The translations under genes and the position numbers were made by a program. Below the pieces are notes generated by a model that saw only the letters and a list, made by a program, of their open reading frames with translations, was not told the origin of the DNA and did not search any database. A stretch of DNA of 64,000 nt, taken from a virus. The DNA lies in IMG/VR virus record IMGVR_UViG_3300034782_000062, positions 32,001 through 96,000 of that record. One strand, 5' to 3'. Shown one piece after another: positions 1 through 64,000 of the stretch (positions within the stretch are counted from its first letter, which is position 1; every line of letters starts with the position of its first letter).

Positions 1-189
1 TGGCAGCAAGCTTGATCGCCGGCTTCCGCTTCTGGAAACCCGGACGGAACAGGCGAATACCATTGACGAAAACACAGACGCGCCAGACCTTCCCACGAAC
101 AGGAGAGTCTTGCAGCTTGACGACGACGAGCATCGTCTTCTCAGGCTGCTGCTGTTTCTCCGTCTTTGGCGCTGCATAGGTCACAGGGA

Positions 190-642
190 CTACCTGTAGC
201 TCCTGCGACTTCGCCTCGCTCGTGTCCGCTCACGTCGGCTTCGAGCACGCCTCGCACTCCTGAGCATCGCCGCCTTCTCTTGCTTCGCCGCTTGCTTTGC
301 CTCGCCGGATCCATACTTCGCGATCCAGTTGACCACATCGGCGCAGGTCGGGAACTCCGTCTCGGAACACCTTCCTGCCTGGACGTAGGTTAGGGCTTTG
401 CGCTGGTGATACTGATCACCAACCGGCCACCGGCACTTGCCTCCCTTTCTGGAGATGCATCGGCTGCTGGCAGCCTTGCGAGAAGTGCGAGAGCTGCGAG
501 TCTCGTAACGCCGCGGGTTTGCCACCGCGCCTTCGAGCGCAAGCTCTTCTTCGAGCATCGCCGTCTCGTCTCCCTTGGTGAGGAGCTTCACGACGGCGTA
601 CCCCAAGCCGGCTCCGAGAGCGACTTGCAAAAATGGATGCAT
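190..642 (-). CDS. Small membrane protein, N-terminal TM helix, basic C-terminus (putative virion protein)
   Basis: Start MHPFLQVALGAG at 642 overlaps the upstream stop (TGATG); hydrophobic N-terminus; ANP motif. Confidence 0.7.
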   Translation of the reverse strand: MHPFLQVALGAGLGYAVVKLLTKGDETAMLEEELALEGAVANPRRYETRSSRTSRKAASSRCISRKGGKCRWPVGDQYHQRKALTYVQAGRCSETEFPTCADVVNWIAKYGSGEAKQAAKQEKAAMLRSARRARSRRERTRARRSRRSYR

Positions 643-1187
643 CACTGACCCCTTCTGTGACGCAGCATATGCTCGGCAGCAGCGTTGACCTTCTTCATCG
701 CCTTTTCGCGCTGAACACGATCTTGCTCGTCTCTCGCATGGTCCGGATGAACCTGACGAGCCTTCTGCTTCCGAGCAGCTTCGATATCCTCCTCCTTGGC
801 GTACCAGTCGACCCCCAGAATATCCCAGGGTTGCTCTGGATATGGCCAACGAGCCTCTTCTTGCTGTGCGTGTTGGTTCTGATAGTTGGCGTAGTGTGGC
901 GGAGGTTCGACGGTCACAAATTCGAAGTGGTGAGAGATGCAATCGGCACAGATGACATTGTAGCGGTCGACGGCCACGGCGTTGACGAACACGTGAACAC
1001 GACAGACGAACCGACCACAAGCCTGGCACTTGACGATCGTCGGCGAATAGCAGAAAGCGCACTTCGGCGCGACCTGTCTCGCTGTCTCGACGACCTTCTG
1101 AGCACCGCTTCCAATCAGCTCATCGAGCATGGACCCAAACATCGTTTTGGCCCAGCCCCCGGCCTTCTGCTTCGGTTGTCCTGGCAA
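642..1187 (-). CDS. Zinc-finger plus C-terminal J-domain (DnaJ-like co-chaperone)
   Basis: CAFC...CQAC..CRVH...CADC; WDILGV...ARQVHPD...MKKVNAA with the HPD tripeptide; TTG start right after the upstream stop. Confidence 0.8.
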   Translation of the reverse strand: MPGQPKQKAGGWAKTMFGSMLDELIGSGAQKVVETARQVAPKCAFCYSPTIVKCQACGRFVCRVHVFVNAVAVDRYNVICADCISHHFEFVTVEPPPHYANYQNQHAQQEEARWPYPEQPWDILGVDWYAKEEDIEAARKQKARQVHPDHARDEQDRVQREKAMKKVNAAAEHMLRHRRGQ

Positions 1188-1718
1188 CTACATCTCCATA
1201 TCGAGCAGCGACCACTTGCTGTTGGGGTTGCCGCCCGAGGCTCTCGGGATCGGACCAGCCGCTCCCGGCGTCTGAGAAACCGGCATGATTCCACCGGACA
1301 TTGCTGGAGCACCTCCGTTAGGAGGGACGCCGTTGCCGTTGGGCAGAGCACCGCCATTCATCATGGCCTGGGCCTGTTGATTCATGGCCTGCATCTGAGC
1401 CGGTGGGAGCGCGCCAGCAACGGTTTGACCGTTGGGTAGAGCGGCTCCGTTCTGCGGAGCCTGTGCGACGGTCGGATAGTGCATGACCATCGAGACCGCA
1501 TAGGCTCCCGCAACCCCTGCGACTGCCACCGCCGCGTTCGCCATGCCCCTCTTGTGAAGGTAGTAGGCCAACCCGGCTCCGGCGCCAGCAGCGAGGACTT
1601 TGTGAGTGGTAGAAGATTGTCGCCATCGTGTGATTGGCGCCTTGGCAACGTCGGTGAGCATCCCAGAAAGACCGGAGAGCCCAGCGAGCGCCGCCAGAGA
1701 ATTTCTAGCAGCGTTCAT
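1188..1718 (-). CDS. Membrane protein, two TM helices, Q/P/G/N-rich tail
   Basis: Hydrophobic segments VLAAGAGAGLAYYL and AAVAVAGVAGAYAVSMV. Confidence 0.7.
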   Translation of the reverse strand: MNAARNSLAALAGLSGLSGMLTDVAKAPITRWRQSSTTHKVLAAGAGAGLAYYLHKRGMANAAVAVAGVAGAYAVSMVMHYPTVAQAPQNGAALPNGQTVAGALPPAQMQAMNQQAQAMMNGGALPNGNGVPPNGGAPAMSGGIMPVSQTPGAAGPIPRASGGNPNSKWSLLDMEM

Positions 1719-1722
1719 GGTC

Positions 1723-2253
1723 CTAGCCCTTCGTATCGACGATCCTGAAGACCTTGCGCGGATACTTCGCCTCCAGCGCAGCCTGCTTCTTCCGTGCCGA
1801 GGTCAGCAGCTTGTGCGAGGACTGGTAGCGCATGCTTCCATCCACCACGACATAGCGCTGACAACGCGTCGGACAAGCCCTGACCGTCACGGACGAGCCC
1901 TTGCGACGCTTCGGCGTGGCGCGCTTTGCGGCCGTCTTGCGCTTCGGCGCGGCCTTTTTGGTGGTTCTCTTGCGCTTCGGCGCGGCCTTGCGAGTGGCCG
2001 TCTTCTTGAGACCGTAGGCCTCCTTCACCATGGTCGGCGTAACGCCTGCGCGTCTCTTGCCCATCTTGGTGAAGAGCTTCTGGTCGCGCTGCGACATCGG
2101 TCGGCCAGCGCAAGGCTTCCCCGTCACGGGGTGGCCCTTGACGTCCTTGCCCCAGGTTAGCCCCTTCTTCTTCGCCGGGTTCTTCCTCGCGGGCTTGCGG
2201 CCCGTGTTCCGGCGAACTGTCTTCTTTCGAGCATTTTTTCTTGCGGTCGCCAT
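1723..2253 (-). CDS. Lys/Arg-rich basic protein (putative DNA-condensing core protein)
   Basis: KKAAPKRK repeats; HPVTG..GRPMS.RD.KLF segment shared with the 8717-12232 protein. Confidence 0.75.
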   Translation of the reverse strand: MATARKNARKKTVRRNTGRKPARKNPAKKKGLTWGKDVKGHPVTGKPCAGRPMSQRDQKLFTKMGKRRAGVTPTMVKEAYGLKKTATRKAAPKRKRTTKKAAPKRKTAAKRATPKRRKGSSVTVRACPTRCQRYVVVDGSMRYQSSHKLLTSARKKQAALEAKYPRKVFRIVDTKG

Positions 2254-2266
2254 CGCGGCACCCTCC

Positions 2267-2851
2267 TTAGTTCATGAACTCCCGAGGCCGCTCCCTCGGG
2301 AGCAGCGTTTTCGCCTGTGCCGCTGTCCTCGGCCAGACGCGTTGGCCATCTCTATACGTGCGAATATGTTTCCCTCGCGGTCCTCCGCGAAAGATTTTTC
2401 TCGTTTTTCCAGTCTGTGATCCAATTCTAGCAAAATCTTGAGCAGATCTCAGAGGATAGCCGCCAGGGTGGTATTTGCTTCCTGGCTGAGGGTAGAGCAC
2501 CCTCTCTCCGACGACCTTGACGACGTAGCGATCTGAGCGGACATTTTCCTCCAGCTCGTCGTCGCCGAGATTCTCTTCAATCTCTCGTTCGTCCTCTTTT
2601 CTCGTGTAGAGGTAGAAGACGAACCAGGCCAAACCGCCCAACAGCAGGCCCTTCGCCCAGATCGGCGTCTGAGACATCGCATCGCCCAGAGGAGGCTGCG
2701 GCGTTTGAGCTTGCTGCTGTCGACGACGGTAATACAGCCCGAGTGCGATCGCGCCGACGCCCACCGCCAAGGCAACATCCCCAGGACGAACTTTCCAGGT
2801 CTCTTCCGATGGATTGATGAGCGTCAGGACTTCGACTGGATTTTCTCTCAT
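2267..2851 (-). CDS. Two-TM membrane protein
   Basis: Two hydrophobic helices, each followed by basic residues; ENP/INP motifs. Confidence 0.7.
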   Translation of the reverse strand: MRENPVEVLTLINPSEETWKVRPGDVALAVGVGAIALGLYYRRRQQQAQTPQPPLGDAMSQTPIWAKGLLLGGLAWFVFYLYTRKEDEREIEENLGDDELEENVRSDRYVVKVVGERVLYPQPGSKYHPGGYPLRSAQDFARIGSQTGKTRKIFRGGPRGKHIRTYRDGQRVWPRTAAQAKTLLPRERPREFMN

Positions 2852-2860
2852 CGTCGCCCC

Positions 2861-3694
2861 CTACACCACGACCGCCCCAGTCGATATCCAAGTTTCAGCC
2901 GGCACTCCTTGGAATGCGCTGACCCAAGAGTTGTAGTTTGCCCCTGATCCCCATGTCTCTTCCATAACCGATTCGCAGGGCTGCCCGATGGCTGAGCGCG
3001 AAACAGGGCACTCGCGTGCTCCTGGATTTGCAGAAACGTGACCGGGGGCAGTATGCCCACCGTGCTCAATACCCCAGAGCACGCCTGGTGTCTGGGCCAT
3101 CTCATCTCGCACCTGAGCAATGAAGCTTCGCTCTCCTCCATCTTCGTAGGAAGCGCTGCTCCATCCGGACTCGCCTGGATTACTCGCAGAGGAGCAACCA
3201 GCCCAGCCAATCCAGCCGCCTGCTGCCATTCGAGGCCCAACCTCGCGAGCAAACGTTCGATGAGACATCCACGTCGGGAGCTGATCGTCTCCGACACGAA
3301 TTCCAGAGTGGCCAGGGCGCATGTACTGTGTCGTCGTCCCGTGGCCCACCATGATGAGATTCTTGATTCTGCGATAACGCCTCACCGCATCGAGAACATC
3401 TTGCGCGTTTCGAGCTGGATAGAGAGCCGCTCCAATGTTCGCCGCGATTCGCTCGCCAACGTGTCGGAACTCGCCAGCACCATCTCCCTCGGCGACGTAG
3501 ATGACAACGTTGTCTCCCGTCGTTACGACAGCGGTGTAGATGACACCACCGATGAGAATGGCCACGCTCAGGCCACCGGCCGCGAGCAGCAGCGGCCTTT
3601 CTTTAAGGTGATCAATGAAGTCACGCGCGACACTGAAGAATCGAGGATTCTCGTTCCACTCGTACTCAACGATGTCGGCGTCGTACTGCATCAA
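2861..3694 (-). CDS. Membrane-anchored candidate clan-CD (caspase-like / DUF4347-like) cysteine peptidase
   Basis: N-terminal TM; LIMVGHG and IGWAGCSS resemble the His-Gly and Gly-Cys dyad strands of the caspase-hemoglobinase fold. Confidence 0.45.
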   Translation of the reverse strand: MMQYDADIVEYEWNENPRFFSVARDFIDHLKERPLLLAAGGLSVAILIGGVIYTAVVTTGDNVVIYVAEGDGAGEFRHVGERIAANIGAALYPARNAQDVLDAVRRYRRIKNLIMVGHGTTTQYMRPGHSGIRVGDDQLPTWMSHRTFAREVGPRMAAGGWIGWAGCSSASNPGESGWSSASYEDGGERSFIAQVRDEMAQTPGVLWGIEHGGHTAPGHVSANPGARECPVSRSAIGQPCESVMEETWGSGANYNSWVSAFQGVPAETWISTGAVVV

Positions 3695-5181
3695 GCCACC
3701 GCCGATCGTCGTCGTGCGTTGTCCGCTGTGATAAAGATGTTTCCAGCCACGTTCACGGCATCGGCCGAGCCCTCCAGACCCGTTCCGGCCGCACGGAAGT
3801 CAGTCCTCGTTCCGATAGGATTCGGCACCTGGCCAGCGACGAACCGCTGCACTAGATTCGTCAGCGCAGGTGGAAAATCCGTCCAGGGCTTCGATCGAAG
3901 CGCACGCCGAAAAGCAACTCTCTCTGGAGTACACATGTCGGGGCTACTCGGACAGCGCCCAGAGTTTGGATCTACCCACGCCGGGTTAATTGGCTGCGAA
4001 TAGGCCTGAACGAATGACCCAAGTGTCGGATAAAGCTGACGCTTCTGCCCAACTGTCATGTAGTGGTTCGCGTAGGCCCACAACACCGCCGACGCACCCT
4101 GCTGAACATCGCTCTGACTCCAGGCCGACGGTGTCCTGCTGACCTCTCCCCAGATGGAGCGCGCCAGCCAGAGCATGTCGTCCTGAGTAATCTGGTACGG
4201 AGCTTCGCCGGGGAAGTGCATGACGCCATTGACGATTTGAGCCCCAGAAGAGAAGCTACTCTGCGCTGTCTTGACGATGCGGTAAATCGCATAACCCAAC
4301 AGCACCATCGCTCCTGCGCCAAGCAGCGCGATAAGCGGCCTTTCCTTGAAAAAGTCAACAATCTCGACGAAACGTTGAGCAAGCGTCCGCGGGCGGTTGT
4401 ACATCATCGCCCGGCTCAAACGTCGTTCTGCCAGCTCTCGATTCCGCACCATTGGGCGAACGTCCTGAAGACTCGCCTCGCACAGACGACCAACTCTCTG
4501 TGTCTCCTCTAAAATTTTGAACTGACAGGGATCGCAAGCCTCCGGAGCGATTCCTACCTCATCAATATCCAGGGAGAGCTGCCTGTCTTCATATTCCTGT
4601 TCGTCCGCATGGACCTGGTCCGGCACCACAAAGACACGCTCAACCTTCTTGCGCTTGCGCCTCTGGGGCACGACGATGACTTCACGCACCGTCTCTTCTT
4701 CATCTTCATTCCGGTCGATCAGGGCTTCAGCAACCAGGGCTTCTAGTCGACGAATATCCTTACGGATATCGTCGTCAAGACGCTCAGTTCGCCGACGAGT
4801 CTCACGGCGCTCGGACTTCGAGGTCTTCTTTCGGCGACGTTTCCCTGACTTGGAAACAAACTGACCGGATTCCTTACTGCGCCTGACCTTGGTGCCCGGA
4901 ACGATGCCCTCTTCAAGAGCACTCTCATAGGCCCTCCGCTCGGAAGCGCTCCACTCATCCATGGGAAGGAACTGTCCGGTCTCAGGATCCTGAGGAGGAA
5001 TCCAAACGTCCTTAGTCGTCTTGCGGCGCTTTCCCTTCTTCTTGACGACTGGATTCTTGAACGCACCTTCCCTTTTCAGGCGGTCGAACGTGCGCTGATC
5101 CTTCTTGCTCCACAACTCACGAGGTAGAAAGGTTCCATCCTCTCCCCGTGGTGGCGTAAATGTTGTCTGACGCTTGGACAT
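3691..5181 (-). CDS. Membrane-anchored cell-wall hydrolase (SleB/Hydrolase_2-like C-terminal domain) with charged N-terminus
   Basis: DMLWLARSIWGEVS...AVLWAYAN resembles the SleB LAR.I.GE catalytic-Glu motif; TM at about residues 290-310. Confidence 0.55.
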   Translation of the reverse strand: MSKRQTTFTPPRGEDGTFLPRELWSKKDQRTFDRLKREGAFKNPVVKKKGKRRKTTKDVWIPPQDPETGQFLPMDEWSASERRAYESALEEGIVPGTKVRRSKESGQFVSKSGKRRRKKTSKSERRETRRRTERLDDDIRKDIRRLEALVAEALIDRNEDEEETVREVIVVPQRRKRKKVERVFVVPDQVHADEQEYEDRQLSLDIDEVGIAPEACDPCQFKILEETQRVGRLCEASLQDVRPMVRNRELAERRLSRAMMYNRPRTLAQRFVEIVDFFKERPLIALLGAGAMVLLGYAIYRIVKTAQSSFSSGAQIVNGVMHFPGEAPYQITQDDMLWLARSIWGEVSRTPSAWSQSDVQQGASAVLWAYANHYMTVGQKRQLYPTLGSFVQAYSQPINPAWVDPNSGRCPSSPDMCTPERVAFRRALRSKPWTDFPPALTNLVQRFVAGQVPNPIGTRTDFRAAGTGLEGSADAVNVAGNIFITADNARRRSAVA

Positions 5182-5363
5182 TACTTCGTAACTCTCCGAT
5201 GCTGCGAAGCATTAGCAAGGGTGTCAGGGGCCGGCCCCATAAGACTCAAGGTTACCCTCCTTCTTTTATTTAAGCACCCTGGTCTCGTATATTGACCCAG
5301 GACACCCTTGATAACACCCCGCAACACTCGGGTCTTATTCTTCGCTCTCTTCCTCCTCGTCAT
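5181..5363 (-). CDS. Small basic protein
   Basis: 60 aa; GAGGAG RBS; TAATG coupling to the downstream gene. Confidence 0.35.
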   Translation of the reverse strand: MTRRKRAKNKTRVLRGVIKGVLGQYTRPGCLNKRRRVTLSLMGPAPDTLANASQHRRVTK

Positions 5364-6231
5364 TCTCCTCAGGAGCTGGATTCTCTTCAGGCTCTTCCTC
5401 TTCCAGCTCTTCGATCTTCTCGCCGTTCACGGTTGCGAAGAACCTGTCTTGCTCATCATCTGACAGGTTTTCGAGCTGAGCGGCGAGCTTCTCGCCAGGG
5501 CTGAGTCCCGGATTTCTTTCGGGCGGGAAAAGAGCGTTTTTGACAAAGCCAGTGACCTTCTCCGTCAGAGTTTCTTCTTCTGGATTTTTCCGCAGCTCCG
5601 ACTCTTCGCGCATGGCCTTGCCGACGGCCTTTCCCATCACGCGAACACGCTCCAGCTCGACCTCTCGCTTCTGCTCCGCCGCTTTGGTGGTCCGGTAGTA
5701 CACAAGACCACCGAGGCCGACGGCTCCAACAGCCGCGACGCCCCAGATGTTGTCACTGAGTGCCTGGAGCCCTCTCTCTAGAGGCGTGGCCGTCTGCTGC
5801 TGGTTCCCCTCCTCGATGGTTGTCAGATAGTCGAACACAGAGAAGACACCAGCGCCGATTGAGATCGCCACTGCCGCCACGGCGAATGGCACTCCCCCCA
5901 TGGGGAGCTGTTCTTCAAGACCTTCTGGAATACCGGCTTGCATCTCTTGGCGAGACGGCTCGTGACCCCTGAGCACCGACAAGAACTGCCGAAGCTGTTC
6001 GACAGCTCTCTGCTCCATCTGAGGGTCTCGATTCGAACGCAGAACCATCTGGACCTGCTGCGGCGTCATCATCGCTGCTCGCATCCCTGCAGCGCGCTCG
6101 TTGTTCTTGCGGCGAAGCTTGTGAAAGCGTGCAATGACTGCGCGAACCTTCGCAATGGTGTCGCGCATCTCCCTTTCTTGCTCAGGAGATGCCATCGCCA
6201 TTTGTTCTTGCATGAATTGAGGCTGTGTCAT
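5335..6231 (-). CDS. Two-TM membrane protein with acidic tail
   Basis: Probable start MTQPQ at 6231 (ATGA overlap, GGAG 8 nt upstream); KNP/RNP/ENP motifs. Confidence 0.7.
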   Translation of the reverse strand: MTQPQFMQEQMAMASPEQEREMRDTIAKVRAVIARFHKLRRKNNERAAGMRAAMMTPQQVQMVLRSNRDPQMEQRAVEQLRQFLSVLRGHEPSRQEMQAGIPEGLEEQLPMGGVPFAVAAVAISIGAGVFSVFDYLTTIEEGNQQQTATPLERGLQALSDNIWGVAAVGAVGLGGLVYYRTTKAAEQKREVELERVRVMGKAVGKAMREESELRKNPEEETLTEKVTGFVKNALFPPERNPGLSPGEKLAAQLENLSDDEQDRFFATVNGEKIEELEEEEPEENPAPEENDEEEESEE

Positions 6232-6914
6232 CGTTGCTGCTCCAAGATCTCCTCGATAATGTTCGAGTCGATGAGCCATCCCTCAACACGAAAGCCAACG
6301 GTGCCAATGGGAACTGGCGAGACTGCCCTGTTGATATAGTAGGCTTCCACCTCTCGCCCTGACTTCGCATAAAGAGAGAACTCCACCTCACGGGAACCAA
6401 CGCGATCACCCAAAAACGGGAAGTAAGCTCTGTCTTCAGCAGGCAAAAGCGGCTGCACCCTTGTCGAACGAATTTCGACTGGCACTACCTCACCTATCTC
6501 GAAGAAGCATTGAACCGACCCCTCGATGACCCCGGGGGGGAGCAGCTCACCAAGACCGAAAGCAGCTTTGGCGAAGAAGTACATGTTGTCGATGACGAGG
6601 GTCCGATCGGAAGGCACATTGAAGCTGAGTATGGGGAATCGCCGCCCCAGAGGGACTGTGCTGAACTCGACCTCGTCGGTGAGATCGACGAAGACTATCT
6701 GCTCGTCTTGAAGACGGGAATAGAAGTCCTTAACCAGCCTGACACGACGGGCATCTTTTTTGCCGCCGCTGATAGGCTTCGCCCTGAGCATATCCGGGTC
6801 CAGTCCATAGACCTTCTCCCGAACCTGGGGATTGATCACACCGGGTTCTTTGTGGTCGCGCCTGACCAATGGCCCGATCGGAATACCGTGGCGCTTTTTT
6901 CGTCCGCCACCCAT
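6228..6914 (-). CDS. Beta-rich protein, candidate jelly-roll minor capsid/penton protein
   Basis: Alternating hydrophobic strands ending GFRVEGWL; basic N-terminal arm ending VINP; adjacent to two other candidates. Confidence 0.45.
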   Translation of the reverse strand: MGGGRKKRHGIPIGPLVRRDHKEPGVINPQVREKVYGLDPDMLRAKPISGGKKDARRVRLVKDFYSRLQDEQIVFVDLTDEVEFSTVPLGRRFPILSFNVPSDRTLVIDNMYFFAKAAFGLGELLPPGVIEGSVQCFFEIGEVVPVEIRSTRVQPLLPAEDRAYFPFLGDRVGSREVEFSLYAKSGREVEAYYINRAVSPVPIGTVGFRVEGWLIDSNIIEEILEQQR

Positions 6915-6917
6915 CGA

Positions 6918-7688
6918 CTACATCTCCAGCGGCTGCAGCACCTTGAAGCCGTCGAATGTAATCTTGAGCTGAAGGTTGACGGGACCTGAATCGATTTCTT
7001 CACCCGACCCGATCGAAAGGATTGGAACAGCTCTGAGGGGGTTGCAGATGAAGCTGATCGTCGTGCCGGCAGCGAAGATTTCATTGTTCATGAAATATCC
7101 GTCGTCGTCACGGCGAAACAGGATATCCCCGCTGATAGGCTTGTCCTGACGGTTTCGCTCGCTTCCGCCATCGCTGTACTGCCACTCGAAATCGAGAGGC
7201 GGCGCTATGTAGCCATCGAATGGAGGTGTACCGGTACTGAACGCAAGCTGAGCTGCGTCACGTGCCCAGTTGAAGTACTCAACCCTCGAAGTGACAGGTG
7301 CAAACCGACCGATAAAGTCGGTATAGTCCGCTGTTCCGAGACCGATCACCTCCAACGATGGGGCTTCGGTGTAGATGAGCGAAGCAAACAGTCTTCGGGC
7401 GATGAATGGACCGTCTCGGCTGACGTTCACCGTCCCCGTCACGGGAGCCTGAGACCCACCTGGCAGGTTGATGTTGATCTGATACTTGTACGGGAGTTGC
7501 TTGCCAGGCATGTCGTCGATGTGAACTTCTTGGCGCTCCAGCGTCTCGCGAGCCTTCCGTTCATCCGCCAGCTCGGCAGAAAGGCGCTGGTTTTCGACAA
7601 CAGCCTCATCGATCTGCCCCTGAAGCTTGCGCAGTTCGAACGCGACCTCAGGTGCAATAACTCGCCGCTTTCCGTTGTTGTTTGGCAT
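6918..7688 (-). CDS. Candidate single-jelly-roll capsid protein with N-terminal coiled coil
   Basis: YKYQINI..., GPFIARRL, final strand LQLKITFDGFKV; GGAGG RBS. Confidence 0.55.
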   Translation of the reverse strand: MPNNNGKRRVIAPEVAFELRKLQGQIDEAVVENQRLSAELADERKARETLERQEVHIDDMPGKQLPYKYQININLPGGSQAPVTGTVNVSRDGPFIARRLFASLIYTEAPSLEVIGLGTADYTDFIGRFAPVTSRVEYFNWARDAAQLAFSTGTPPFDGYIAPPLDFEWQYSDGGSERNRQDKPISGDILFRRDDDGYFMNNEIFAAGTTISFICNPLRAVPILSIGSGEEIDSGPVNLQLKITFDGFKVLQPLEM

Positions 7689-7880
7689 CCTTCCAACCTC
7701 CCGTCATGAACGGGGTAACAGCTCATTGCGAGCCGCCTCTGGCCGGAACGATGTTAAGATTGCCGCACAGACCGGCCAGGACAATGATGGGTATCAGCCC
7801 CTCCCGTCACCAGGACGAGAGGGGCGTCACCTCACTTTTTCGCGTCAGAGACTCTAAGGGGCTCTAACCCCTTGAAATCC

Positions 7881-8528
7881 CTACTGAACCTCGCGAGTTC
7901 CGAGACCGTCAAGGAAGTACTTGATATCCTTGGCGATGTCGTCTTCGAGATTCAGTGCCTGCACCAGGTCGTGGTCCGCGGTGTTCGCCATGGGGAAGAC
8001 CTCTGCGAGAACTTCGATACCCTGGCGGGGCGGGACGGCGATCGGGCGACCGAGGCGAAGCAGAGCCGAGTGGCTGGGCACGCCGTTGTTGATGAGGACA
8101 AGCGAGGTGTCCCCACCGATGTCGCCGTAGATGCCGGCTGCCATGGGCACGTAGTGGGTGCCCGACACGAACTGCGGCTTGTCGCCGATGGCGACCGTCC
8201 AGAAGAGCTGGGCCTGGCACTGCAGGTACAGCCTGTGGACGTAGTAGGCCGGCGATCCGACCAAGCCGGACGTCAGCTCACCCGCACGGAAGTGCGTGAG
8301 GCAGCGGAGCGCCTTGATCTTGAAGGTCCGGTCGGCGACGAGCTGACCGGCGATCTTCATGTTGGTCCAGGCCCTGTTACCGAGGTTTGTCCCCGAGAAC
8401 AGACGGGTCTGGGTGCTCACCGGCTGACCGTTCGGGCCGATGTTCGTGGTCGCGTCCGACACGCCTCGGCAGAGGGTGTCGTACAGGGGCTGATGCAGAC
8501 GCTCGATGACGCCAACGATTGCAGGCAT
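7881..8528 (-). CDS. Candidate single-jelly-roll major capsid protein
   Basis: QPLYDT...TNM..GQL...F.I...NG.P...L..PI..P..Q...LDG pattern; strong GGAGG RBS, structured 5' UTR and highly biased codons suggest high expression. Confidence 0.6.
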   Translation of the reverse strand: MPAIVGVIERLHQPLYDTLCRGVSDATTNIGPNGQPVSTQTRLFSGTNLGNRAWTNMKIAGQLVADRTFKIKALRCLTHFRAGELTSGLVGSPAYYVHRLYLQCQAQLFWTVAIGDKPQFVSGTHYVPMAAGIYGDIGGDTSLVLINNGVPSHSALLRLGRPIAVPPRQGIEVLAEVFPMANTADHDLVQALNLEDDIAKDIKYFLDGLGTREVQ

Positions 8529-8716
8529 GTCTTTTCTCCTCCCGTTTTGATTCAGCCCTTGCGGGCCTAGCGGGTGGTCGTCCCGCTGTCTTACCTGCTA
8601 CCCCTCTCCGCGGGGCCAAACACTCCGAAATAATGTTCAAGGCCTCGGGGAAGGCGGTCGGAGAAACCGCTTTTCGGGGTGCACGTCCCTATCCCCGAGA
8701 CCATGATGACGATCAG

Positions 8717-11700
8717 CTAGAAGATTCCCTCTTCCTCACCGCTTGTGAAGATCCCCTCGTCACCGCCCTTGGGGCCGTGAGTCGGAATCGGCTCTGCCAC
8801 GCCAGGGACTCGACCGGGCGCCGGGTCGTGGACGGGACGTCGGTACATGGGAGCCGACCTGCGAAGCAGCGGGGGCTTCCAGGGTTCCATCGGGAGGTGA
8901 CCTGGTCGACCCGATACCTGGCGAACCCGCTGAGCGAACTTCTTGCGAGCGAGGCCAGCGGCTGCTCGGCCGAGCTTCGAGTAGAACGCGTCATCGAGAG
9001 GAAGACCGGCAGCGATGCGCTCCCGGACCATCTTGGCGACGGCCTGCTTGAAGCCAGGCATCAGCGGACGCGTTCGGATGCTCTGTTCGACGGCCGCGAC
9101 GGAGGGCTCCTGGCCCATGCCCGCGTAGGCCTCTTCGACCATCGCACCCATGCCGCTCATGGGAACTTCGAGGTACTCGCCGGTGCCGGCGTATGCCTCT
9201 TCGACCATGGCTCCCATCCCAGCGTAGGCTTCCTCGACCTGAGCGCCCATGCCCGACATCGGGACTTCCAGGTACTCACTCATCGGAACTTCGAGGTACT
9301 CGCTGACACCGCCGCTTCCGCCACCGGCGAAAGCCTCTTCGACCATGGCTCCCATCCCACTCATCGGGACTTCCAGGTACTCGCTCATGGGAACTTCGAG
9401 GTACTCGCCGGTACCGTCCATCCCAGAGAGAACACCCGCCTTGCCGCCTTCGAAGATGCCGCCCTGGTCGCCGCCCATACCGCTCATGCGGTCCAGCTCC
9501 AGCTCCAGCTCTTCCTCGATCCCACCGACACCGTCGAGGGCTGCCTCGTAGATGTCGATCTGACCGAATCCAGCGGTCCCCTCAGCCTCCAGCTCGGGCG
9601 GCATGCCGTTGCCGTTCACGAGGCCGTTGCCGTTGCCGTTCACGAGGCCGTTGCCGTTGCCGTTCACGAGGCCGTTGCCGTTGGTGACCATCGCCTGCGG
9701 AGCGATCGGGAGCATACCGTTGGCAGGCTCGACGATTGCGGCTGGTGCGGCCTCAGCAGCGCCAGCACCAGGCATGACCCAAGCAGCGTAGTCGGACGGG
9801 ATCGTCCTGGACGCGACGAGGTTCAGCATGATGTTGACGATCGCGGCCATACCAGCACCGGCTGCGACGAAGGGCTTCATCGCCTGCAGCTTCTCGTTCT
9901 CCGGCATCAAGGATGCGAGAGCCCAGAAGCCGAGACCGGCTGCGACGTTTCCGACGACCGAGGTCCAGTTGCCGAGGTGCTGAGAGATCGAGGTGACGTT
10001 CGTCAGAGCGCGACCAGCAGCGACCGCGGCGCCAAAGCCGATGAATCCGAGACCCGCTGCCTTGCCGACCGACATGAGCTGCTCGCTCGTCGGGAGCATG
10101 GCGAGTGCTTCGGGGTTCGTGACCATGGCGGCGTGGCCACCATTTCGCATCATGGCTCGCTGCTCACGCTTGGTGAGGAGGCCGAGCTTCTTGGCCTTTG
10201 CCTGCGAGATCCACTTGCCACCGTAGTGGTGCGGATACCACTGGTTCCTGCGGCCACCGGGGACCTTCACGCGCTTCCGACGCGGCTTCCGGCGCGTGTA
10301 GCTGTAGGGATGCACGCGGACCTTGGACCGCTTGTAGGGGTTGCGGGTGATCTTGCCCTTGCGGCTTCCCGTCTTCTTGAGACGGTAGGAGTAGCCCTTC
10401 ACCCTCACGCCGTCGGCGCGGGTGTAGCCCTTCACGCGAACGATCTTGCCCTTGCGGCGACCGTTCGAACGCTTGCGGGAGTAGGTGCGCTTGCGACCCT
10501 TGGCCTTGCGACGCGGGTAGCGGCGCATGTAGGTGCCGCCGCCCGGCTTGCGGACGCGGTACCGACGGGCCTTGCCGCGCTTGGCCTTCTTGGTGGCGCG
10601 CTTCTTGGTCGCCTTCCGACGCTTGGTCGGGTAGCGGCGCATGTAGGTGCCGCCGCCCGGCTTGCGGACGCGGTACCGACGCGGCCTGCGCGTGGTCTTC
10701 TTGGTGGCGCGCTTCTTGGTCGCCTTCCGACGCTTGGTCGGATAGCGGCGCATGTAGGTGCCGCCGCCCGGCTTGCGGACGCGGTACCGACGAGCGGTCT
10801 TCCGCTTGGCGGTCTTGCGCTTGGCCGGCTTGCGCTTCTTGGTGGTCGTGGCCTTTCGCTTGTAGCTGTAGGCCTTGCGCAAGATCTTTCCGCTTCGAGA
10901 GCGCTTGGCGGGGACTTTGACCGTGACGGTCTTGCCCCGACGGGCGGTCTTCTTCTTGGCGGTCTTCCGACGCTTGGTCGGGTACCGGCGCAGATAGGTG
11001 CCGCCACTGGGCTTTCGCACGCGGTAGCGCTTCCCAGTCGTGCGGCGGCGCTTCTTCGCGGTCGTCTTCCGCTTCTTGGGCTTCGCTGCCACGGTCTTCC
11101 TCCTGGTTGGTTTCGCCTTTTTTGCCGCGCTGGGCTTGAGCCCATACGCTGCGTTGACTGCCGCCGGCCCGACTCCCTTGCGAGTCGTTCCGTCGGTCTT
11201 GAACAGCTTGCTGTCGCGCTCAGACATGGGCCGACCGCCGACGAGCCGACCGGTGACGGGGTGGATGACACCCTGCCTCCAGTGACCCTTCGCCGCTGCG
11301 CCCTTGACACCTGGCGCTCGTTTCTTCCCCGCCGTCGCCTTGACACGCTGAGCACGCTCAGCTTTCTGCTTCGCGCGCTGGAACCCACGAGAGGTCCACT
11401 TCTTGCGCTCAGCCATCGTCATGGGCGTACCCAGGATGCCGCGCTTCTTGGTGCCGGGGTGGACGTCTGTCCGCCAACGAACCGTCTTGTTCGCCGTGAT
11501 GCGCTTCTTCTTGTTCGAGACCATGCGGCCCGTTCGGGTGTTGCGCTTCGGGGCCGGGTTACGACGACGAGTCGTCGTCTTTCTCCGGGTCGCCGTCTTG
11601 CGCTTCGGCTTTGCTGCTCGCTTGTAGGTATACGCCTTGCGGACGACCCTACCTGTACGAGTGCGCTTCGCCGGAACCTTCACGGTCACCTTCCGGGGCT

Positions 11701-12232
11701 TGCGCTTCGTGGCTCTCTTTTTGGTTGCCACTGACTTCTTCTTCCCTGCGGCATTGCGGGACTGGGGCCGCGACCGCGTGGAGTTCCTCTTCGGGCTTGC
11801 GCTCGAAGCTCGTTTGCTCGCAGATGCGCTACGCGACGTCTTCACGACGCGGCCGGAGACGGTGTTCTTGGAAACACTTTTTCTCCGGCCGGTATTCGCT
11901 CTGCGAGCATATGATCCAGCCTTTTTATTAGGAACCACACGACCGCTCACTTGCTTGGTCGAGGAGTTCTTCCGAGCCTTGGGAGACTTTCCACTCTCGA
12001 CGATCCTGCCCTGAACCGGATTCGAGGAGCGCCTGCTACTCCTTCGCGGCGAGGGGTTCTCCCATGCTGCCCGAGTCCGTTCACGACGAGAATACCTGCG
12101 GGGAAGGATGCTCTCATGGCCCCACCGAGACGCACTGGCGCGCGGTCTGGGGTTGACCATGGTCACACCGCGCCGCGTCCCATTGCTGGGATTCTTGCGT
12201 TTTGGTGTGTTCAGCACGTAGCCCTTGGCCAT
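8717..12232 (-). CDS. Giant tripartite protein: about 690-aa histone-H1-like K/R-rich region, three TM helices, acidic Gly/Met-rich repeat tail
   Basis: 1171-aa ORF; RRYRVRKPGGGTYMRRYP repeats; TM segments at about residues 720-810; EYLEVPMS(GMG) repeats. Confidence 0.85.
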   Translation of the reverse strand: MAKGYVLNTPKRKNPSNGTRRGVTMVNPRPRASASRWGHESILPRRYSRRERTRAAWENPSPRRSSRRSSNPVQGRIVESGKSPKARKNSSTKQVSGRVVPNKKAGSYARRANTGRRKSVSKNTVSGRVVKTSRSASASKRASSASPKRNSTRSRPQSRNAAGKKKSVATKKRATKRKPRKVTVKVPAKRTRTGRVVRKAYTYKRAAKPKRKTATRRKTTTRRRNPAPKRNTRTGRMVSNKKKRITANKTVRWRTDVHPGTKKRGILGTPMTMAERKKWTSRGFQRAKQKAERAQRVKATAGKKRAPGVKGAAAKGHWRQGVIHPVTGRLVGGRPMSERDSKLFKTDGTTRKGVGPAAVNAAYGLKPSAAKKAKPTRRKTVAAKPKKRKTTAKKRRRTTGKRYRVRKPSGGTYLRRYPTKRRKTAKKKTARRGKTVTVKVPAKRSRSGKILRKAYSYKRKATTTKKRKPAKRKTAKRKTARRYRVRKPGGGTYMRRYPTKRRKATKKRATKKTTRRPRRYRVRKPGGGTYMRRYPTKRRKATKKRATKKAKRGKARRYRVRKPGGGTYMRRYPRRKAKGRKRTYSRKRSNGRRKGKIVRVKGYTRADGVRVKGYSYRLKKTGSRKGKITRNPYKRSKVRVHPYSYTRRKPRRKRVKVPGGRRNQWYPHHYGGKWISQAKAKKLGLLTKREQRAMMRNGGHAAMVTNPEALAMLPTSEQLMSVGKAAGLGFIGFGAAVAAGRALTNVTSISQHLGNWTSVVGNVAAGLGFWALASLMPENEKLQAMKPFVAAGAGMAAIVNIMLNLVASRTIPSDYAAWVMPGAGAAEAAPAAIVEPANGMLPIAPQAMVTNGNGLVNGNGNGLVNGNGNGLVNGNGMPPELEAEGTAGFGQIDIYEAALDGVGGIEEELELELDRMSGMGGDQGGIFEGGKAGVLSGMDGTGEYLEVPMSEYLEVPMSGMGAMVEEAFAGGGSGGVSEYLEVPMSEYLEVPMSGMGAQVEEAYAGMGAMVEEAYAGTGEYLEVPMSGMGAMVEEAYAGMGQEPSVAAVEQSIRTRPLMPGFKQAVAKMVRERIAAGLPLDDAFYSKLGRAAAGLARKKFAQRVRQVSGRPGHLPMEPWKPPLLRRSAPMYRRPVHDPAPGRVPGVAEPIPTHGPKGGDEGIFTSGEEEGIF
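9156..9405 (-). repeat. Intragenic coding repeats EYLEVPMS / GMGAMVEEAYAG
   Basis: Several near-identical gggaacttcgaggtactc-type copies. Confidence 0.85.
9605..9683 (-). repeat. 24-nt tandem repeat x3 (LVNGNGNG)
   Basis: gccgttgccgttgccgttcacgag unit. Confidence 0.9.
10510..11030 (-). repeat. Coding repeats RRYRVRKPGGGTYMRRYP (3 near-exact plus 1 degenerate)
   Basis: Repeated gtagcggcgcatgtaggtgccgccgcccggcttgcggacgcggtaccgacg blocks. Confidence 0.9.
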
Positions 12233-12325
12233 ACTAAGCCTGTCCCTTGTTCAGGTCTGAGAGGGATTGGGTTTTCTCTCGGCACCATCCTATGGGGCTG
12301 GGACAGGCTTACCGAGACGATTACA

Positions 12326-12355
12326 AGACTACGTTCGTCCTGAGGACGATGTCAA
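12326..12355 (-). promoter_or_regulatory. Sigma70-type promoter for the giant basic protein/capsid operon, with a palindrome in its spacer
   Basis: Minus strand TTGACA-TCGTCCTCAGGACGAACG-TAGTCT (18-nt spacer); second palindrome at 12366-12378. Confidence 0.6.
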
Positions 12356-12455
12356 GCGTATTTAACGTCTTCAAGACGTTTTTTCTTTAAAAAGAACCCT
12401 TAAGTAGGCAGGAACTCAGAAAATCGGAGAGACGAGCGCGAGCTTTTATCTGACT

Positions 12456-12665
12456 CTATCCCTGACGGCAGCGCTGCAGGCGCAACTGTGCTGCTCGATG
12501 CTCCAGCGTCGCCAAATGCAACTCATGTTCTCGCAAACGCAATTCTTCTTCGTATGATGCACAAAGCGAAACAGCTCTAGCGGGCGGCACGGGGGCATGT
12601 GTTCTCACACGAGTAGGTGCTGCTGCACCTAGCCCACCCTGCACCCTCTGATACTCGTAAGACAT
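12456..12665 (-). CDS. Small protein with YEY-GLG leader
   Basis: MSYEYQRVQGGLGAAA; GGAGAG RBS. Confidence 0.6.
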   Translation of the reverse strand: MSYEYQRVQGGLGAAAPTRVRTHAPVPPARAVSLCASYEEELRLREHELHLATLEHRAAQLRLQRCRQG

Positions 12666-12675
12666 GCTCTCCTCC

Positions 12676-13179
12676 TTAATCGATTGCGCCTTCTTCACGC
12701 AAACGTTCTTTCTGCTTGTAGCCGATGTAGAGTCCGACAGCGAAAGGAACGAGACCAGAGCCTCCAACGTAACGACCGCTGCCCTGACTCACACTTTCGA
12801 GGCCAGCAGAGACGATGGTCAGCACGATGCCCGCGCCAATACCAGCAAGACCGCCGTAGATGGCACCCTTCTTCGCCGCCTCCTTCTTGTATCCCTTCGC
12901 TCCGGTAATCGCTGCACCAGCAGCTCCGAGCGCGAACGGCATGGCAATTCCAATCACGACGATCCCAAGCAGGAGAAGAGCGAGTGCCCCGACGCCAGCT
13001 CCGATGGCAAGAGCCCTCGTTCCGTTGTCTGCAGGAGCTGGAACGCCCGTATCAACAAAAGCCTGATCTTCGAGCTGCAAACCAGGAACGGTAACTGCCA
13101 CCGGCTCAGCGCCGTTGCCATTTGTACCAAGTCCGAATCCCATCATCGACTCGTAAGTCGCTGGAGTGTACTCGTACAT
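12676..13179 (-). CDS. Multi-TM membrane protein with YEY leader
   Basis: MYEYTPATYESMMGFGLGTNG; 3-4 hydrophobic helices. Confidence 0.8.
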   Translation of the reverse strand: MYEYTPATYESMMGFGLGTNGNGAEPVAVTVPGLQLEDQAFVDTGVPAPADNGTRALAIGAGVGALALLLLGIVVIGIAMPFALGAAGAAITGAKGYKKEAAKKGAIYGGLAGIGAGIVLTIVSAGLESVSQGSGRYVGGSGLVPFAVGLYIGYKQKERLREEGAID

Positions 13180-13188
13180 CGTCCCCTC

Positions 13189-13548
13189 CTACGCCCTTGC
13201 GCGAGAAGCAAGACGCTGCGCTCGATCCAGCTCGTAGCTTGCCCTCAGCTCTCGCTCCCATTGCTTCTGTTGCCAAATCCCGACGACCGCACCTGCACCA
13301 GATGGAATAGCAAACGTTCGCAACCAGAACAGGACCCCACTCATCGGAACAATCGCCTGAGCGGCTTGTGCCAGCGCAACAGCAGCGACGCCGCCCTCAA
13401 TGACGGCGTACTTGCGGTCCATTGGAGAAACGATGGCAGCAGCAGCTCCGCCGAGCGCGAACTGCGCCAGGACAAGTCCGAAGTTCCCCATCGAGGTCTC
13501 CGGTTGCCCCATCCCAACAGCTTCTTCCCAATATCCCAGCATCGCCAA
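13189..13548 (-). CDS. Multi-TM membrane protein
   Basis: MAMLGYWEEAVGMG leader; three hydrophobic segments. Confidence 0.75.
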   Translation of the reverse strand: MAMLGYWEEAVGMGQPETSMGNFGLVLAQFALGGAAAAIVSPMDRKYAVIEGGVAAVALAQAAQAIVPMSGVLFWLRTFAIPSGAGAVVGIWQQKQWERELRASYELDRAQRLASRARA

Positions 13549-13554
13549 TCTCCT

Positions 13555-13896
13555 TTATGACTTTTGAACGACGTCAAACACCTTGTGGGTGCCGCCCTTG
13601 AAGTTCTCCACCTGTTTTATGTCGCGCAGGTGCCCAATGATCCTAACGCGGTATGCCTTATGAGGACTTGTGGCGTAAGAGAATCGATAGCTTTGTGTCG
13701 AGCCCACGTAACAGTTGATATCGAGACGACCTACAACACGAGGCATAATCCCCGGATACCACTCGTCCAGCTCGGCCTGAAGCTCCCGGTTTGGAGCACG
13801 CTGCCCGCACGGTGCTACACGAAGAGTGACACTCCCACCAGACTGACCACCAGCAGCGCCACCCATCGAGCTTTTTGTTGTGTACTCGTAGCTCAT
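13555..13896 (-). CDS. Small soluble protein with YEY leader
   Basis: MSYEYTTKSSMGG, start right after the upstream stop. Confidence 0.7.
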   Translation of the reverse strand: MSYEYTTKSSMGGAAGGQSGGSVTLRVAPCGQRAPNRELQAELDEWYPGIMPRVVGRLDINCYVGSTQSYRFSYATSPHKAYRVRIIGHLRDIKQVENFKGGTHKVFDVVQKS

Positions 13897-13897
13897 A

Positions 13898-14650
13898 TCA
13901 CCCCTCGATCCCATGTGAGGTGATGCGGAGGTTGGGGCCGTCTATGACACTCTCGACTCCTCCTCCGTCCAGGTTGATGATCGCCAAGAAAACTCGGTTC
14001 GGTCGCCGCGGATCAACCCACCCGTCAGGTGACGCGACCAAAACGTTCTTTCCCTTCATCGTACCCTCGGTGATCTCTCCAGTATCCAGGGGCCGAACGA
14101 CGAATCCAATACACTCTCCGATGAGCATCACCTCTTCTGGCCAACCGTAAGGAAGCTGCACTGGTTCGAGTGCGCCTCCCTCATCTGAAGGAACCATGAA
14201 CTTCACAACGTTTCGATCGTGATCGTGGTAGTACTCGACGGTCTCACCGCGCTGGTGCCATTTGTCACTCTCATAGAGCGTTCGCATTGCGACACCGAGT
14301 AAGCTCACCTGCTCAGGCCAGTCAACACCTTCCAGCTCGAATACCGAGTGCTCCTGCCCGTGAAAAGGGAAGACCGGTTCAAGTTTCTTGCGCGAGTGAA
14401 AGCGCTTGAACGTTTTCGCTGCAGCCTGCGCCGACCTTGCGTCGTTTCGCTCGATGGGCGAACCTGGGTTCGGACGCTGATGACGCAGCTCTCGCTGAAT
14501 CTTGTCATAGACCTCTTCAGCTCGCTCGCGAGTGACGGTGATCCCCTCACGAGCCTGCGTTGCGATGATCGTCCTGATCATCAGTTCGCGTCGTTCGATC
14601 GGGTCATTGAGAATATCGCGCACTTGGACGCGCCGCCTACTGCGAGCCAT
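13898..14650 (-). CDS. Hypothetical two-domain protein
   Basis: 250 aa; helical N-terminal domain, PNP linker, beta-rich C-terminal domain. Confidence 0.75.
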   Translation of the reverse strand: MARSRRRVQVRDILNDPIERRELMIRTIIATQAREGITVTRERAEEVYDKIQRELRHQRPNPGSPIERNDARSAQAAAKTFKRFHSRKKLEPVFPFHGQEHSVFELEGVDWPEQVSLLGVAMRTLYESDKWHQRGETVEYYHDHDRNVVKFMVPSDEGGALEPVQLPYGWPEEVMLIGECIGFVVRPLDTGEITEGTMKGKNVLVASPDGWVDPRRPNRVFLAIINLDGGGVESVIDGPNLRITSHGIEG

Positions 14651-14652
14651 GT

Positions 14653-15057
14653 CTACTCCATCTCCGACTCGAAGGTACCGAATCTTTCGTCCTGAGGACG
14701 ATTATCAAGTCTGGTTGTCAGCCAGAGAAGTGCCGTCGGAACGACGATCGCTAACCCAACGCACAGCCATGGATTGATCGGTGTCTGGGTGCTCACCTCG
14801 GAAACAATTTCACCCATTGCGAGAGAGCCTGTTCCAACATACTTCGCCCTTGGTGGAAGACTGTGGCCCGAGGTATCTGGGGCTTCGCCGAGAGCGCTTC
14901 CGAGCGCTGGCGAAAAAGGCGGCGGCGGGACTTCCTCACCGTACTTGGGACGATCAGGCTCTGGAGCCTGATAGTATTTGTACTTCCCGGTCGTCCAATC
15001 CCAAACGCTGTACATTCCATTGGTCGCGATCGCGCCGTAATTAACTCCGGGCCTCAC
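14653..15057 (-). CDS. C-terminally anchored membrane protein (YSVWDW..GKYKYY motif)
   Basis: C-terminal TM; aromatic N-terminal motif. Confidence 0.7.
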   Translation of the reverse strand: MRPGVNYGAIATNGMYSVWDWTTGKYKYYQAPEPDRPKYGEEVPPPPFSPALGSALGEAPDTSGHSLPPRAKYVGTGSLAMGEIVSEVSTQTPINPWLCVGLAIVVPTALLWLTTRLDNRPQDERFGTFESEME

Positions 15058-15350
15058 AGCTCCTCCACCTCCTCCTGCTTAGACTTGTGCAAGAGGTACG
15101 CCCCAATGAGCACCATCGCCGGAACAGATGCCCACATCCATGGGCGCATCTGCTCGATCATCATTTGCGTCTGCAATTGCGCAACACGGGCTTGCTCTTC
15201 TTGTCGAATAGCCTGTTGCCTCTGTTGCTCCAGCCTCTCCCTCTCTCCCTCGGACACTGAACGCGATATGGCATAGCCAGCCCATCCCGTACCAACAACC
15301 AACGGAACGCCATACAACAGAGCAGGGACCCACCATGGATTTGGCTGCAT
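15054..15350 (-). CDS. Two-TM small membrane protein
   Basis: TM - Q/E/R coil - TM; starts MQPNPWW. Confidence 0.7.
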   Translation of the reverse strand: MQPNPWWVPALLYGVPLVVGTGWAGYAISRSVSEGERERLEQQRQQAIRQEEQARVAQLQTQMMIEQMRPWMWASVPAMVLIGAYLLHKSKQEEVEEL

Positions 15351-15623
15351 CTATCGCTCTCTCTTCCTTAGGATAAAATACATCCCCAGGATGGCTGTCG
15401 CTGGGATTGCGATCATCCCCATCGGAACGAGCAGCCCGTACATTGCTTGCGACTGAGCCGCCGCTGCACGTCGTCGCTGCTCCTCAATCTGCTGCTGCTG
15501 GTCCTGAACTTCCGTCGTTCCGTTCTGTTGAAACGCACCAAAGGCCATACCGGCAAAAATCAACGAACCACCGATGAGGATCGGATAGGCAGCAGCAGCA
15601 ATTGGTCCGAAGTTTCGCTCCAT
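15351..15623 (-). CDS. Two-TM small membrane protein, same architecture as 15054-15350
   Basis: Start MERNF by TGATG coupling; TM - Q-rich coil - TM. Confidence 0.7.
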   Translation of the reverse strand: MERNFGPIAAAAYPILIGGSLIFAGMAFGAFQQNGTTEVQDQQQQIEEQRRRAAAAQSQAMYGLLVPMGMIAIPATAILGMYFILRKRER

Positions 15624-16297
15624 CACGACCTCTTCTTGAACTTCCATGCGGCGTAAAGCATGAACATGGCCGCTGCAGAGGTCCCAATCACAAGAGCCCA
15701 TGGGAGCTGAATGCCAAGATCGAATCCACCTCCTGGTCCGGCCGGTACAAGAGTTCCGGCCATCCTCTGAGCATCAGCCGCAGAGAACCCCATCCGAAAG
15801 AGAGTCGCTTGATCCGGGGTCCCTGTCTGCGGAATACCACCGCGCGCTTGGGATGCCCGAATAGCCGCTGCGAATGACGTTGCTTCCCCAACACCATCAA
15901 TCGGACCCGGATCAATACCCATTGAGCAAAGACGCGATTGAATATCCCAAATGACCCGTGAACGAGACGTCGTCAGGCTGTTCCTGTCGACGCGATGGGA
16001 CTGACACGTCGCTACCGAAGGCTCTATCCGCCCACCAGCCTGAGTAGGACATGCCAGGAAAGGACGAGGCCAGTGGGGTGGACAGCACCACGTCGAACCA
16101 GCCACTCCCTCAACCGAACACGTCTGCCCTCTGGCAGAAGGAACGCATCCCCCCTCACGAGCACACGCCCCTGCATCTGCCGTATTCTCGAAGCATCGAG
16201 TGACACCCCCTCCAACAACTTCTGAGCAGGGGGGGTTACCAGAAATATCCGTCCAGCCGGGGCCGACGAGCCCGAGCCCTGTCGAGTACTCGTACAT
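15623..16297 (-). CDS. YEY-leader protein: Cys-rich CCP domain, peptidoglycan-binding domain, C-terminal TM
   Basis: MYEYSTGLG; WCCPP; DIQSRLCSMGIDPGPIDG...QTGTPDQATL (PG_binding_1-like). Confidence 0.8.
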   Translation of the reverse strand: MYEYSTGLGLVGPGWTDISGNPPCSEVVGGGVTRCFENTADAGACAREGGCVPSARGQTCSVEGVAGSTWCCPPHWPRPFLACPTQAGGRIEPSVATCQSHRVDRNSLTTSRSRVIWDIQSRLCSMGIDPGPIDGVGEATSFAAAIRASQARGGIPQTGTPDQATLFRMGFSAADAQRMAGTLVPAGPGGGFDLGIQLPWALVIGTSAAAMFMLYAAWKFKKRS

Positions 16298-16950
16298 CAG
16301 CCCATCTCCTCTGAGAACAGCATGCGCTCTTCTCGCTTCCGGTCGAAGTAGCGCTTGCCGAGATAAGCCGCCGTCCCCAGGATGCCTACAGCAACCCAAA
16401 CCTTTGGATCGGACAGAATCTTTCCGATGCCAGTGATCGGCGTCGTCGTGATCCTCGCTGTCGGTGTCGATCCTTCAGGAGGAAGCTCTTTCGTCGGAGA
16501 CTGAACAGGCGGCTGCGTAGTCGTAGGAGGTTCCACCGTCGGAAGACCGGGAATCTCGGGCGGCAAAGGGAGCTGTGCCTCCTCCTCACGAATCTGAGCG
16601 GCCTCCGGAGTCTCGGGATCGGCCCGCGGTGTTCCACTCGGGCAGCAAAAGCAAAAACCGGGGTTACCAGAAGCAGTCTCACAGCGCTTCGGCTCATCTC
16701 CGGTGAGAAACGTCTGCATATTCTGAACGCAGCCGTAGAGGTTGGCGACGTTGAGGTCTGGAGGATAAACTTCACCAGCGTTCTGTGGATCCTCCATGAA
16801 GCAAACTTCGTCCGGAGGATACTGTCTTCCTACGTCATCCGTCGTACACATACACTGAGGACGACCAAAGAGCGGGGCCAAATCCCAACTGCTCATCACA
16901 GACCAGCCGAGAGCACCGAGACCGCCAGGTCTTCTGTTGTACTCGTACAT
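16297..16950 (-). CDS. YEY-leader Cys-rich CCP protein, Pro/Thr stalk, C-terminal TM
   Basis: MYEYNRRPGGLGALGW; CFCCPS. Confidence 0.8.
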   Translation of the reverse strand: MYEYNRRPGGLGALGWSVMSSWDLAPLFGRPQCMCTTDDVGRQYPPDEVCFMEDPQNAGEVYPPDLNVANLYGCVQNMQTFLTGDEPKRCETASGNPGFCFCCPSGTPRADPETPEAAQIREEEAQLPLPPEIPGLPTVEPPTTTQPPVQSPTKELPPEGSTPTARITTTPITGIGKILSDPKVWVAVGILGTAAYLGKRYFDRKREERMLFSEEMG

Positions 16951-17402
16951 CAGATGTGCCCCTCTCTCTTCAAATACCGATACCCAAACCAGCCGCCGAC
17001 CCCGAGAGCCAACAACGCCACGACCGGACCAAACATCGAGGCAGATGCCACCTGCGGCAAAGCTGGAGGCTGAGGAGAAGTAGGCACTGGCTGAGGCTGC
17101 GGTTGCGGTTCTGGCTCTACCGGAGCTGGCTCGGCGGGCTGCACTGGGAAGTCTGGGAATCCAGGAGGACAGCACCAGACGGCACCAGCATTATTCTCCG
17201 CGGTGTTGCAAGGCCACCCAATTCGCTCACAAGCTCTGTCATAAGCGAACTGGTATTCATCCGGCTCCACGAAACAGTATTGATTCCCCCCTGGAAACTC
17301 CAAGCACTGCTTCTGTGTCCTCTCTCCGCTGAAGATCTGACCGAACGTTGGAGGTTCATTGACCTGCGACCAGCCCATCCCTCTGGGGTTGTATTCGTAC
17401 AT
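16950..17402 (-). CDS. YEY-leader Cys-rich CCP protein, C-terminal TM
   Basis: MYEYNPRGMGW; six Cys ending WCCPP. Confidence 0.85.
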   Translation of the reverse strand: MYEYNPRGMGWSQVNEPPTFGQIFSGERTQKQCLEFPGGNQYCFVEPDEYQFAYDRACERIGWPCNTAENNAGAVWCCPPGFPDFPVQPAEPAPVEPEPQPQPQPVPTSPQPPALPQVASASMFGPVVALLALGVGGWFGYRYLKREGHI

Positions 17403-17405
17403 GGA

Positions 17406-17843
17406 TCAGAACTCCTCTTCGAGTTCCAGCTCTTCTCGCTTCGCCTCGTACTCCTTGTAGCCAAAAAAGGCGATGCCAGCGAGACCAAGTGCTCCAAGCC
17501 AGAACCACCACCGGCTCGATGACTGCTGAAACCATCGACCGATACCCGGTGGCGCAGGCGGCGCAGGCGGCGTCTGACCCGGTTCCAGAGGAGGCGACCC
17601 CGGTGGACGCGGCCAACCAGGAGGACAGCACCAGACGAGACCCGGGTTTCCAGCCGGTGAGGTGCTGCAAGGCTGATTGATCGGAGCGCACCCCTGAGCA
17701 CGAGCGAAATCTTGCTCGGGCGGCTGACCATCAACGGTCGTCGTTCGAAAACAGCGCTGCTCGTAGCCCGGATAGTCAGGACACATCGGATGACCGACGA
17801 CGTCCGACCAACCGAGGCCGTACATCTGCCTAAAACCGCCCAT
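17406..17843 (-). CDS. Cys-rich CCP protein, C-terminal TM
   Basis: MGGFRQMYGLGW; six Cys ending WCCPP. Confidence 0.85.
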   Translation of the reverse strand: MGGFRQMYGLGWSDVVGHPMCPDYPGYEQRCFRTTTVDGQPPEQDFARAQGCAPINQPCSTSPAGNPGLVWCCPPGWPRPPGSPPLEPGQTPPAPPAPPGIGRWFQQSSSRWWFWLGALGLAGIAFFGYKEYEAKREELELEEEF

Positions 17844-18762
17844 AGCGCTCCTCCTCGAACTCGAACTCTTCTTCCTTCTTTCGAGTCATGTAGGCACCAA
17901 GGACGATGATCCCCAGAAGACCAAAGCCTGCAGCAGCCCACGGGACCCAGGATGGAAGTCCGGTTGTCGGAATCGAAGGCCCCATCGACGCGGTTTGAAC
18001 TCGCGGCGGTTGCTGCGCGACGCTGGGAGGCACAGGTAGCGGAGAAAACGATGGCTTCACTACGGTAGCGACACCCGTCGGGAACGTCGTTGGTGTAGTC
18101 GTAACGGGAGGAGGGCCGGATGGAACGGTCATCCTCTGAGCGACAGTCGGGAACTGCTGAACGACCTGTTGCCAGCTCTGGCGAGCAGCAAGGCATCGGA
18201 CGCCGGCCTCGGTCTCATCGCCCCATCGACCATCGACCCCATAGCGGGGGAGAGTACATCCAGCAGCAATGACTGCGTTCTGCACTGCCTCTACCTGAGG
18301 GTCGGGCGGCAAAACAGTGCGAGCAATCCTTCTTCCAGCGGCAGCAACATTCTCCGCAAATCTCGTCAGAAGACCCTCTGCCTCTACGATTTCTTCGGCC
18401 GTGGGCGCCGGAAGTCGATTCATTTCTTCAGGGCTCAGAGCTTCTGCAAAGGTCAAGTAGTAATCACAGTCACCGGGGATATTAGGAGGACTCATCACGT
18501 TGCAATATGTTGCAACTTCAAAATTGCTGCATGGGGCGCCGCCTGAATCTACTCGACACGCCTCTGCTGCCGTAAATAGTCGTCGACATTCCGTAAAGTC
18601 AGTGCCGATCCTGTCAGGGGCGAGGTTAAAACAGACGTCTCTGGCTTGTCCCCGAGAGAGAACACCTGTCTGAACGTCGCGAAGGAGATCGGCTCCATCA
18701 CGGCCTTCGCCGTTTGTGCCCAAAGCGCCAAGCCCACCAGGTGTTCTTCGGTATTCGTACAT
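17830..18762 (-). CDS. YEY-leader protein: Cys-rich helical domain, PG-binding domain, C-terminal TM
   Basis: MYEYRRTPGGLGALGTNG; AGCTLPRYGVDGRWGDETEAGVRC. Confidence 0.85.
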   Translation of the reverse strand: MYEYRRTPGGLGALGTNGEGRDGADLLRDVQTGVLSRGQARDVCFNLAPDRIGTDFTECRRLFTAAEACRVDSGGAPCSNFEVATYCNVMSPPNIPGDCDYYLTFAEALSPEEMNRLPAPTAEEIVEAEGLLTRFAENVAAAGRRIARTVLPPDPQVEAVQNAVIAAGCTLPRYGVDGRWGDETEAGVRCLAARQSWQQVVQQFPTVAQRMTVPSGPPPVTTTPTTFPTGVATVVKPSFSPLPVPPSVAQQPPRVQTASMGPSIPTTGLPSWVPWAAAGFGLLGIIVLGAYMTRKKEEEFEFEEERYGRF

Positions 18763-18780
18763 TTTAAATGTTTAACCTCT

Positions 18781-19464
18781 TTAATAGGCGCCTGTCGGTG
18801 CCTCGACCCAGCGTGCCTCTCTCTCTTCAATGTCCACGTCGCCGACACCTCGGCCGCTCATCAGGTACTGCATCAAGATGAAAAGACCGATACCACCAAC
18901 ACCCACTGCCAAAATGGTCCAAGTTGCGTTCCACTCAGAACGGGCCGGTGTAGGCTGAATCGGCTGCGAGGGTTGCGTTGCGACTGGCGCTGCTGCCGCT
19001 ACAGGCCGTGGACGAAATTCCTCCGGCACCTCCACCAAAGAAAGCACAACAGGATATCGCCCAACGATACTTCCCCATCCGACAGCCTGCGCCAAACAGT
19101 TGATCCCGGAACGCGTTTCGGACCCGAAGAGACCATCTGCGCCGTAGGTCGGCAGCCTACAGCCTGCTCGAAGAATAGCCATCTGAAGCTCGCGCACCTT
19201 GTCACGTCGAGGGCAGCAGTAGTACGCACCAGCGTCTGTGGCGTCTGGCTGAGCGCAATAGGGCTCACCACCAACCTGCACTCCAACACAAGCCCGACTG
19301 TCTGCTCGACCCTCCTGCCCGGAAGGAACGCAGGCGACCTCGCCATCAGCCATCGGGAAGTCGGCACTTCCACGGCATGATTGGCCGATCCAGCTCCATG
19401 CCCCATTGGAACCGAGTGCCCCAAGGCTCATCAAAGGCCGACGTGTTCTTGTCCGCATATACAT
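18781..19464 (-). CDS. CCP domain plus PG-binding domain, C-terminal TM
   Basis: MYMR...SLGALGSNG; YYCCPR; AGCRLPTYGADGLFGSET. Confidence 0.8.
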   Translation of the reverse strand: MYMRTRTRRPLMSLGALGSNGAWSWIGQSCRGSADFPMADGEVACVPSGQEGRADSRACVGVQVGGEPYCAQPDATDAGAYYCCPRRDKVRELQMAILRAGCRLPTYGADGLFGSETRSGINCLAQAVGWGSIVGRYPVVLSLVEVPEEFRPRPVAAAAPVATQPSQPIQPTPARSEWNATWTILAVGVGGIGLFILMQYLMSGRGVGDVDIEEREARWVEAPTGAY

Positions 19465-19472
19465 GTCACACC

Positions 19473-19811
19473 TCACACAACGAAGGGAACGAGCGAGAAC
19501 GCTCTACCAATACCGTCCGCATAGGCGAACGTCGGCCCAATCGCCGGCCATGGGGCCAGCATATTCGGGTACATCGGCTCACTTCTAAGCTTGTTGTAAA
19601 GAGCAAAGCCGACGGCACCAACCGCCATCGCAAGAGCGACCTTTACCCAAAAATTGAACCGAGTCGCCTGATCCGTCACCATAGACGCCGTCTGCGTGAC
19701 CTGGTCTCCGTTCGTTCCCATTCCCTGAGGAAGGAGAGGTCGAGCAGGATTGTAGGGAACGAGGGTGCTCAGAGGAGAGAGCTGTCGACCCTTCGTCGTG
19801 TAGATGTACAT
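19473..19811 (-). CDS. Small membrane protein with YIY leader
   Basis: MYIYTT...QGMGTNG; one TM; TGATG coupling. Confidence 0.65.
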   Translation of the reverse strand: MYIYTTKGRQLSPLSTLVPYNPARPLLPQGMGTNGDQVTQTASMVTDQATRFNFWVKVALAMAVGAVGFALYNKLRSEPMYPNMLAPWPAIGPTFAYADGIGRAFSLVPFVV

Positions 19812-20293
19812 CAGTATCCCTCCAGCTCCATCTCCTCCTGGCGATTCTTCGCCCATCGCCAGACGAGATATCCACCGATACCCATGACACCCACCGTCAC
19901 TAGGACGGTTCCGATGCCCATGCCGATACCGGCGCCCGCTGCGGTTGCAGCAGCAGGGATCATGGACGCCGCCACCTGCTGTCCATCTCTGGGTGCAGGA
20001 ATCGCTGCTGCTCGGGCCAGCTCAGCGTCGAGGACTCCAGGCGGGCAGCAGTAGAAAACTCCCTGGTTACCCTCATCGGTATAGCAGTGGTGGTTTCCTT
20101 GGAAGCCAACTGTTCTACATCCGATGCGCTGCAAGTATTGAATCTCGGCGGAGCGACCACAGATGAGGTCACTGCTCGGGTCCATTGGGTTCGCGGCTGG
20201 ACCTGAGCACGTTTGCTGAGAGAAACGATGTTCCTGACCTGGAACGGTAAAACCACCGGTCCAGCCAAGGCCTTGACGGGCTCTTGTATACAT
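19811..20293 (-). CDS. CCP-domain membrane protein
   Basis: MYTRARQGLGW; FYCCPP; C-terminal TM. Confidence 0.8.
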   Translation of the reverse strand: MYTRARQGLGWTGGFTVPGQEHRFSQQTCSGPAANPMDPSSDLICGRSAEIQYLQRIGCRTVGFQGNHHCYTDEGNQGVFYCCPPGVLDAELARAAAIPAPRDGQQVAASMIPAAATAAGAGIGMGIGTVLVTVGVMGIGGYLVWRWAKNRQEEMELEGY

Positions 20294-20712
20294 CAGAATT
20301 GACCTCTTCTTTCTCGCTCCTCTTCCATTTTTGCTGTGACATAGGAGCCGATCATGATGATGCCGACGAGACCGACACCGGCAGCGGCCCATGGAAGCCA
20401 TGCTGGAGTCTGACCGTTTCCTGTGACTCGGGGAACGACAGAGGCGACCTGCTGCGCCACTCCCTGTTGTTGGGGAATTGTCATCCTCTGAGCGACCCAG
20501 GGCCAGCTCTGGAGAACGAAATCCCAACCGCGGCGCTCCGCGAGACAACGAGTACCCGCCTCGGTCTCTGAGCCCCATCGGCTGTCGCGGCCAAACCGCG
20601 GAAGAGAACAGCCGTTTTCGAGTATGGCACTCTGAATGGAACCAACCTGCTCCTCAGGCTCTGTTCCCAGGCCCATCATGCCCCGACGACTTCTGGTGGT
20701 GTACTCGTACAT
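20293..20712 (-). CDS. YEY-leader PG-binding-domain membrane protein
   Basis: MYEYTTRSRRGMMGLGT; NGCSLPRFGRDSRWGSETEAG. Confidence 0.85.
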   Translation of the reverse strand: MYEYTTRSRRGMMGLGTEPEEQVGSIQSAILENGCSLPRFGRDSRWGSETEAGTRCLAERRGWDFVLQSWPWVAQRMTIPQQQGVAQQVASVVPRVTGNGQTPAWLPWAAAGVGLVGIIMIGSYVTAKMEEERERRGQF

Positions 20713-20721
20713 GACGACCTC

Positions 20722-21519
20722 CTAATATCCGAGCGCGGCCAGCTCAGCCTCTTCCAGCTCGGCTTCTTCTTCCTCGCCCCTCTTGTAGAGGTAGTATCCG
20801 CCGGCTGCGAGAAGACCAACGCCTCCGAGAATGGCGAGCCAGCCCCACCAAGGCATTCCGCCAGGAACGATGCCAGCCTGCTGAATAGCAGGAGCACCCG
20901 GGGCGCCTGTCGTGGTGGTTGCTGCAGCTCCTCCGCTTGCATAGCGAACGCCGCCCTGTTCAGGGGTCTTCGACCCGGTCGCACCGGGGTCAAAGATCAT
21001 TCCGGATGGACGAGCCGCTCCGGAAGGATCGGCCATCAGTGTGCTGAGGAACGGGAAGCGCCCGGCCACGTTGGTCCAGCTCGTCTGGCCCACTGCGCAT
21101 TCGACACCACTGCGCGTGTTCGGCCCCCAGACACCATCAGCACCCGTTGAGCCGACAGAACAGCCTTGCTGGACAAGCCAGTTCTGCATCTGACGAATCT
21201 GATCACGGCTCACTGCCTGCTGGACGATCGTGCTGGGCTCTCCGGCACCAGGGCGCCCTGGCGGACAGCACCAGGTGTTTCCAGAAGCTCCCGATGATGT
21301 TCGGCAAGCCCCGGTGCCACCTCCCTGCTCAGGATACGTGACCTGGCACCCCTGGCTCACCATGAAGCCCTGTTCGCCGGTAGTAGCACAGGCAATCGTG
21401 CCACCTCCCTCACAAGGGATGCTCCGAGCGATTTCCCGACTCATCGGGATTTCCCAGTTGTACGACCACCCGAGCGCTCCCATGCCCAAACCACCGGGCT
21501 TCCTTACATATTCGTACAT
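20722..21519 (-). CDS. YEY-leader CCP plus PG-binding membrane protein
   Basis: MYEYVRKPGGLGMGALGW; WCCPPG; GCSVGSTGADGVWGPNT. Confidence 0.85.
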   Translation of the reverse strand: MYEYVRKPGGLGMGALGWSYNWEIPMSREIARSIPCEGGGTIACATTGEQGFMVSQGCQVTYPEQGGGTGACRTSSGASGNTWCCPPGRPGAGEPSTIVQQAVSRDQIRQMQNWLVQQGCSVGSTGADGVWGPNTRSGVECAVGQTSWTNVAGRFPFLSTLMADPSGAARPSGMIFDPGATGSKTPEQGGVRYASGGAAATTTTGAPGAPAIQQAGIVPGGMPWWGWLAILGGVGLLAAGGYYLYKRGEEEEAELEEAELAALGY

Positions 21520-21541
21520 TTTTAGCTCCTACTCTTTGCCC

Positions 21542-22405
21542 TTAGTATCCGAGCGCGGCCAGCTCAGACTCTTCACGCAGCACGTCTTCTTCCTCTCCCT
21601 TTCGGTAAAGGTAAAGACCACCCAGCGCGAGAGCGCCGACGCCTCCGAGCAGGCCCATCCAGCCCCACCAAGGCATGCCACCCGCGACCATTCCGGCCTG
21701 AGTGACCGGTGTTGTCCCCGGTGTGGTTCCAGTGCTTGCCACACGACCACCAGGGATGATGGTCTGGCCCGCAGCAACCTGCTCCGGTGTCTTTGTTCCC
21801 ACAACAGGAGGCTGAAAAACGAAGTCTGCAGGACGCGCCTGTCCGGTTGGAGTCTGCCTCATCGTGGCGACGAAGGGGAAGTTCGCAGCGATCACAGTCG
21901 CGTTCCCCTGAGCCTCAGCACACCGAACGGCCGTCGCTGTATCAGGACCCCAGATTCCATCGATGCCGTGTGTGCCGACAGAACAGTTGATGGACTCCAG
22001 CCACTGCTGAAGCTCACGAATGTCAGCACGGGACGCTCCAGCCTGAGTCACAGCCGCGCCCTCACCCGGCGTTGCACGGGGGCGACCAGGAGGACAACAC
22101 CAGACCAAGCCAGCGTTTGCCTCCGTCGTTGGACCTGTACCCGTGAAGCAAATTCGAGTGGAACCGCCCAGTTCGGTGTCGAGGTTCATGGGCCTGCAGC
22201 CTTCATTGGCCATGAAGGTGCTTTCTGCTGTTCGACCACAGGTCACGGTCCCTGAGCCATCCGGCGTTTGACACGAAGGGCCACGGAATGTCTGACCAAA
22301 TGAGGTAAAGGTGGGCATCCAGCCCAAACCGCCCGGGACGGGAACGTATTCGTGGCTGTTCTTCGAAGCGCCCAAACCGCCCGGCCTTCTTACGTACTCG
22401 TACAT
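21542..22405 (-). CDS. Tandem paralogue of 20722-21519 with a doubled leader
   Basis: MYEYVRRPGGLG...HEYVPVPGGLGW; WCCPPG; GIDGIWGPDT; near-identical C-terminus ELAALGY. Confidence 0.85.
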   Translation of the reverse strand: MYEYVRRPGGLGASKNSHEYVPVPGGLGWMPTFTSFGQTFRGPSCQTPDGSGTVTCGRTAESTFMANEGCRPMNLDTELGGSTRICFTGTGPTTEANAGLVWCCPPGRPRATPGEGAAVTQAGASRADIRELQQWLESINCSVGTHGIDGIWGPDTATAVRCAEAQGNATVIAANFPFVATMRQTPTGQARPADFVFQPPVVGTKTPEQVAAGQTIIPGGRVASTGTTPGTTPVTQAGMVAGGMPWWGWMGLLGGVGALALGGLYLYRKGEEEDVLREESELAALGY

Positions 22406-22409
22406 GGTT

Positions 22410-22676
22410 TCACTCTCCTCTTCTCTTCGTGAGGTAGTAAGAAAGGCCCAGCGCAGCCACCGCGCCGAGGCCAAACCAGAACAGACCCGACGACGTAAAT
22501 GGGCCTGATACATTCGTCGTTGCTTGCACAGGTGGCTGAGAAGGGATCGCCTGGCTCTGAGCCTGAATCTGCTGCGCCCCTTGCTGGACCTGTGATGCAG
22601 TTTCCATGGCCTGTGCCACGATGAAGTCAGTGATCTGGTCGATGTTCTCCGCCGTCTGTTGGAAGTTGTTCGACAT
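22410..22676 (-). CDS. Small C-terminally anchored membrane protein
   Basis: Start MSNNFQ with RBS; TM GLFWFGLGAVAALGLSYYL followed by TKRR. Confidence 0.7.
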   Translation of the reverse strand: MSNNFQQTAENIDQITDFIVAQAMETASQVQQGAQQIQAQSQAIPSQPPVQATTNVSGPFTSSGLFWFGLGAVAALGLSYYLTKRRGE

Positions 22677-22678
22677 GA

Positions 22679-23050
22679 TCAATCCTTCGTCAGAAAAACT
22701 GTTATCGCCAAGACCGACGTCACAATGCTCGCACCTATGGCGATCTTCATGAGGCGCTGTGCACGTTCCAGCTCGGCTCGCGTTTCCTGAGCCTCCTGCA
22801 CCAGCTCCTGAGGCCGCTGCTGAAGCCAGCTCATCCACTCGCTGACGTTGAGCCCTGAGGACTCAGTACCCCCATCAGTCCCGAGCGCCGAGGTCACAGC
22901 ATACTGACGCTCACCCATGTGCCTCGGGTAGACCCACATCCGCCTACCAGAAACTGGGTTGATGAGCAGGTAGTAATCGCCAGGCTTCACGTGCGGCCTG
23001 ACAAAATACATCGGGACGCTGACTGGTTTTCGTGCAAGCTTCGATGCCAT
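22679..23050 (-). CDS. Small C-terminally anchored membrane protein
   Basis: Internal SALGTDG; C-terminal TM. Confidence 0.7.
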   Translation of the reverse strand: MASKLARKPVSVPMYFVRPHVKPGDYYLLINPVSGRRMWVYPRHMGERQYAVTSALGTDGGTESSGLNVSEWMSWLQQRPQELVQEAQETRAELERAQRLMKIAIGASIVTSVLAITVFLTKD

Positions 23051-23059
23051 CGGCTGCTC

Positions 23060-23527
23060 CTACTCTTCTTCTCGATACTTCTTGATGAGCATCTGAATAC
23101 CAAGAGCTGCAGCCGCCCCCGCACCCAGCCAGAAGAGCTTGGCGCCGAACGTTGTTCCCTGCTGAGCAGGCGCCTCCGTGGTGCCCATGCTCGGCCCCTC
23201 CAGGACGATGCCGTAGGAGGACGACCCCGGATAGAGCGGACGACCCGGACGTCTGAGCATATTCCACTGCATGTCCGGTGCAGCAACCTCGTAGTCATAT
23301 CGAGCATAGTCATCGAAGAAAATGCCAGTGTTGCTCGGCGGTTCAGTGTCGCCGCTGAAGATCCCGTTGTCTTCGCCCTCGTAGCCGAAGATTCCGCTTC
23401 CGATCACCTTCGGGAGTCGGCCAGTCGGCGCGGCACCGTTGATGACATTGACGCCCTTGAATCCAAGGCGCTGGCGGTACCTTTCCTCACGGGGCGGAGC
23501 TTTTACGATGCTCTTTGGTGGTGCCAT
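23060..23527 (-). CDS. C-terminally anchored membrane protein with GIF repeats
   Basis: Start MAPPK; SGIF, NGIF, TGIF; C-terminal TM. Confidence 0.7.
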   Translation of the reverse strand: MAPPKSIVKAPPREERYRQRLGFKGVNVINGAAPTGRLPKVIGSGIFGYEGEDNGIFSGDTEPPSNTGIFFDDYARYDYEVAAPDMQWNMLRRPGRPLYPGSSSYGIVLEGPSMGTTEAPAQQGTTFGAKLFWLGAGAAAALGIQMLIKKYREEE

Positions 23528-23535
23528 TGTTCCCT

Positions 23536-24069
23536 CTAATCCTTTTTCCGAGTCAGCAGCCAAATGCCAACGATCCCGAACGTCAGCACCAAGCCCCCTA
23601 TCACGATGTAGGGGACATATGACCTCTGTGGCTGAACCACGAGGGGAGCCGCAGTCGATGTTGGAGAAGGCGTTTCTTCTGACGCCGCCTCTCCCTCATC
23701 CGCTGAAGCTGTCGTTGACTGAGCTGGTGCAGGAGTTGTCGTCGTTGGAGCGCCCTTTCCGCTGGGCGCTGGAGCTGCCCCAGTCGGCGTTGCGCCGCTT
23801 GGCTGCTTTCCACCGGGCGCTCCAGTTGAAGACCCCGTAACCTCAGTCGCCGTATTGCTCGCAAACTGCTGAGCGAGCCCGGAGAACAGATTAGCGATCC
23901 CCGAGTAGATGCTTGTATCGCCCGAAGACTCCCTACCACCCTGAAGCTCTGGCGGCATCGGACGAAGACCCATTCCAGCGGACACCAGATCCTCTGGCGT
24001 CGCGAAATCCATGTCTGGGTTATCGATGTCGCCGTTCGTCCCCAGGCCAGTCATATACTCGTAAGACAT
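23536..24069 (-). CDS. YEY-leader protein with Ala/Pro/Thr stalk and C-terminal TM
   Basis: MSYEYMTGLGTNG. Confidence 0.8.
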   Translation of the reverse strand: MSYEYMTGLGTNGDIDNPDMDFATPEDLVSAGMGLRPMPPELQGGRESSGDTSIYSGIANLFSGLAQQFASNTATEVTGSSTGAPGGKQPSGATPTGAAPAPSGKGAPTTTTPAPAQSTTASADEGEAASEETPSPTSTAAPLVVQPQRSYVPYIVIGGLVLTFGIVGIWLLTRKKD

Positions 24070-24732
24070 CTACTTTTTCCTCACGAGCAACCAAATACCG
24101 ACACCAGCGAAACCGAAGACAAGCAGCCCTCCGACGATGTAAGGAGCGATCGTTGACCCGACAGAAGGCATAGGAGCTGTTACAGCAGCGGGCGAAGGAC
24201 CAGGAGGAGGAAGGGTTTCCGTGGCTGCTGCAGCACCCGCGCCGGGAACCATCACCTGACCTGTGAGGTTGGCCGCGGTTTCCATGGCAACGCCCTGTGC
24301 CTCTTGATTTGCCTGACCCCCGATACCAAGTTTCGTTGCGACCGTCTCAAACATCGCACCGACGTCGGTAGGCCACCACGTCTGCTTTTCTGCTGTTGGG
24401 GCCGGTTCACCTGCTGCTGTTGCCGGAGCACCAGTAGTAGGGCACGAAGCCCCTACCAAGCGCTCATATTGTGAAAAAGCTGGGTCGCTGGAAAATCGAG
24501 AACGAAATCCATCGAGAACGCGACGCGCCTCATCACATCGATTCGCACGAGCAAGAGCCTGTGCTCGACGTAGAGCGTAGTTCTGAGGAGTTGCCGGGTC
24601 TTCGCGCTCCGCTTGTTCCAGAAGACGAATTGCTTCTGAGTAGTTCCCTGAATCGTAAGCGGTGCGTGCCTGCGCAGAGAGTCTTTCCGCCTCCTCGACG
24701 GTCCCCATCCCGGTCATATATTCGTAAGTCAT
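24070..24732 (-). CDS. YEY-leader TPR-like domain membrane protein
   Basis: MTYEYMTGMGT; ARTAYDSGNYSEAIRLLEQA...DP...ALRRAQAL TPR pattern. Confidence 0.8.
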   Translation of the reverse strand: MTYEYMTGMGTVEEAERLSAQARTAYDSGNYSEAIRLLEQAEREDPATPQNYALRRAQALARANRCDEARRVLDGFRSRFSSDPAFSQYERLVGASCPTTGAPATAAGEPAPTAEKQTWWPTDVGAMFETVATKLGIGGQANQEAQGVAMETAANLTGQVMVPGAGAAAATETLPPPGPSPAAVTAPMPSVGSTIAPYIVGGLLVFGFAGVGIWLLVRKK

Positions 24733-24740
24733 GATTCTAC

Positions 24741-25370
24741 CTAGTCTTTCTTCCTTATGACCAGCCAAACAAGGAAGGTTCCGAGGCCGATCGCCGTCGA
24801 GGCCAGTGTGATATGGGTCTGGTATCGCTCTATCCAGGTCTGTTCTTCGGCAGCTTGCTGGCCGGCAGAGTCCGGAGGAGTCTCCTCAATAGGGAGAACC
24901 TCGTTCTCGGCGGCTGCGCCTGTACGAAGAGCCGCTTCCTGTGCATACGTCGCAAAGCCCTGGGCAGTGGGCTTGTTTGCGCCTGTGCCACCTGGCATAG
25001 GGGCCGCTGGAACCTGTTGACCTGTAGGCATACCAATGGCTCCCTTGACCCAATCGACGATACCCCCTGTATCCTGAGATGGGGCAGCCCCTGGCTGAGC
25101 CGCTACGGTCGACTCTTCTTCTTCTCTGACAGCTTCGCCGAGGATAAGAGTAGGAGTGGATGGACAGCAGTAATGCTGACACGCCTCGTTCAGCCTTCCG
25201 ACCTGACCAGTGTCACTGGGTATCTCAACACAGCTCATTCGACTGGCGGTGGATGCCTCTCTCGGCCTGAAACAACGTTTCTGACCCGTCACAGAGCCCT
25301 GCGTACAAGCTCCTCTTGGGTCCGAAAATCCGAGAGAACCCAAGCCAGGACCGTAGTAATGATAGGACAT
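24741..25370 (-). CDS. CCP-domain membrane protein with YHY leader
   Basis: MSYHYYGPGLGSLG; HYCCPS; C-terminal TM. Confidence 0.8.
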   Translation of the reverse strand: MSYHYYGPGLGSLGFSDPRGACTQGSVTGQKRCFRPREASTASRMSCVEIPSDTGQVGRLNEACQHYCCPSTPTLILGEAVREEEESTVAAQPGAAPSQDTGGIVDWVKGAIGMPTGQQVPAAPMPGGTGANKPTAQGFATYAQEAALRTGAAAENEVLPIEETPPDSAGQQAAEEQTWIERYQTHITLASTAIGLGTFLVWLVIRKKD

Positions 25371-25378
25371 CGTTTACC

Positions 25379-25870
25379 TTAATCCTTCATCTTGGAGACG
25401 AGCCACACGCCGCCGATGACAACCCCTGTCACTCCGACTCCAACGACAGCCCAGACCCACATGGGAGTAGGCCGACTCCCTCCAAATGTTCCACCGACGC
25501 GGGCTTGAGCCTCGCGAGCGAACGCAGCCGCTTGTTCACGGCTGATCTCTTCAGCAAGTTCCCGCTCCTGTGCGGAATACTCACTCGCGATGCCTCTACG
25601 AGCCTCGTTGATAGCATCACGCTCAGCGTTCGCTCTTTCATCGAAATACTGTTGCCTTGCCATGTCGTCGAGCATCGACGACATTCCGGATTCGCGCCCC
25701 TCAGCGTAGGCACCCTGCTGGTAACGAATCTGGTCGATGGTGTTGATCGCACCAAAGATCGCACCGACCGTACTTCCAACAGCGCCAGCGGCTGCACTGG
25801 CGTAGTCTCCGGCCGTCGTTCCCATGCCGACATCGCCCCCATCAGGGGCACCTACGAAGACGAAGCTCAT
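25379..25870 (-). CDS. Coiled-coil membrane protein
   Basis: GDVGMGTT leader, amphipathic/hydrophobic helix, coil, C-terminal TM. Confidence 0.75.
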   Translation of the reverse strand: MSFVFVGAPDGGDVGMGTTAGDYASAAAGAVGSTVGAIFGAINTIDQIRYQQGAYAEGRESGMSSMLDDMARQQYFDERANAERDAINEARRGIASEYSAQERELAEEISREQAAAFAREAQARVGGTFGGSRPTPMWVWAVVGVGVTGVVIGGVWLVSKMKD

Positions 25871-25879
25871 CGAAGCCGC

Positions 25880-26770
25880 CTACTCCTCTTCGTCTTTCTT
25901 CTTGGACATGTACCAGAACACGCCACCGACGCCGCCTGCGAGAACGAGCGCGAGAAAAATCCAAACGACCGGTGAGGTACCCTGCTGAGTGACGATCGGA
26001 GCCGCTGTCGTTGACGGCGCAGACGACACAGCAGCTTCCGTCTCACGAAGAGCCCGAAGCTCTTCTGCACGCTGCGACAGCTCCTCAAGACGAAGCTCAT
26101 GCTCCTGCTGACGGGCGAGCTGCTCGGTCTGGAACGCCATGTCACGAGCCTCAGACTCAGCTTCCATTTGCTCGCGACGAAGCTGAGCTTCCAGCTCCAT
26201 CTCGGCCTCCGCTCGCTGATGACCCGTGACCGTTGTGGCGATACCGACTCCCAGCTCAGAGAGCGGAGCCAGGATAGAGCCGATGCCTTCCATGATTCCG
26301 CCAGCTCGTGATCCGTTGGTACCCATCCCCATGTCGCCGTCGTTGCCCATGCCGCCGCCATACAATCCGCTCGGGCCGATCGAAGGTCCATAGGTGACGT
26401 AAGTGCCAGGCTGCACCCTTCGAGCAGCTCGGCCACCAACATTCACCACTGGAGAACCAGCGGCTCTTTGCGCTGCTTCACCGTTCATGGCGAAGCGGGC
26501 GCCATTCTCCATGTCGTAGTAGTACATCTGCCCACCTTTATCTCCATTGCCCCTTCGAATTGGAGCTGATTCCGCACCAAGAGTCGCAGCCTGTTGAAAC
26601 CTCGGCCGCTGAGGCACAACGCGGCGAACGGGGCGGCGGGGTGCCTGAACATGCGGAGCAGCACTCACATCTTCTTCGACGGTGCCGACGTATTCAACAT
26701 CGTCATCGTTTCCATTTCCGTTTGCTCCGTAGCTTGTCATGTCTTCATCAAGAGCATCCCACTCGCTCAT
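25880..26770 (-). CDS. Membrane protein with long N-terminal extension, coil and C-terminal TM
   Basis: Internal MGMGTNG; C-terminal half has the same architecture as 25379-25870. Confidence 0.8.
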   Translation of the reverse strand: MSEWDALDEDMTSYGANGNGNDDDVEYVGTVEEDVSAAPHVQAPRRPVRRVVPQRPRFQQAATLGAESAPIRRGNGDKGGQMYYYDMENGARFAMNGEAAQRAAGSPVVNVGGRAARRVQPGTYVTYGPSIGPSGLYGGGMGNDGDMGMGTNGSRAGGIMEGIGSILAPLSELGVGIATTVTGHQRAEAEMELEAQLRREQMEAESEARDMAFQTEQLARQQEHELRLEELSQRAEELRALRETEAAVSSAPSTTAAPIVTQQGTSPVVWIFLALVLAGGVGGVFWYMSKKKDEEE

Positions 26771-26787
26771 CGTTTCCTCCGACGTTT

Positions 26788-27423
26788 TCAGTCGCTTGAC
26801 TCATAGATCCTGTATTGCTTGACTCGCTGATGCATCCGCGGGGTTCGAGGTCCAGCGACCGGGTCGACTGTCACCCAACCACCACTCCCCTTCGCCGCCT
26901 GAGCGAAGACATGAGTGAATGGTCCAGGAAGCCTTGGATGCGGTGATGACATCAGACGAAAGGCGGGGTCCTCAAACAGCCTTGGATTCGGCGATTTACC
27001 GTTCGTCGGACGAAATCCGACGGTGACTATTCGACTTCTCCCACCGATTGAACCAATTGAGGCTCTCAAGAACGTAGCAAACTCATCGCAGTCGATGAGC
27101 GTCGAGCCGTAGTTGTCGATCTCCCACAAGATTCGCAGAGGATCCTTGACCTGCTCGACCTTTCGAGGGTCTCGCGTGTACCGGAACTGCGGGCCACATG
27201 TCCAGTAGTAAACCGCAAGGATTTCGCTCCAGTAATCTCGGGGACGAACGTATCGAATGATATCTTCGACTCGCTCACGAAGAGCGAACGACTTCTGACC
27301 GCGCTCACCGTCAGCAATGCGGAACATCTCACGCACTGTTTGCGGAGTTCCGCGGTATTTCATCACATTTACGGTCTGGTTTCCGGCCACCGGCCACACT
27401 CCGGCTTTAAAAATACCTGCCAA
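26788..27423 (-). CDS. Transglutaminase-like (Cys-His-Asp) protein
   Basis: IDCDEFA ... THVFAQ ... WVTVDP triad motifs; start uncertain (TTG 27423 or ATG 27363). Confidence 0.8.
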   Translation of the reverse strand: MAGIFKAGVWPVAGNQTVNVMKYRGTPQTVREMFRIADGERGQKSFALRERVEDIIRYVRPRDYWSEILAVYYWTCGPQFRYTRDPRKVEQVKDPLRILWEIDNYGSTLIDCDEFATFLRASIGSIGGRSRIVTVGFRPTNGKSPNPRLFEDPAFRLMSSPHPRLPGPFTHVFAQAAKGSGGWVTVDPVAGPRTPRMHQRVKQYRIYESSD

Positions 27424-27471
27424 ATTTGACGCCGGGGCCGGCTTATACGTCTGACAGGAGGGTCGCTTTAG

Positions 27472-27514
27472 AAGTACATCATATTAAGTTTAAATGTCAA
27501 GCGTCTTGAGGATG
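27472..27514 (-). promoter_or_regulatory. Putative leftward promoter with a palindrome abutting the -35 box
   Basis: Minus strand CATCCTCAAGACG-C-TTGACA, then AT-rich spacer; -10 box ambiguous. Confidence 0.45.
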
Positions 27515-27527
27515 GACGAAAATTAGG

Positions 27528-30257
27528 TTAGCCGATCAGCTTGGACAGCTCGACCTGAAGAGCAGAGAGGTACTTACGACCCTGGTAGGACGCCAGCATG
27601 CTCTCAGGGATGACCTGCTGGATGTCAGCCACCAATTGCTGGATTGGTGTCTGAGCAAATGGCCGCAACTGCTCGGGGGGAGCGACCTGCATGATGGTCC
27701 CTGCGAGAACATTCGGCGGAACACCGTTTGTCATCGACTCTTCGAGACCTGAGATCATGGCTTTCATCTGCTCTGCAACATCTGGCGGAATCTTCTCTGT
27801 CGAGATGGGAGGTTGCTGTGGCTGGGCAGGGGAGACCACTGGTTGAGGCTGAGCCGCTGGAGCGGCCGGCGCAGATCTTGGCGACTCCGGAGTCGATGGC
27901 GAATGAATTCGTTCCATTTCCTCTGGGGTGATCTGAGGACTTTTCGACTCGGGAGACGTTCCCATCGAATAACTCGACGTCGCCGGTGGAACTGTCGCCC
28001 TCACCACCCCCTCTGAGTCAACCTGACTGCGAATTTGAGGAGCCGGTTCCGGTCCCGGCCCTGCCTCCTCGACTTCGTCGTCGACAAAAGATCCTGTCAC
28101 GACACCACCACCGGGCTCCATGACCTCCTCTTCATACTCTTCCTCATCGACCATCACCTGATGGGAGTATGGCTGAGCTTGTGGCGGCGGCGAATAGGTT
28201 GGCTGAGGAGGTGGTCCATAGGAAGGACCGGGCGCCGGCTGATGGGGCATTCCGTATACAGCCCCAGGTGGCGGTCCATAACTTGGCTGAACCTGACCCG
28301 GGAGACCAGGCATCATGCCGGGCATGGGCGCACCAGGATGCATACCAGCAGCACCAGCCGCCATGTTCTTCAGGAACTCAAACACGCTTTCTCCGACGTT
28401 GGACTCGGAGAACTGCATGACCTTGCCCCACCACGTCTTCGGCTCTTCCTGCTTTGGTTCCAGGTCGACGTCGGCAGATAGAGCCCCAGCACCCACCGAA
28501 GCACCGCCAAGACCAAGCACACCAGACAGAGATTCACCAACCGTCTTGAGCTTCTGCGCCTGAGTGACCAAGTCTCCCTGATCGGCCACCTTCTGCTTTG
28601 TCGCGTCGAGATCGGCCCTGGCGCGAGCCAACTCCTGCTGCAGGGAATCGATTTGAGCCTTATAGCTCGTCTCCTGGAGCTTGACCGACATGTCGAGCTG
28701 CGTGTTAAGCTGAGAAATCGCGGCTTCGTGCTGGGCCTTCAGACTCGCGATAGCAGCTTCACCACGAGTACGCTCTTGTTCGACCTGGTTGCCAAGAGAG
28801 CCTGTGAGCTGGGTAACCTGCGTCTCGTGAAGAGACTTCATGTGGTCGAGCTGCATCTGATTGTTTCGATCAGCCGTATCTCGCTCAGTGCGTGCTCTTT
28901 CCTGTGCCTGGTCCAAAGCGGCTCTAGCCCGGTCTTGCTCCTGATCGAAACGACGTTGCCAGTCGTCGTTCAGCTTCTCGTAACGCTGCTTGGCTTGAGT
29001 CTCTGCATCGTTGTAACGACGATCAGCCTCTTCCTTCAGGCGCTCTACCTCCTTGCGGTTGTTGTCTCGCTCTCGCTCCATCTCTCGCTTGAACTGTTCT
29101 TGCTCTCTGTCGAGACGACCCTGAAGCTCGCTTCGTACTCGATCGACCTCGTCTCGATTTCTCTCCTGTAGGTTTGTGATCTCGCGCTCATATCTTTCTC
29201 TCAGCGCGTTCACCTCTTGTTCGTGACGGTCCTGAAGCTGAGTGAGCTGAGTGAGTCTTGACTCGTTGAGCGCGTTGATCTCGGAGCGATGCTGCTCGGT
29301 CAGACTCGCGAGCATTTCAGGCGGGATACCGTGGTTCTGATTACTGACCTTGGCGATCATACGCTCGAAATCCTGGCGATGCTGCTGTTCTGTCTTCCGA
29401 AGACGCTCTGCGGCGGCTCTCTCACTCTCAATCGCTCGGTCAGCAGACTCTTTGATCATCAAGAGCGCTTCTGATGAAAGACCTTCACCGCCTACCTTTC
29501 TGGTCGCCTCATCGATTAGGCGCTCACGGAGTTGCTTTGCCTCCTCCGAAGCAGAGTCAGCCAGCTTGCCGAGACGATCGAAGCTCATCCGAACCATCTC
29601 AGGGTCTTCGCCGTTACCCCTCCCGCCGCCTTCCTCATCTTCCCACGCCGCTTGTGCTCTTCTACCTCCTCTTCTCGCCATCTGTGCCTCCCGTATCTGC
29701 GCTTGAGACGGAGGACCACCCTGCGGATTGCTGAGCATGATGCCGCCATCATCGAAAGCGAGGTGTTTGTCCATCGCGCTCACGATAGGTTCACCACTTA
29801 TTTTTACCCTGGTTCCATCGAGGAAACCCTTGGACGTTCCGGCCCTCGGATTCGGCCCACGAATTTTGAGGTCGTAGACGCCACCGCCGAAGTGCTCACG
29901 GATGAAAGCCTCGTCGATCGAGTGCGGAAATGAGGCGATGTAGCCCTGGATGTTTCGCCCGTGCCAGTTCTGTGGCTGCACTCTGAGCACCGAGACGTCA
30001 TAGTCGCCCGATTCCCAGTCGTAGCGGTTCATGACCTCCATCATGTCGCCCTGAGCCAGAGACGTTTTCACTTGTGATTCCACAAAGGCACGCCTTCGAG
30101 GTGGCTGAGCCGTCCTGGGGACGTCGTCTTGACCACCACTTTTTTTCTTCCGGCGCTTCTTGGCCGGTTTTGGCTTTGAAGTCGGCGTCTGTTCGACATC
30201 TTCTTCATCGAGGAGATCGGGGTCTGTGCCCATTTCCTCTTCCGGTACTTCAGCCAT
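27528..30257 (-). CDS. 909-aa protein with long coiled coil and Pro-rich region (scaffold/tape-like)
   Basis: E/R/Q heptad-rich region at about residues 270-560; globular N- and C-termini. Confidence 0.85.
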   Translation of the reverse strand: MAEVPEEEMGTDPDLLDEEDVEQTPTSKPKPAKKRRKKKSGGQDDVPRTAQPPRRRAFVESQVKTSLAQGDMMEVMNRYDWESGDYDVSVLRVQPQNWHGRNIQGYIASFPHSIDEAFIREHFGGGVYDLKIRGPNPRAGTSKGFLDGTRVKISGEPIVSAMDKHLAFDDGGIMLSNPQGGPPSQAQIREAQMARRGGRRAQAAWEDEEGGGRGNGEDPEMVRMSFDRLGKLADSASEEAKQLRERLIDEATRKVGGEGLSSEALLMIKESADRAIESERAAAERLRKTEQQHRQDFERMIAKVSNQNHGIPPEMLASLTEQHRSEINALNESRLTQLTQLQDRHEQEVNALRERYEREITNLQERNRDEVDRVRSELQGRLDREQEQFKREMERERDNNRKEVERLKEEADRRYNDAETQAKQRYEKLNDDWQRRFDQEQDRARAALDQAQERARTERDTADRNNQMQLDHMKSLHETQVTQLTGSLGNQVEQERTRGEAAIASLKAQHEAAISQLNTQLDMSVKLQETSYKAQIDSLQQELARARADLDATKQKVADQGDLVTQAQKLKTVGESLSGVLGLGGASVGAGALSADVDLEPKQEEPKTWWGKVMQFSESNVGESVFEFLKNMAAGAAGMHPGAPMPGMMPGLPGQVQPSYGPPPGAVYGMPHQPAPGPSYGPPPQPTYSPPPQAQPYSHQVMVDEEEYEEEVMEPGGGVVTGSFVDDEVEEAGPGPEPAPQIRSQVDSEGVVRATVPPATSSYSMGTSPESKSPQITPEEMERIHSPSTPESPRSAPAAPAAQPQPVVSPAQPQQPPISTEKIPPDVAEQMKAMISGLEESMTNGVPPNVLAGTIMQVAPPEQLRPFAQTPIQQLVADIQQVIPESMLASYQGRKYLSALQVELSKLIG

Positions 30258-31164
30258 TTTTCTTCTCCTCCCCTTGCTCAGCTACCTCCGCTGCAGGCGG
30301 CTCTGGAGTGGGCTCAGGAGTGGGCTCGGGAGCTGCTTGCTCAACCGCTGCCTCTTCAGTTGGCGGCGGTTCGGGAGCTGATTCCTGTTGTGGCTCGGTC
30401 TCGGGCGCCACAGAGGCTGCCTCGGGTGCCGGGCTCTCGACCAGAGGCGCCTCCTGAGACGGCGAAGTCTCGGGCTCTGGAGCAGCGGGGGCAGTGGATT
30501 CCTCCGCCTCCGGAGCCGCCACCTCCGCTTTAGCAGCGTCGGCAGCCGCCGCTTGTTCCTCGGTCATTTGAGAGCGAGGTTCGAGCACCTCGGGAGTTTC
30601 GACATCTTCTTCGTCTTCCTCTTCGTCCTCCTCTTCCTCTTCCTCCGAAAGAGTGATCTCCTGAATCCTGGCGATGAGCCCAGGCGCCCTGGCGATCATC
30701 ATTTGCACCGAGTGGGCAACCTCTGGATTTCCCTTGGTGAGGTTGACCAGAAGGCCGAAGAGCTGGAGCGACTGACCGATGAACTCGATGAGCTGCTCAG
30801 CGAACTCGGGGCTGATGCCCTCTCCGCCCGTGCCCTCGACCTCGTCCTCGATATTGCTGACTCGCTCGTGGAGGTCACCGGTATACCAGTTGGCCATCTG
30901 AGCGAAGTCGACCAGGATGGGGTAGAGGTCGTTGATCAAGAACATCTTGAGCCGCGCCGGATTGGCCTGCGGCATCTGCTTGAGCGTCTGCATCCCCATC
31001 TGCAGCGCTTCGGAGATGCCGAGGAACTCTGTGTTGGGAATGCTCCCCGGATCTTGGACGTCGGCCACCTGTTCCTCGGCCTGGGGCTGCTCGGGAGCTG
31101 CCTGGGGCTGAGCTGATGCCTCGGTCGTTGAGTCTGCGGTCGGCTGTGCCTGGGCTTCACCCAT
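30250..31164 (-). CDS. Highly acidic, Ala/Pro/Glu-rich protein
   Basis: 304-aa ORF overlapping both neighbours. Confidence 0.8.
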   Translation of the reverse strand: MGEAQAQPTADSTTEASAQPQAAPEQPQAEEQVADVQDPGSIPNTEFLGISEALQMGMQTLKQMPQANPARLKMFLINDLYPILVDFAQMANWYTGDLHERVSNIEDEVEGTGGEGISPEFAEQLIEFIGQSLQLFGLLVNLTKGNPEVAHSVQMMIARAPGLIARIQEITLSEEEEEEDEEEDEEDVETPEVLEPRSQMTEEQAAAADAAKAEVAAPEAEESTAPAAPEPETSPSQEAPLVESPAPEAASVAPETEPQQESAPEPPPTEEAAVEQAAPEPTPEPTPEPPAAEVAEQGEEKKNG

Positions 31165-32011
31165 TGTGATCCTCCTTCATGGATTCCATTGCTGCTTCGG
31201 TCTCTGCGAGCATTTCGCCCGCCGTCTTTCCTGTTTTTTCGACGCCTTCGTCGATTTCTCGCTCGGCCATAAGTTTTCTATAGCGAGCGATCGTTTGAAT
31301 GTTTTTCGCGGCGATCGCGGCGATCTGGGGGTTGTTTCCAAGAGGTCGCCAGCCGGTACAAGCCATTACCGGTCGTTCTCGCAGACTGTAAAGGCGACCA
31401 AGTCCTCCGAGGCGCAAACACCACCGGTGCGACTCCATATCTTCTTCGGTCGGCTTTCGAATGATCATTTCGATGAACGACTCGCAGGGACCAAAAGCGC
31501 AGATGCCGAGATTTACCTTCTGGTCAATCTCCAACTGACGTATCTCGGCAAGAACAAGAGAGTTTTGTACGCACGCTCTTCGGATTCTGTCCGGGTCTCC
31601 GTGACCGACCGGCTCGAACGCAGTGCAGCCCTTGATCTCGGCCTCGGTGAGGTCTGTCTGCTCGGCCCAGGTCCGTACTTTCCCACACCACCGTCCAATC
31701 TCGACATTCTGATCGGAGTCGGGCGCTGGCCCCTCAAATACGAGGCTGACGTTTTCTGTGTAGTGTCGACACTCTCCTAGACAGATGAAGTTCTCGATGT
31801 CTACGGCTGGTGGCGGATCGAGAATGCTCTGCTCGCCTTCCAGCTCTGGGAACATAACGAAGCCATCTGCATCGACGGCCATCGTAATTCCAGGAACAAA
31901 GGACTCAGCCTCCATATCGGCTCTTGCATCTGGGTCTCCAGCAGCTCTTTTGGGGTCGTCGCCAAAGATTCCTTCATCATCGTTTTCGTCGAACAGATAT
32001 CCGCCTGGCAT
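31157..32011 (-). CDS. Protein with an internally duplicated Cys-rich domain
   Basis: ICLGEC..Y...WC...C..F.P and ICAFGPC..F...WC...C..W.P. Confidence 0.8.
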   Translation of the reverse strand: MPGGYLFDENDDEGIFGDDPKRAAGDPDARADMEAESFVPGITMAVDADGFVMFPELEGEQSILDPPPAVDIENFICLGECRHYTENVSLVFEGPAPDSDQNVEIGRWCGKVRTWAEQTDLTEAEIKGCTAFEPVGHGDPDRIRRACVQNSLVLAEIRQLEIDQKVNLGICAFGPCESFIEMIIRKPTEEDMESHRWCLRLGGLGRLYSLRERPVMACTGWRPLGNNPQIAAIAAKNIQTIARYRKLMAEREIDEGVEKTGKTAGEMLAETEAAMESMKEDHNG

Positions 32012-32098
32012 GACTCTGTTTTCTCCTCTGAAACATTGTTTTGTGGTATACGACTTTCGGCTTTGTGTGATTACTTCGTCTTCAGGACGATTAGCCCG

Positions 32099-32127
32099 AA
32101 AGTACGTCTTGGGGATGGATATGTCAA
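32099..32127 (-). promoter_or_regulatory. Sigma70-type leftward promoter with a palindrome in its spacer
   Basis: Minus strand TTGACA-TATCCATCCCCAAGACG-TACTTT (17 nt); another copy of the palindrome at 32077-32089. Confidence 0.7.
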
Positions 32128-32253
32128 GCTGATCTCTAAAAACTTAATACTTCCCTATGGGTGTGGTCATGTACGTGACTACCACCATCCGTGTACCACC
32201 CCTGCAGCGGGTCGGGACCGGTGATCATCTCGGGCGATCTCAGGCCATTTTTT

Positions 32254-32427
32254 GGCCAGTGAGACGACCGAAACGGCCAGTGAAAGTGCCCGCTCGGGCC
32301 GCGCCGAGCCCCCCATGAGCCGTTTCGAGACCCGTTCACTGCGCGTTGGTCAGTGATTTTGGTCAGTGATCACTGAGCAAATTGGTTACTGAACCGCGAC
32401 TGAGCAAAGGTCAGTGAGGGTCAGTGA
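32254..32427. repeat. Cluster of GGYCAGTGA / TCACTG iteron-like repeats
   Basis: GGYCAGTGA at 32254, 32275, 32348, 32361, 32409, 32419; inverted TCACTG at 32336 and 32370. Confidence 0.7.
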
Positions 32428-32521
32428 CCGCTTCGCCAGGTTCGAGCCCGGTCCTGGGGACGGGCGCCGTGGGCTCCCGTGCGCTGACCGTGCGTTCTCC
32501 CCCGGCTTCCCCAGGGTTCCC

Positions 32522-32548
32522 CCAGGGCTCCCCTACGGGGAGCCCTGG
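32522..32548. repeat. Perfect 12-bp inverted repeat with 3-nt spacer
   Basis: CCAGGGCTCCCC-TAC-GGGGAGCCCTGG. Confidence 0.9.
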
Positions 32549-32730
32549 TGTGCCGTGGGCCAACCCGCGTGATTTCGAGCACTTAGGCGTCTGCGCCCTG
32601 GGAGCTGACCGGGATAGGATGGCACGGGGCTTGCATTGGGCGCGGGCATCGGTGGGCGATTCCCGGCGATCGTGGTACACTCCCCGTGGCCGGGTGTGAT
32701 ATGCCCCGTAGGTGCCCGTAATCATTGGCG

Positions 32731-32781
32731 AAAAAAAATATCAAAAAAAGGGGTTGCAAACCGTTCAAACGGGCGTAGAAT
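32731..32781 (+). promoter_or_regulatory. Sigma70-type rightward (early) promoter with A-tract UP element
   Basis: AAAAAAAATATCAAAAAAA upstream of TTGCAA (32754) - 16 nt - TAGAAT (32776). Confidence 0.65.
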
Positions 32782-33235
32782 CATCATACCCCCTCTCGTA
32801 TGCGGGGGGGCGGGGGCCACGCCCCCAGGGTCATTGACAACCAAGCGGGCCACGGCGGAGCAAGCTAGGGCTCCCCTCGCCCGTCCCTCGCCCCTGGCAC
32901 CGAGAGGTGCTAGCCCCCGTCTGCGCGGGGGTTTCCCACGGCTCCCGTCGTGGCCTGGTGGTTCCGCCACCAGAGGGGCGCGGAGACGTCCCCCTCGCGG
33001 GCGCGACGTTGCACACTACCTCAACCATCCCAACTAGCGCGCAGTCTGTCACAGTGGCGCTAGCGCTCCCTCAGTCATCCCCAGGATGATTGAAAGCGCT
33101 GGTCCGTATGGTCGGCGTAGCTTGCGCGTTGCGTCGTGTACTCTGGATTAGGGTGCACCGTTGCGCGATCTGGCTTAGTCCCTGACAGAACAACGTTAGC
33201 ATTGTCCCCTTCCCCCTGGGCACGCTCGAAAGGGC

Positions 33236-33293
33236 GTGCTCAGGTTTGGAGCCTCGAAGCGAAACAGCGTTTCGAGGTTGCAAACCTGAGCAC
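33236..33293 (+). promoter_or_regulatory. Long hairpin (13 bp + 2x2 internal loop + 11 bp), candidate RNase III site
   Basis: GTGCTCAGGTTTG/CAAACCTGAGCAC perfect; inner stem has two G-U pairs. Confidence 0.55.
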
Positions 33294-33324
33294 ACCGCTC
33301 AGTGCAGGACAGGAGGGACAAAGC

Positions 33325-33543
33325 ATGGCACATACCGTCAAACTGACTGTGAAGCCAATGGGTAAGATCGAAAGCAAGGTCGAGGGCATCAAAGGCCCAT
33401 CTTGCGGCGAGAAAACCCGCTGGCTTGATTCTCTTGGGCGCATCGTGGTGCATGAGGACACCGACGAGTATCACGAGCATTGCGAGACCGAAACCGAGAC
33501 CGAAACCGTCGCGGCGGGGTGGGGTGATTCAAGTGACTGGTGA
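33325..33543 (+). CDS. DUF2997-family small protein
   Basis: VKLTVKPMGKIESKVEGIKGPSC...L..LG......T.EY pattern; GGAGG RBS. Confidence 0.8.
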   Translation: MAHTVKLTVKPMGKIESKVEGIKGPSCGEKTRWLDSLGRIVVHEDTDEYHEHCETETETETVAAGWGDSSDW

Positions 33544-33742
33544 AAAAGATCGTCCCCAGGACGAAGGACAAGGTCTCGCCTTTGGCGCACCAGTCGAGTC
33601 GAACGGCACGACACAAGCCAGCATGACCGCTCATATCGTGATCATGCCTGGTGGCGTCATGCTGATTGACGAAGCGCTCAACCTCGACATTGGAAAGCCC
33701 GTTAGCGGGCCGATCCACTGCAACAACGGAAGGGATTAGGTC

Positions 33743-34255
33743 ATGAGCAAGTTTCGCGTTCACAAGTCTGTCGTGCAGTCAACCGACGCTATCATCGAGG
33801 CGTTGATTGACCGCATTGTTCAATTCAACTGTCGCCACGTCCCCGCTGACAAGCTCGAAGAGGAGATCGCCAAGTGGACCGAAAAGGCAACCAAGCTCGT
33901 TGCCGAAAAGGTCCAGGTCTGCCTCGATGAGCCGGTCAACCTCTACGGATACCAGGGCGACCGTCGCGACGAGGTTGCTCACGTTCGCATCCCCGCAGAC
34001 GTGGTCAACAAACATCTCGGCGGGGGGCTGTCGAATGACGCCGGTTTTCGCAAGAGTGCCGACGGTTTCGAGGCGATCATCAGCGATTACGACAAGGGCA
34101 AGTGGTGGAACAACCAAGAGGGTCGTTTCTGGCAGGTCGCCGCTGCGAAAGAGGCCGAAGATCTCGCATGGCTCCAACCCAACGTGATCGGCGTCGAGCG
34201 CGTAGAGAATGAAGAGACGGGCTTTATTGAGATTCTCTGCACCGTTCAAGACTAG
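33743..34255 (+). CDS. DUF1257 (Ycf35-like) protein
   Basis: MSKF...; V.LYGYQGD.R; SNDAGF.K..DGFE.IIS.YD. Confidence 0.75.
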   Translation: MSKFRVHKSVVQSTDAIIEALIDRIVQFNCRHVPADKLEEEIAKWTEKATKLVAEKVQVCLDEPVNLYGYQGDRRDEVAHVRIPADVVNKHLGGGLSNDAGFRKSADGFEAIISDYDKGKWWNNQEGRFWQVAAAKEAEDLAWLQPNVIGVERVENEETGFIEILCTVQD

Positions 34256-34371
34256 CCTATTGCTTCACAATCAAATCGTCATGAGTCGCCGCAAGGCGGC
34301 TCAACAGTGCGTCAAAGTCTGCACGATTTTGGCGTACTGTTGAGTCACTTTCTGGCTCAAATGGAGGGACA

Positions 34372-36078
34372 ATGGCAGCTAACAAAAAGAATGGTAAGAA
34401 CATGCTTGCGCGTGTGCAGACCATCATCTCGGCGCGGGTTCCCGTGATCTGGTTTCTCACCGGTGAGGAGCAACGAGCCGAAAGTGGACTGGCAAATCTC
34501 GCGAAAAACATGGACTTCAAGGGGCACAAGGGAATCTGCGCTATCTGGTCTCTGACCAGTGGCCTGGACGGCAAGCCTGGTTGGACGCACGCTGATGGTT
34601 GGCTCGAAGAGCGAATCAACGGCAAGGCAGTCAACACGCCGATCCCCGACAATTTCGCTCCAAACGCTCAAATGGCTTCGAGCCCTCACGGGGCGATTCT
34701 CCAGGCTAAGAAATTTGCCCTGGAGAACAAAACGCAACCCATGATCCTCGTGGTCAGGGACGCTCACATGTTCATGGGTTCCGACCCGTGGCGGCGAGCG
34801 TTGAAGGACTGCGCCCGTGAGTTGCGCAACACGCTCACCACGGTTGTCCTGGTCTCGGTCTCCGACCAGATCAAGGATGACTTGCGGCGACACATTGCGC
34901 TGGTCAAGCCGGGATTGCCGAGTGTCGAGGTGTTGACTTCAAACGCCAAAAACGCTCTTGCAAAGCTCGGTGCAAAAGGCGTTCACCCCCGCGACTGTGC
35001 TCTCGCTTTACGAGGGTTAGGCGTGGGTCAAGCGACCGACTTGATCAAGCTCGACTTTGTCGAGCATGGCGACGTCGATCCAGAGCGTCTTAGTCGACTG
35101 AAGGCCGAAGAGCTTGCATCGGTCCACGGTGTGAGCTTCGAGGGTGAGGCCCATCAAATGGGCCAGGTCGGCGGGCTCGACCACTACAAGCGATGGCTCA
35201 ACAAGCGAACCCACGCCTTCACTCAAGCGGCGAGGGAGCGCGGTATCGATGAGCCCAAGGGTTGCGTTTTCGTCGGTGTGCCAGGGGGTGGAAAGACCCT
35301 CACGGCACGCGCCACGGCGGCAACGCTCAAACAGCCCTTGATCGTTCTCAACCTCAGCGAGTGTGAGGGCGGAATCGTTGGCGAGACTGCGACCAGAATG
35401 GCCGAAGCCTTGCGGACGGTCGATGCACTCGCCCCCTGCACCGTGCTGATCGATGAAATCGAGAAAGCGCTTGGCAGTGGCGGCGAGAATGACGGCGGGA
35501 GCAAGCGAACGCTGGTCCGCTTGCTCTTGATATGGCTCCAGGAGCGTCAATCTCAGGTGTTCACCTGCATCACCTCGAACGATATCAGCGGGCTCCCGCC
35601 CGAGCTGACTCGCAAGGGGCGCGTGGACGAAATCTGGTTTGTCGATCTGCCCAACCAGGCCGACCGCGAAACCATCCTCAACATTCACCTCAACAAGCGG
35701 AGTGAGCGCAAGCTCCCCGCGAAGTCGGTCAAGTCGATCGCTGGCAAGCTCGCCGGTTTCACGGGCAGTGAAATCGAGGAGTCGGTCAAAGAGGCAATCT
35801 TGACTGCGTGGGCTCGATACTGTGAGGGCGAGTCGAAAGACGACACTGTCACAACCGACGACGTCGTCGAGGCGGCGAAAGACATCGTTCCCATGAGCGT
35901 CACCTATGAGGCCAAGCTCGCCGCTCTTCGGGACTGGGCCAAGGGGCGCGCACGCCGCGCCAGCGACCCGGACCCCGATCAGGTCGAGAGCACGCCTGTT
36001 CGTCCCCAGGACGAAGGCGAAGCCCCCGCGCCCGGTACACCGATTTTCAATCGTGAAGCCCTGACCGACCCCTGGTGA
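34372..36078 (+). CDS. AAA+ ATPase, Ycf46-like (inactive N-terminal plus active C-terminal AAA domain)
   Basis: Walker A GVPGGGKT, Walker B LIDEIEK, sensor TSN, RKGRVDE, GFTGSEIE. Confidence 0.9.
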   Translation: MAANKKNGKNMLARVQTIISARVPVIWFLTGEEQRAESGLANLAKNMDFKGHKGICAIWSLTSGLDGKPGWTHADGWLEERINGKAVNTPIPDNFAPNAQMASSPHGAILQAKKFALENKTQPMILVVRDAHMFMGSDPWRRALKDCARELRNTLTTVVLVSVSDQIKDDLRRHIALVKPGLPSVEVLTSNAKNALAKLGAKGVHPRDCALALRGLGVGQATDLIKLDFVEHGDVDPERLSRLKAEELASVHGVSFEGEAHQMGQVGGLDHYKRWLNKRTHAFTQAARERGIDEPKGCVFVGVPGGGKTLTARATAATLKQPLIVLNLSECEGGIVGETATRMAEALRTVDALAPCTVLIDEIEKALGSGGENDGGSKRTLVRLLLIWLQERQSQVFTCITSNDISGLPPELTRKGRVDEIWFVDLPNQADRETILNIHLNKRSERKLPAKSVKSIAGKLAGFTGSEIEESVKEAILTAWARYCEGESKDDTVTTDDVVEAAKDIVPMSVTYEAKLAALRDWAKGRARRASDPDPDQVESTPVRPQDEGEAPAPGTPIFNREALTDPW

Positions 36079-36136
36079 GACCGCGCAAGCGTCTTCATTC
36101 TACAACGCATCGATCGTCCCCAGGACGGTCGATCCT

Positions 36137-36203
36137 CTCCGGCAAATGTGGTTCAATCGTCCCCAGGATGATTGAGCGGGTTCGACCCCCGCGTCGGAGA
36201 CCG
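36137..36203 (+). ncRNA. D-armless tRNA-like element 1
   Basis: 7-bp acceptor CTCCGGC/GTCGGAG, 9-nt linker with GG, 10-bp hairpin with CCA loop, T-arm GCGGG-TTCGACC-CCCGC, 3' A-CCG. Confidence 0.7.
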
Positions 36204-36247
36204 GGAAACAACAGCCGGCAATGTATCAAGCCGGCAGGAGGGACAAC

Positions 36248-37261
36248 ATGGCTAACGAGACAAACGGAACCGAGACCACCGAGGAGACCACCGAGGAGAC
36301 CACCGAGAGCACCCCCGAGATCGTTCATGTGATCGATCCCGAGTCTCTCGTCATCAAGTCGATTCTCCCCGGCATTCTCGTCAACCTGACCTGTCATATG
36401 CGGGGTGGGCGCGAGACGAAACGGGAGGACATCAAGGTCCGCAAGGGCAAGGGTGGTAAGAAAACCGAGACCTGGAAAGCAGTCCGCGTCATTTACGACG
36501 AGGACGAGCTAAAGCGGGCAGACAAAGAGCGGGCCAAGGTGCATCGTGACGTCAAAAAGCTCGGCTGCGAAACCGCCGTGGGGCTGATCGTCGCGGCACA
36601 CCGCAAGCAAGAGCTTGCGCAGACCCTCTCCGCTTGCCACAACCGGGTCAAGGCGTTCAACAAGACCGCTCAAACCATGGACCTCGTCTTTCGCTATGGT
36701 CTGTACAGTGTCGAGGGCAACAACAGCGGCACTATCGCGGCTGTCACCGAGCAGCTCGGCGACATCTTGGAGCGCGTCAATGGCGCAGTCCAGGCCGACG
36801 AGCAAGCGATCTTGGAGAACGCCCGCGCCAACCAGCTCGGCGACTTCAAGACCGCGAAAGAGGTCATGAAGGCCCCCCGCGAGCAGCGGATCGCCATCAT
36901 CGCCAAGATTCGGGCGGACCTCGCCCGCAAGGCGATCGCCGAAGCCAAGTCATTCTCCACTCTGCTCCCCGAAGAGGCCGGGCTCGCCGTGACCGACATG
37001 GTCGCTTCGATCCGCAAGTCGGCGACGGCTTGGGTCAAGGCGAGCAAGGAATCCGACGAAGAGTATGAGGCCGCGCTCAACACCGTGGACTCCGACATGA
37101 TCAGCGATATGCAGGCCGCGCTCGTCCAGGCGGCGGCACTCGCGGACCAGTCCGCCGAAGCCGAAACCGAAGCGATCGCCGACCAGGGCGACCTCTTCGG
37201 CGACGGCGAGGTGGAGGAGGAGATCGCGGGCGACGGCGACGACATGGTCGGCGCGATCTAG
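36248..37261 (+). CDS. Helical protein, possibly DUF3150-like
   Basis: GILVNLTCHMRGG...; follows the AAA module; GGAGG RBS. Confidence 0.6.
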   Translation: MANETNGTETTEETTEETTESTPEIVHVIDPESLVIKSILPGILVNLTCHMRGGRETKREDIKVRKGKGGKKTETWKAVRVIYDEDELKRADKERAKVHRDVKKLGCETAVGLIVAAHRKQELAQTLSACHNRVKAFNKTAQTMDLVFRYGLYSVEGNNSGTIAAVTEQLGDILERVNGAVQADEQAILENARANQLGDFKTAKEVMKAPREQRIAIIAKIRADLARKAIAEAKSFSTLLPEEAGLAVTDMVASIRKSATAWVKASKESDEEYEAALNTVDSDMISDMQAALVQAAALADQSAEAETEAIADQGDLFGDGEVEEEIAGDGDDMVGAI

Positions 37262-37326
37262 CTCGGTTCCGAAACATCGTTACCAACCCGAAACCGGCTC
37301 AATCGTCCCCAGGACGGTCGAGCCGC

Positions 37327-37394
37327 GCACGGCAAAGCAAGGATCGAACGTCCCCAGGACGGTCGAGCGGGTTCGACTCCCGCGCCGTGCCCCA
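37327..37394 (+). ncRNA. D-armless tRNA-like element 2
   Basis: Perfect 7-bp acceptor GCACGGC/GCCGTGC, 10-nt linker with GG, 10-bp hairpin (one mismatch) with CCA loop, T-arm GCGGG-TTCGACT-CCCGC, 3' C-CCA. Confidence 0.75.
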
Positions 37395-37425
37395 AATCAT
37401 CCCCAGGACGAAGCGAACGGGACGC

Positions 37426-37465
37426 AAAAAGCGCGAGGCTGGCTCGACCGGCCCGCGCTTTTTTT
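37426..37465 (+). terminator. Rho-independent (probably bidirectional) terminator
   Basis: AAAAAGCGCG-A-GGCTGG-CTCGA-CCGGCC-CGCGC followed by a T-run. Confidence 0.75.
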
Positions 37466-37638
37466 GCCGCTTCACTGAGCATTTCGAGGCGCGGTCTGCG
37501 CCTCACTAGCCTTTTTTTGCGATTCACTAACCATTTCGTTTCTCGGTGGCCCGATTGGGCTCCTCGGCTTGGGACCGTCCCTCCCTCACGGTTGGGGGGT
37601 CCAATCGAGTCACTGAGCAGCGAGAGAGGAGGGACAAC

Positions 37639-38322
37639 ATGATCGAGGTAAAGTGCCCGAAGTGCCGCGAGCGGCTAGCAGGTTATTTGGTGCCATTTGA
37701 AAAGGCATTAGCTTGCCGCTACTGGAACAAGGAAGAGAACGAGGGGGCTGTCATCCTCGCCAAAGGGACGACGATCAAGCTCGTCAAGCCCTGGCGACAG
37801 CAGAAGCGCGATGTGTTCGGCAAGAAGCAAAAGCGGGCTGCCCGCTGGCTCGCCAAGCACGACATCAGAATCGCCACTACGCACCACTACCGCAACGACT
37901 ACTGTGTCGCCGTCAACAACCACGACAACAACTCAGCCGATTCGGCGTGCCTCTGCGACATCCCCGAAGACGTTTACGAGCTTGGCGGACCCGGAGCCCA
38001 GGCTCACATCGACGAGGACCGCGTGCCGCTCCTCGAAATCCATCTGGAGGAGGAGAAAAAGGCCCGCGAGAAGGCTGAGGCTGAAGCCGAGGATCTGGCG
38101 ATCGCTCGTCGCATCGACAAGCAGCTCGCCCGCTTCGAGAAGCTCGGCATCAAGGCTCGCCGCTCGACTGGATTCCCCGGTATGCGTACCCGTTCGATCA
38201 GCATGGACCCCGACGAGATCGAGCGGGTCCTACTAACGCTGGAGCGCTACGTCGAGATGATGAACGAGAAGAAGGCGGCAGAGGCCGAGGGCGAGGCCGA
38301 AGCAGACACGACGACTCACTGA
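37639..38322 (+). CDS. Hypothetical protein with N-terminal CxxC
   Basis: Start MIEVKCPKC after GAGGAGGGACAAC. Confidence 0.75.
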   Translation: MIEVKCPKCRERLAGYLVPFEKALACRYWNKEENEGAVILAKGTTIKLVKPWRQQKRDVFGKKQKRAARWLAKHDIRIATTHHYRNDYCVAVNNHDNNSADSACLCDIPEDVYELGGPGAQAHIDEDRVPLLEIHLEEEKKAREKAEAEAEDLAIARRIDKQLARFEKLGIKARRSTGFPGMRTRSISMDPDEIERVLLTLERYVEMMNEKKAAEAEGEAEADTTTH

Positions 38323-38325
38323 GTA

Positions 38326-38410
38326 TTCCAGTTCGTTCCAGTGCCGTTCCAAAACTTTCCCGTCGGGGTGTGAAAGTCCCGACGGGAACCAACAGAGCGT
38401 CCCCAGGATG
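38326..38410 (+). promoter_or_regulatory. Regulatory cassette A: 4 phased TTCC boxes, hairpin, palindrome
   Basis: TTCC at 38326/38336/38347/38357; hairpin 38357-38388; CGTCCCCAGGATG at 38398. Confidence 0.6.
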
Positions 38411-38432
38411 GACGTAAAACAGGAGGGACAAC

Positions 38433-38798
38433 ATGTCTGAGCAAACCGAAGCACAGGGCAAGCCCATCGCCGCCACCTACGAGGGAATGCTCCAACTCGC
38501 CCTCGCTGGACGACGTGGGAGCTTAATGAAGGCTGCGCCGCTCCCCAAGCCCGAGGAGTGCACCGAAGAGGACATCCCTGTTCTTTGCAAGAACATCGAG
38601 TCACTGAACACTTTTATCGGCGAGCTGATCGACCTCGTCGGCGAGAAGGAGCGCAAGCTCAACCTCGCCTTGGAGGCCCACGCCATTCGCACCGAGGGGC
38701 TCGACGACATGCTCGAAACGCTCGACTCGATGCGCGCCCAGATCATCAGCGTGCGCGACGAGAGCGGCGAGCTACTCGAAGAGATGGACGCAGACTGA
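38433..38798 (+). CDS. Hypothetical coiled-coil protein
   Basis: RBS and ATG; 121 aa. Confidence 0.75.
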   Translation: MSEQTEAQGKPIAATYEGMLQLALAGRRGSLMKAAPLPKPEECTEEDIPVLCKNIESLNTFIGELIDLVGEKERKLNLALEAHAIRTEGLDDMLETLDSMRAQIISVRDESGELLEEMDAD

Positions 38799-38816
38799 CC
38801 ATCCCCAGGACGAATA

Positions 38817-38908
38817 TTCCAATCTGTTCCGGCGACATTCCAAACCATTCCCGGCAGGGTGTGAGAAGCCCTGGCGGGGACCACTAAACAACATGCGTCC
38901 CCAGGACG
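38817..38908 (+). promoter_or_regulatory. Regulatory cassette B, same architecture as A
   Basis: TTCC at 38817/38827/38838/38848; hairpin 38848-38880; CGTCCCCAGGACG at 38896. Confidence 0.6.
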
Positions 38909-38925
38909 CAGAGAGGAGGGACACC

Positions 38926-39171
38926 ATGAGATGTATGTGCGGAGGCTGCCACGACTGCCTGGCAGCACAAGGCGGATACGACATTCCCGAGGAGTGCCCA
39001 GTATGCGGAAAGCCCAACGCTGACGAGGATGGCGAGCCTGTGTATCCCCAGGACTCGGCATTCTGCTCGGAGCACTGCGCCAACGAGTACGCCGCTGACC
39101 AGCGCTTCCACGACCACAACCTCTACCTCGATTATGTCGAGACTGAGCGGCTCATCGAGGAGACGTCATGA
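38926..39171 (+). CDS. Small zinc-finger protein
   Basis: CMCGGCHDC, CPVC, FCSEHC. Confidence 0.7.
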   Translation: MRCMCGGCHDCLAAQGGYDIPEECPVCGKPNADEDGEPVYPQDSAFCSEHCANEYAADQRFHDHNLYLDYVETERLIEETS

Positions 39172-39581
39172 CTATCAAAGGACTAATCGACGACATCAAA
39201 GAGGCGAAGGAGTGCGTGCATGATGTCGGAGCGACTCCAGTTGCCGACATCATCACGACTTGCGATCAGGCCGACATGTGTCTTCAGGACGCTCTGATCA
39301 GACTCGAATCCCTGGACGGTGTGCCAACACGGCGGTTTGATGACTGGCTTCTCATCATCAACGAATCATACTCAGACTACGACGTCGAGGATCACGCAGC
39401 GTTCACACTGGCACAGTTCCTCGACGTTCTCATTAACCACTTCTCCATCCCACCGCCCTCGGAACAACCCGACTCTCCTCCCTACTACGAATGCCCATCG
39501 TGCGAGTTTCGCGATCGCGCACAGCCCGCTCGGTGTCCGTGCTGCGGTACTCCAGGTGATTCATTCGAGTTCGAGGAGTGA
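39168..39581 (+). CDS. Hypothetical protein with C-terminal zinc ribbon
   Basis: YECPSC...RCPCCG; ATGA coupling. Confidence 0.7.
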   Translation: MTIKGLIDDIKEAKECVHDVGATPVADIITTCDQADMCLQDALIRLESLDGVPTRRFDDWLLIINESYSDYDVEDHAAFTLAQFLDVLINHFSIPPPSEQPDSPPYYECPSCEFRDRAQPARCPCCGTPGDSFEFEE

Positions 39582-39658
39582 GTGACTTTCTCTCGCCGCT
39601 GGCCTTGGAGCTGGCAGCGAGGGACCAGCGGCGTCCCCAGGACGCGAGGAGGGATAAA

Positions 39659-40036
39659 ATGCTTTTTCCAAGAAGACGACGAGTCGTGACGGACATCAAG
39701 TCCGTCTCTCTGGAGGCTGGCGCCAAGCAACTCGCTCGCAAGCTCACCGAGATGACGTGGTGCGGCTGTAATGGGTTTCGTCTTGGGGATTATCTCTTCC
39801 TCAATGACTCGACGAGCCCGGACGGAGCCCAGGAGTACGCTGTCGTTCACGAGCCGAGCATGCTTCAGTGCGAGAGCATCACGTTTAGTTGGTGCAGCCG
39901 CGCCAAAGCACTCGAATACATCCTCAAGACGATTCGCGGCGAGTTCAAGCCGTGGCGCGAGCCCACCCTGCCCAAGCCTGGCCAGCTCATCATCCAGACC
40001 CAGGACGAACACGGGACCTGCGTTCACTGCGCATAG
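39659..40036 (+). CDS. Conserved mobile-element hypothetical protein (GFRLGDYLFLNDSTSPDGAQEYAVV)
   Basis: Palindrome and RBS precede the ATG at 39659. Confidence 0.7.
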   Translation: MLFPRRRRVVTDIKSVSLEAGAKQLARKLTEMTWCGCNGFRLGDYLFLNDSTSPDGAQEYAVVHEPSMLQCESITFSWCSRAKALEYILKTIRGEFKPWREPTLPKPGQLIIQTQDEHGTCVHCA

Positions 40037-40045
40037 GAGGCTCAA

Positions 40046-40363
40046 GTGAGACAAGCAAAACGAAACCTCATGGGCAGGCAAGAATGCGCGACCTGTGAGC
40101 AGGTCATCGAACCCCGTCAAGGCGAGGAATACCACGGCGCCTGCAAATGCTCCACTTGGCACTACTACGAAGAGGGCGGCTGGTATCATCTGGAATTTAT
40201 GGCGCACGTTTCGCGCCTTCGCGAGCGAGCCGAAAGCCATATCAGCCGCAGGACCACCACCGTTTTCGATGTTTGCTCAGAGCACGGGCAGATGCTCGAC
40301 AACGTCCAACACATGGAATGGCTCGTCCTCGCCGTCATGGACGAGCTGGAAGAGTGGAGATAA
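40046..40363 (+). CDS. Hypothetical protein
   Basis: GTG start after GGAGG; CATC/CKC. Confidence 0.6.
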   Translation: MRQAKRNLMGRQECATCEQVIEPRQGEEYHGACKCSTWHYYEEGGWYHLEFMAHVSRLRERAESHISRRTTTVFDVCSEHGQMLDNVQHMEWLVLAVMDELEEWR

Positions 40364-40392
40364 TCGTCCCCAGGACGAAGAAAGGAGATGAT

Positions 40393-40647
40393 ATGCCCCA
40401 AACCGAGCCGGTCGAAGCCGATTCTGTATGGACACAGTTCGGCGAAGCGATCGGAGCTTTCGTCAATCACCCGGACTACTACAAGGGTCGCTGGTTCGTT
40501 CAGTGGCGCGGCGGTCGTCGGGTCTGCTCGAATCACACCACCGCTTCCGCATGGTGCAAGTACCTGCGCCGCAACTTCAACGACGGCTGGACCGCAACCA
40601 TCGGTCGGGCCGACCCTCTGCCGGGATTCCCTCGGCGGCTCCATTAA
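40393..40647 (+). CDS. Hypothetical protein
   Basis: Palindrome and GAAAGGAG leader. Confidence 0.65.
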   Translation: MPQTEPVEADSVWTQFGEAIGAFVNHPDYYKGRWFVQWRGGRRVCSNHTTASAWCKYLRRNFNDGWTATIGRADPLPGFPRRLH

Positions 40648-40759
40648 CCTTTAACACCTTCTCTGTTGCAGCAGCTTTCGCGTGCAACAGGGACCAGTTT
40701 TTTTGTCAGAAGTCAGCAACTATGTTCGTCCTGTACAATGGACGAAGAAAGGAGCAGCC

Positions 40760-41233
40760 ATGCTTGCAGCATTGGTCGCAGAAGAAATCAAGCGTATGGA
40801 GCACGAGGACCAGTGCCCATGCCTCCCTTGCTCGATCAACTCGCTCCTACGTGACGTCGGTCGCTGGAAGCACATGCACGGGGAGTGCGACTGCCCGGTC
40901 TGTGAGCGCGGAATCGAGGCGATCACCAAGCACGGTAACGAGCTTGAGCGCATGAAGGCCGAGTACGAAAAGCGTCTTGAAGACGCAGACACAGACGACA
41001 TCGTCATCATCACACCTGAGCGGCACGCGCAGGCCGAAGAAGCTCGAAAGCTCATCCCCGTCATGGAAGCACAGATGGCGATGCTCGTCGCCACAATCGC
41101 TGAGCTTCTCGAAGACTTCCACCTCACTCTGAGAGCAGCCCACGCGGCTTTCGACGCCATCGCTGGCGAGCGGCAAGAGCCCGAGGCTGTTGTCGTTCGA
41201 CTTCAGCCTCGCCACGACTTCAGCATCAACTAG
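40760..41233 (+). CDS. Cys/His-rich protein with coiled coil
   Basis: GAAAGGAGCAGCC-ATG; CPCLPC...HMHGECDCPVC. Confidence 0.7.
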   Translation: MLAALVAEEIKRMEHEDQCPCLPCSINSLLRDVGRWKHMHGECDCPVCERGIEAITKHGNELERMKAEYEKRLEDADTDDIVIITPERHAQAEEARKLIPVMEAQMAMLVATIAELLEDFHLTLRAAHAAFDAIAGERQEPEAVVVRLQPRHDFSIN

Positions 41234-41509
41234 CTACCAATAGACAAACAAAAAATCCTCAAGACGGTTAGCTTTCGCGCCGCTTGAGGACCATGGTTCT
41301 CGACGCTGGAGGCGTCGGTATGCCGAGTTATCACGAATGAAGGCCAGGGTGGTAACGCCCCCATGTCACAGACGGGAGAAAGGCATGAAAAGGCCGACCG
41401 AGAAGGGAAGGCGTGGATGAAAGCCATCGAACCGGTGTAGATGGTGAGTAAGGTACGGCTTCGAGAATCATGTTTTTAGCGTCTACAGGACGCAGAGAGG
41501 AGGGATACC

Positions 41510-41938
41510 ATGAAGAAACGACAGTATGAAATGTATGTTGGGTTTGGAGTGCCCGGCGGACACTGGAACACCAAGTTCATCGAAGCCTCAACGCCCGAGG
41601 AGGCAGAAGAGAAGCTGCTCGAAAGACTGGACCGCGAAGGTGTTGAGCACGTCTCGTTTGTCGGCGTCTACCATGAGGGCGACATCATCGAGGACGGCGA
41701 AGACGATGAAGACGAGGACTGGAGCGCCTACTGCGACTACGAACTGAGCGACAACCAAAAGCAGTTCGTTCGGGACGCCGAGGAGCAGGGGCTCGAAATC
41801 AATTGGGACTATTCCGGTCGAGGCATGTTCGGAAAGTGCTGCCCCGCCGTCATGGTCGATGGGCTCGGCGAGTTTCACACGACAGCAAACTACGAGTCCG
41901 ATAGCATGGGGCTCGGGTTCGTCATCTACGCCCGGTAA
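41510..41938 (+). CDS. Hypothetical acidic two-domain protein
   Basis: RBS; YSGRGMFGKCCP motif. Confidence 0.75.
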   Translation: MKKRQYEMYVGFGVPGGHWNTKFIEASTPEEAEEKLLERLDREGVEHVSFVGVYHEGDIIEDGEDDEDEDWSAYCDYELSDNQKQFVRDAEEQGLEINWDYSGRGMFGKCCPAVMVDGLGEFHTTANYESDSMGLGFVIYAR

Positions 41939-42047
41939 TAATTCATCCCCAGGACTGAGTAATACGTTTTCTCTCGTTGGTCAGCTTTCGCGCAGCGAGG
42001 GACCATCGCGTCGCAGAATCTTTCGCGTCGCAGAGAGGAGGGATACC

Positions 42048-42743
42048 ATGTCTGATATGAAGTGCCCCAAGTGCGGGTACGACGGCGGTTGGTTCAGCAT
42101 TGAAGCGACATCCGTATTCCAAGTCGCCCCTGACGGCACTGACGATTATGGCGACGTCGAGTGGAACGATAACTCATCGTGCCAGTGCTCCGAGTGCTAT
42201 CACGAGGGAACGGTTATCGAGTTCACGCCAGTTCTTCCGCGAGTCAAAGAGAAGCTAATCGAACTGGCTGGCTACGTTGACTCGGCTGACATCCAGCTCA
42301 TCGACGCGATCCGGGGCATCGCCGACCACTGCGAATACAAAACCGAGAATCAGGTTTTCGATGAGCTGCTAAAACTCGGTCACGAGATCGTGGACGCCGA
42401 GTCGTTCGACGAACTGACGGTACTCGATCTGTTCATGTGCGCCCACTGGCTCACCCGATGCCAGTATCACGAGATCATTCTCTGCTACGACGATCGGAGC
42501 TGGGACAACGTCTATGTCCGCGCACCGTCCGCCGAGCAAGCGCGCCTCGTCGCCTACGACGAGAATTCTGCTCCCTACGCTTTCCATGTTCAAGAAATCC
42601 CCGAGACTGAGCTTTCCGACTACGCGATCGACATCGGAGAGCAGCCCTTCGACTGGAAAGAGGACCAAACTCAGCGTGCATTCGAGGAGGCCGGGAAGCT
42701 CGCTGACAGCGCCGTGGCAGATGCGCATCAGGAGGACGACTGA
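42048..42743 (+). CDS. Hypothetical protein with N-terminal zinc ribbon
   Basis: KCPKCG...CQCSEC. Confidence 0.75.
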   Translation: MSDMKCPKCGYDGGWFSIEATSVFQVAPDGTDDYGDVEWNDNSSCQCSECYHEGTVIEFTPVLPRVKEKLIELAGYVDSADIQLIDAIRGIADHCEYKTENQVFDELLKLGHEIVDAESFDELTVLDLFMCAHWLTRCQYHEIILCYDDRSWDNVYVRAPSAEQARLVAYDENSAPYAFHVQEIPETELSDYAIDIGEQPFDWKEDQTQRAFEEAGKLADSAVADAHQEDD

Positions 42744-42934
42744 TGGCAACACAGGACAGATGGAACAAGTGGGGCCAGCATTGGCTTGCCACGCTGGAGG
42801 AGATGGAAGAGAACGCCGAGTCACCCGACGAGGAGCTGACCACCTTCGAGCGCAACCTCAAAGAGCAGTTGCAAACTATGGTCGTCCGTCCCCAGGACGA
42901 GGAAGGAAAGGACCATGACACCGACCGAGATTGA
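42743..42934 (+). CDS. Small hypothetical protein
   Basis: TGATG coupling. Confidence 0.55.
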   Translation: MATQDRWNKWGQHWLATLEEMEENAESPDEELTTFERNLKEQLQTMVVRPQDEEGKDHDTDRD

Positions 42935-43229
42935 AATGCTCAAGCTCCACGACAAGTTCCTCGCATTTATTAAGCGAGGCAGAATCAAGTGGGAAATGCT
43001 GCCCATTAAGGACCACCCAGAGGCGATGGGCTACACCGGCACCTACGGACGATCTCCTCTCTGGCGTTTCGTTGTCGCTTCATTCGACATCGAGAACCAG
43101 GGCTTCCCCCCCGGATCCAAGGGCTATGATGGCACCGCGACCGATCTTAGCAGCGGGCGCGTCATCCATTTGCCCCGCGAGACCGCTACCGCTCTCGGCC
43201 AGGACGCTGAAAAGGCGTTTATTCAGTAA
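42915..43229 (+). CDS. Hypothetical protein
   Basis: Palindrome and RBS upstream. Confidence 0.7.
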   Translation: MTPTEIEMLKLHDKFLAFIKRGRIKWEMLPIKDHPEAMGYTGTYGRSPLWRFVVASFDIENQGFPPGSKGYDGTATDLSSGRVIHLPRETATALGQDAEKAFIQ

Positions 43230-43259
43230 AAATCCCCAGGACGAAGAAAGGAGCTGACA

Positions 43260-43598
43260 TTGCGCGTCTGGTATCCAATCCCCCCGCTCTGCCTCGACGG
43301 CCCGAGGCTCACGGGCGTTCACAACGAGATTCACGCCATTAACAACATCATCCTCGACCCCGAGAAGGGCTATCAACATCACCCCGAGGTCAACCGCTGG
43401 CGCGGCTTCCTACCCGCGCTCGCTGCCTATCACGACCTCGTCGTCCAAGAATCCTGGCGACGAGGCTGGAAGATGGGCACCAACCACAAGACACCACTCT
43501 TTCACGACGGCCCGGTCGTGTGGCCCGAATTCATCGAGCCGATCGAGGTCATGCGTGCCAAGCTCGCAGCAAAGTGGGCCGCAAAACTCGCCGCGTAA
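43260..43598 (+). CDS. Pyrimidine-dimer DNA glycosylase (T4 endonuclease V-like) family protein
   Basis: MRVW...P..L...RL.G.H.E.H...HHP...W.G...L..YH....E...RG....H.TP; TTG start after GAAAGGAG. Confidence 0.65.
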   Translation: MRVWYPIPPLCLDGPRLTGVHNEIHAINNIILDPEKGYQHHPEVNRWRGFLPALAAYHDLVVQESWRRGWKMGTNHKTPLFHDGPVVWPEFIEPIEVMRAKLAAKWAAKLAA

Positions 43599-43664
43599 TC
43601 CCCAAGACGAACATACATCCTCGGCGTGGTCAGCTTCCGCGCACGCCGAGGACCGAGGTACGAA

Positions 43665-43958
43665 ATGAAAGAACGTTTTTTAATCGTGACGGACGGTGGC
43701 GGCGAGGACTTTTACTATCACCTCGTCAAGCCGAGCATCTGGGAAGAGTACGGACGGGAGTGCAAAAGGACGAAGCACTACTCTCGTGGCTCGGTCATGT
43801 CTGCGGTTAATGACCGGCTCTTTCCTAACGGTGATGTCTACGAGGCGATCATAGAGAATGAAAGCCCCGACGAAGACTTCGCCTTTTTCACAAACGCCTT
43901 CGAGGTTTTTCGGTTCTGCGAGGAGCATGGGCTGAAGATTGTCGGTGGCATCGGATAA
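43665..43958 (+). CDS. Hypothetical protein
   Basis: GAGG RBS and ATG. Confidence 0.6.
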   Translation: MKERFLIVTDGGGEDFYYHLVKPSIWEEYGRECKRTKHYSRGSVMSAVNDRLFPNGDVYEAIIENESPDEDFAFFTNAFEVFRFCEEHGLKIVGGIG

Positions 43959-43990
43959 AATCCGTCCCAAGGACGGGGAAAGGAGCAGCC

Positions 43991-44803
43991 ATGACTGTTT
44001 TTTACTGGACCGTCATCTACTCGCACCGGCACGGGACCGACGCCTGGCCGGTGTTCGCTCATCAGTGCAAAGACCCTGAACGCGGCCCGACCGAGGAAGA
44101 GGTCATCGCCATCATTGGCGAGGATCTTTACGAGCCAGACAGCGAGGACGAATGGATCGAAATCGGCGGTCGCCAGACGATCGAGCTTCCCGATCACAAC
44201 GAGCTTCACTTCTGGCGCAAGACAGCCGCCGAGCTTTACGGGCTCGCCAGCGAGAGCACCATCGAGGAGCACCTGAGCGAGTTGCAGCAGCGACGATGCA
44301 CTGCAGCCCTCAACGATGAAGTCGCCGAGGGTATTGAGGACGAACCGACACCCGTGCCGACTCACTCCTTGCCACCCACCGAGACTTGGTACACCTGGCG
44401 CATCCTGGCGACGGTTGAGGGAGAAACAACCCGAAGACTCCTTGTTCCATGGTCTGACCCTCACAAGCACGAGTTCGCCTTCGATTTTATCTACAAGACG
44501 CCCGAAGAAGCCCGCGAGGGCCTGAAGACAATGGGCGCAGAAGACGACGCCGAAGAAGAGGGCTGGATTCTCTGCAAGAAGACCCTGATCCCCATCGAGC
44601 GCCTTCAGGGTGAGCCAACCCCTCGACCTCTCCCACAGACGATGCCTTCGTCCGAAGACATTTACCGAGAGCGAGCCCGAGAGTTTTTCCGACACGAGCT
44701 GGATGAGAACGACTGGGACATCGACGACGAACCCCAGGTCTCAGAGAGCAACGACGGAGCTTACGTCTCCATCTGGCGTTGGTTCCCAGCCGAAGACGAG
44801 TAA
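43991..44803 (+). CDS. Hypothetical multi-domain acidic protein
   Basis: GAAAGGAGCAGCC-ATG; 270 aa. Confidence 0.75.
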   Translation: MTVFYWTVIYSHRHGTDAWPVFAHQCKDPERGPTEEEVIAIIGEDLYEPDSEDEWIEIGGRQTIELPDHNELHFWRKTAAELYGLASESTIEEHLSELQQRRCTAALNDEVAEGIEDEPTPVPTHSLPPTETWYTWRILATVEGETTRRLLVPWSDPHKHEFAFDFIYKTPEEAREGLKTMGAEDDAEEEGWILCKKTLIPIERLQGEPTPRPLPQTMPSSEDIYRERAREFFRHELDENDWDIDDEPQVSESNDGAYVSIWRWFPAEDE

Positions 44804-44890
44804 CCTGTCATCCCACCATCATCTCTGTCCCCGGCTGATACCCGAGGACAGGGACCAAAATTTCGTCCCCAGGACGAGTAAGGAGGGACC

Positions 44891-45091
44891 ATGAAAGCGC
44901 GTTGCCCGAACGACACGAACCACAGAAGGTTCATCACCGTGACGCATGTCACCGAGGACTGGGTTGTCGATGAGAACGGCGAGTACGTGGAATCTGCCGA
45001 CTCTGGTGTCGGCGAAGTTGTCCACGGCCCCGACCCCGACAACACCTGGACCTGTAACGAGTGCGGTGCCGAGGCAGTCGTCACTGACTAG
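44891..45091 (+). CDS. Small zinc-ribbon protein
   Basis: CPND...WTCNECG. Confidence 0.7.
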   Translation: MKARCPNDTNHRRFITVTHVTEDWVVDENGEYVESADSGVGEVVHGPDPDNTWTCNECGAEAVVTD

Positions 45092-45103
45092 AAAGGAGCA
45101 GCT

Positions 45104-45580
45104 ATGCCCAAGTTCACTGTACGAGTCCATGAGACACACCTGGCCGACTACGTGGTCGAGGCCGAAAATCCACAGGACGCCATCGAATCCGTCAGGAACG
45201 GTAACGGCGAGCTTGCCGACGACTCGGTGGAGTTTCTGCATCTTGCTGACGAGGCGAACTGGGCAGTTTTCGAGGGAGACCAGTACGACCTCGAAGGCCC
45301 GGAACTATCGAACGATGCTGTCTGGTCAGCAGCGCACGCTTGCGAACAGCTTGAGGAAGAAATCCTGAAGATGCTCGGTGCAAAGCGCGGAACTTCCGAG
45401 GTGGAGCAAGAGCTGGTCGAGCACATGGACGAGCTTGTTCACGACGTCGCCTCCAAGGAGGGAAGCGACGTCAACAACGGTGGCCTCTCCGAGCAGCTCG
45501 AATGGCTCTGGAACGAGCTTGGTGCCGAGCACGCTCGAACGACCATCATTGAGCACGTCAAGCAGTTGAGGGCGCCATGA
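45104..45580 (+). CDS. Hypothetical acidic protein
   Basis: GAAAGGAGCAGCT-ATG. Confidence 0.75.
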   Translation: MPKFTVRVHETHLADYVVEAENPQDAIESVRNGNGELADDSVEFLHLADEANWAVFEGDQYDLEGPELSNDAVWSAAHACEQLEEEILKMLGAKRGTSEVEQELVEHMDELVHDVASKEGSDVNNGGLSEQLEWLWNELGAEHARTTIIEHVKQLRAP

Positions 45581-46164
45581 GCTACTGCGAATGGTGCGGA
45601 AACAAACCCACCGCCGAGAAGGGCTCGTGCCCCGACTGCTTCCATCTACTCGATGGACCACTCCTCCCGGCCAAGGATGCCTTTGATCTCATCAACGACC
45701 GATGGGGAACCTGCTGCAAGGGAATCATCCTGACGATGATAACTCACATCCGGTCCCCGAACACGGCTGGCATCCCCGAGGGCGCGGACATCGACCTTTC
45801 CGACGCCGAGGTCGAAGAGCGAATCGACCGATCGCATCTGTTCATCCATCCCAAGCATGACGCTGGTGTTTCCAACAATGGCACCATGGGAGTCGAGTGC
45901 GGCATCAACCTCTACTGCGGCTTCGCTCGCTGCTACTGGATATTCGACGGCGGCGACAACACCGAGTCATTCGAGTACGGACCCGAAATCCCCTACTCGA
46001 TCGGCGAGAAACGTTTTTTCGAGGCCGTGGAAACCATCCTCGATGCAGCAGCGGACGAAGCCGAGGGCCTCGGCTACGCGCAGTGCTCCATGTGCGGCGA
46101 TCACTACCTCGCCGATGCTGGTCTCTACTGCGAGTGCCAGGTCCAACGCTCGATCGAGCCGTAA
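45577..46164 (+). CDS. Hypothetical protein with terminal Cys clusters
   Basis: CEWC..CPDC; CSMC..CEC. Confidence 0.7.
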   Translation: MSYCEWCGNKPTAEKGSCPDCFHLLDGPLLPAKDAFDLINDRWGTCCKGIILTMITHIRSPNTAGIPEGADIDLSDAEVEERIDRSHLFIHPKHDAGVSNNGTMGVECGINLYCGFARCYWIFDGGDNTESFEYGPEIPYSIGEKRFFEAVETILDAAADEAEGLGYAQCSMCGDHYLADAGLYCECQVQRSIEP

Positions 46165-46177
46165 GGAGGAGGGAGCC

Positions 46178-46423
46178 ATGAAACTCAAACACTGCGTCCT
46201 GGCGATGGACACATCTGGCGACGAAATCGGCTGCATCCCGATGCCTCACGACACCGTTTTTCTCGCCGTCACCGCATGGACGACCAAGTACGAGCTGGCG
46301 CTTCTCACCAGCGGCTCTCACACCGCTCTTCTCCAGCGCTACCACGACAGCGGCGAGAAGTTCATCTGGGAGGGCCGCGAAGTCGGCGGCTTCGAGGTCG
46401 TCAGCGAGCCCATCATCGAATGA
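46178..46423 (+). CDS. Small hypothetical protein
   Basis: GGAGGAGGGAGCC-ATG. Confidence 0.6.
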   Translation: MKLKHCVLAMDTSGDEIGCIPMPHDTVFLAVTAWTTKYELALLTSGSHTALLQRYHDSGEKFIWEGREVGGFEVVSEPIIE

Positions 46424-46485
46424 ATAAATCCTGCCCTGCGATGTGTGAAAAGCATCTCAGGGCACCATAAGGGAAAGGAGGTGAG

Positions 46486-46782
46486 ATGGCGGAACGCCGA
46501 TCAAGGCGAAGAAAAAAGAAGACTGCCGCAGACTTAAGAAGGCACGCGATTGTCTCGGCTTCAGTCCGCTACGGCATCGACCTCGACGACGAAGGGAGGG
46601 AAGAAATCCTGGAGATGATCAGGGCAGGAACAAGAAACAAAGACTGCGCCTGCATCGAACGCCAGAGCAGAAAGCGAACCCTCTGGCGTATTCGCTTTCG
46701 CAACCAAGTCTGCGGAGTGGTCTACGACTCGGACTTTCACGAGCTGGTCACGTTCATTCCGAAAGACGACCCACGGCTGTAA
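46486..46782 (+). CDS. Phage-type hypothetical protein (RH...RYG...VVYD...LVTF)
   Basis: AAGGAGGT RBS. Confidence 0.7.
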   Translation: MAERRSRRRKKKTAADLRRHAIVSASVRYGIDLDDEGREEILEMIRAGTRNKDCACIERQSRKRTLWRIRFRNQVCGVVYDSDFHELVTFIPKDDPRL

Positions 46783-46897
46783 CAACAGCCACAACATCAA
46801 CCGACTTCACAGAATCACGAAGTCAAAGTCGACGTTGGTTACACCTAACGTCTACGTGCTGCCGCGAAGCGCGAGCAGTACGAAAGGAGGCAGATCC

Positions 46898-47953
46898 ATG
46901 GGAGGTCAAGCGTTCAAGGGTCCAAGGCTCAACGGCTTCTTCCTCGACCCCGACGAGATCGTTCTGGTCGGAGGCAACGGCCCAAACGACGTCCCCAAGA
47001 CGGCTGAACTTGCACACCTGTACGACAAGCGCGTCCACGACAAGCCTGACGAGGGCATGGTCCGCAACATGATGGTCTACGGCGTCATCGAGGCCGTGAA
47101 GGTCCAGAAGATCGTCAGCGACGACGGAGAGAACCGCGCCTACGTCATCGACGGCCGTGGTCGAGTCATCGCAGCTCGCGAGGCGAACGTGCGTCTCCGC
47201 AGGGAGGGCAAGGAGCCGATCCTGGTTCCGATCGTCCTCAAGACCGGTGACCCGTCCAAGCTCTTCGGCATCCTCATCTCGGCGAACGAGAACCGTCGAG
47301 ACGACACCCCCATCGCCAAGGCTGAGAAGATCGCTCAGTTCATGGATATGGGGCGCGACGAGGAGGCGGCGGCGAACGCCTACGGTATCACCGTCGCCAA
47401 CGTGCGGCAGCTCCTCAAGCTGCTGGACCTCGCCCCGAAGGTGCAGACCATGATCAAGAAGGGCACCCTCTCGGCGTCGGCTGCCACTCAGCTCGTCAAG
47501 CTCCCACATGCGGAGCAGGTCACGAAGGCCGAGGAGGTCATCGCGAGCGGCGTCAAGCCGACGGCTCGGAATATCAGCCGCTCTACCGGAAACCGCCCGG
47601 TCACTCCATCGAAGCGCGTCGTGCAGAAGCTCGTCGCCCTCGACAAGAAGCCCGAAATCGCGGAGAAGTACGACTCCTTCTGGGGCGCCCTCCAGTTCAT
47701 GCTGGGCCAGGTAACCCTGGAGGACGTCGGCCTCGCCGAGGTCGTCGCGGAGCTGAAGGCCAAGAAGAAGAAGGCCAAGAAGGGCAACGCGAAGGGCTCG
47801 AAGAAGGGCAACTCCAAGCAGCAAACGTTGCCGCTCGACGAGAAGGGCAAGAAGTCCCCGGCCAAGACCACCTCCAAGACCAAGACCCCGCCGAAGAAGG
47901 GTCCGACCATCGCGAAGAAGAAGGGATCCGCGAAGAAGGACGCCGCCGCCTAG
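46898..47953 (+). CDS. parB: ParB/Spo0J-family DNA-binding protein with HTH and Lys-rich tail
   Basis: GVIEAVKV...YVIDGRGRVIAA...ENRRDD...HTH AAANAYGITVANVRQLL; AGGAGG RBS. Confidence 0.85.
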   Translation: MGGQAFKGPRLNGFFLDPDEIVLVGGNGPNDVPKTAELAHLYDKRVHDKPDEGMVRNMMVYGVIEAVKVQKIVSDDGENRAYVIDGRGRVIAAREANVRLRREGKEPILVPIVLKTGDPSKLFGILISANENRRDDTPIAKAEKIAQFMDMGRDEEAAANAYGITVANVRQLLKLLDLAPKVQTMIKKGTLSASAATQLVKLPHAEQVTKAEEVIASGVKPTARNISRSTGNRPVTPSKRVVQKLVALDKKPEIAEKYDSFWGALQFMLGQVTLEDVGLAEVVAELKAKKKKAKKGNAKGSKKGNSKQQTLPLDEKGKKSPAKTTSKTKTPPKKGPTIAKKKGSAKKDAAA

Positions 47954-47993
47954 TCCGTTCTGGACGACATCACCATCTTCAAGACGAAAGACA

Positions 47994-48057
47994 GACCAGG
48001 GTTTTCCAGATCATCTGGAGGACGGTGACCGGGGTTCGACTCCCCGGCCTGGTCCCA
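47994..48057 (+). ncRNA. tRNA-like element 3 (variant topology)
   Basis: GACCAGG/CCTGGTC stem, 10-bp hairpin with TCA loop, GGTGA linker, CCGGGG-TTCGACT-CCCCGG arm, 3' CCA. Confidence 0.65.
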
Positions 48058-48068
48058 AGGAGGTCTCA

Positions 48069-48389
48069 ATGTCATCAGATGACAAAGTTCCAATACCGAA
48101 ACTTTCTGTACATCAGTGGGCAGCTCTCCTCCGCATGAAGGACTGGAACTGGGCATTCCCAAAGAATGGACACAGAGCCAACGGCCTACTACGGACGATT
48201 CGGAGTTTGCAACGCCTCGGTCTCGCAGCGTGGCTTGAACCGGGTGATACCAACCACTACGGATCGACGGTAGACGGCTATGGCTGGGACCTGACACCAG
48301 AAGGATACGCTCTTGCTCGTCAAGAGCACAGGCGCGAGCACGAGAACCCCAAGGTGCGCCGGGTGCTCTACCGGCTACGCCTCCCATAG
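48069..48389 (+). CDS. Hypothetical protein, possibly winged-helix
   Basis: TIRSLQRLGLA...WDLTPEG pattern; AAGGAGG RBS. Confidence 0.6.
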   Translation: MSSDDKVPIPKLSVHQWAALLRMKDWNWAFPKNGHRANGLLRTIRSLQRLGLAAWLEPGDTNHYGSTVDGYGWDLTPEGYALARQEHRREHENPKVRRVLYRLRLP

Positions 48390-48427
48390 GCATATAACTT
48401 CGTCCCCAGGACGAGAAAGGAGCAGCC

Positions 48428-48880
48428 ATGTTCGTCATGAAGTGTGACGTCTGCGGCAGAACAATCGAGATCGACCGGGACAACCCCGGCGACTCGATCA
48501 GAGAGCAAGTCAAGGGCGACTGGAGACAAGTCGAAGACTTCGACGGCAACACCTTCGACATCTGCCACGAGTGCAACAAGAAAGGCCACGTTCCCGCAAT
48601 CCTCAAGATGGAGGAGAACGGCTACTGGGAGCGGACCAGCACTCACTCACTCCTTTTCCACAGCCACGACAGTGTTCCCTCTCCCACTCTCTTCGGCGTC
48701 AACGTTCACGTCGTCGCGATCGAGGTGAAAAAGCGCGACCACCGCCGCGCCATAAACCAAGAGTCCCAGGACGAGTTGAACTGTGTCATTAGAGGCACCG
48801 GCTCCGAAGAGAGCGAGCTGCTGACAACAGAAATCGATGGGAAGCCGCACATCGTCTGGGTGGCGCCCCATGAAGTCTAA
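48428..48880 (+). CDS. Hypothetical protein with N-terminal zinc finger
   Basis: KCDVCG...DICHEC; palindrome and GAAAGGAGCAGCC leader. Confidence 0.7.
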   Translation: MFVMKCDVCGRTIEIDRDNPGDSIREQVKGDWRQVEDFDGNTFDICHECNKKGHVPAILKMEENGYWERTSTHSLLFHSHDSVPSPTLFGVNVHVVAIEVKKRDHRRAINQESQDELNCVIRGTGSEESELLTTEIDGKPHIVWVAPHEV

Positions 48881-49484
48881 CATCCCAGCACCGCACGGAT
48901 ACGCCTTCGTGCTCAACAGCAACACCAGAAAGGGATCGCGCTTTCACCTGGCCGACGCGAGCGGTCGTCCCAAGTGCGGAACCAAGGTAGACGTCAGCGC
49001 CTTGGAGCGCGAATGGGAGATACCCGTCAGCTACGACCCCTGCAAAAGGTGTTTCCCGAAAGGAATCAATCCAATGAACGACGCCAATCATATGACTCCA
49101 GAAGAGTTCGACCGGGTCATGCTTCTCTCGTCCAACGGCGAGATTGAGTGTGATGGCATCGTCATCATCCCAACGGACAGGGTCGATCAGTCGGGCTACC
49201 GAATCATGGATTTTGTCGTCACCGTGACGCCGGATCGCAAGCCTGTGGGCCGCATCAGCGAACTCGGCATGAACGCGCACGACGTCTTCGAGCTGACCGA
49301 CATGCGCGGCACTCGGACTCGGTCCATCGGCGACGAGCCGGTACGGCTCCCCGAGTGGAAGTGCGACTGCCTTCAGCGCAGCGGCTTCCTCTATATCACT
49401 CCATCCTGGGGACGGATCAGGGTCAGCCACGACACGGCGACGGTCCACATCCGTCTCATCAGCAACGACGAGGCCCAGAAATGA
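48870..49484 (+). CDS. Hypothetical protein
   Basis: H...CG...C..C in the N-terminal part; coupled to neighbours. Confidence 0.6.
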   Translation: MKSNIPAPHGYAFVLNSNTRKGSRFHLADASGRPKCGTKVDVSALEREWEIPVSYDPCKRCFPKGINPMNDANHMTPEEFDRVMLLSSNGEIECDGIVIIPTDRVDQSGYRIMDFVVTVTPDRKPVGRISELGMNAHDVFELTDMRGTRTRSIGDEPVRLPEWKCDCLQRSGFLYITPSWGRIRVSHDTATVHIRLISNDEAQK

Positions 49485-50311
49485 ACGAGCGCTGCCAGTT
49501 CTGCATCGACCCGAAGTGCGAGGGGCGAAGAGATTGCGATTGCGAGAGCTGCGACAAGCGCGACTGCTGCTACCGCACTCTTCGCCCCACCATTCGGTTA
49601 ACTCTCAAATGCACCCAGAAATGTGGCCACTGCTGCTGGTCCTCATCACCCCAGCAGGATAAGCACATGCCCCCAGAGGTCGCAGAGCTGGTTCACCAGT
49701 TCCTCGACGCAAACCCCATCCACTCGGCGAACATCATGGGCGGCGAGTTCTGGCTCAACCCGGACTGGGAAGAAGTCCTGGGGATGATCGTTGAGGGGCT
49801 CGACTACGCTCGCCTAGTCACAAACGGCGACTGGGCCGCGGACGAACAGTCCTCAAGACAAGTCCTCGAATTCATGGAGTCCCACGAGCACTGCTTCCTC
49901 GCCATCACCACCGACAAGTGGCACACAAACAAACATGTGGTCACGGCAGAAGAGTTCTGCAAGGAGCACAACCTGCTTCACAAGGTCGGAGGCGACGAGA
50001 GCGACATGGGGATCGTTCCGGTCGGGCGCTCTGCGTTCGACATGAGCCTCTTCGGGATGATGGCTTGCTACTGCCACAACCCTGTTAACAAGTATACGTT
50101 CTTAATAGACGAGGACGGCGTCATCTATAAGTGCGCCTTCGGCACCTGGGACTACGATCGCGTCCACAACTTTGTCTCAGGTGGCTTCCCCGAGCGCTTC
50201 AAAGAGTTCAACGAAAAGTTCTACGGGATGTTCGTCGGGAGCTGCTCCCAGTGTCGCCGAGCCTACGCCTTCGGCACCAAAAGGAGCCGCGTTCAAGAGA
50301 TGGTCGGGTAG
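49481..50311 (+). CDS. Radical SAM protein with N-terminal Cys cluster and SPASM/Twitch-like C-terminus
   Basis: CTQKCGHC (CxxxCxxC), MGGE, C-terminal CYC...CAFG...CSQC. Confidence 0.85.
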   Translation: MNERCQFCIDPKCEGRRDCDCESCDKRDCCYRTLRPTIRLTLKCTQKCGHCCWSSSPQQDKHMPPEVAELVHQFLDANPIHSANIMGGEFWLNPDWEEVLGMIVEGLDYARLVTNGDWAADEQSSRQVLEFMESHEHCFLAITTDKWHTNKHVVTAEEFCKEHNLLHKVGGDESDMGIVPVGRSAFDMSLFGMMACYCHNPVNKYTFLIDEDGVIYKCAFGTWDYDRVHNFVSGGFPERFKEFNEKFYGMFVGSCSQCRRAYAFGTKRSRVQEMVG

Positions 50312-50409
50312 CACAGGCGTTCATCCCCAGGACGCCCGTGGGATCGTGACCACCACTAATAAGTCCTGGTCACTCTGAGAAAGTGGCCAGGGCTCCAAGG
50401 AGGCAACAA

Positions 50410-52146
50410 ATGTCCAGAACCATCGTTTTCAATTTTGGAGGCCGTGCACCAACAAAAAACGCACAGCTCGTTCATGACAACATCTACCACGGGCACAACT
50501 ACTACAATAAGCTCATCGAGCTAGAACGTTGTTACCGCAAGGCAATTCGCGCAGCCCAAGCCGAGTTCCCGGAGATCGCAAAAGCTCAGGCACTCTTCGA
50601 TAACGCTGAAGAGGCTGTTGACGGATTGATCGCGCTAAAAAAACTAGCCAAGTCAAGCGACTCAAGTATTACTCCACCAACGCCCGATGAAATGAAAAAG
50701 GCTGTTGCCGAAAAGAAGGCGGCGGCTGCAGCTCTCAAAGACGCCAAGGCCCCTCATGCTGATTCATTGCAAACCAAATACAAGGCAGCCAAGGATGAGC
50801 TAACGGCATCTATAAAAAAGGCTCGATCCGAGACCGAAACTTTCTGGGGAACCTATCTGTGCATCGAGCGAGCGTTTCAGCAAGCCAAGAAAGCAAAGCC
50901 TATTTTTAAGCCTGGCAAAAAGCGCCCCCCATGGACCGAACGGCCAGCGTGGCGAAAATGGACAGGCCATGGTGTTGTTGGCATGCAAATTCAGAATGGG
51001 ATGCCAGCAGAGAACCTGTTCAAACCTAACACGAGATGTTACATAGATCCCCTTCCAGCCAATGCGTACAACACGAACATTCCCCGTGGCCAACGCCGCA
51101 AGATGCAATACACAACCATCCATTTGCGCGTAGGATCTGAAAACAGAAAACCCATATGGGCTGACATCCCCGTTTACCTGCACCGGGGCTTTCCTGCTGG
51201 CGCGATTGTCAAATGGGTATGTGTTATCCGAACCCCATGGCATCAACATCAAGCCTACAAATGGCAGGTACAAATCACTCTTGAGGTCCCCGACGCTTTT
51301 CCAAAAACCAACAAAAAAGCCGTTGCCATTAATTTAGGTTGGCGCAAACTAGCCGATGGATCCCTTCGAGCAGCCACCTGGGTGGATACTGACGGTCAAT
51401 CGGGCGAGATTATTCTAAGCGACAAGGAATTCAGAGATCGTATTGAAAAATACAACAACCTACGATCGATTCGAGACAAACTGATCGATGAAATCCGGCC
51501 TAAGCTCATCATGTCCGGCATCAACTGCGCCAAATGGAAAAGCCCCGACTCTTTTCAAAAACTTTCTCGTCGCGAAGACTTAACCGACGAACAGAGCGCA
51601 ATTTTGAAACCCTGGGCCTACAAAGATAGGCATCTCAATTGGTATGCCCGTGGTGTAAAAAATGGCGCCCTAAACCACCGGCGCGATGTCTATCGAAAGT
51701 TCGCTCTTTACATAGCGACAAACTACGACATCATCATCGCCGAAAAATACGACATGAAGAACATTGTCGAAGACGAAGATCGGAAAAGAGGTCCAGCGGG
51801 TCAGCGGGTTGAAGCTGCCCCATCCATTGCCAGGCAGATCATCGGCAGCACCGCGACACGGCTCGGGTGTCACATTATCGAGGGCCAAACCACATATGCA
51901 ACCCAAGAGTGCTTTTTTTGCGGTTGCACAGAGCCATGGGATGCCTCTGGTAACATCATGCACACCTGCCAGGAATGTGGTGAACATTGGGACCAGGACA
52001 TCAACAATGCCAAGAACATGCTCGCGAGAGCCGCTGATGCAATCAACTCCCTGGACCCGCTCGCACCTAAAAAGTCAAAGAATTACGGATGGAAATCGGT
52101 ACAAGAAAAGAAAAAACAAGGAGATAACGAAGACCACACTGATTAA
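50410..52146 (+). CDS. cas12m: Type V-M-like CRISPR effector (Cas12m-like, TnpB-derived), RuvC-I Asp replaced by Asn
   Basis: 578 aa; HNYYNKLIEL helical/coiled-coil N-terminus, FWGT, VYLHR, AINLGWR (RuvC-I), IIAEK (II), CFFC/CQEC zinc finger, DQDINNA (III); CRISPR array 63 bp downstream. Confidence 0.8.
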   Translation: MSRTIVFNFGGRAPTKNAQLVHDNIYHGHNYYNKLIELERCYRKAIRAAQAEFPEIAKAQALFDNAEEAVDGLIALKKLAKSSDSSITPPTPDEMKKAVAEKKAAAAALKDAKAPHADSLQTKYKAAKDELTASIKKARSETETFWGTYLCIERAFQQAKKAKPIFKPGKKRPPWTERPAWRKWTGHGVVGMQIQNGMPAENLFKPNTRCYIDPLPANAYNTNIPRGQRRKMQYTTIHLRVGSENRKPIWADIPVYLHRGFPAGAIVKWVCVIRTPWHQHQAYKWQVQITLEVPDAFPKTNKKAVAINLGWRKLADGSLRAATWVDTDGQSGEIILSDKEFRDRIEKYNNLRSIRDKLIDEIRPKLIMSGINCAKWKSPDSFQKLSRREDLTDEQSAILKPWAYKDRHLNWYARGVKNGALNHRRDVYRKFALYIATNYDIIIAEKYDMKNIVEDEDRKRGPAGQRVEAAPSIARQIIGSTATRLGCHIIEGQTTYATQECFFCGCTEPWDASGNIMHTCQECGEHWDQDINNAKNMLARAADAINSLDPLAPKKSKNYGWKSVQEKKKQGDNEDHTD

Positions 52147-52209
52147 TCTCGGACCCGCTCGAAAAACGGCATATACTTCAACGAAAAGACAAGGCATTCT
52201 GACAGTGCC

Positions 52210-52922
52210 GTCACAAAGGCTATCTCTACAGCCTATGAGTAGAGACATGTAGACGCTTCGCAAACATTCTGTCCTCAAAGGGGTCACAAAGGCTATCTCT
52301 ACAGCCTATGAGTAGAGACAAGTTAGAATTCTTGATCAAAATGCTTCCATTGTTAAGGTCACAAAGGCTATCTCTACAGCCTATGAGTAGAGACGGATAA
52401 ACAGCATCGTAAACTCCACCCTCTGACAGGTCACAAAGGCTATCTCTACAGCCTATGAGTAGAGACAGGACGAGAGGCCGCTGAGGAGCGAGATGTGCGG
52501 GCACGAGTCACAAAGGCTATCTCTACAGCCTATGAGTAGAGACCGGAGCAAGCCCAGGATGTACTCGTGCTCGAAGGACGAAGTCACAAAGGCCATCTCT
52601 ACGGCCTATGAGTAGAGACATCGGTTGTCTTCCTCTGTAAACGATATTTCCCGTCCTGTCATAAAGGCCATCTCTACGGCCTATGAGTAGAGACACTGTA
52701 GAGTAGGGCAGTCCGGTTCCGTTAGCTACGTCCGTCACAAAGGCTATCTCTACAGCCTATGAGTAGAGACTTGCTCCATTCTGAACCGAACCAAACTTGC
52801 GCCTTGGTTGTCATAAAGGCCATCTCTACGGCCTATGAGTAGAGACAGCCCAACTTCAGCACTGGTTCGAGCCGCCGATAGGTGTGTCATAAAGGCCATC
52901 TCTACGGCCTATAAGTAGAGAC
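52210..52922 (+). CRISPR. CRISPR array, 10 repeats of 37 bp and 9 spacers of 35-40 bp
   Basis: GTCAYAAAGGCYATCTCTACRGCCTATGAGTAGAGAC starting at 52210, 52283, 52358, 52430, 52507, 52583, 52658, 52734, 52810, 52886; the last copy carries an extra G->A, so the leader is at the cas end. Confidence 0.97.
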
Positions 52923-52973
52923 CGATAGAGATACGTCGACGCTGGGGTCACATAACAACACAGGAGGTACAAC

Positions 52974-53639
52974 ATGACCAATGAATTCGAGCGAATACTC
53001 CCCCCCGAGGTTGCCGCCGCCGTCCAAACCGGCAGGGCGTCCCTCATGGGCGGACTCATCCAGAGAATCAAGGATGGCAAGGAACAACTTTCGGCAGAGG
53101 ACCAATCAGAGATACTCGCATTGGTCCAAGACCTCATCAACGAGGGCCAGTCCGACAAGTCCCTCATTGAGGAGTCCGAGGCGCAACTCAAGAACCTCAC
53201 CGAAAACGTCAAGGGCACCCTCAAACTGGTAACGGAGCTGACCGAGCACATGCACCAGCTCAGGCTCTCACCTGACAAGCGCCATCTTCAGGACGACTCG
53301 ATCGAGAAATCCTGCAGGCGCGACCTCGAAGAGCACCACGACAAGATTCTTCGAGCCAAGCTCGTCATGGGCTACCGTGGCAACGACTCCGTCGAGGTCA
53401 CCTGCGACCCCCCGGCGCTCGTCCGGGTGACGCAGAAAGACGACGGCCAGTTCATCAACTGGACGACTCACGATTTCGCGGATCCGAACTGGGACGTCGA
53501 GCTTGTAAAGCCACATCCTGCTCTTGAAGGCGTCCGCTCTCTGTGGGTCGATGGCATCAGCCGATCGAGGACGGGAGAGGTTGAGCACCCCGACTGGGAG
53601 ATCGTTTCCAAGGGCTCGCTCAACGCAGATGTTCCTTGA
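52974..53639 (+). CDS. Hypothetical protein
   Basis: GGAGGT RBS; 221 aa. Confidence 0.75.
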   Translation: MTNEFERILPPEVAAAVQTGRASLMGGLIQRIKDGKEQLSAEDQSEILALVQDLINEGQSDKSLIEESEAQLKNLTENVKGTLKLVTELTEHMHQLRLSPDKRHLQDDSIEKSCRRDLEEHHDKILRAKLVMGYRGNDSVEVTCDPPALVRVTQKDDGQFINWTTHDFADPNWDVELVKPHPALEGVRSLWVDGISRSRTGEVEHPDWEIVSKGSLNADVP

Positions 53640-53689
53640 CTTCTATCGTCCACTCCTCGGCATCAAGTAATTTTTTTCGGTTATCGGGG

Positions 53690-53717
53690 TTGACAGCCCC
53701 CTAGGGGGTGTTATTCT
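53690..53717 (+). promoter_or_regulatory. Sigma70-type promoter with a CCCCC-TA-GGGGG palindrome in its spacer
   Basis: TTGACA - 16 nt - TG-n-TATTCT. Confidence 0.65.
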
Positions 53718-54098
53718 TTCTGTGGGATTTGTAAAAGCCAGTGATGAGGCGATAGAGTCGGTCCCCCCCCATCGACTTTGTCGCCTCATCCATTTAAAAC
53801 GAAGGGAACAAGGTTCGAGGGCTGATACCGGCCCGCCACAACGAAGCGCTTCGTTCAAAAAAAGGACCCATAAGACTCGCGGGGGCGCGTATGCACGCAA
53901 CGCAAACCCTCCCCCCCGACGAAATGGCCAGCGCGCCGGTGTCAGCCTTCGGCCCTTGCCCCCGGAACCTGTCCCCCCAGTGCCCCTCGGTTTGCTGCAG
54001 CCGAGGGGCACACTTTTTAAGGGGTGACCACTTCTGTCATAGTGGAAAGTTAGTATATCCTTACAACATCCACAAAACCGACAGGAGGGAAATTCATC

Positions 54099-55385
54099 AT
54101 GAGGACGAGCGACAGCGCTCTTGAACAGTACGAAGAATGTCCAAGGCAATACGACCTGGAGCGCAACCAGAAAAAGCGTGGGAAGCCAACCGCTCCCATC
54201 CGGCTCGGCAGAGTCGTTCACCGAACAATTCAGAAGCTCCTCAAGAAGTACAAGGAAGCGGGAGAGGCCAAGCCCTTCGACGCTTCACTCGCCTCCGACA
54301 TCTACACCGAGGAATGGGGGAAGGAGCTGGGTCTGAGCGGCAAAGAGCTTTTTACCGACGGACTGCAGATCGTCGCCGACTGGGTTGAGAAGTGGAGCAT
54401 CCCTCTCGACCCCCACTCCATCCTCGGCATCGAGGAGCCCTTCAAGTTCACCATTGAGTATCGTCCCCAGGATGATGAGTATGATGACGAGGAGGAAGAG
54501 GAAGAGACGGCGATCGAGCCCAGCAACCTCATGCCCGTGGAGGTTGTCGGCTACCTAGACCTTGTCCTCGGACACGATCTAGTAGACGAGGAGACGGGCG
54601 AAGTCGAGACTCTCATCGAAGTCATCGATTGGAAGACGACCAAGGCGTTTCTCACGAGCCGGGACGCACAAGAGTCGCTCCAACTCTCCATCTACGATCT
54701 CGCCGCTCGCGAGAAGTGGCCTGACGCCAGGGCCTACCGCGCCGCACTCAATCTGCTGCGTGACGGCACTCACCTTCAGGTTCGCCACAGCACCGCCGAG
54801 CGCCGCGACACCGAACGATACATCCTGGCGACGGCGGCTCAGATACGCGACGAGCGAGAGTGGGCTCCACGGCTCAACTCCAACTGCACCTACTGTCACC
54901 ACCGCCACGACTGCCCCGCCTACCAAAAAGCCCTCAAGGGCGACAGCCACACCGTCGCCGAGGACATGAATGACTTTGACAAGCTCATCGAGGAGCGTGC
55001 TGCGCTTGCAATCCGAAAGAAGATCGTCGGCAAGCGGCTCGACGAAATCGACGACGTCATCAAGGCACACCTCAAATCATCCAAACACCCGCTGGAGATC
55101 GGCGGCTGGTTCTTCAAGCTCTCATCTGTCGAGCGAAAGAACTATCCAGCCGACGTCGTCATCCCACTGCTCGCTCACAAGTTCGACATAAGCCCCGCCG
55201 AGCTGCTCGCCGACCTGACGACTGTCTCCACAAAGAAGCTCAAGGAGCTGATGAAGACCAAAGCCGAAGAGCTTGGGCGCGAGAAGGTCAGCCTCGTACA
55301 AGCCACCCTTGAAAGCAAAGCCGAACGCAACTACTCCTCTCGGCTGTACAACCGAAAGGAGAAGAAGCCCAAACCCAAGAAATAG
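54099..55385 (+). CDS. PD-(D/E)XK exonuclease (RecB/AddB/Cas4-like, four-Cys staple)
   Basis: CPRQY, G..VH, IEEPF, GYLDLV, IDWKT, QLSIY, CTYC....DCP. Confidence 0.9.
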   Translation: MRTSDSALEQYEECPRQYDLERNQKKRGKPTAPIRLGRVVHRTIQKLLKKYKEAGEAKPFDASLASDIYTEEWGKELGLSGKELFTDGLQIVADWVEKWSIPLDPHSILGIEEPFKFTIEYRPQDDEYDDEEEEEETAIEPSNLMPVEVVGYLDLVLGHDLVDEETGEVETLIEVIDWKTTKAFLTSRDAQESLQLSIYDLAAREKWPDARAYRAALNLLRDGTHLQVRHSTAERRDTERYILATAAQIRDEREWAPRLNSNCTYCHHRHDCPAYQKALKGDSHTVAEDMNDFDKLIEERAALAIRKKIVGKRLDEIDDVIKAHLKSSKHPLEIGGWFFKLSSVERKNYPADVVIPLLAHKFDISPAELLADLTTVSTKKLKELMKTKAEELGREKVSLVQATLESKAERNYSSRLYNRKEKKPKPKK

Positions 55386-55394
55386 GAGGAACCA

Positions 55395-55640
55395 TTGTCC
55401 GTCCTGCACCTGAGAAAAACCAACAGTCCTGGCTCGGACCCACCCTCCGTCGATTGGATTGCCACCTTCGACGATAAGACCGGAATTTGTACCTATTGCA
55501 CCACGGCAGAGGGCGAGCCATCCGTTGCCTTTATCGGCAAGCATCGGAGCTTCATCGACCAATGGCTCGACCTCGGAGTCGTCGATGGAATCGCCTATCA
55601 CGAAATCATCGAAGAACTGCCGGAAGTTCCCGGCCAGTAA
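55395..55640 (+). CDS. Small hypothetical protein
   Basis: TTG start after GGAGG. Confidence 0.5.
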   Translation: MSVLHLRKTNSPGSDPPSVDWIATFDDKTGICTYCTTAEGEPSVAFIGKHRSFIDQWLDLGVVDGIAYHEIIEELPEVPGQ

Positions 55641-55709
55641 CACAATTTTCCGCAAAAACACTTAACCCCAAAAGGCGCAGATGCAATACTGCGGAGGAAG
55701 GAGCTTGCC

Positions 55710-57104
55710 ATGAGCGAGCAGTATTCTATCGAGCTGTATCACCACCCGATCGGTGAGGAGCTGGGCTACATCCACCTCGTCATCAACCACCCCGAGGACC
55801 CTGATCTCAAGAGGCTCATCCTCTCCTCGGAAAGAGGCCGAGACTTCGGAGTCATCTTCACAGTCGACATCTTTGTCGACCAATATCTTGAGATGTGCGA
55901 GGAGGAGCAAGTAACCACCCTCGAAGGTTGCGTCTTGGCGACGGCTGGAGACCAAATCGAGATCCGCGAAGTCCCCGAAGACGAGCCGGTTCAGATTCCC
56001 GAGCGCATCGAGTCTCAGGGCAATGTTCGATCGCTGATTACCGACCGCATGTGGACCCATGACTGGGGTCGCTGCTGCTGCGTCAAACGCGGCAACGAGA
56101 TCGAGCCCGTCACGCCTGAGCGCATCGCCGATGGCGAGGTTCCCTGGTGGAATCAGCGTTTCACTCCAATGCAGCTCGACCTCATCGCAGCGGCAACCGA
56201 CCCGGAGAACAAGGCCATGCACTTGATCGCCGGTGACGACACCATCTGCGGCGGCTGCGGTCACTACGTCTGGATTCAGCTTCCCGAGGACGTTCCGAAC
56301 GAGCTTCCCGAGCCTCCCGAAGAGGAGGAAGTCGATGAGCCGCTATGCCCGGAGCGTGACGCCTTGGATGCTGTGGGTTGGAAGAACAAGGCAGCCGCCT
56401 GGGAGGTCTTCTACGATGACCCTCATAACAAGAAGGTCATCGAGGAATCCGGTCTTCCAATCGCTCGTGCTAACGAGCGGCGCCGATTCAGCTCCGAGGA
56501 TGCCTTCGAGCCAGTCAATCTTCGCTCGGACGTGAAGAACAACCTGCACACCGTCAAACAGGTGTTCTACTTTGCGCTCGGCAACACTCGCAGTGGCACC
56601 TGGGCTGAGCTGGACCTCGACATCCTTCGCTCCATCAAGGGGTTGAAGGGCGTCGATATTCCAAATGAAGTCCTGGAGATGGTTGAATTGGACGACGAGG
56701 AGGCCAACGCTGCCATGCACGCACAGTCTGAGAACCGGGCGACCATGGCACACGTCGATGATGAAGCCGACATCCTGGAGTCGATGCTCGACGAGGACGC
56801 CGGTCTTGAAGTTCCTCCAGAGTTCATGGAGGAAGACGAATCGGAGCCGGAGCCCGAGCCCGAGCCCGAGCCCAATCCTGAACCCGAGGTCTTCGAGTCG
56901 AAAGCTCAGAAGCTTCAATCCTCGCCGAAGCCGACAAGCGAGCCAAAAGCTCCAAAGACTCGAAAGTTCACGCGCAAGCAGGCGAAGGCGAACCTTCTCG
57001 AAGCGACAAAGCAGCTTCAGAACGCCCTCGCCGTTTTCTACCAAGTTCTCCTGGATGACGAGGATGAGGATGAGGACGAAGAGTCACAAAAGGTCGGCGG
57101 CTGA
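55710..57104 (+). CDS. Large acidic hypothetical protein
   Basis: 464 aa; AAGGAG RBS. Confidence 0.8.
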   Translation: MSEQYSIELYHHPIGEELGYIHLVINHPEDPDLKRLILSSERGRDFGVIFTVDIFVDQYLEMCEEEQVTTLEGCVLATAGDQIEIREVPEDEPVQIPERIESQGNVRSLITDRMWTHDWGRCCCVKRGNEIEPVTPERIADGEVPWWNQRFTPMQLDLIAAATDPENKAMHLIAGDDTICGGCGHYVWIQLPEDVPNELPEPPEEEEVDEPLCPERDALDAVGWKNKAAAWEVFYDDPHNKKVIEESGLPIARANERRRFSSEDAFEPVNLRSDVKNNLHTVKQVFYFALGNTRSGTWAELDLDILRSIKGLKGVDIPNEVLEMVELDDEEANAAMHAQSENRATMAHVDDEADILESMLDEDAGLEVPPEFMEEDESEPEPEPEPEPNPEPEVFESKAQKLQSSPKPTSEPKAPKTRKFTRKQAKANLLEATKQLQNALAVFYQVLLDDEDEDEDEESQKVGG

Positions 57105-57384
57105 CCTTGGCCCGTGAAAGCAATCTCTGTCCGCAGGGGGGCGGCAACAGTGCCGCCCCCCTGCGAGACGGAAACGCTGTTTCAGCCAAATTGGTCTGCC
57201 CAGCCCTCGACGCGCTCAACCGCGTTTTACTCAACCCAAAAACTTCAAATCCTGAGGATGTTTTATTTCTAATGCACGAAGAGTGCTGGGATGACATTCT
57301 CTTTGACATCGGCGTTATAAATGAGCATGAACTATTTGTTCGCCATGCTGCATTTGGACGCCTATTCTCACGGAGATAAACACC

Positions 57385-59292
57385 ATGCCCGTCATCAAAA
57401 TGCGCTACTATCAGGACGAGGCGCTCAAAGCCCTCGACCAAGGACGACGTGACGGAAAACGAAAGCAGCTCGTCGTCCTCCCAACGGGTTCGGGCAAAAC
57501 AATCGTTGCTGCAGAAGACATCAGGCGCGTTGTCACCAAGACTGGGAAAGGCGCCGTCTTCATGGCCCATCGAGACGAGCTAATTACCCAACCGGCCCAA
57601 AAAATACCACTCGTTTGGAACGACGCTGAGATCGGTAGAGTCAAAGCGAAAGACAACGAGCTTGGCCGCAAAGTCACCGTCGCATCAGTCCAAACGATTC
57701 AAAGAGAAAAACGCCTCGCTCAAGTCATTGGAGCACAGGAGTATTCTCTCCTCTACATCGACGAAGCTCACCACGCTACTGCAGACTCCTACCGCATGAT
57801 CATCGACGCCTTCGTAGAAGCCAACCCCAACATCATCATCGTGGGGCTCACGGCCACACCGGTTCGTGCCGACGGCACCCGGATGAGCGAAGTCTTCGCC
57901 GATGTCACCTACCAGAAATCAATGCTCGACCTCATCGAGGACGGCTTCCTCTCCGACCTGGAGCTGGAGCAAGTCCCCCTCGACGTATCGATCGATGGAA
58001 TCCCTCGCCGTGCAGGCGACCTCAAGCCCGCCGAGGTGCGCCGAGTCGTCACCAGGACAGACATTATGGTCGCCATGGTCGATGCCTGGAAAAACCGTGC
58101 GTCCTCACGACGAACCATCGCCTTCGCGGTAGACGTCGAGCACGCTCACCAGCTCGCTCAATGCTTCAAGTCTCGCGGAGTCAAGTCCGACGTCATTTTT
58201 GGCGACATGCCTCAGACTGACCGCAGGGCGAAGCTCGATGCCTTCCAACGTGGGAAGCTCGACGTCTTGGTCAACTGTATGATCTTGACCGAGGGCTTCG
58301 ATGACATCGCGCTGGATGAGGCACCTCCACTGTCCTGCATTATGCTCGCTCGACCCACCCTCTCTCAATCGCTCTATATTCAGCAAATCGGTCGAGGCAC
58401 CCGACCCGACCCCATGAAGGACAACTGCCTCATCCTCGATTTCTCGTATAACTCCAAGCGCCACCACATCATTCAGCTCCCCCACCTCTTCGGGCTCGAA
58501 AGGCTGAGAGGATTTGAGAAGAAAAAGAAGGAGGAGGAAGACGCCGAGGCACAGGAAAAGCACATCCCCTCGATTCTTGCGGCTGTCCGCGAAGCTCAGA
58601 AAGTCGATATCCGCAAGCCGCCACCCCGCGCCGGATTCAGGTGGGCTCGCAGCCAGTACGGCTTCGCCCTGTCCATCGGCAAGGAGCACGGTTTCATGGT
58701 CATCCGTCCTGTGGATGACGACAACCCAACGGAATTTGACGTCTATCACTTCGAGCCGCCTCGCGAAGACCTCGATGAGTCGCCATCGGGCAACCAGTTC
58801 GAGCTGGTCGCCCCCGGCGATACGCCGAAACCCAAGGCAAACAAAAAGCGGCGCATTCCTCGCAGCGAGGAGTATGCCGAACACAAGCTGACCTCGAAGC
58901 CGCTCAGCTTCGACTGGGCCTTCGGCCTAGCCGAGGACGCCTGTCGTGAGCTTCACGAGACCAGGTCAAAGGGTCGGAAGATGGCGAAGACAAAAATCAT
59001 CGATCGCGACGCCGACTGGCTCGCTCTCCCGCCGACCAACCAGCAGCTCAACGTCCTGGCCCGCACCGGGAAGAAGCCGAAGAGCCGTGGTGAAGCAACA
59101 AACATGATTACCACCATGATCATCGAACGCATCATTCGCGAGCGCGTCCCCGCGACGAAAAAGCAACTCGGCTTTCTTCGCTGGAAGAAGATCCCCTTCG
59201 ACAAAGGCATTACGAAGAGCATGGCTTCCAGGCTCATTGGCGAGTGGCACAAACAGCAAAAGGAGGGTCAACCACAGAAAGGCGGTACATGA
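57385..59292 (+). CDS. Superfamily 2 (DExH) helicase
   Basis: PTGSGKT, DEAHH, TAT, LTEGFD, QQIGRGTR. Confidence 0.95.
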   Translation: MPVIKMRYYQDEALKALDQGRRDGKRKQLVVLPTGSGKTIVAAEDIRRVVTKTGKGAVFMAHRDELITQPAQKIPLVWNDAEIGRVKAKDNELGRKVTVASVQTIQREKRLAQVIGAQEYSLLYIDEAHHATADSYRMIIDAFVEANPNIIIVGLTATPVRADGTRMSEVFADVTYQKSMLDLIEDGFLSDLELEQVPLDVSIDGIPRRAGDLKPAEVRRVVTRTDIMVAMVDAWKNRASSRRTIAFAVDVEHAHQLAQCFKSRGVKSDVIFGDMPQTDRRAKLDAFQRGKLDVLVNCMILTEGFDDIALDEAPPLSCIMLARPTLSQSLYIQQIGRGTRPDPMKDNCLILDFSYNSKRHHIIQLPHLFGLERLRGFEKKKKEEEDAEAQEKHIPSILAAVREAQKVDIRKPPPRAGFRWARSQYGFALSIGKEHGFMVIRPVDDDNPTEFDVYHFEPPREDLDESPSGNQFELVAPGDTPKPKANKKRRIPRSEEYAEHKLTSKPLSFDWAFGLAEDACRELHETRSKGRKMAKTKIIDRDADWLALPPTNQQLNVLARTGKKPKSRGEATNMITTMIIERIIRERVPATKKQLGFLRWKKIPFDKGITKSMASRLIGEWHKQQKEGQPQKGGT

Positions 59293-59699
59293 TGGAAGAA
59301 GGGCAGACTGTCCTGTTCCGGTTTCACGACAAGGAGCGTCCGTCTATCGTCCTCACAATCGACCGCCAGAACGGCTATGCCACAATCGTCATCGGATCTA
59401 CCGTTCTCAAACCCGACAAGCTCCCCGTTCAGGTTGAGTGCAATTCTCGCGCCGGTCGCCAGATGAGCCTGCATCACGATACGTACTTCTACGACGACAA
59501 AGTGATGATGGTCCCGCTCGATTCTCTTTTTCCACTCCCGAAGCCCACGAGCTGTCCTCACGAGGTCTTTCGGCATCTGAGGCACCTGCTCGCCACGCAA
59601 CGATTCGACCCTCACCTCAAGACCATGCATGAGAGAAAACCGCGCAAATCGAAGATCCTTTCGGTCTGCTTGGGAGATCTCATTAAGCATCGGTCCTAA
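59289..59699 (+). CDS. Hypothetical protein
   Basis: ATGA coupling to the helicase gene. Confidence 0.65.
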   Translation: MMEEGQTVLFRFHDKERPSIVLTIDRQNGYATIVIGSTVLKPDKLPVQVECNSRAGRQMSLHHDTYFYDDKVMMVPLDSLFPLPKPTSCPHEVFRHLRHLLATQRFDPHLKTMHERKPRKSKILSVCLGDLIKHRS

Positions 59700-59807
59700 A
59701 TTCCACCAAAACCCTACGCTATGGGAGGCTTAGCTGCCTCTCATGGCGTCCATCACACATGCCCCTGTTGCATGTGTTACATTGCTATGATAGAAGGGAT
59801 GAGACCC

Positions 59808-60161
59808 ATGAATAAGAAGGATTCATTGGCCAGGAGGGAAGGAGGTGGCGTCAGGAGGATGGAAGAGCCCATGGACATCGAGGTCGTGGGTCGCCGTCAG
59901 CCGACGAGCCTCCAAACAATCTTTCCCTGGTTCCGAATGAGCTACCACAGCGTGACGCGGGTTGGAGGTCAGACCCACGTCGTGCACAAGGAGATGACCT
60001 ACGAGGACGGCCACCTGGAGACTGCTGAGTTTGAGGGCGTCACCGACCCTGAAGCCTACAACGAATCCGTCGCCCAGATGCAAGAAACGTGGTTCGGCAT
60101 GATGCGCGCCTTCGGAGGCCCAGTCATGTCCCTATTCCTTCCACCACCCCGAAAAAAATAA
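59808..60161 (+). CDS. Hypothetical protein
   Basis: ORF with RBS; coupled downstream (TAATG). Confidence 0.65.
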   Translation: MNKKDSLARREGGGVRRMEEPMDIEVVGRRQPTSLQTIFPWFRMSYHSVTRVGGQTHVVHKEMTYEDGHLETAEFEGVTDPEAYNESVAQMQETWFGMMRAFGGPVMSLFLPPPRKK

Positions 60162-60514
60162 TGAAAGAGCCACAGTACATATGGTGCGCGTGGCGCACCA
60201 AAAGTGGGTGGTCTGCCCGGCACGCGGTCCCGACTCGTGAAGATGATAATCCTGAGGACGTCAAGGGATTTTTCACCATGTGCATGAAGCGAGTCCCAGA
60301 TGACGCCCGCGAATACGACAGTTGCCCACATGGTCCCATCGCTTCTCGCGCTGCAGAGCGTTTTCTTTGCACCGTCTTCGGCATCGATCGATCCAGCGGT
60401 GACGATATCTGTCGTCACTGCAAACGCATTCTCGAAAGGCTTTCAAAAGAAGATGACGCACCCCCTTCAGAAACACATCAAGAGCGGACGACTTCGGGCG
60501 AGGCGACTCGGTAG
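60161..60514 (+). CDS. Hypothetical Cys-containing protein
   Basis: CPHG...CRHC. Confidence 0.55.
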   Translation: MKEPQYIWCAWRTKSGWSARHAVPTREDDNPEDVKGFFTMCMKRVPDDAREYDSCPHGPIASRAAERFLCTVFGIDRSSGDDICRHCKRILERLSKEDDAPPSETHQERTTSGEATR

Positions 60515-60750
60515 ACCCTATGCAGCCATCATGGTCGAGCGAAAAGGCAACACCCTCCGAATCATCCCAGATCAGCTCCACATTCTGAAGCACGACATCT
60601 ACGTCGTAGAGCTGCCAGAGGACATCACCGTGCTGCCGCCTCTTGGAAACGAGCCGGTTCAATCATCCTCAAGATTCTGGATAACCACAGAGACATTCGA
60701 CCCATACCACGCTGTCCTCGACTGGGATGGCGTTCACAAGGAAATTCCAC

Positions 60751-61167
60751 ATGAGCGCAAAATCAACAACGAAGGTCAAGGCGACCTTCAAGGGAGAGGT
60801 GTTCACCTTTCTGACGACCAGCTTTGACATCGACGCGGCGATCGAGCTTTGCAAGGACAAGGAGCCCGAGGAGGCCGGCATCGAGAGCGTCTTCTCGATG
60901 TTCGCCCTAATCGCCATCGACAAGAAGTACGCCGAGAGCGACGAGGTCGATCTTACAAAGCCCATCATCGTCGCGAAGATAACAACACTGAAAGACACCT
61001 CTGAAGAGAAGCCGATGATGATCCCTATTGACGGATGGCACCGGCTCTGGAAGGCACATAAGAAGGGTGTGACCACCCTGCCCGTTTTTGTCCTGGAGGG
61101 ATGGGAAACTGATCTCATCATGAAGTCGCCTAACCGTAAGCGACGGCGGAGGAAGAAGGCCGGATGA
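60751..61167 (+). CDS. Stand-alone ParB-N/Srx-like domain protein
   Basis: VDLTKPIIV...IDGWHRLWKA...G...LP. Confidence 0.7.
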   Translation: MSAKSTTKVKATFKGEVFTFLTTSFDIDAAIELCKDKEPEEAGIESVFSMFALIAIDKKYAESDEVDLTKPIIVAKITTLKDTSEEKPMMIPIDGWHRLWKAHKKGVTTLPVFVLEGWETDLIMKSPNRKRRRRKKAG

Positions 61168-61778
61168 GCGATCAAGAAAAAGACCCACTCCATGATTTCA
61201 CCCACCGGAGCGGCCTGAGAGTTCGCGTTCCCAAGTGCTTCAGCCTCTTCAGGCATCCTCCGGACGAACAGGTCATTCAAATTGTAGATGGCGATCGGCG
61301 CGTCAGTTTCAACATCGCCCTGCTCGACGACATCGTCGCCTACATGAAGGCCCTGGCCTGGTATGAAGGCGACGCAATGACACCAGCAAGCCCCGACTGG
61401 CCAGCGTTCGAGTCACTACTCAGAAGCAAGAAAGGTATCGACCTCAAGCCCGAGTGGGAAAACAAGAAAGCAAGGGCACAAGGGGCTTATACATACAACT
61501 GCTCCTGCTCTGAGCGCCCCGAAGGTTGGACTTGGGACCGCAAAACGGATCGCTGGCCCAAGGCAATGAACATCCTGAGGACCCACTTTCCACGCTACGA
61601 CAGGCAAGACACCGCAGCTTACTGGGTCCAGGTCGGCGCCGACTGCGACTGCCTTGTTGCTTTCAACGTTGGCGGCGAGCTGGACAAGGGATATCGCAGA
61701 CTGATCTCGGACCAGATTCGATGGTCCGAACGAAGGGATGGAGGAAGGTCGGATGACAGACGAACAGAAGGCGGCTGA
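61164..61778 (+). CDS. Hypothetical protein with DUF2695-like C-terminus
   Basis: GADCDCLVAFN resembles the DUF2695 CDC motif. Confidence 0.55.
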   Translation: MSDQEKDPLHDFTHRSGLRVRVPKCFSLFRHPPDEQVIQIVDGDRRVSFNIALLDDIVAYMKALAWYEGDAMTPASPDWPAFESLLRSKKGIDLKPEWENKKARAQGAYTYNCSCSERPEGWTWDRKTDRWPKAMNILRTHFPRYDRQDTAAYWVQVGADCDCLVAFNVGGELDKGYRRLISDQIRWSERRDGGRSDDRRTEGG

Positions 61779-62241
61779 GGAGACCGTCGAGCAACAAGAG
61801 GCGCCCCCGGCTGTGGAGGTCGGAAACGGCGAAAAAATCACCTATGACCAGCTCGAAGAGTTCTTCATCGAAGAAGGTCAGTGGCTCGAAGGACAGATTG
61901 CCGAGGAGCAGCAGACACACCAATCCTGCCCTCTGTGCTCGGGTCTACCCAACGTCTTCAGGATGCTGATGCAGGCTGCACGCGCCGCACTGGAGAACGC
62001 CGACACCATGATGGAGAAGGGCTACAGCGAGCAGCGGGTCATCGGGCAGCTCCTCCGTGAGAAGGTCTGGTACGAGACGACCAAGGGAGTCATCAATGAG
62101 ATGTTCCAGATCGGTCACAAGCCCGGCGCCATAATGAGCGCCCACCCCGAGCTGGCTATCAGCAAGAGCAAGCGCCGTCAGATCAAGAGCGGCAAGCACA
62201 AGCGCAAGATGGCACGGGAGGCGCGAAGAAAGAACCGCTGA
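61753..62241 (+). CDS. Hypothetical protein, acidic N-terminus and basic C-terminus
   Basis: CPLC; GGAAGG RBS. Confidence 0.7.
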   Translation: MTDEQKAAEETVEQQEAPPAVEVGNGEKITYDQLEEFFIEEGQWLEGQIAEEQQTHQSCPLCSGLPNVFRMLMQAARAALENADTMMEKGYSEQRVIGQLLREKVWYETTKGVINEMFQIGHKPGAIMSAHPELAISKSKRRQIKSGKHKRKMAREARRKNR

Positions 62242-62636
62242 TGCAAGACGACGAAAAGGAAAAAACCGCTCTGGAGCTACTCGGAGAGTGGCACCAGCAC
62301 GTCGAAGCCATCGACAGTCTCGAAGACCGTCTACGGGAGATGCGAGAGATGGACGACCCGTGCCTCATCTGCATGGAGGCCATCGCCATGGTTATCTCTA
62401 CCAACCGCGTCCTGAAGGAGTCCATGGACTCCATCGCCAAGCAAATCTCCTCTGGGGGCGCAGACCTCGAAGGCATGACCTTCATGATGAACCTGTACAA
62501 CCAGTGGCACACCATTGCGAGCGCCTGCGTCATGAGGATGGCTCACGCGGGGCACAGAGAAATTGAAGCGGCCCAGGTCGTCCGTGCCGATGGCTGCATC
62601 AAAGAAACTTTCAACCGAACAATCACGGACTCATAA
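62241..62636 (+). CDS. Hypothetical protein
   Basis: TGATG coupling. Confidence 0.7.
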   Translation: MQDDEKEKTALELLGEWHQHVEAIDSLEDRLREMREMDDPCLICMEAIAMVISTNRVLKESMDSIAKQISSGGADLEGMTFMMNLYNQWHTIASACVMRMAHAGHREIEAAQVVRADGCIKETFNRTITDS

Positions 62637-62667
62637 ACACAATTCCGAGGAGAACAGGAGAACCACC

Positions 62668-64000
62668 ATGGGTATCAAAGGACTTCAGACCAGGATGGCA
62701 ATCCTGGGTCACATCAAAATCGGGGGTAAGAAGAAGGTCAACCGCCCAGCGGACAAGGGTGGTCCCTACCTGCGACCGGTGAAGTTCGACCACTTCGTCG
62801 TCACCACGACGGACCAGGACGAGCTGGGCTACATCAAGGACGATGTCCTGATGAACAAGCTTATGAGTGACCAGCTCAACATTCTCGTCGCCGAACATAC
62901 CGAGAAAATCTATAACGAGGGCGGCGAGCTGGTGAAGACAGTCCAGACCATCTCCACCGATGAGCTGCGCAAGCAGAACAGCGTGCTGCGCCGCATCCTC
63001 GTCGCGCTCCCCTTCGACGACCCCGACCAGAACCTCGTAACCTCGCTGGCCATCTACGATCGTGAGGGCTGCCGGTGCCGCGGTGATGCCGAGAGCGCCG
63101 ACTGGGTCGATCCTCGCACCGGCGAAGTCTCGAAGGTCAAATGCCCCTGCAACCTCTTCATGGCCAAGCTCCATCCTGATGACGAGCCTGACCAGCGCCC
63201 TGCTCACGAGAAGGGCCTCAAACCCAATCCGAAGAAGGGCGTCACCTGCAAGGCCAATGGCAACCTGCGCGTGATGATCGCCCGCGCCAAGACGCTCGGC
63301 GGAATCCACCAGTTCCGTACAACCTCGATGAACTCCATCACCCAGCTCATGGCTGCCATGAACCAGGTACGGGAAATCACTGGTGGGCTACTGGCCGGCG
63401 TTCCGATGGCGCTGGAGGTCTACCCCAAGAAGGTGAGCCCCGGCCCAAACCAGAAGCCGCAGACCGTCTACGTCGTTACACTGACTCACCGCGCCAGCAT
63501 CAACGACTTCCTCCGTGACGTCGCTGAGCAGACAGCTCTCAGAGAGAGCATGCGCAAGCAGATCGCCGCCAAAGAGATCCTGGAGCTTCCAGCGCCTGGC
63601 ATGGAAAGCCGCTTCGAGCAGGTCGCGATCGGTCAGGAATACTATGGTACCGAAGCCGCTGCCTTCGTCTCCGCGACGGGCGAAGAACTCGCAGCACTCC
63701 CAGAGGTCGTCGCAGATGTGTCCGGGGAGGAGCGGGAGAAGGCTGATGAGCCCAAGAAGAAGACCGGGTCCAAGAAGCAACAGGGCGACGAAAGCGCCGA
63801 GAAGGCCCCTGAGAAGACCGAAGAGCCTGAGCCGACCGAGGAGTCTGGACAGAGCGAAGCGCCTCAGGAGGAGGCTCAGCCGCCTCAGGAGAAGGCTCAG
63901 AGCCCTGATGAGGACCAAGGCAAAAATTCGTCGGGGGACGGCTCTGACAGCAAGGACGACGGAACTGCCGATAGTCCTCAGGATGATCCAGGAGACCAGG
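62668..64000 (+). CDS. Gp3-like / recombination-directionality-factor-like protein (truncated by window end)
   Basis: Translated by hand: MGIKGLQTRMAILGHIKIGG...KFDHFVVT...CRGD...CPC...CK.NG.L.V...GG.HQFRTTS.NSI.QL...LAGVP..L.V; AGGAG RBS; no stop seen before 64000. Confidence 0.8.
   Translation, partial: MGIKGLQTRMAILGHIKIGGKKKVNRPADKGGPYLRPVKFDHFVVTTTDQDELGYIKDDVLMNKLMSDQLNILVAEHTEKIYNEGGELVKTVQTISTDELRKQNSVLRRILVALPFDDPDQNLVTSLAIYDREGCRCRGDAESADWVDPRTGEVSKVKCPCNLFMAKLHPDDEPDQRPAHEKGLKPNPKKGVTCKANGNLRVMIARAKTLGGIHQFRTTSMNSITQLMAAMNQVREITGGLLAGVPMALEVYPKKVSPGPNQKPQTVYVVTLTHRASINDFLRDVAEQTALRESMRKQIAAKEILELPAPGMESRFEQVAIGQEYYGTEAAAFVSATGEELAALPEVVADVSGEEREKADEPKKKTGSKKQQGDESAEKAPEKTEEPEPTEESGQSEAPQEEAQPPQEKAQSPDEDQGKNSSGDGSDSKDDGTADSPQDDPGDQ

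Follow-up and report, generated by a model that had tools for sequence, protein, structure and literature searches.

Genomic context of the parB boundary

We analyzed a 64,000-nt stretch of DNA (positions 32,001 to 96,000 of IMG/VR record IMGVR_UViG_3300034782_000062; referred to as the window) from an uncultured wetland phage. The phage genome is 182,770 bp long (~183 kb), is ~95% complete by CheckV, and carries 31 tRNAs and a complete tmRNA at 166-183 kb. A parB-like gene was found on the plus strand at 46835..47953 (Pfam HTH_ParB, 2.8e-11; phrog_1033, 1.2e-29). Because the genome contains no ParA-type ATPase (no AAA_31 or CbiA match), this parB was considered to be an orphan. A weak 4-bp palindrome with a 5-nt spacer lies right after the parB stop (47954..47966, plus strand) and, judging from its sequence, is a degenerate relative of the dispersed operator palindrome. 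A 64-nt tRNA-like fold, denoted element 3, is located 40 nt after the parB stop (47994-48057, plus strand), between parB and the next ORF. The first-pass annotation of this DNA had placed the fold just after parB and a copy of the palindrome. The position after parB holds, but the sequence at 47954-47966, with its 5-nt spacer and more than two mismatches to the dispersed palindrome, is not a copy of it.

An AGGAGG Shine-Dalgarno sequence (48058-63, plus strand) adjoins the CCA end of element 3 without a gap. It precedes an ORF of 106 amino acids (48058..48389 from Shine-Dalgarno to end, plus strand; ATG at 48069), for which we found two homologs, P0016 (92% identity) and P0017 (72% identity). 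No sigma-70-like promoter or plus-strand terminator was found at 46.0-50.5 kb, which fits co-transcription. Neither an RNase P RNA nor a CCA-adding enzyme was found to be encoded by the phage when the genome was searched. The tRNA-His of the phage (G000 169830-169906, outside the window) has G1-U72 and A73 and no G-1. This rare type, known from a subgroup of alphaproteobacteria (PMC3064791), may point to an alphaproteobacterial host.

Other features of the window were also identified. A pyrimidine-dimer DNA glycosylase (Pyr_excise, 3e-19) is encoded among the early genes at 43260-43598 (plus strand), and a 587-amino-acid TnpB/Cas12f1-like protein, with a TNB domain and matches to transposase PHROGs, is encoded at 50383-52146 (plus strand). 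Directly before the latter gene is a hairpin of 12 bp followed by TCCA, whose CCA abuts the AGGAGG of the gene. The sole Rfam match in the window above the gathering score was an int-alpA RNA (8625-8699, minus strand, 40.3 bits), located between genes of 215 and 1171 amino acids on the minus strand.

Architecture of element 3

The 5' strand of the acceptor stem (47994-48000) pairs with 48048-48054 to form a 7-bp stem. Next comes a 10-bp hairpin with a UCA triloop (48001-48023), in which 48001-48010 pair with 48014-48023 across the loop TCA; two of the pairs are G-U (T48003-G48021 and T48004-G48020). This hairpin occupies the place of the anticodon arm, without a 7-nt anticodon loop. A 5-nt junction linker, GGTGA (48024-48028), leads into the T arm (48029-48047), which has a 6-bp stem (48029-48034 with 48042-48047) and the 7-nt loop TTCGACT, and which carries the motif GGTTCGAnTCC at 48033-48043. 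The acceptor 3' strand (48048-48053), the discriminator C48054 and an encoded CCA (48055-48057) complete the element. Only 28 nt separate the acceptor stem from the T arm. The first-pass annotation had described the stem, hairpin, linker, T arm and CCA at these same coordinates, and RNAfold reproduced the fold.

The minimum free energy and centroid structures from RNAfold were both this three-way junction (-35.9 kcal/mol, z -3.46), in which none of the 23 base pairs is broken; no shuffle out of 200 matched its stability. The minus strand folds to only -28.8, ~7 kcal/mol weaker, because the G-U pairs turn into A-C mismatches there. The fold is far beyond chance and strand-specific. Four wetland DNA runs contained element 3, with zero variants in the element.

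The acceptor/T stack is better parsed as 12 bp followed by C73 and CCA than as 13 bp followed by CCA. In the 12-bp parse, the 6-bp T stem stacks with six acceptor pairs, 47995-48000 are positions 1-6, A47995-T48053 is pair 1-72, and 48055-57 form a regular CCA end. G47994 is then position -1 and can pair with C73, an arrangement found in standard bacterial tRNA-His.

We scanned the whole 182,770-bp genome with a strict rule that combined a T loop (TTCRANY), a 12-bp acceptor/T stack and NCC[A/G]. Outside the phage tRNA array, the matches were exactly element 3 and two other elements, element 1 (36137..36203, plus strand) and element 2 (37327..37394, plus strand). Shuffled genomes gave a mean of 0.01 matches, with any match in 2 of 200 shuffles. 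Element 1 has a tRNA-like fold without a D arm, in which the operator palindrome forms the long arm, and element 2 has the same architecture. In both, the stack consists of 7 + 5 bp and is followed by ACCG in element 1 and CCCA in element 2. The earlier description of element 3 as a third D-armless tRNA mimic on the sense strand, with the geometry of elements 1 and 2 and different stem sequences, is thus borne out.

Relationship of element 3 to element 2

The closest relative of the 3' half of element 3 was found to be element 2. When these 3' halves were aligned with MAFFT (alignment A4), 26 of 36 positions were identical, compared with at most 21 for every phage tRNA and 18 of 36 for the phage tmRNA, and an identical 8-mer (AGGACGGT) was present before the T arm. 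In element 2, this 8-mer makes up the paired 3' strand in the hairpin of the operator palindrome; in element 3, the GGAC of the 8-mer pairs, partly through G-U pairs, with a new 5' strand, and the rest is the unpaired linker. The hairpin had been described as unrelated to those of elements 1 and 2. The stems do differ, but the 3' strand keeps the GGAC half-site, so the hairpin is not wholly unrelated.

The alignment also changes the reading of the GG-containing linker, which had been taken for an elbow linker moved to the 3' side of the hairpin. Because GGTGA aligns with the paired 3' strand at the base of the element 2 hairpin, the linker is most simply regarded, on this alignment, as a vestige of the old hairpin strand rather than a relocated elbow-forming loop. 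From tRNA geometry, we infer that a junction linker of 5 nt cannot reach the T loop. Similarly, the YCA loop proposed as a shared feature of the three elements is, in elements 1 and 2, merely the centre of the dispersed operator palindrome.

Element 3 has lost the 5' operator half-site but has regained an arm of 10 bp, which fits selection on RNA shape. The same geometry with differing stems, together with a module of the same class after the parB of a relative whose spacer is unrelated in sequence, would also fit the earlier proposal that shape rather than sequence is selected; the covariation for element 3 rests on paralogs in one genome.

A shared rule for thirteen elements

Ten further sense-strand intergenic hairpins, with ~12 layers followed by NCCA or NCCG, were identified at 38358..50397 (plus strand; starts at 38358, 38849, 39590, 40661, 41257, 41971, 43619, 44823, 46433, and 50363). 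They have 11-14 stacked layers (mode 12) and either 6-8-nt loops or a common cap motif. The rule "12 bp + N + CC[A/G]" fits 13 elements (elements 1-3 and the ten hairpins), which lie in sense-strand spacers of the early operon at 36-51 kb. A loose scan for hairpins followed by NCCA was uninformative, with a background of ~30 matches per strand, and only the strict rule separated signal from noise. Using strict hairpin criteria, we found 7 hairpins on the plus strand at 36-51 kb, where 0.146 were expected (maximum 2 in 500 shuffles), and none on the minus strand of the same region.

A T precedes the stem in 10 of the 13 elements (p about 1e-5), and the phage's own tRNAs have the same bias (22 out of 31). 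The full CCA is encoded in 11 of the 13 elements compared with 9 of the 31 phage tRNAs on recount; the Fisher p of 0.002 was computed with 10 of 31, which makes it a conservative value. Only three of the 13 have a true T loop together with a third arm. Element 3 departs from the series at two positions: it has A or G instead of T at -1, and a pyrimidine discriminator, C, instead of a purine. A CCA adjoining AGGAGG was observed at element 3 and again at the hairpin starting at 50363.

In many of the hairpins at 38358-46467, the 3' strand and tail (…GAGGGACCA) are close to the ribosome-binding-site/spacer consensus of the phage (…GGAGGGAC[A/C][A/C]…ATG), and the 5' strands of these hairpins are pyrimidine-rich. 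This likeness may reflect coincidence, origin by duplication, or a second function. As a likeness between sequences, it hints at another or additional role for the hairpins.

Related phages

Two loci, L002 and G001, were available for comparison. Searches of IMG/VR with ParB, two ParB alignments, the AAA ATPase and the downstream ORF yielded one distant record only, and a metagenome scan for relatives yielded one locus (L002). L002, a metagenome contig, encodes a ParB with 50% identity, and its spacers are unrelated in sequence to those of the window. It contains three plus-strand hairpins of 12-13 layers within 6.1 kb, each followed by GCCA, compared with 0.065 expected; none of 1000 shuffles reached three. 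One of these (3387-3420, plus strand, 12 layers) is located in the spacer that separates the parB stop (3300) from the following ATG (3461), and its loop resembles that of the window's 44823 hairpin. The hairpin at 515-551 has a cap motif of the same kind as the capped hairpins of the window. Another hairpin, with ~19 predicted pairs, lies right after parB (L002:3321-3361). The post-parB spacer, which comprises 145 nt with two further hairpins, folds at z -4.5. Such folding may reflect either a larger structured RNA or a site for ParB.

G001 (IMGVR_UViG_3300022680_000058) is a 148-kb IMG/VR record with a ParB that is 33% identical. It encodes a complete phage tmRNA (tag ANTDSYPEMSLAA*; L001:3938-4303) that starts 26 nt after the parB stop, the position that element 3 has in the phage studied here. 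No ordinary tRNA genes were found in G001. It does contain three odd-bodied RNAs with a tRNA acceptor stem, a canonical T arm, ACCG or ACCA ends and non-tRNA bodies of 54-110 nt, located in a mostly non-coding stretch of 1.4 kb upstream of parB (L001:1628-1712, about 2254-2404, and 2553-2685). Plain hairpins followed by NCCA were not in excess in G001 (6 versus 4.2 expected). Taken together, the L002 hairpin, the G001 tmRNA and element 3 place an RNA of acceptor-stem type at the parB boundary in three phages. No sequence-level ortholog of element 3 was found in either L002 or G001.

Candidate identities of element 3

We compared element 3 with known RNA classes. It is not a canonical bacterial tRNA: the bacterial mode of ARAGORN found 0 genes in the window, no Rfam tRNA match exceeded the threshold, and the element has no D arm and an arm loop of 3 nt rather than 7. 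The mitochondrial mode of ARAGORN calls it a D-armless tRNA with a forced anticodon. A tRNA-Sec was rejected (RF01852, 22.7 bits and E 1.4 against a gathering score of 47), and the UCA of element 3 is a triloop rather than part of a 7-nt anticodon loop. The tRNA-like domain of a tmRNA was rejected because pair 3-70 is C-G, the discriminator is C, and ARAGORN reported no tmRNA here. Local similarity to tmRNA was no better than to ordinary tRNAs, which also argues against a tmRNA remnant. The hairpin sequence has neither a second copy nor a complement in the genome, and an antisense target was therefore rejected.

The first-pass annotation had also suggested that the 3' half might match the end of a host tRNA gene, as in an attP. 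The exact 23-mer spanning the T arm and the acceptor 3' strand was absent from 185,579 genomes, one per species. A relaxed 21-mer gave six matches, about the chance level, of which five were non-tRNA and one was a tRNA-Trp. The only integrase of the genome lies 54 kb away. Element 3 was therefore not considered to be an attP.

Proposed role

We propose that element 3 is a cis-acting tRNA-like processing signal in the early polycistronic RNA of the phage, and we give this reading a probability of roughly 0.55. A 12-bp stack with a 7-nt loop and a 3' NCCA is the minimal shape accepted by RNase P RNA. Element 3 would offer RNase P its 12-bp stack, a genuine T loop and a 3' N-CCA as binding and measuring features, and a cut at its 5' edge is proposed because these are features that RNase P reads. 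Not all features are typical, in that the 12-bp stack and CCA are present but the discriminator is C, not a purine, and position -1 is G or A, not U. The substrates of bacterial RNase P are not limited to tRNAs but extend to phage RNAs and operon mRNAs, and the P15 loop of the RNase P RNA pairs with 3' RCCA (PMC11143913). At a stable G-1/C73 in tRNA-His precursors, RNase P shifts its cut by one base (PMC3064791). Given the G-1/C73 context of element 3, the cut is predicted before G47994 or A47995.

Under this proposal, host RNase P would cut the 5' edge and thereby end the parB message, after which the 3' end would be trimmed, at the CCA or just beyond it, by the host's tRNA 3'-end enzymes. 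These steps would depend on the host because genes for RNase P RNA and for a CCA-adding enzyme are missing from the phage. Of the two cuts, the 3' one is the less certain, since RNase Z acts poorly on substrates that encode CCA. The outcome would be either the release of a tRNA-like RNA of ~61-64 nt or a structured 5' cap left on the downstream message, whose ribosome-binding site begins at the base after the CCA. The 10-bp third arm would be a tolerated passenger in place of the D and anticodon arms. We infer the transcription of element 3, its cuts and the enzymes involved.

Alternative explanations

It is also conceivable, if rather unlikely, that the small CCA-ended RNA is itself the point of the element. 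Such a trans-acting tRNA mimic might be a decoy or sponge for a tRNA-cutting defence nuclease, the CCA-adding enzyme, SmpB or Ro60, or might serve as an amino-acid acceptor. The true T loop and third arm, confined to three of the 13 elements, exceed the needs of a cut mark, and the phage has invested heavily in tRNA biology, as its 31 tRNAs and tmRNA illustrate. In addition, the pair that G47994 can form with C73 before the CCA is the classical histidine identity pair, and G-1/C73 is a major HisRS determinant in standard bacteria (PMC3064791). However, element 3 has no anticodon loop and no partner protein is encoded beside it. Histidine acceptance is further lowered by the phage's own tRNA-His, which is of the G1-U72/A73 type without G-1. 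The alphaproteobacterial HisRS for such a tRNA reads the anticodon and U72, not G-1 (PMC3064791), and histidine charging in the likely host is therefore improbable. Also unlikely is an uncut structural mRNA element that protects the 3' end of parB or the next 5' end, or that tunes translation of the downstream ORF. The juxtaposition of CCA and AGGAGG at element 3 and at 50363 speaks for this, as does the resemblance of the hairpin 3' strands and tails to the ribosome-binding-site/spacer consensus, but it leaves the fixed 12-bp length, the NCCA, the tRNA-like base at -1 and the canonical T loop unexplained, and there is no U tract for termination. A combination in which the ten plain hairpins are routine punctuation, while the three T-loop elements persist after excision as trans-acting CCA-ended mini-tRNAs, seems quite unlikely. 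Those mini-tRNAs might sequester a tRNA-directed defence nuclease of the host or some other factor that binds tRNA, and element 3, given its G-1:C73 pair, might even become charged with an amino acid.

The hairpin arm could alternatively be mainly a DNA site, parS-like or operator-like, at which ParB or another protein binds. It contains a perfect 7+1+7 palindrome of 15 bp (48005-48019) located 50 bp downstream of parB, the equivalent arm of elements 1 and 2 is the dispersed operator palindrome, and a long palindrome also follows the parB of L002. Centromeres of the parS type usually come in several copies or with a ParA partner. We regard a DNA site here as very unlikely, as the 15-bp palindrome occurs as a single copy in the genome, there is no ParA partner, the two G-U pairs and two further pairs of the arm exist only in plus-strand RNA, and the acceptor stem, T arm and CCA would be left unexplained. 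The least probable reading is a functionless relic, either the decayed end of a tRNA or tmRNA or an attP core derived from the 3' end of a host tRNA. The D-armless call in mitochondrial mode, the relaxed 21-mer match, which is to a tRNA-Trp of gut Coriobacteriaceae, and the tmRNA at the equivalent position in G001 could be taken to point in this direction. A decayed host tRNA had been raised in the first-pass annotation as well, but the 23 pairs are intact, the 3' half is closest to element 2, and element 3 is one of 13 elements under a single rule. The G3-U70 and A73 of tmRNA are absent, the similarity to the tmRNA end (18/36) is lower than that to element 2 (26/36), and the 23-mer, 21-mer and integrase results described above stand against an attP core. 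The relic reading has thus been largely refuted.

Comparison with known systems and significance

The closest described analogues of our proposed processing signal are the t-elements of plant mitochondria (Forner et al. 2007, PMC1920247), which are tRNA-like folds in mRNA precursors with the motif GGTTCRANYCC. RNase P and RNase Z recognize these elements, whose borders match the ends of mRNAs, and plain acceptor-like stem-loops also serve (PMC1920247). Like t-elements, element 3 combines a non-canonical tRNA-like body and an acceptor stem with a GGTTCRANYCC T arm, here in the sense-strand spacer between parB and the next ORF. It differs in belonging to a phage operon, in its encoded CCA and D-armless three-way junction, in being part of a series of 13, and in that its cutting is a prediction.

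The tRNA-like domain of tmRNA, an RNase P substrate, resembles element 3 in having an acceptor stem and T arm, no D stem, and a long helix in place of the anticodon arm, whereas element 3 lacks G3-U70, has C73 rather than A73, and has neither an mRNA-like domain nor pseudoknots. D-armless mitochondrial tRNAs (metazoan mt-tRNA-Ser AGY) likewise have an acceptor, an extended arm on the anticodon side, a short linker on the variable side and a T arm, but they decode with a 7-nt anticodon loop, in contrast to the 3-nt loop of element 3. The acceptor/T-stem hairpins used as RNase P model substrates (PMC11143913) share the 12-bp stack, 7-nt loop and 3' NCCA; they are laboratory constructs, and element 3 differs from them in its pyrimidine discriminator, in the pair that positions -1 and 73 may form, and in its additional 10-bp arm. 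RNase P also matures some phage RNAs, among them the C4 antisense RNA precursor of P1/P7 and the M3 RNA of phi80 (cited in PMC11143913). Like the putative RNA of element 3, these phage transcripts have a tRNA-like acceptor or CCA feature, and there the cut is made by host RNase P, but they are single regulatory RNAs rather than repeated operon punctuation. Searches of the full-text literature on tRNA-like processing in phages gave no account of phage operons punctuated by tRNA-like elements. We consider element 3 to be a new architectural variant of a known signal type.

The analysis of element 3 removes the trivial explanations of an attP or a dead tRNA and shows that the tRNA-like fold can accommodate a rebuilt body. 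In related phages, the parB boundary is marked by a module of this class, although the spacer sequence is not conserved. If the proposed role is true, host RNase P would dissect the early transcript at 13 built-in tRNA look-alikes, and a bacterial virus would be using the "tRNA punctuation" logic of mitochondria to set the ends and lifetimes of its messages.

Follow-up and report, generated by a model that had tools for sequence, protein, structure and literature searches.

A virus-borne type V-M Cas12m with an Asn-Glu-Asp RuvC site and its own CRISPR array

A stretch of 64,000 nucleotides from an IMG/VR virus record (positions 32,001 to 96,000 of IMGVR_UViG_3300034782_000062; hereafter the window) was found to carry a type V-M effector gene, cas12m, encoding a protein of 578 aa (50410–52146, plus strand), followed on the same strand by a CRISPR array with nine spacers (52210–52922). 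Both elements had been placed at these positions by an earlier inspection made without database searches (the sequence-only reading), which took them for a Cas12m-like effector and a stand-alone array on a viral genome, and the sequence, profile, fold and repeat architecture agree with that assignment. By analogy with the characterised members of the family, the phage-borne Cas12m and its own array probably provide programmable, PAM-dependent DNA binding that would block the target without cutting dsDNA.

The cas12m gene starts with ATG at 50410, preceded 7 nt upstream by AAGGAGG, and its stop codon ends at 52146; an alternative in-frame GTG at 50383 would give a protein of 587 aa and is the less likely start. 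When the protein was compared with all PDB chains by phmmer, it matched Cas12m 23vw_A (E 4.2e-54, residues 5–540), Cas12m2 (8hhl/8hio, E 4e-25) and GoCas12m (8pm4, E 9e-21), and the next families, Fanzor2, LaTranC and Cas12f, matched the C-terminal RuvC/TNB part only, at E 6e-4 or worse. The PADLOC Cas12u1 model covered residues 5–542 (E 5.8e-84), V-U1 being the older name for V-M. The sole Pfam match passing its cut-off was to the TNB domain, which these families share (Cas12f1-like_TNB, E 8e-7). The AlphaFold2 model, built with 88 homologues, had a pLDDT of 93.3 and a pTM of 0.86, and the Foldseek search of the PDB with this model returned Cas12m2 and GoCas12m structures at ranks 1–4 with TM scores of 0.63–0.69, followed by Cas12f (0.40–0.44) and TnpB (0.41). 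The comparison with Cas12m, Cas12f and TnpB, which the sequence-only reading had listed among its checks in the form of a phylogeny, placed the protein with Cas12m and not with IS-associated TnpB. The type V-F Cas12f, a dimeric and tracrRNA-dependent effector of about 400–550 aa, was considered as a candidate and rejected on the TM of only 0.40–0.44 to Cas12f structures and the lack of an anti-repeat; one PADLOC model carrying the label “Cas12f” (PDLC01692) covers the span of the Cas12u1 match with a similar score, and its match was read as a labelling overlap. Sequence, profile and fold all identify the protein as a true Cas12m of type V-M (V-U1), and on every feature that can be tested from sequence it belongs to this type.

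The domain features of the protein are those of the family. The long N-terminal helical insertion noticed in the sequence-only reading is real and is formed in the model by helices 18–51, 54–81 and 92–141; it spans residues 18–141 (50461–50832, plus strand) and represents the REC coiled-coil insertion, described as the “Roof” or “sickle” of GoCas12m and Cas12m2 (PMC11013384, PMC10442227). The zinc ribbon of the TNB domain is of Cys4 type, with C501, C504, C520 and C523 (51910–51978, plus strand), and is supported by the Pfam TNB match; C501, C504 and C520 are invariant among the 23 closest relatives. Furthermore, Cas12m2 recognises the terminal ...AC of its repeat by a His-Arg pair, with which H258-R259 is aligned here, and H258-R259 is nearly invariant among the homologues.

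The RuvC site carries asparagine in place of the catalytic aspartate, while the other two acidic residues are retained, as the sequence-only reading had described. The three residues were mapped, all on the plus strand, to Asn308 in the RuvC-I motif VAINLGWR (codon 51331–51333), Glu445 in the RuvC-II motif IIIAEKYD (51742–51744) and Asp530 in the RuvC-III motif HWDQDINN (51997–51999). Among the 88 homologues, the RuvC-I column contains D in 45, N in 37 and H in 5 proteins, and the RuvC-III column is D in 81. The 23 closest relatives show no variation at N308 and D530, and at least 90% of them share E445. In a FastTree phylogeny of 241 family members, the protein falls in a clade of 26 (support 1.0) nested among D-E-D lineages, and Asn is present in all 26 members, 24 of which are N-E-D and two N-D-D. 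The presence of Asn throughout one fully supported clade amid D-E-D lineages indicates that the Asp-to-Asn change arose once and was then kept, and its maintenance together with Glu and Asp across the clade argues for a selected state with a retained function rather than decay. All nine clade members with readable surroundings lie in phage-like DNA, and one of them adjoins Baseplate_J and sheath-initiator genes.

The array (52210–52922, plus strand) consists of 10 repeats of 37 nt and 9 spacers of 35–40 nt, with repeats starting at 52210, 52283, 52358, 52430, 52507, 52583, 52658, 52734, 52810 and 52886. The repeat is GTCACAAAGGCTATCTCTACAGCCTATGAGTAGAGAC with variants, its 3' end being ...GTAGAGAC, and 10 copies of the repeat core are present over the window, where chance alone would give 0.14. 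The repeats differ from each other at position 5, which is unpaired, at position 28, which lies in a loop and differs in the last repeat only, and at the pair 12/21, where both bases change jointly (GGCT..AGCC to GGCC..GGCC) and the change is compensatory. As the differences are confined to unpaired or compensatory positions, selection on the crRNA fold is indicated. The fold is an H-type pseudoknot in which columns 9–12 pair with 21–24 and columns 14–20 with 30–36, ending one base before the spacer. The layout recurs, with other arm sequences, in repeats of 17 other arrays located beside Cas12m relatives, and it was fitted by 18 of the 20 repeats compared between arrays. In the repeat alignment, 79.8% of the cells are paired compared with 53% in shuffles, two-sided changes are seen in 10 of the 11 pseudoknot pairs, and the covariation score is 0.695 compared with 0.22 in shuffles (reached in 0 of 500) and 0.08–0.21 for slid partners. 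The predicted pseudoknot agrees with the triplex-pseudoknot crRNA in the GoCas12m structure (PMC11013384). In a sequence-level search of the 183-kb record for anti-repeats, no stretch of at least 12 nt complementary to the repeat came up elsewhere, and hence no tracrRNA candidate. Solitary copies of the repeat were not found in the genome, where 20 loose matches, none convincing, stood against about 10 in shuffles. The same repeat was not found in other IMG/VR arrays, and a search of 49000–54000 against Rfam gave no match.

The source record is an IMG/VR virus of 182,770 bp with a CheckV completeness of 95%, and the habitat from which this virus came is a wetland. The cassette lies within a plus-strand block of early genes encoding an AAA ATPase (phrog_8638), a PD-(D/E)XK exonuclease, an SNF2-type helicase and a Gp3-like protein. 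A hairpin of 13 bp followed by CCA was read from the sequence directly 5' of the cas12m ribosome-binding site (50362–50397, plus strand), and the RNA fold of 50312–50409 was found to have −39.7 kcal/mol with a z of −3.09. No sigma-70-like promoter and no terminator of their own were found for cas12m and the array, including the 63-nt leader from the stop codon to the first repeat (52147–52209, plus strand). The common strand, the lack of an own promoter and terminator and the hairpin-CCA directly upstream were together counted in favour of transcription with the early operon. The cas12m gene is compositionally foreign, with 49.5% G+C against 58%. The absence of cas1, cas2 and a transposase, noted for the window in the sequence-only reading, was confirmed and extends to the whole 182,770-bp record, in which no Cas1, Cas2 or Y1 transposase (TnpA) was detected; TniQ and an rve domain are likewise missing from the record, and a tyrosine integrase is present in it. 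The record gave no HK97 capsid or Terminase_6N match with Pfam, and among 30 large ORFs no structural PHROG match was obtained except one weak “virion structural protein”. As no capsid or terminase was recognised with Pfam and PHROG, the “virus” label rests on IMG/VR, CheckV and the early genes of phage families. The sequence is intact in metagenome runs from wetlands, at least four of which contain it without a single difference. The contigs of four wetland runs carry the same spacers where the array is covered, and they end inside the array.

The family to which this Cas12m belongs is large, as 1,202 cluster representatives match at an E of 1e-30 or better. When IMG/VR was scanned with the single protein, no relatives came up, and an alignment-based scan recovered them on 28 records, many of which are 100–200 kb and several 100% complete or with terminal repeats. 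In most of these 28 records, an array lies just downstream of cas12m, and the triads on them include D-E-D, N-E-D, N-D-D, N-G-D and H-P-D. Of the phages with Asn-clade members, two (L004/L005 and L045) are truly related to the present virus, as the proteins flanking cas12m are 42–73% identical; their Cas12m proteins and that of the present virus are only 38–45% identical. The three related phages have this early-gene block in common, but each has cas12m at another position within it, which indicates that the cassette moves or is exchanged and behaves as a movable accessory module. Proximity of a PD-(D/E)XK nuclease to cas12m was seen in no phages but the relatives L004 and L045; the nuclease was considered as a partner of cas12m and rejected, its proximity reflecting synteny and not a general link.

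The targets of the array were sought in the virus itself and beyond it. The sequence-only reading had found no spacer match in the window by eye, which held true, as all nine spacers gave only chance-level partial matches to the window and the rest of the own genome. A blastn search with the whole array (word 11, E up to 1) matched none of the 50,697 INPHARED phage records and none of the 72,556 PLSDB plasmids. The first 20 nt of S1, S2 and S3 had no exact match in IMG/VR, S4 and S5 with third-codon positions masked had none in IMG/VR, JGI metagenomes and GTDB genomes, and a comparison of the spacers with ten Cas12m-bearing IMG/VR records gave chance-level similarity only (E 0.13–0.8). For S6–S9, the search covered INPHARED, PLSDB, the genome of the virus and the ten Cas12m-bearing IMG/VR records. 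Thus, the search for targets and a PAM proposed in the sequence-only reading yielded no protospacer, and with it no PAM, in the collections searched for each spacer, and the repression of host genes or rival elements is for this reason something that we infer. The G+C content of the spacers is mixed, ranging from 29% to 68%. S4 and S5 can each be read in a register whose third positions are 100% G+C, compared with 64% in the genes of the virus, which points to, without proving, a source in high-G+C coding DNA of the host or of another element.

The characterised Cas12m proteins suggest how the cassette could work. The array would be transcribed together with the early operon, and Cas12m would trim the transcript into crRNAs of about 50 nt, each comprising a handle of about 33 nt and a guide of about 17–20 nt. 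The complex would then find a PAM-flanked DNA match and stay bound to it without a dsDNA cut, and the bound complex would block transcription or replication of the target. In such a complex, the conserved Asn-Glu-Asp site would most likely use one metal ion to retain the displaced strand instead of cleaving it, as does the His-Asp-Asp site of Cas12m2. Judging from what is known of viral mini-arrays, rival mobile elements would be the likeliest targets, amounting to superinfection exclusion, with host genes coming second. New spacers, if still acquired, would have to come through the Cas1-Cas2 of the host or by recombination.

One question on this proposal concerns the RuvC site, as the N-E-D enzyme could still be a nuclease that nicks or cuts target DNA or degrades single strands and so serves as a cutting weapon against rival phages, the retained Glu and Asp being catalytic and the Asn acting as a metal ligand or another residue helping; we consider this improbable. 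An Asp-to-Asn change at the first carboxylate of RNase H-fold nucleases normally ends two-metal catalysis, which counts against it. The strong conservation of E445, D530 and N308 together would suit a nuclease, and Omura et al., who left DNA cutting by clades 3 and 4 open, speculate on DNA hydrolysis by these clades (PMC10442227); that paper lists N-E-D among their triads, after Wu et al. 2022. However, the tested Cas12m proteins with D-E-D, H-D-D and N-D-D triads bound dsDNA next to a PAM but left it uncut, and every Cas12m assayed so far, those with D-E-D included, has failed to cleave dsDNA (PMC11013384; bioRxiv 10.64898/2026.03.26.714355), and the conversion of the H-D-D site of Cas12m2 to D-E-D did not bring cutting back (PMC10442227). 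By analogy with these D-E-D, H-D-D and N-D-D proteins, it is a reasonable and well-founded inference that the N-E-D protein is DNase-dead. A related reading, to which we assign a small likelihood, combines a phage-confined N-E-D lineage, Glu and Asp kept for a job other than DNA cutting and a role as repressor of both host genes and rivals; that job may, for example, be a metal-dependent handling of RNA, such as the early polycistronic transcript holding the array. In the same reading, S4 and S5 would stem from coding DNA with 100% G+C third codon positions, unlike the genes of the virus with 64%.

The other two explanations question whether the cassette is in use for interference. It might be a relic, with a frozen array whose targets are long gone and a protein that is kept for another reason or is drifting, and the lack of adaptation genes in the record, the failure to find a target in the collections searched, the presence of the same spacers in all four wetland runs, the 49.5% GC of cas12m against 58% and the spread of spacer G+C from 29% to 68%, as if the spacers had been collected in other genomic settings, all go in this direction. 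We give this reading a low probability, because the ORF is intact, the residues of the catalytic site and of RNA binding are conserved and the repeat differences, being unpaired or compensatory, suggest that the fold of the crRNA is under selection; viral arrays as a rule lack recognisable targets, and none were found in the MV-1 preprint either (10.64898/2026.09.14.751636). Lastly, the protein could serve a transposon and not interference, either as a TnpB of the IS200/IS605 type with its omega-RNA or as a guide module resembling Cas12k, to which the weak matches to NCBIfam TnpB models and the detection by Pfam of only the shared TNB domain lend some colour. The IS200/IS605 TnpB candidate was rejected because the NF040570 score reaches 52.6 bits where 100 are required, the record lacks Y1_Tnp, the gene adjoins a genuine repeat-spacer array and the TM is 0.41 to TnpB compared with 0.69 to Cas12m. 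Type V-K Cas12k (CAST), whose Tn7-like partners are TniQ and TnsB with an rve domain, was rejected because TniQ and rve are both missing from the record. This explanation is extremely improbable and stands refuted as far as sequence analysis reaches.

The protein shares with Cas12m2 (MmCas12m2 8hhl, 8hio), GoCas12m (8pm4) and 23vw the size class of about 580–600 aa and the domain order. It further has in common with them the REC coiled-coil insertion, the zinc-ribbon TNB, a sequence and fold match over the full length, a single crRNA with a pseudoknotted repeat ending in ...AC, the lack of a tracrRNA and a non-canonical RuvC-I residue. The identity to the solved Cas12m2 and GoCas12m structures is only 22%, and there are distinct differences in the active and metal sites, the triad being N-E-D here compared with H-D-D in the Mm and Go proteins and N-D-D in that of Pm, and the zinc site Cys4 compared with His-Cys3 in the solved Cas12m. 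Unlike the solved Cas12m proteins, the one described here is carried by a virus, in an early operon and without promoter signals of its own, and falls in a clade that is always phage-like where the context is readable (9/9).

Earlier publications have already described the N-E-D triad, the helical insertion, the missing tracrRNA and Cas12m genes on viruses. IMG/VR had been mined for Cas12m by Bigelyte et al. (PMC11013384), and a 2025 study of landfill viruses described effectors of viral origin that group with Cas12m/V-U1 (PMC12607003). MvCas12m of the myxophage MV-1, presented in a 2026 preprint (bioRxiv 10.64898/2026.09.14.751636), is likewise a virus-encoded Cas12m with a small array, of 8 spacers compared with 9 here; both lack cas1, cas2, cas4 and a tracrRNA, and no protospacers were found for either, but MvCas12m has 610 aa and an intact D-E-D triad, whereas the protein here has 578 aa and N-E-D. 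The presence of relatives on 28 IMG/VR records does not bear out the claim in the MV-1 preprint of the “first” phage Cas12m. The additions made here are modest: an Asn clade associated with phages, a cassette that is movable, and proof by comparison of repeats that the handle forms a pseudoknot. The cassette adds a well-anatomised example to the growing set of viruses with putative non-cutting programmable DNA binders, and it offers tool builders a compact 578-aa Cas12m with a defined 37-nt repeat. Cas12j (CasPhi) and Cas12l (Cas-lambda) are likewise hypercompact single effectors found with mini-arrays and no adaptation modules in large phages, but they are active nucleases of other Cas12 lineages, and the fold match of the present protein to CasPhi is weak, with a TM of 0.29–0.31.

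The early genes common to the window virus and two related phages lie at window 49355-57104, at 7500-18000 in the locus of the first relative (L004) and at 1-11806 in that of the second (L045). Within this shared set the slot that holds the cas12m cassette differs among the three phages, and their Cas12m proteins, with 38-45% identity as against 42-73% for the products of neighbouring genes, are the more diverged. Among the spacers of the window array, S4 and S5 (window 52467-52582) can each be read in a codon register whose third positions are 100% G+C, whereas the G+C content of S2 (window 52320-52357) is only 29%; the spacers appear to stem from widely differing genomes.

The related phage L004 carries cas12m without an adjoining array. 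A 1.3-kb stretch located 6.5 kb downstream of its cas12m (L004:18250-19560) contains about 15 degenerate handle-like units, densely placed at a spacing of 60-100 nt and of two kinds, ..CCATCGCAGGGG..TGCGA and GTCATCTCAGCGAC..GCTGAGAC; this stretch could represent an array that has decayed or is atypical. In the locus of another cas12m-bearing phage (L002), two repeat-like copies were seen at 9720-9862, which is 140-280 nt upstream of the cas12m start, and are present in addition to a downstream array. Copies like these two were searched for in the whole record of the window virus and none was found.

The minus-strand block at window 190-32011 contains large ORFs of 496, 1171, 909 and 304 aa without a Pfam or PHROG match, and searches of the whole record for an HK97 capsid and for Terminase_6N gave no hit. 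Two neighbouring giant ORFs, one of 1617 aa and the other of 1460 aa, located past the window end at genome 122578-131872 (L040:6578-15872), also had no match in Pfam or PHROG. In the region ahead of the window, genome 1-24000 (L037 and L038), glycosyltransferase genes (GT1, GT2 and GT4) form a run of five or more, and a protein with numerous HTH repeats and a methyltransferase fusion is encoded there as well; this gene set is an unusual cargo for a virus. The window virus may be a temperate or integrative element; a tyrosine integrase (phrog_1, E 1e-40) is encoded on the minus strand at genome 134349-135404 (L040:18349-19404).
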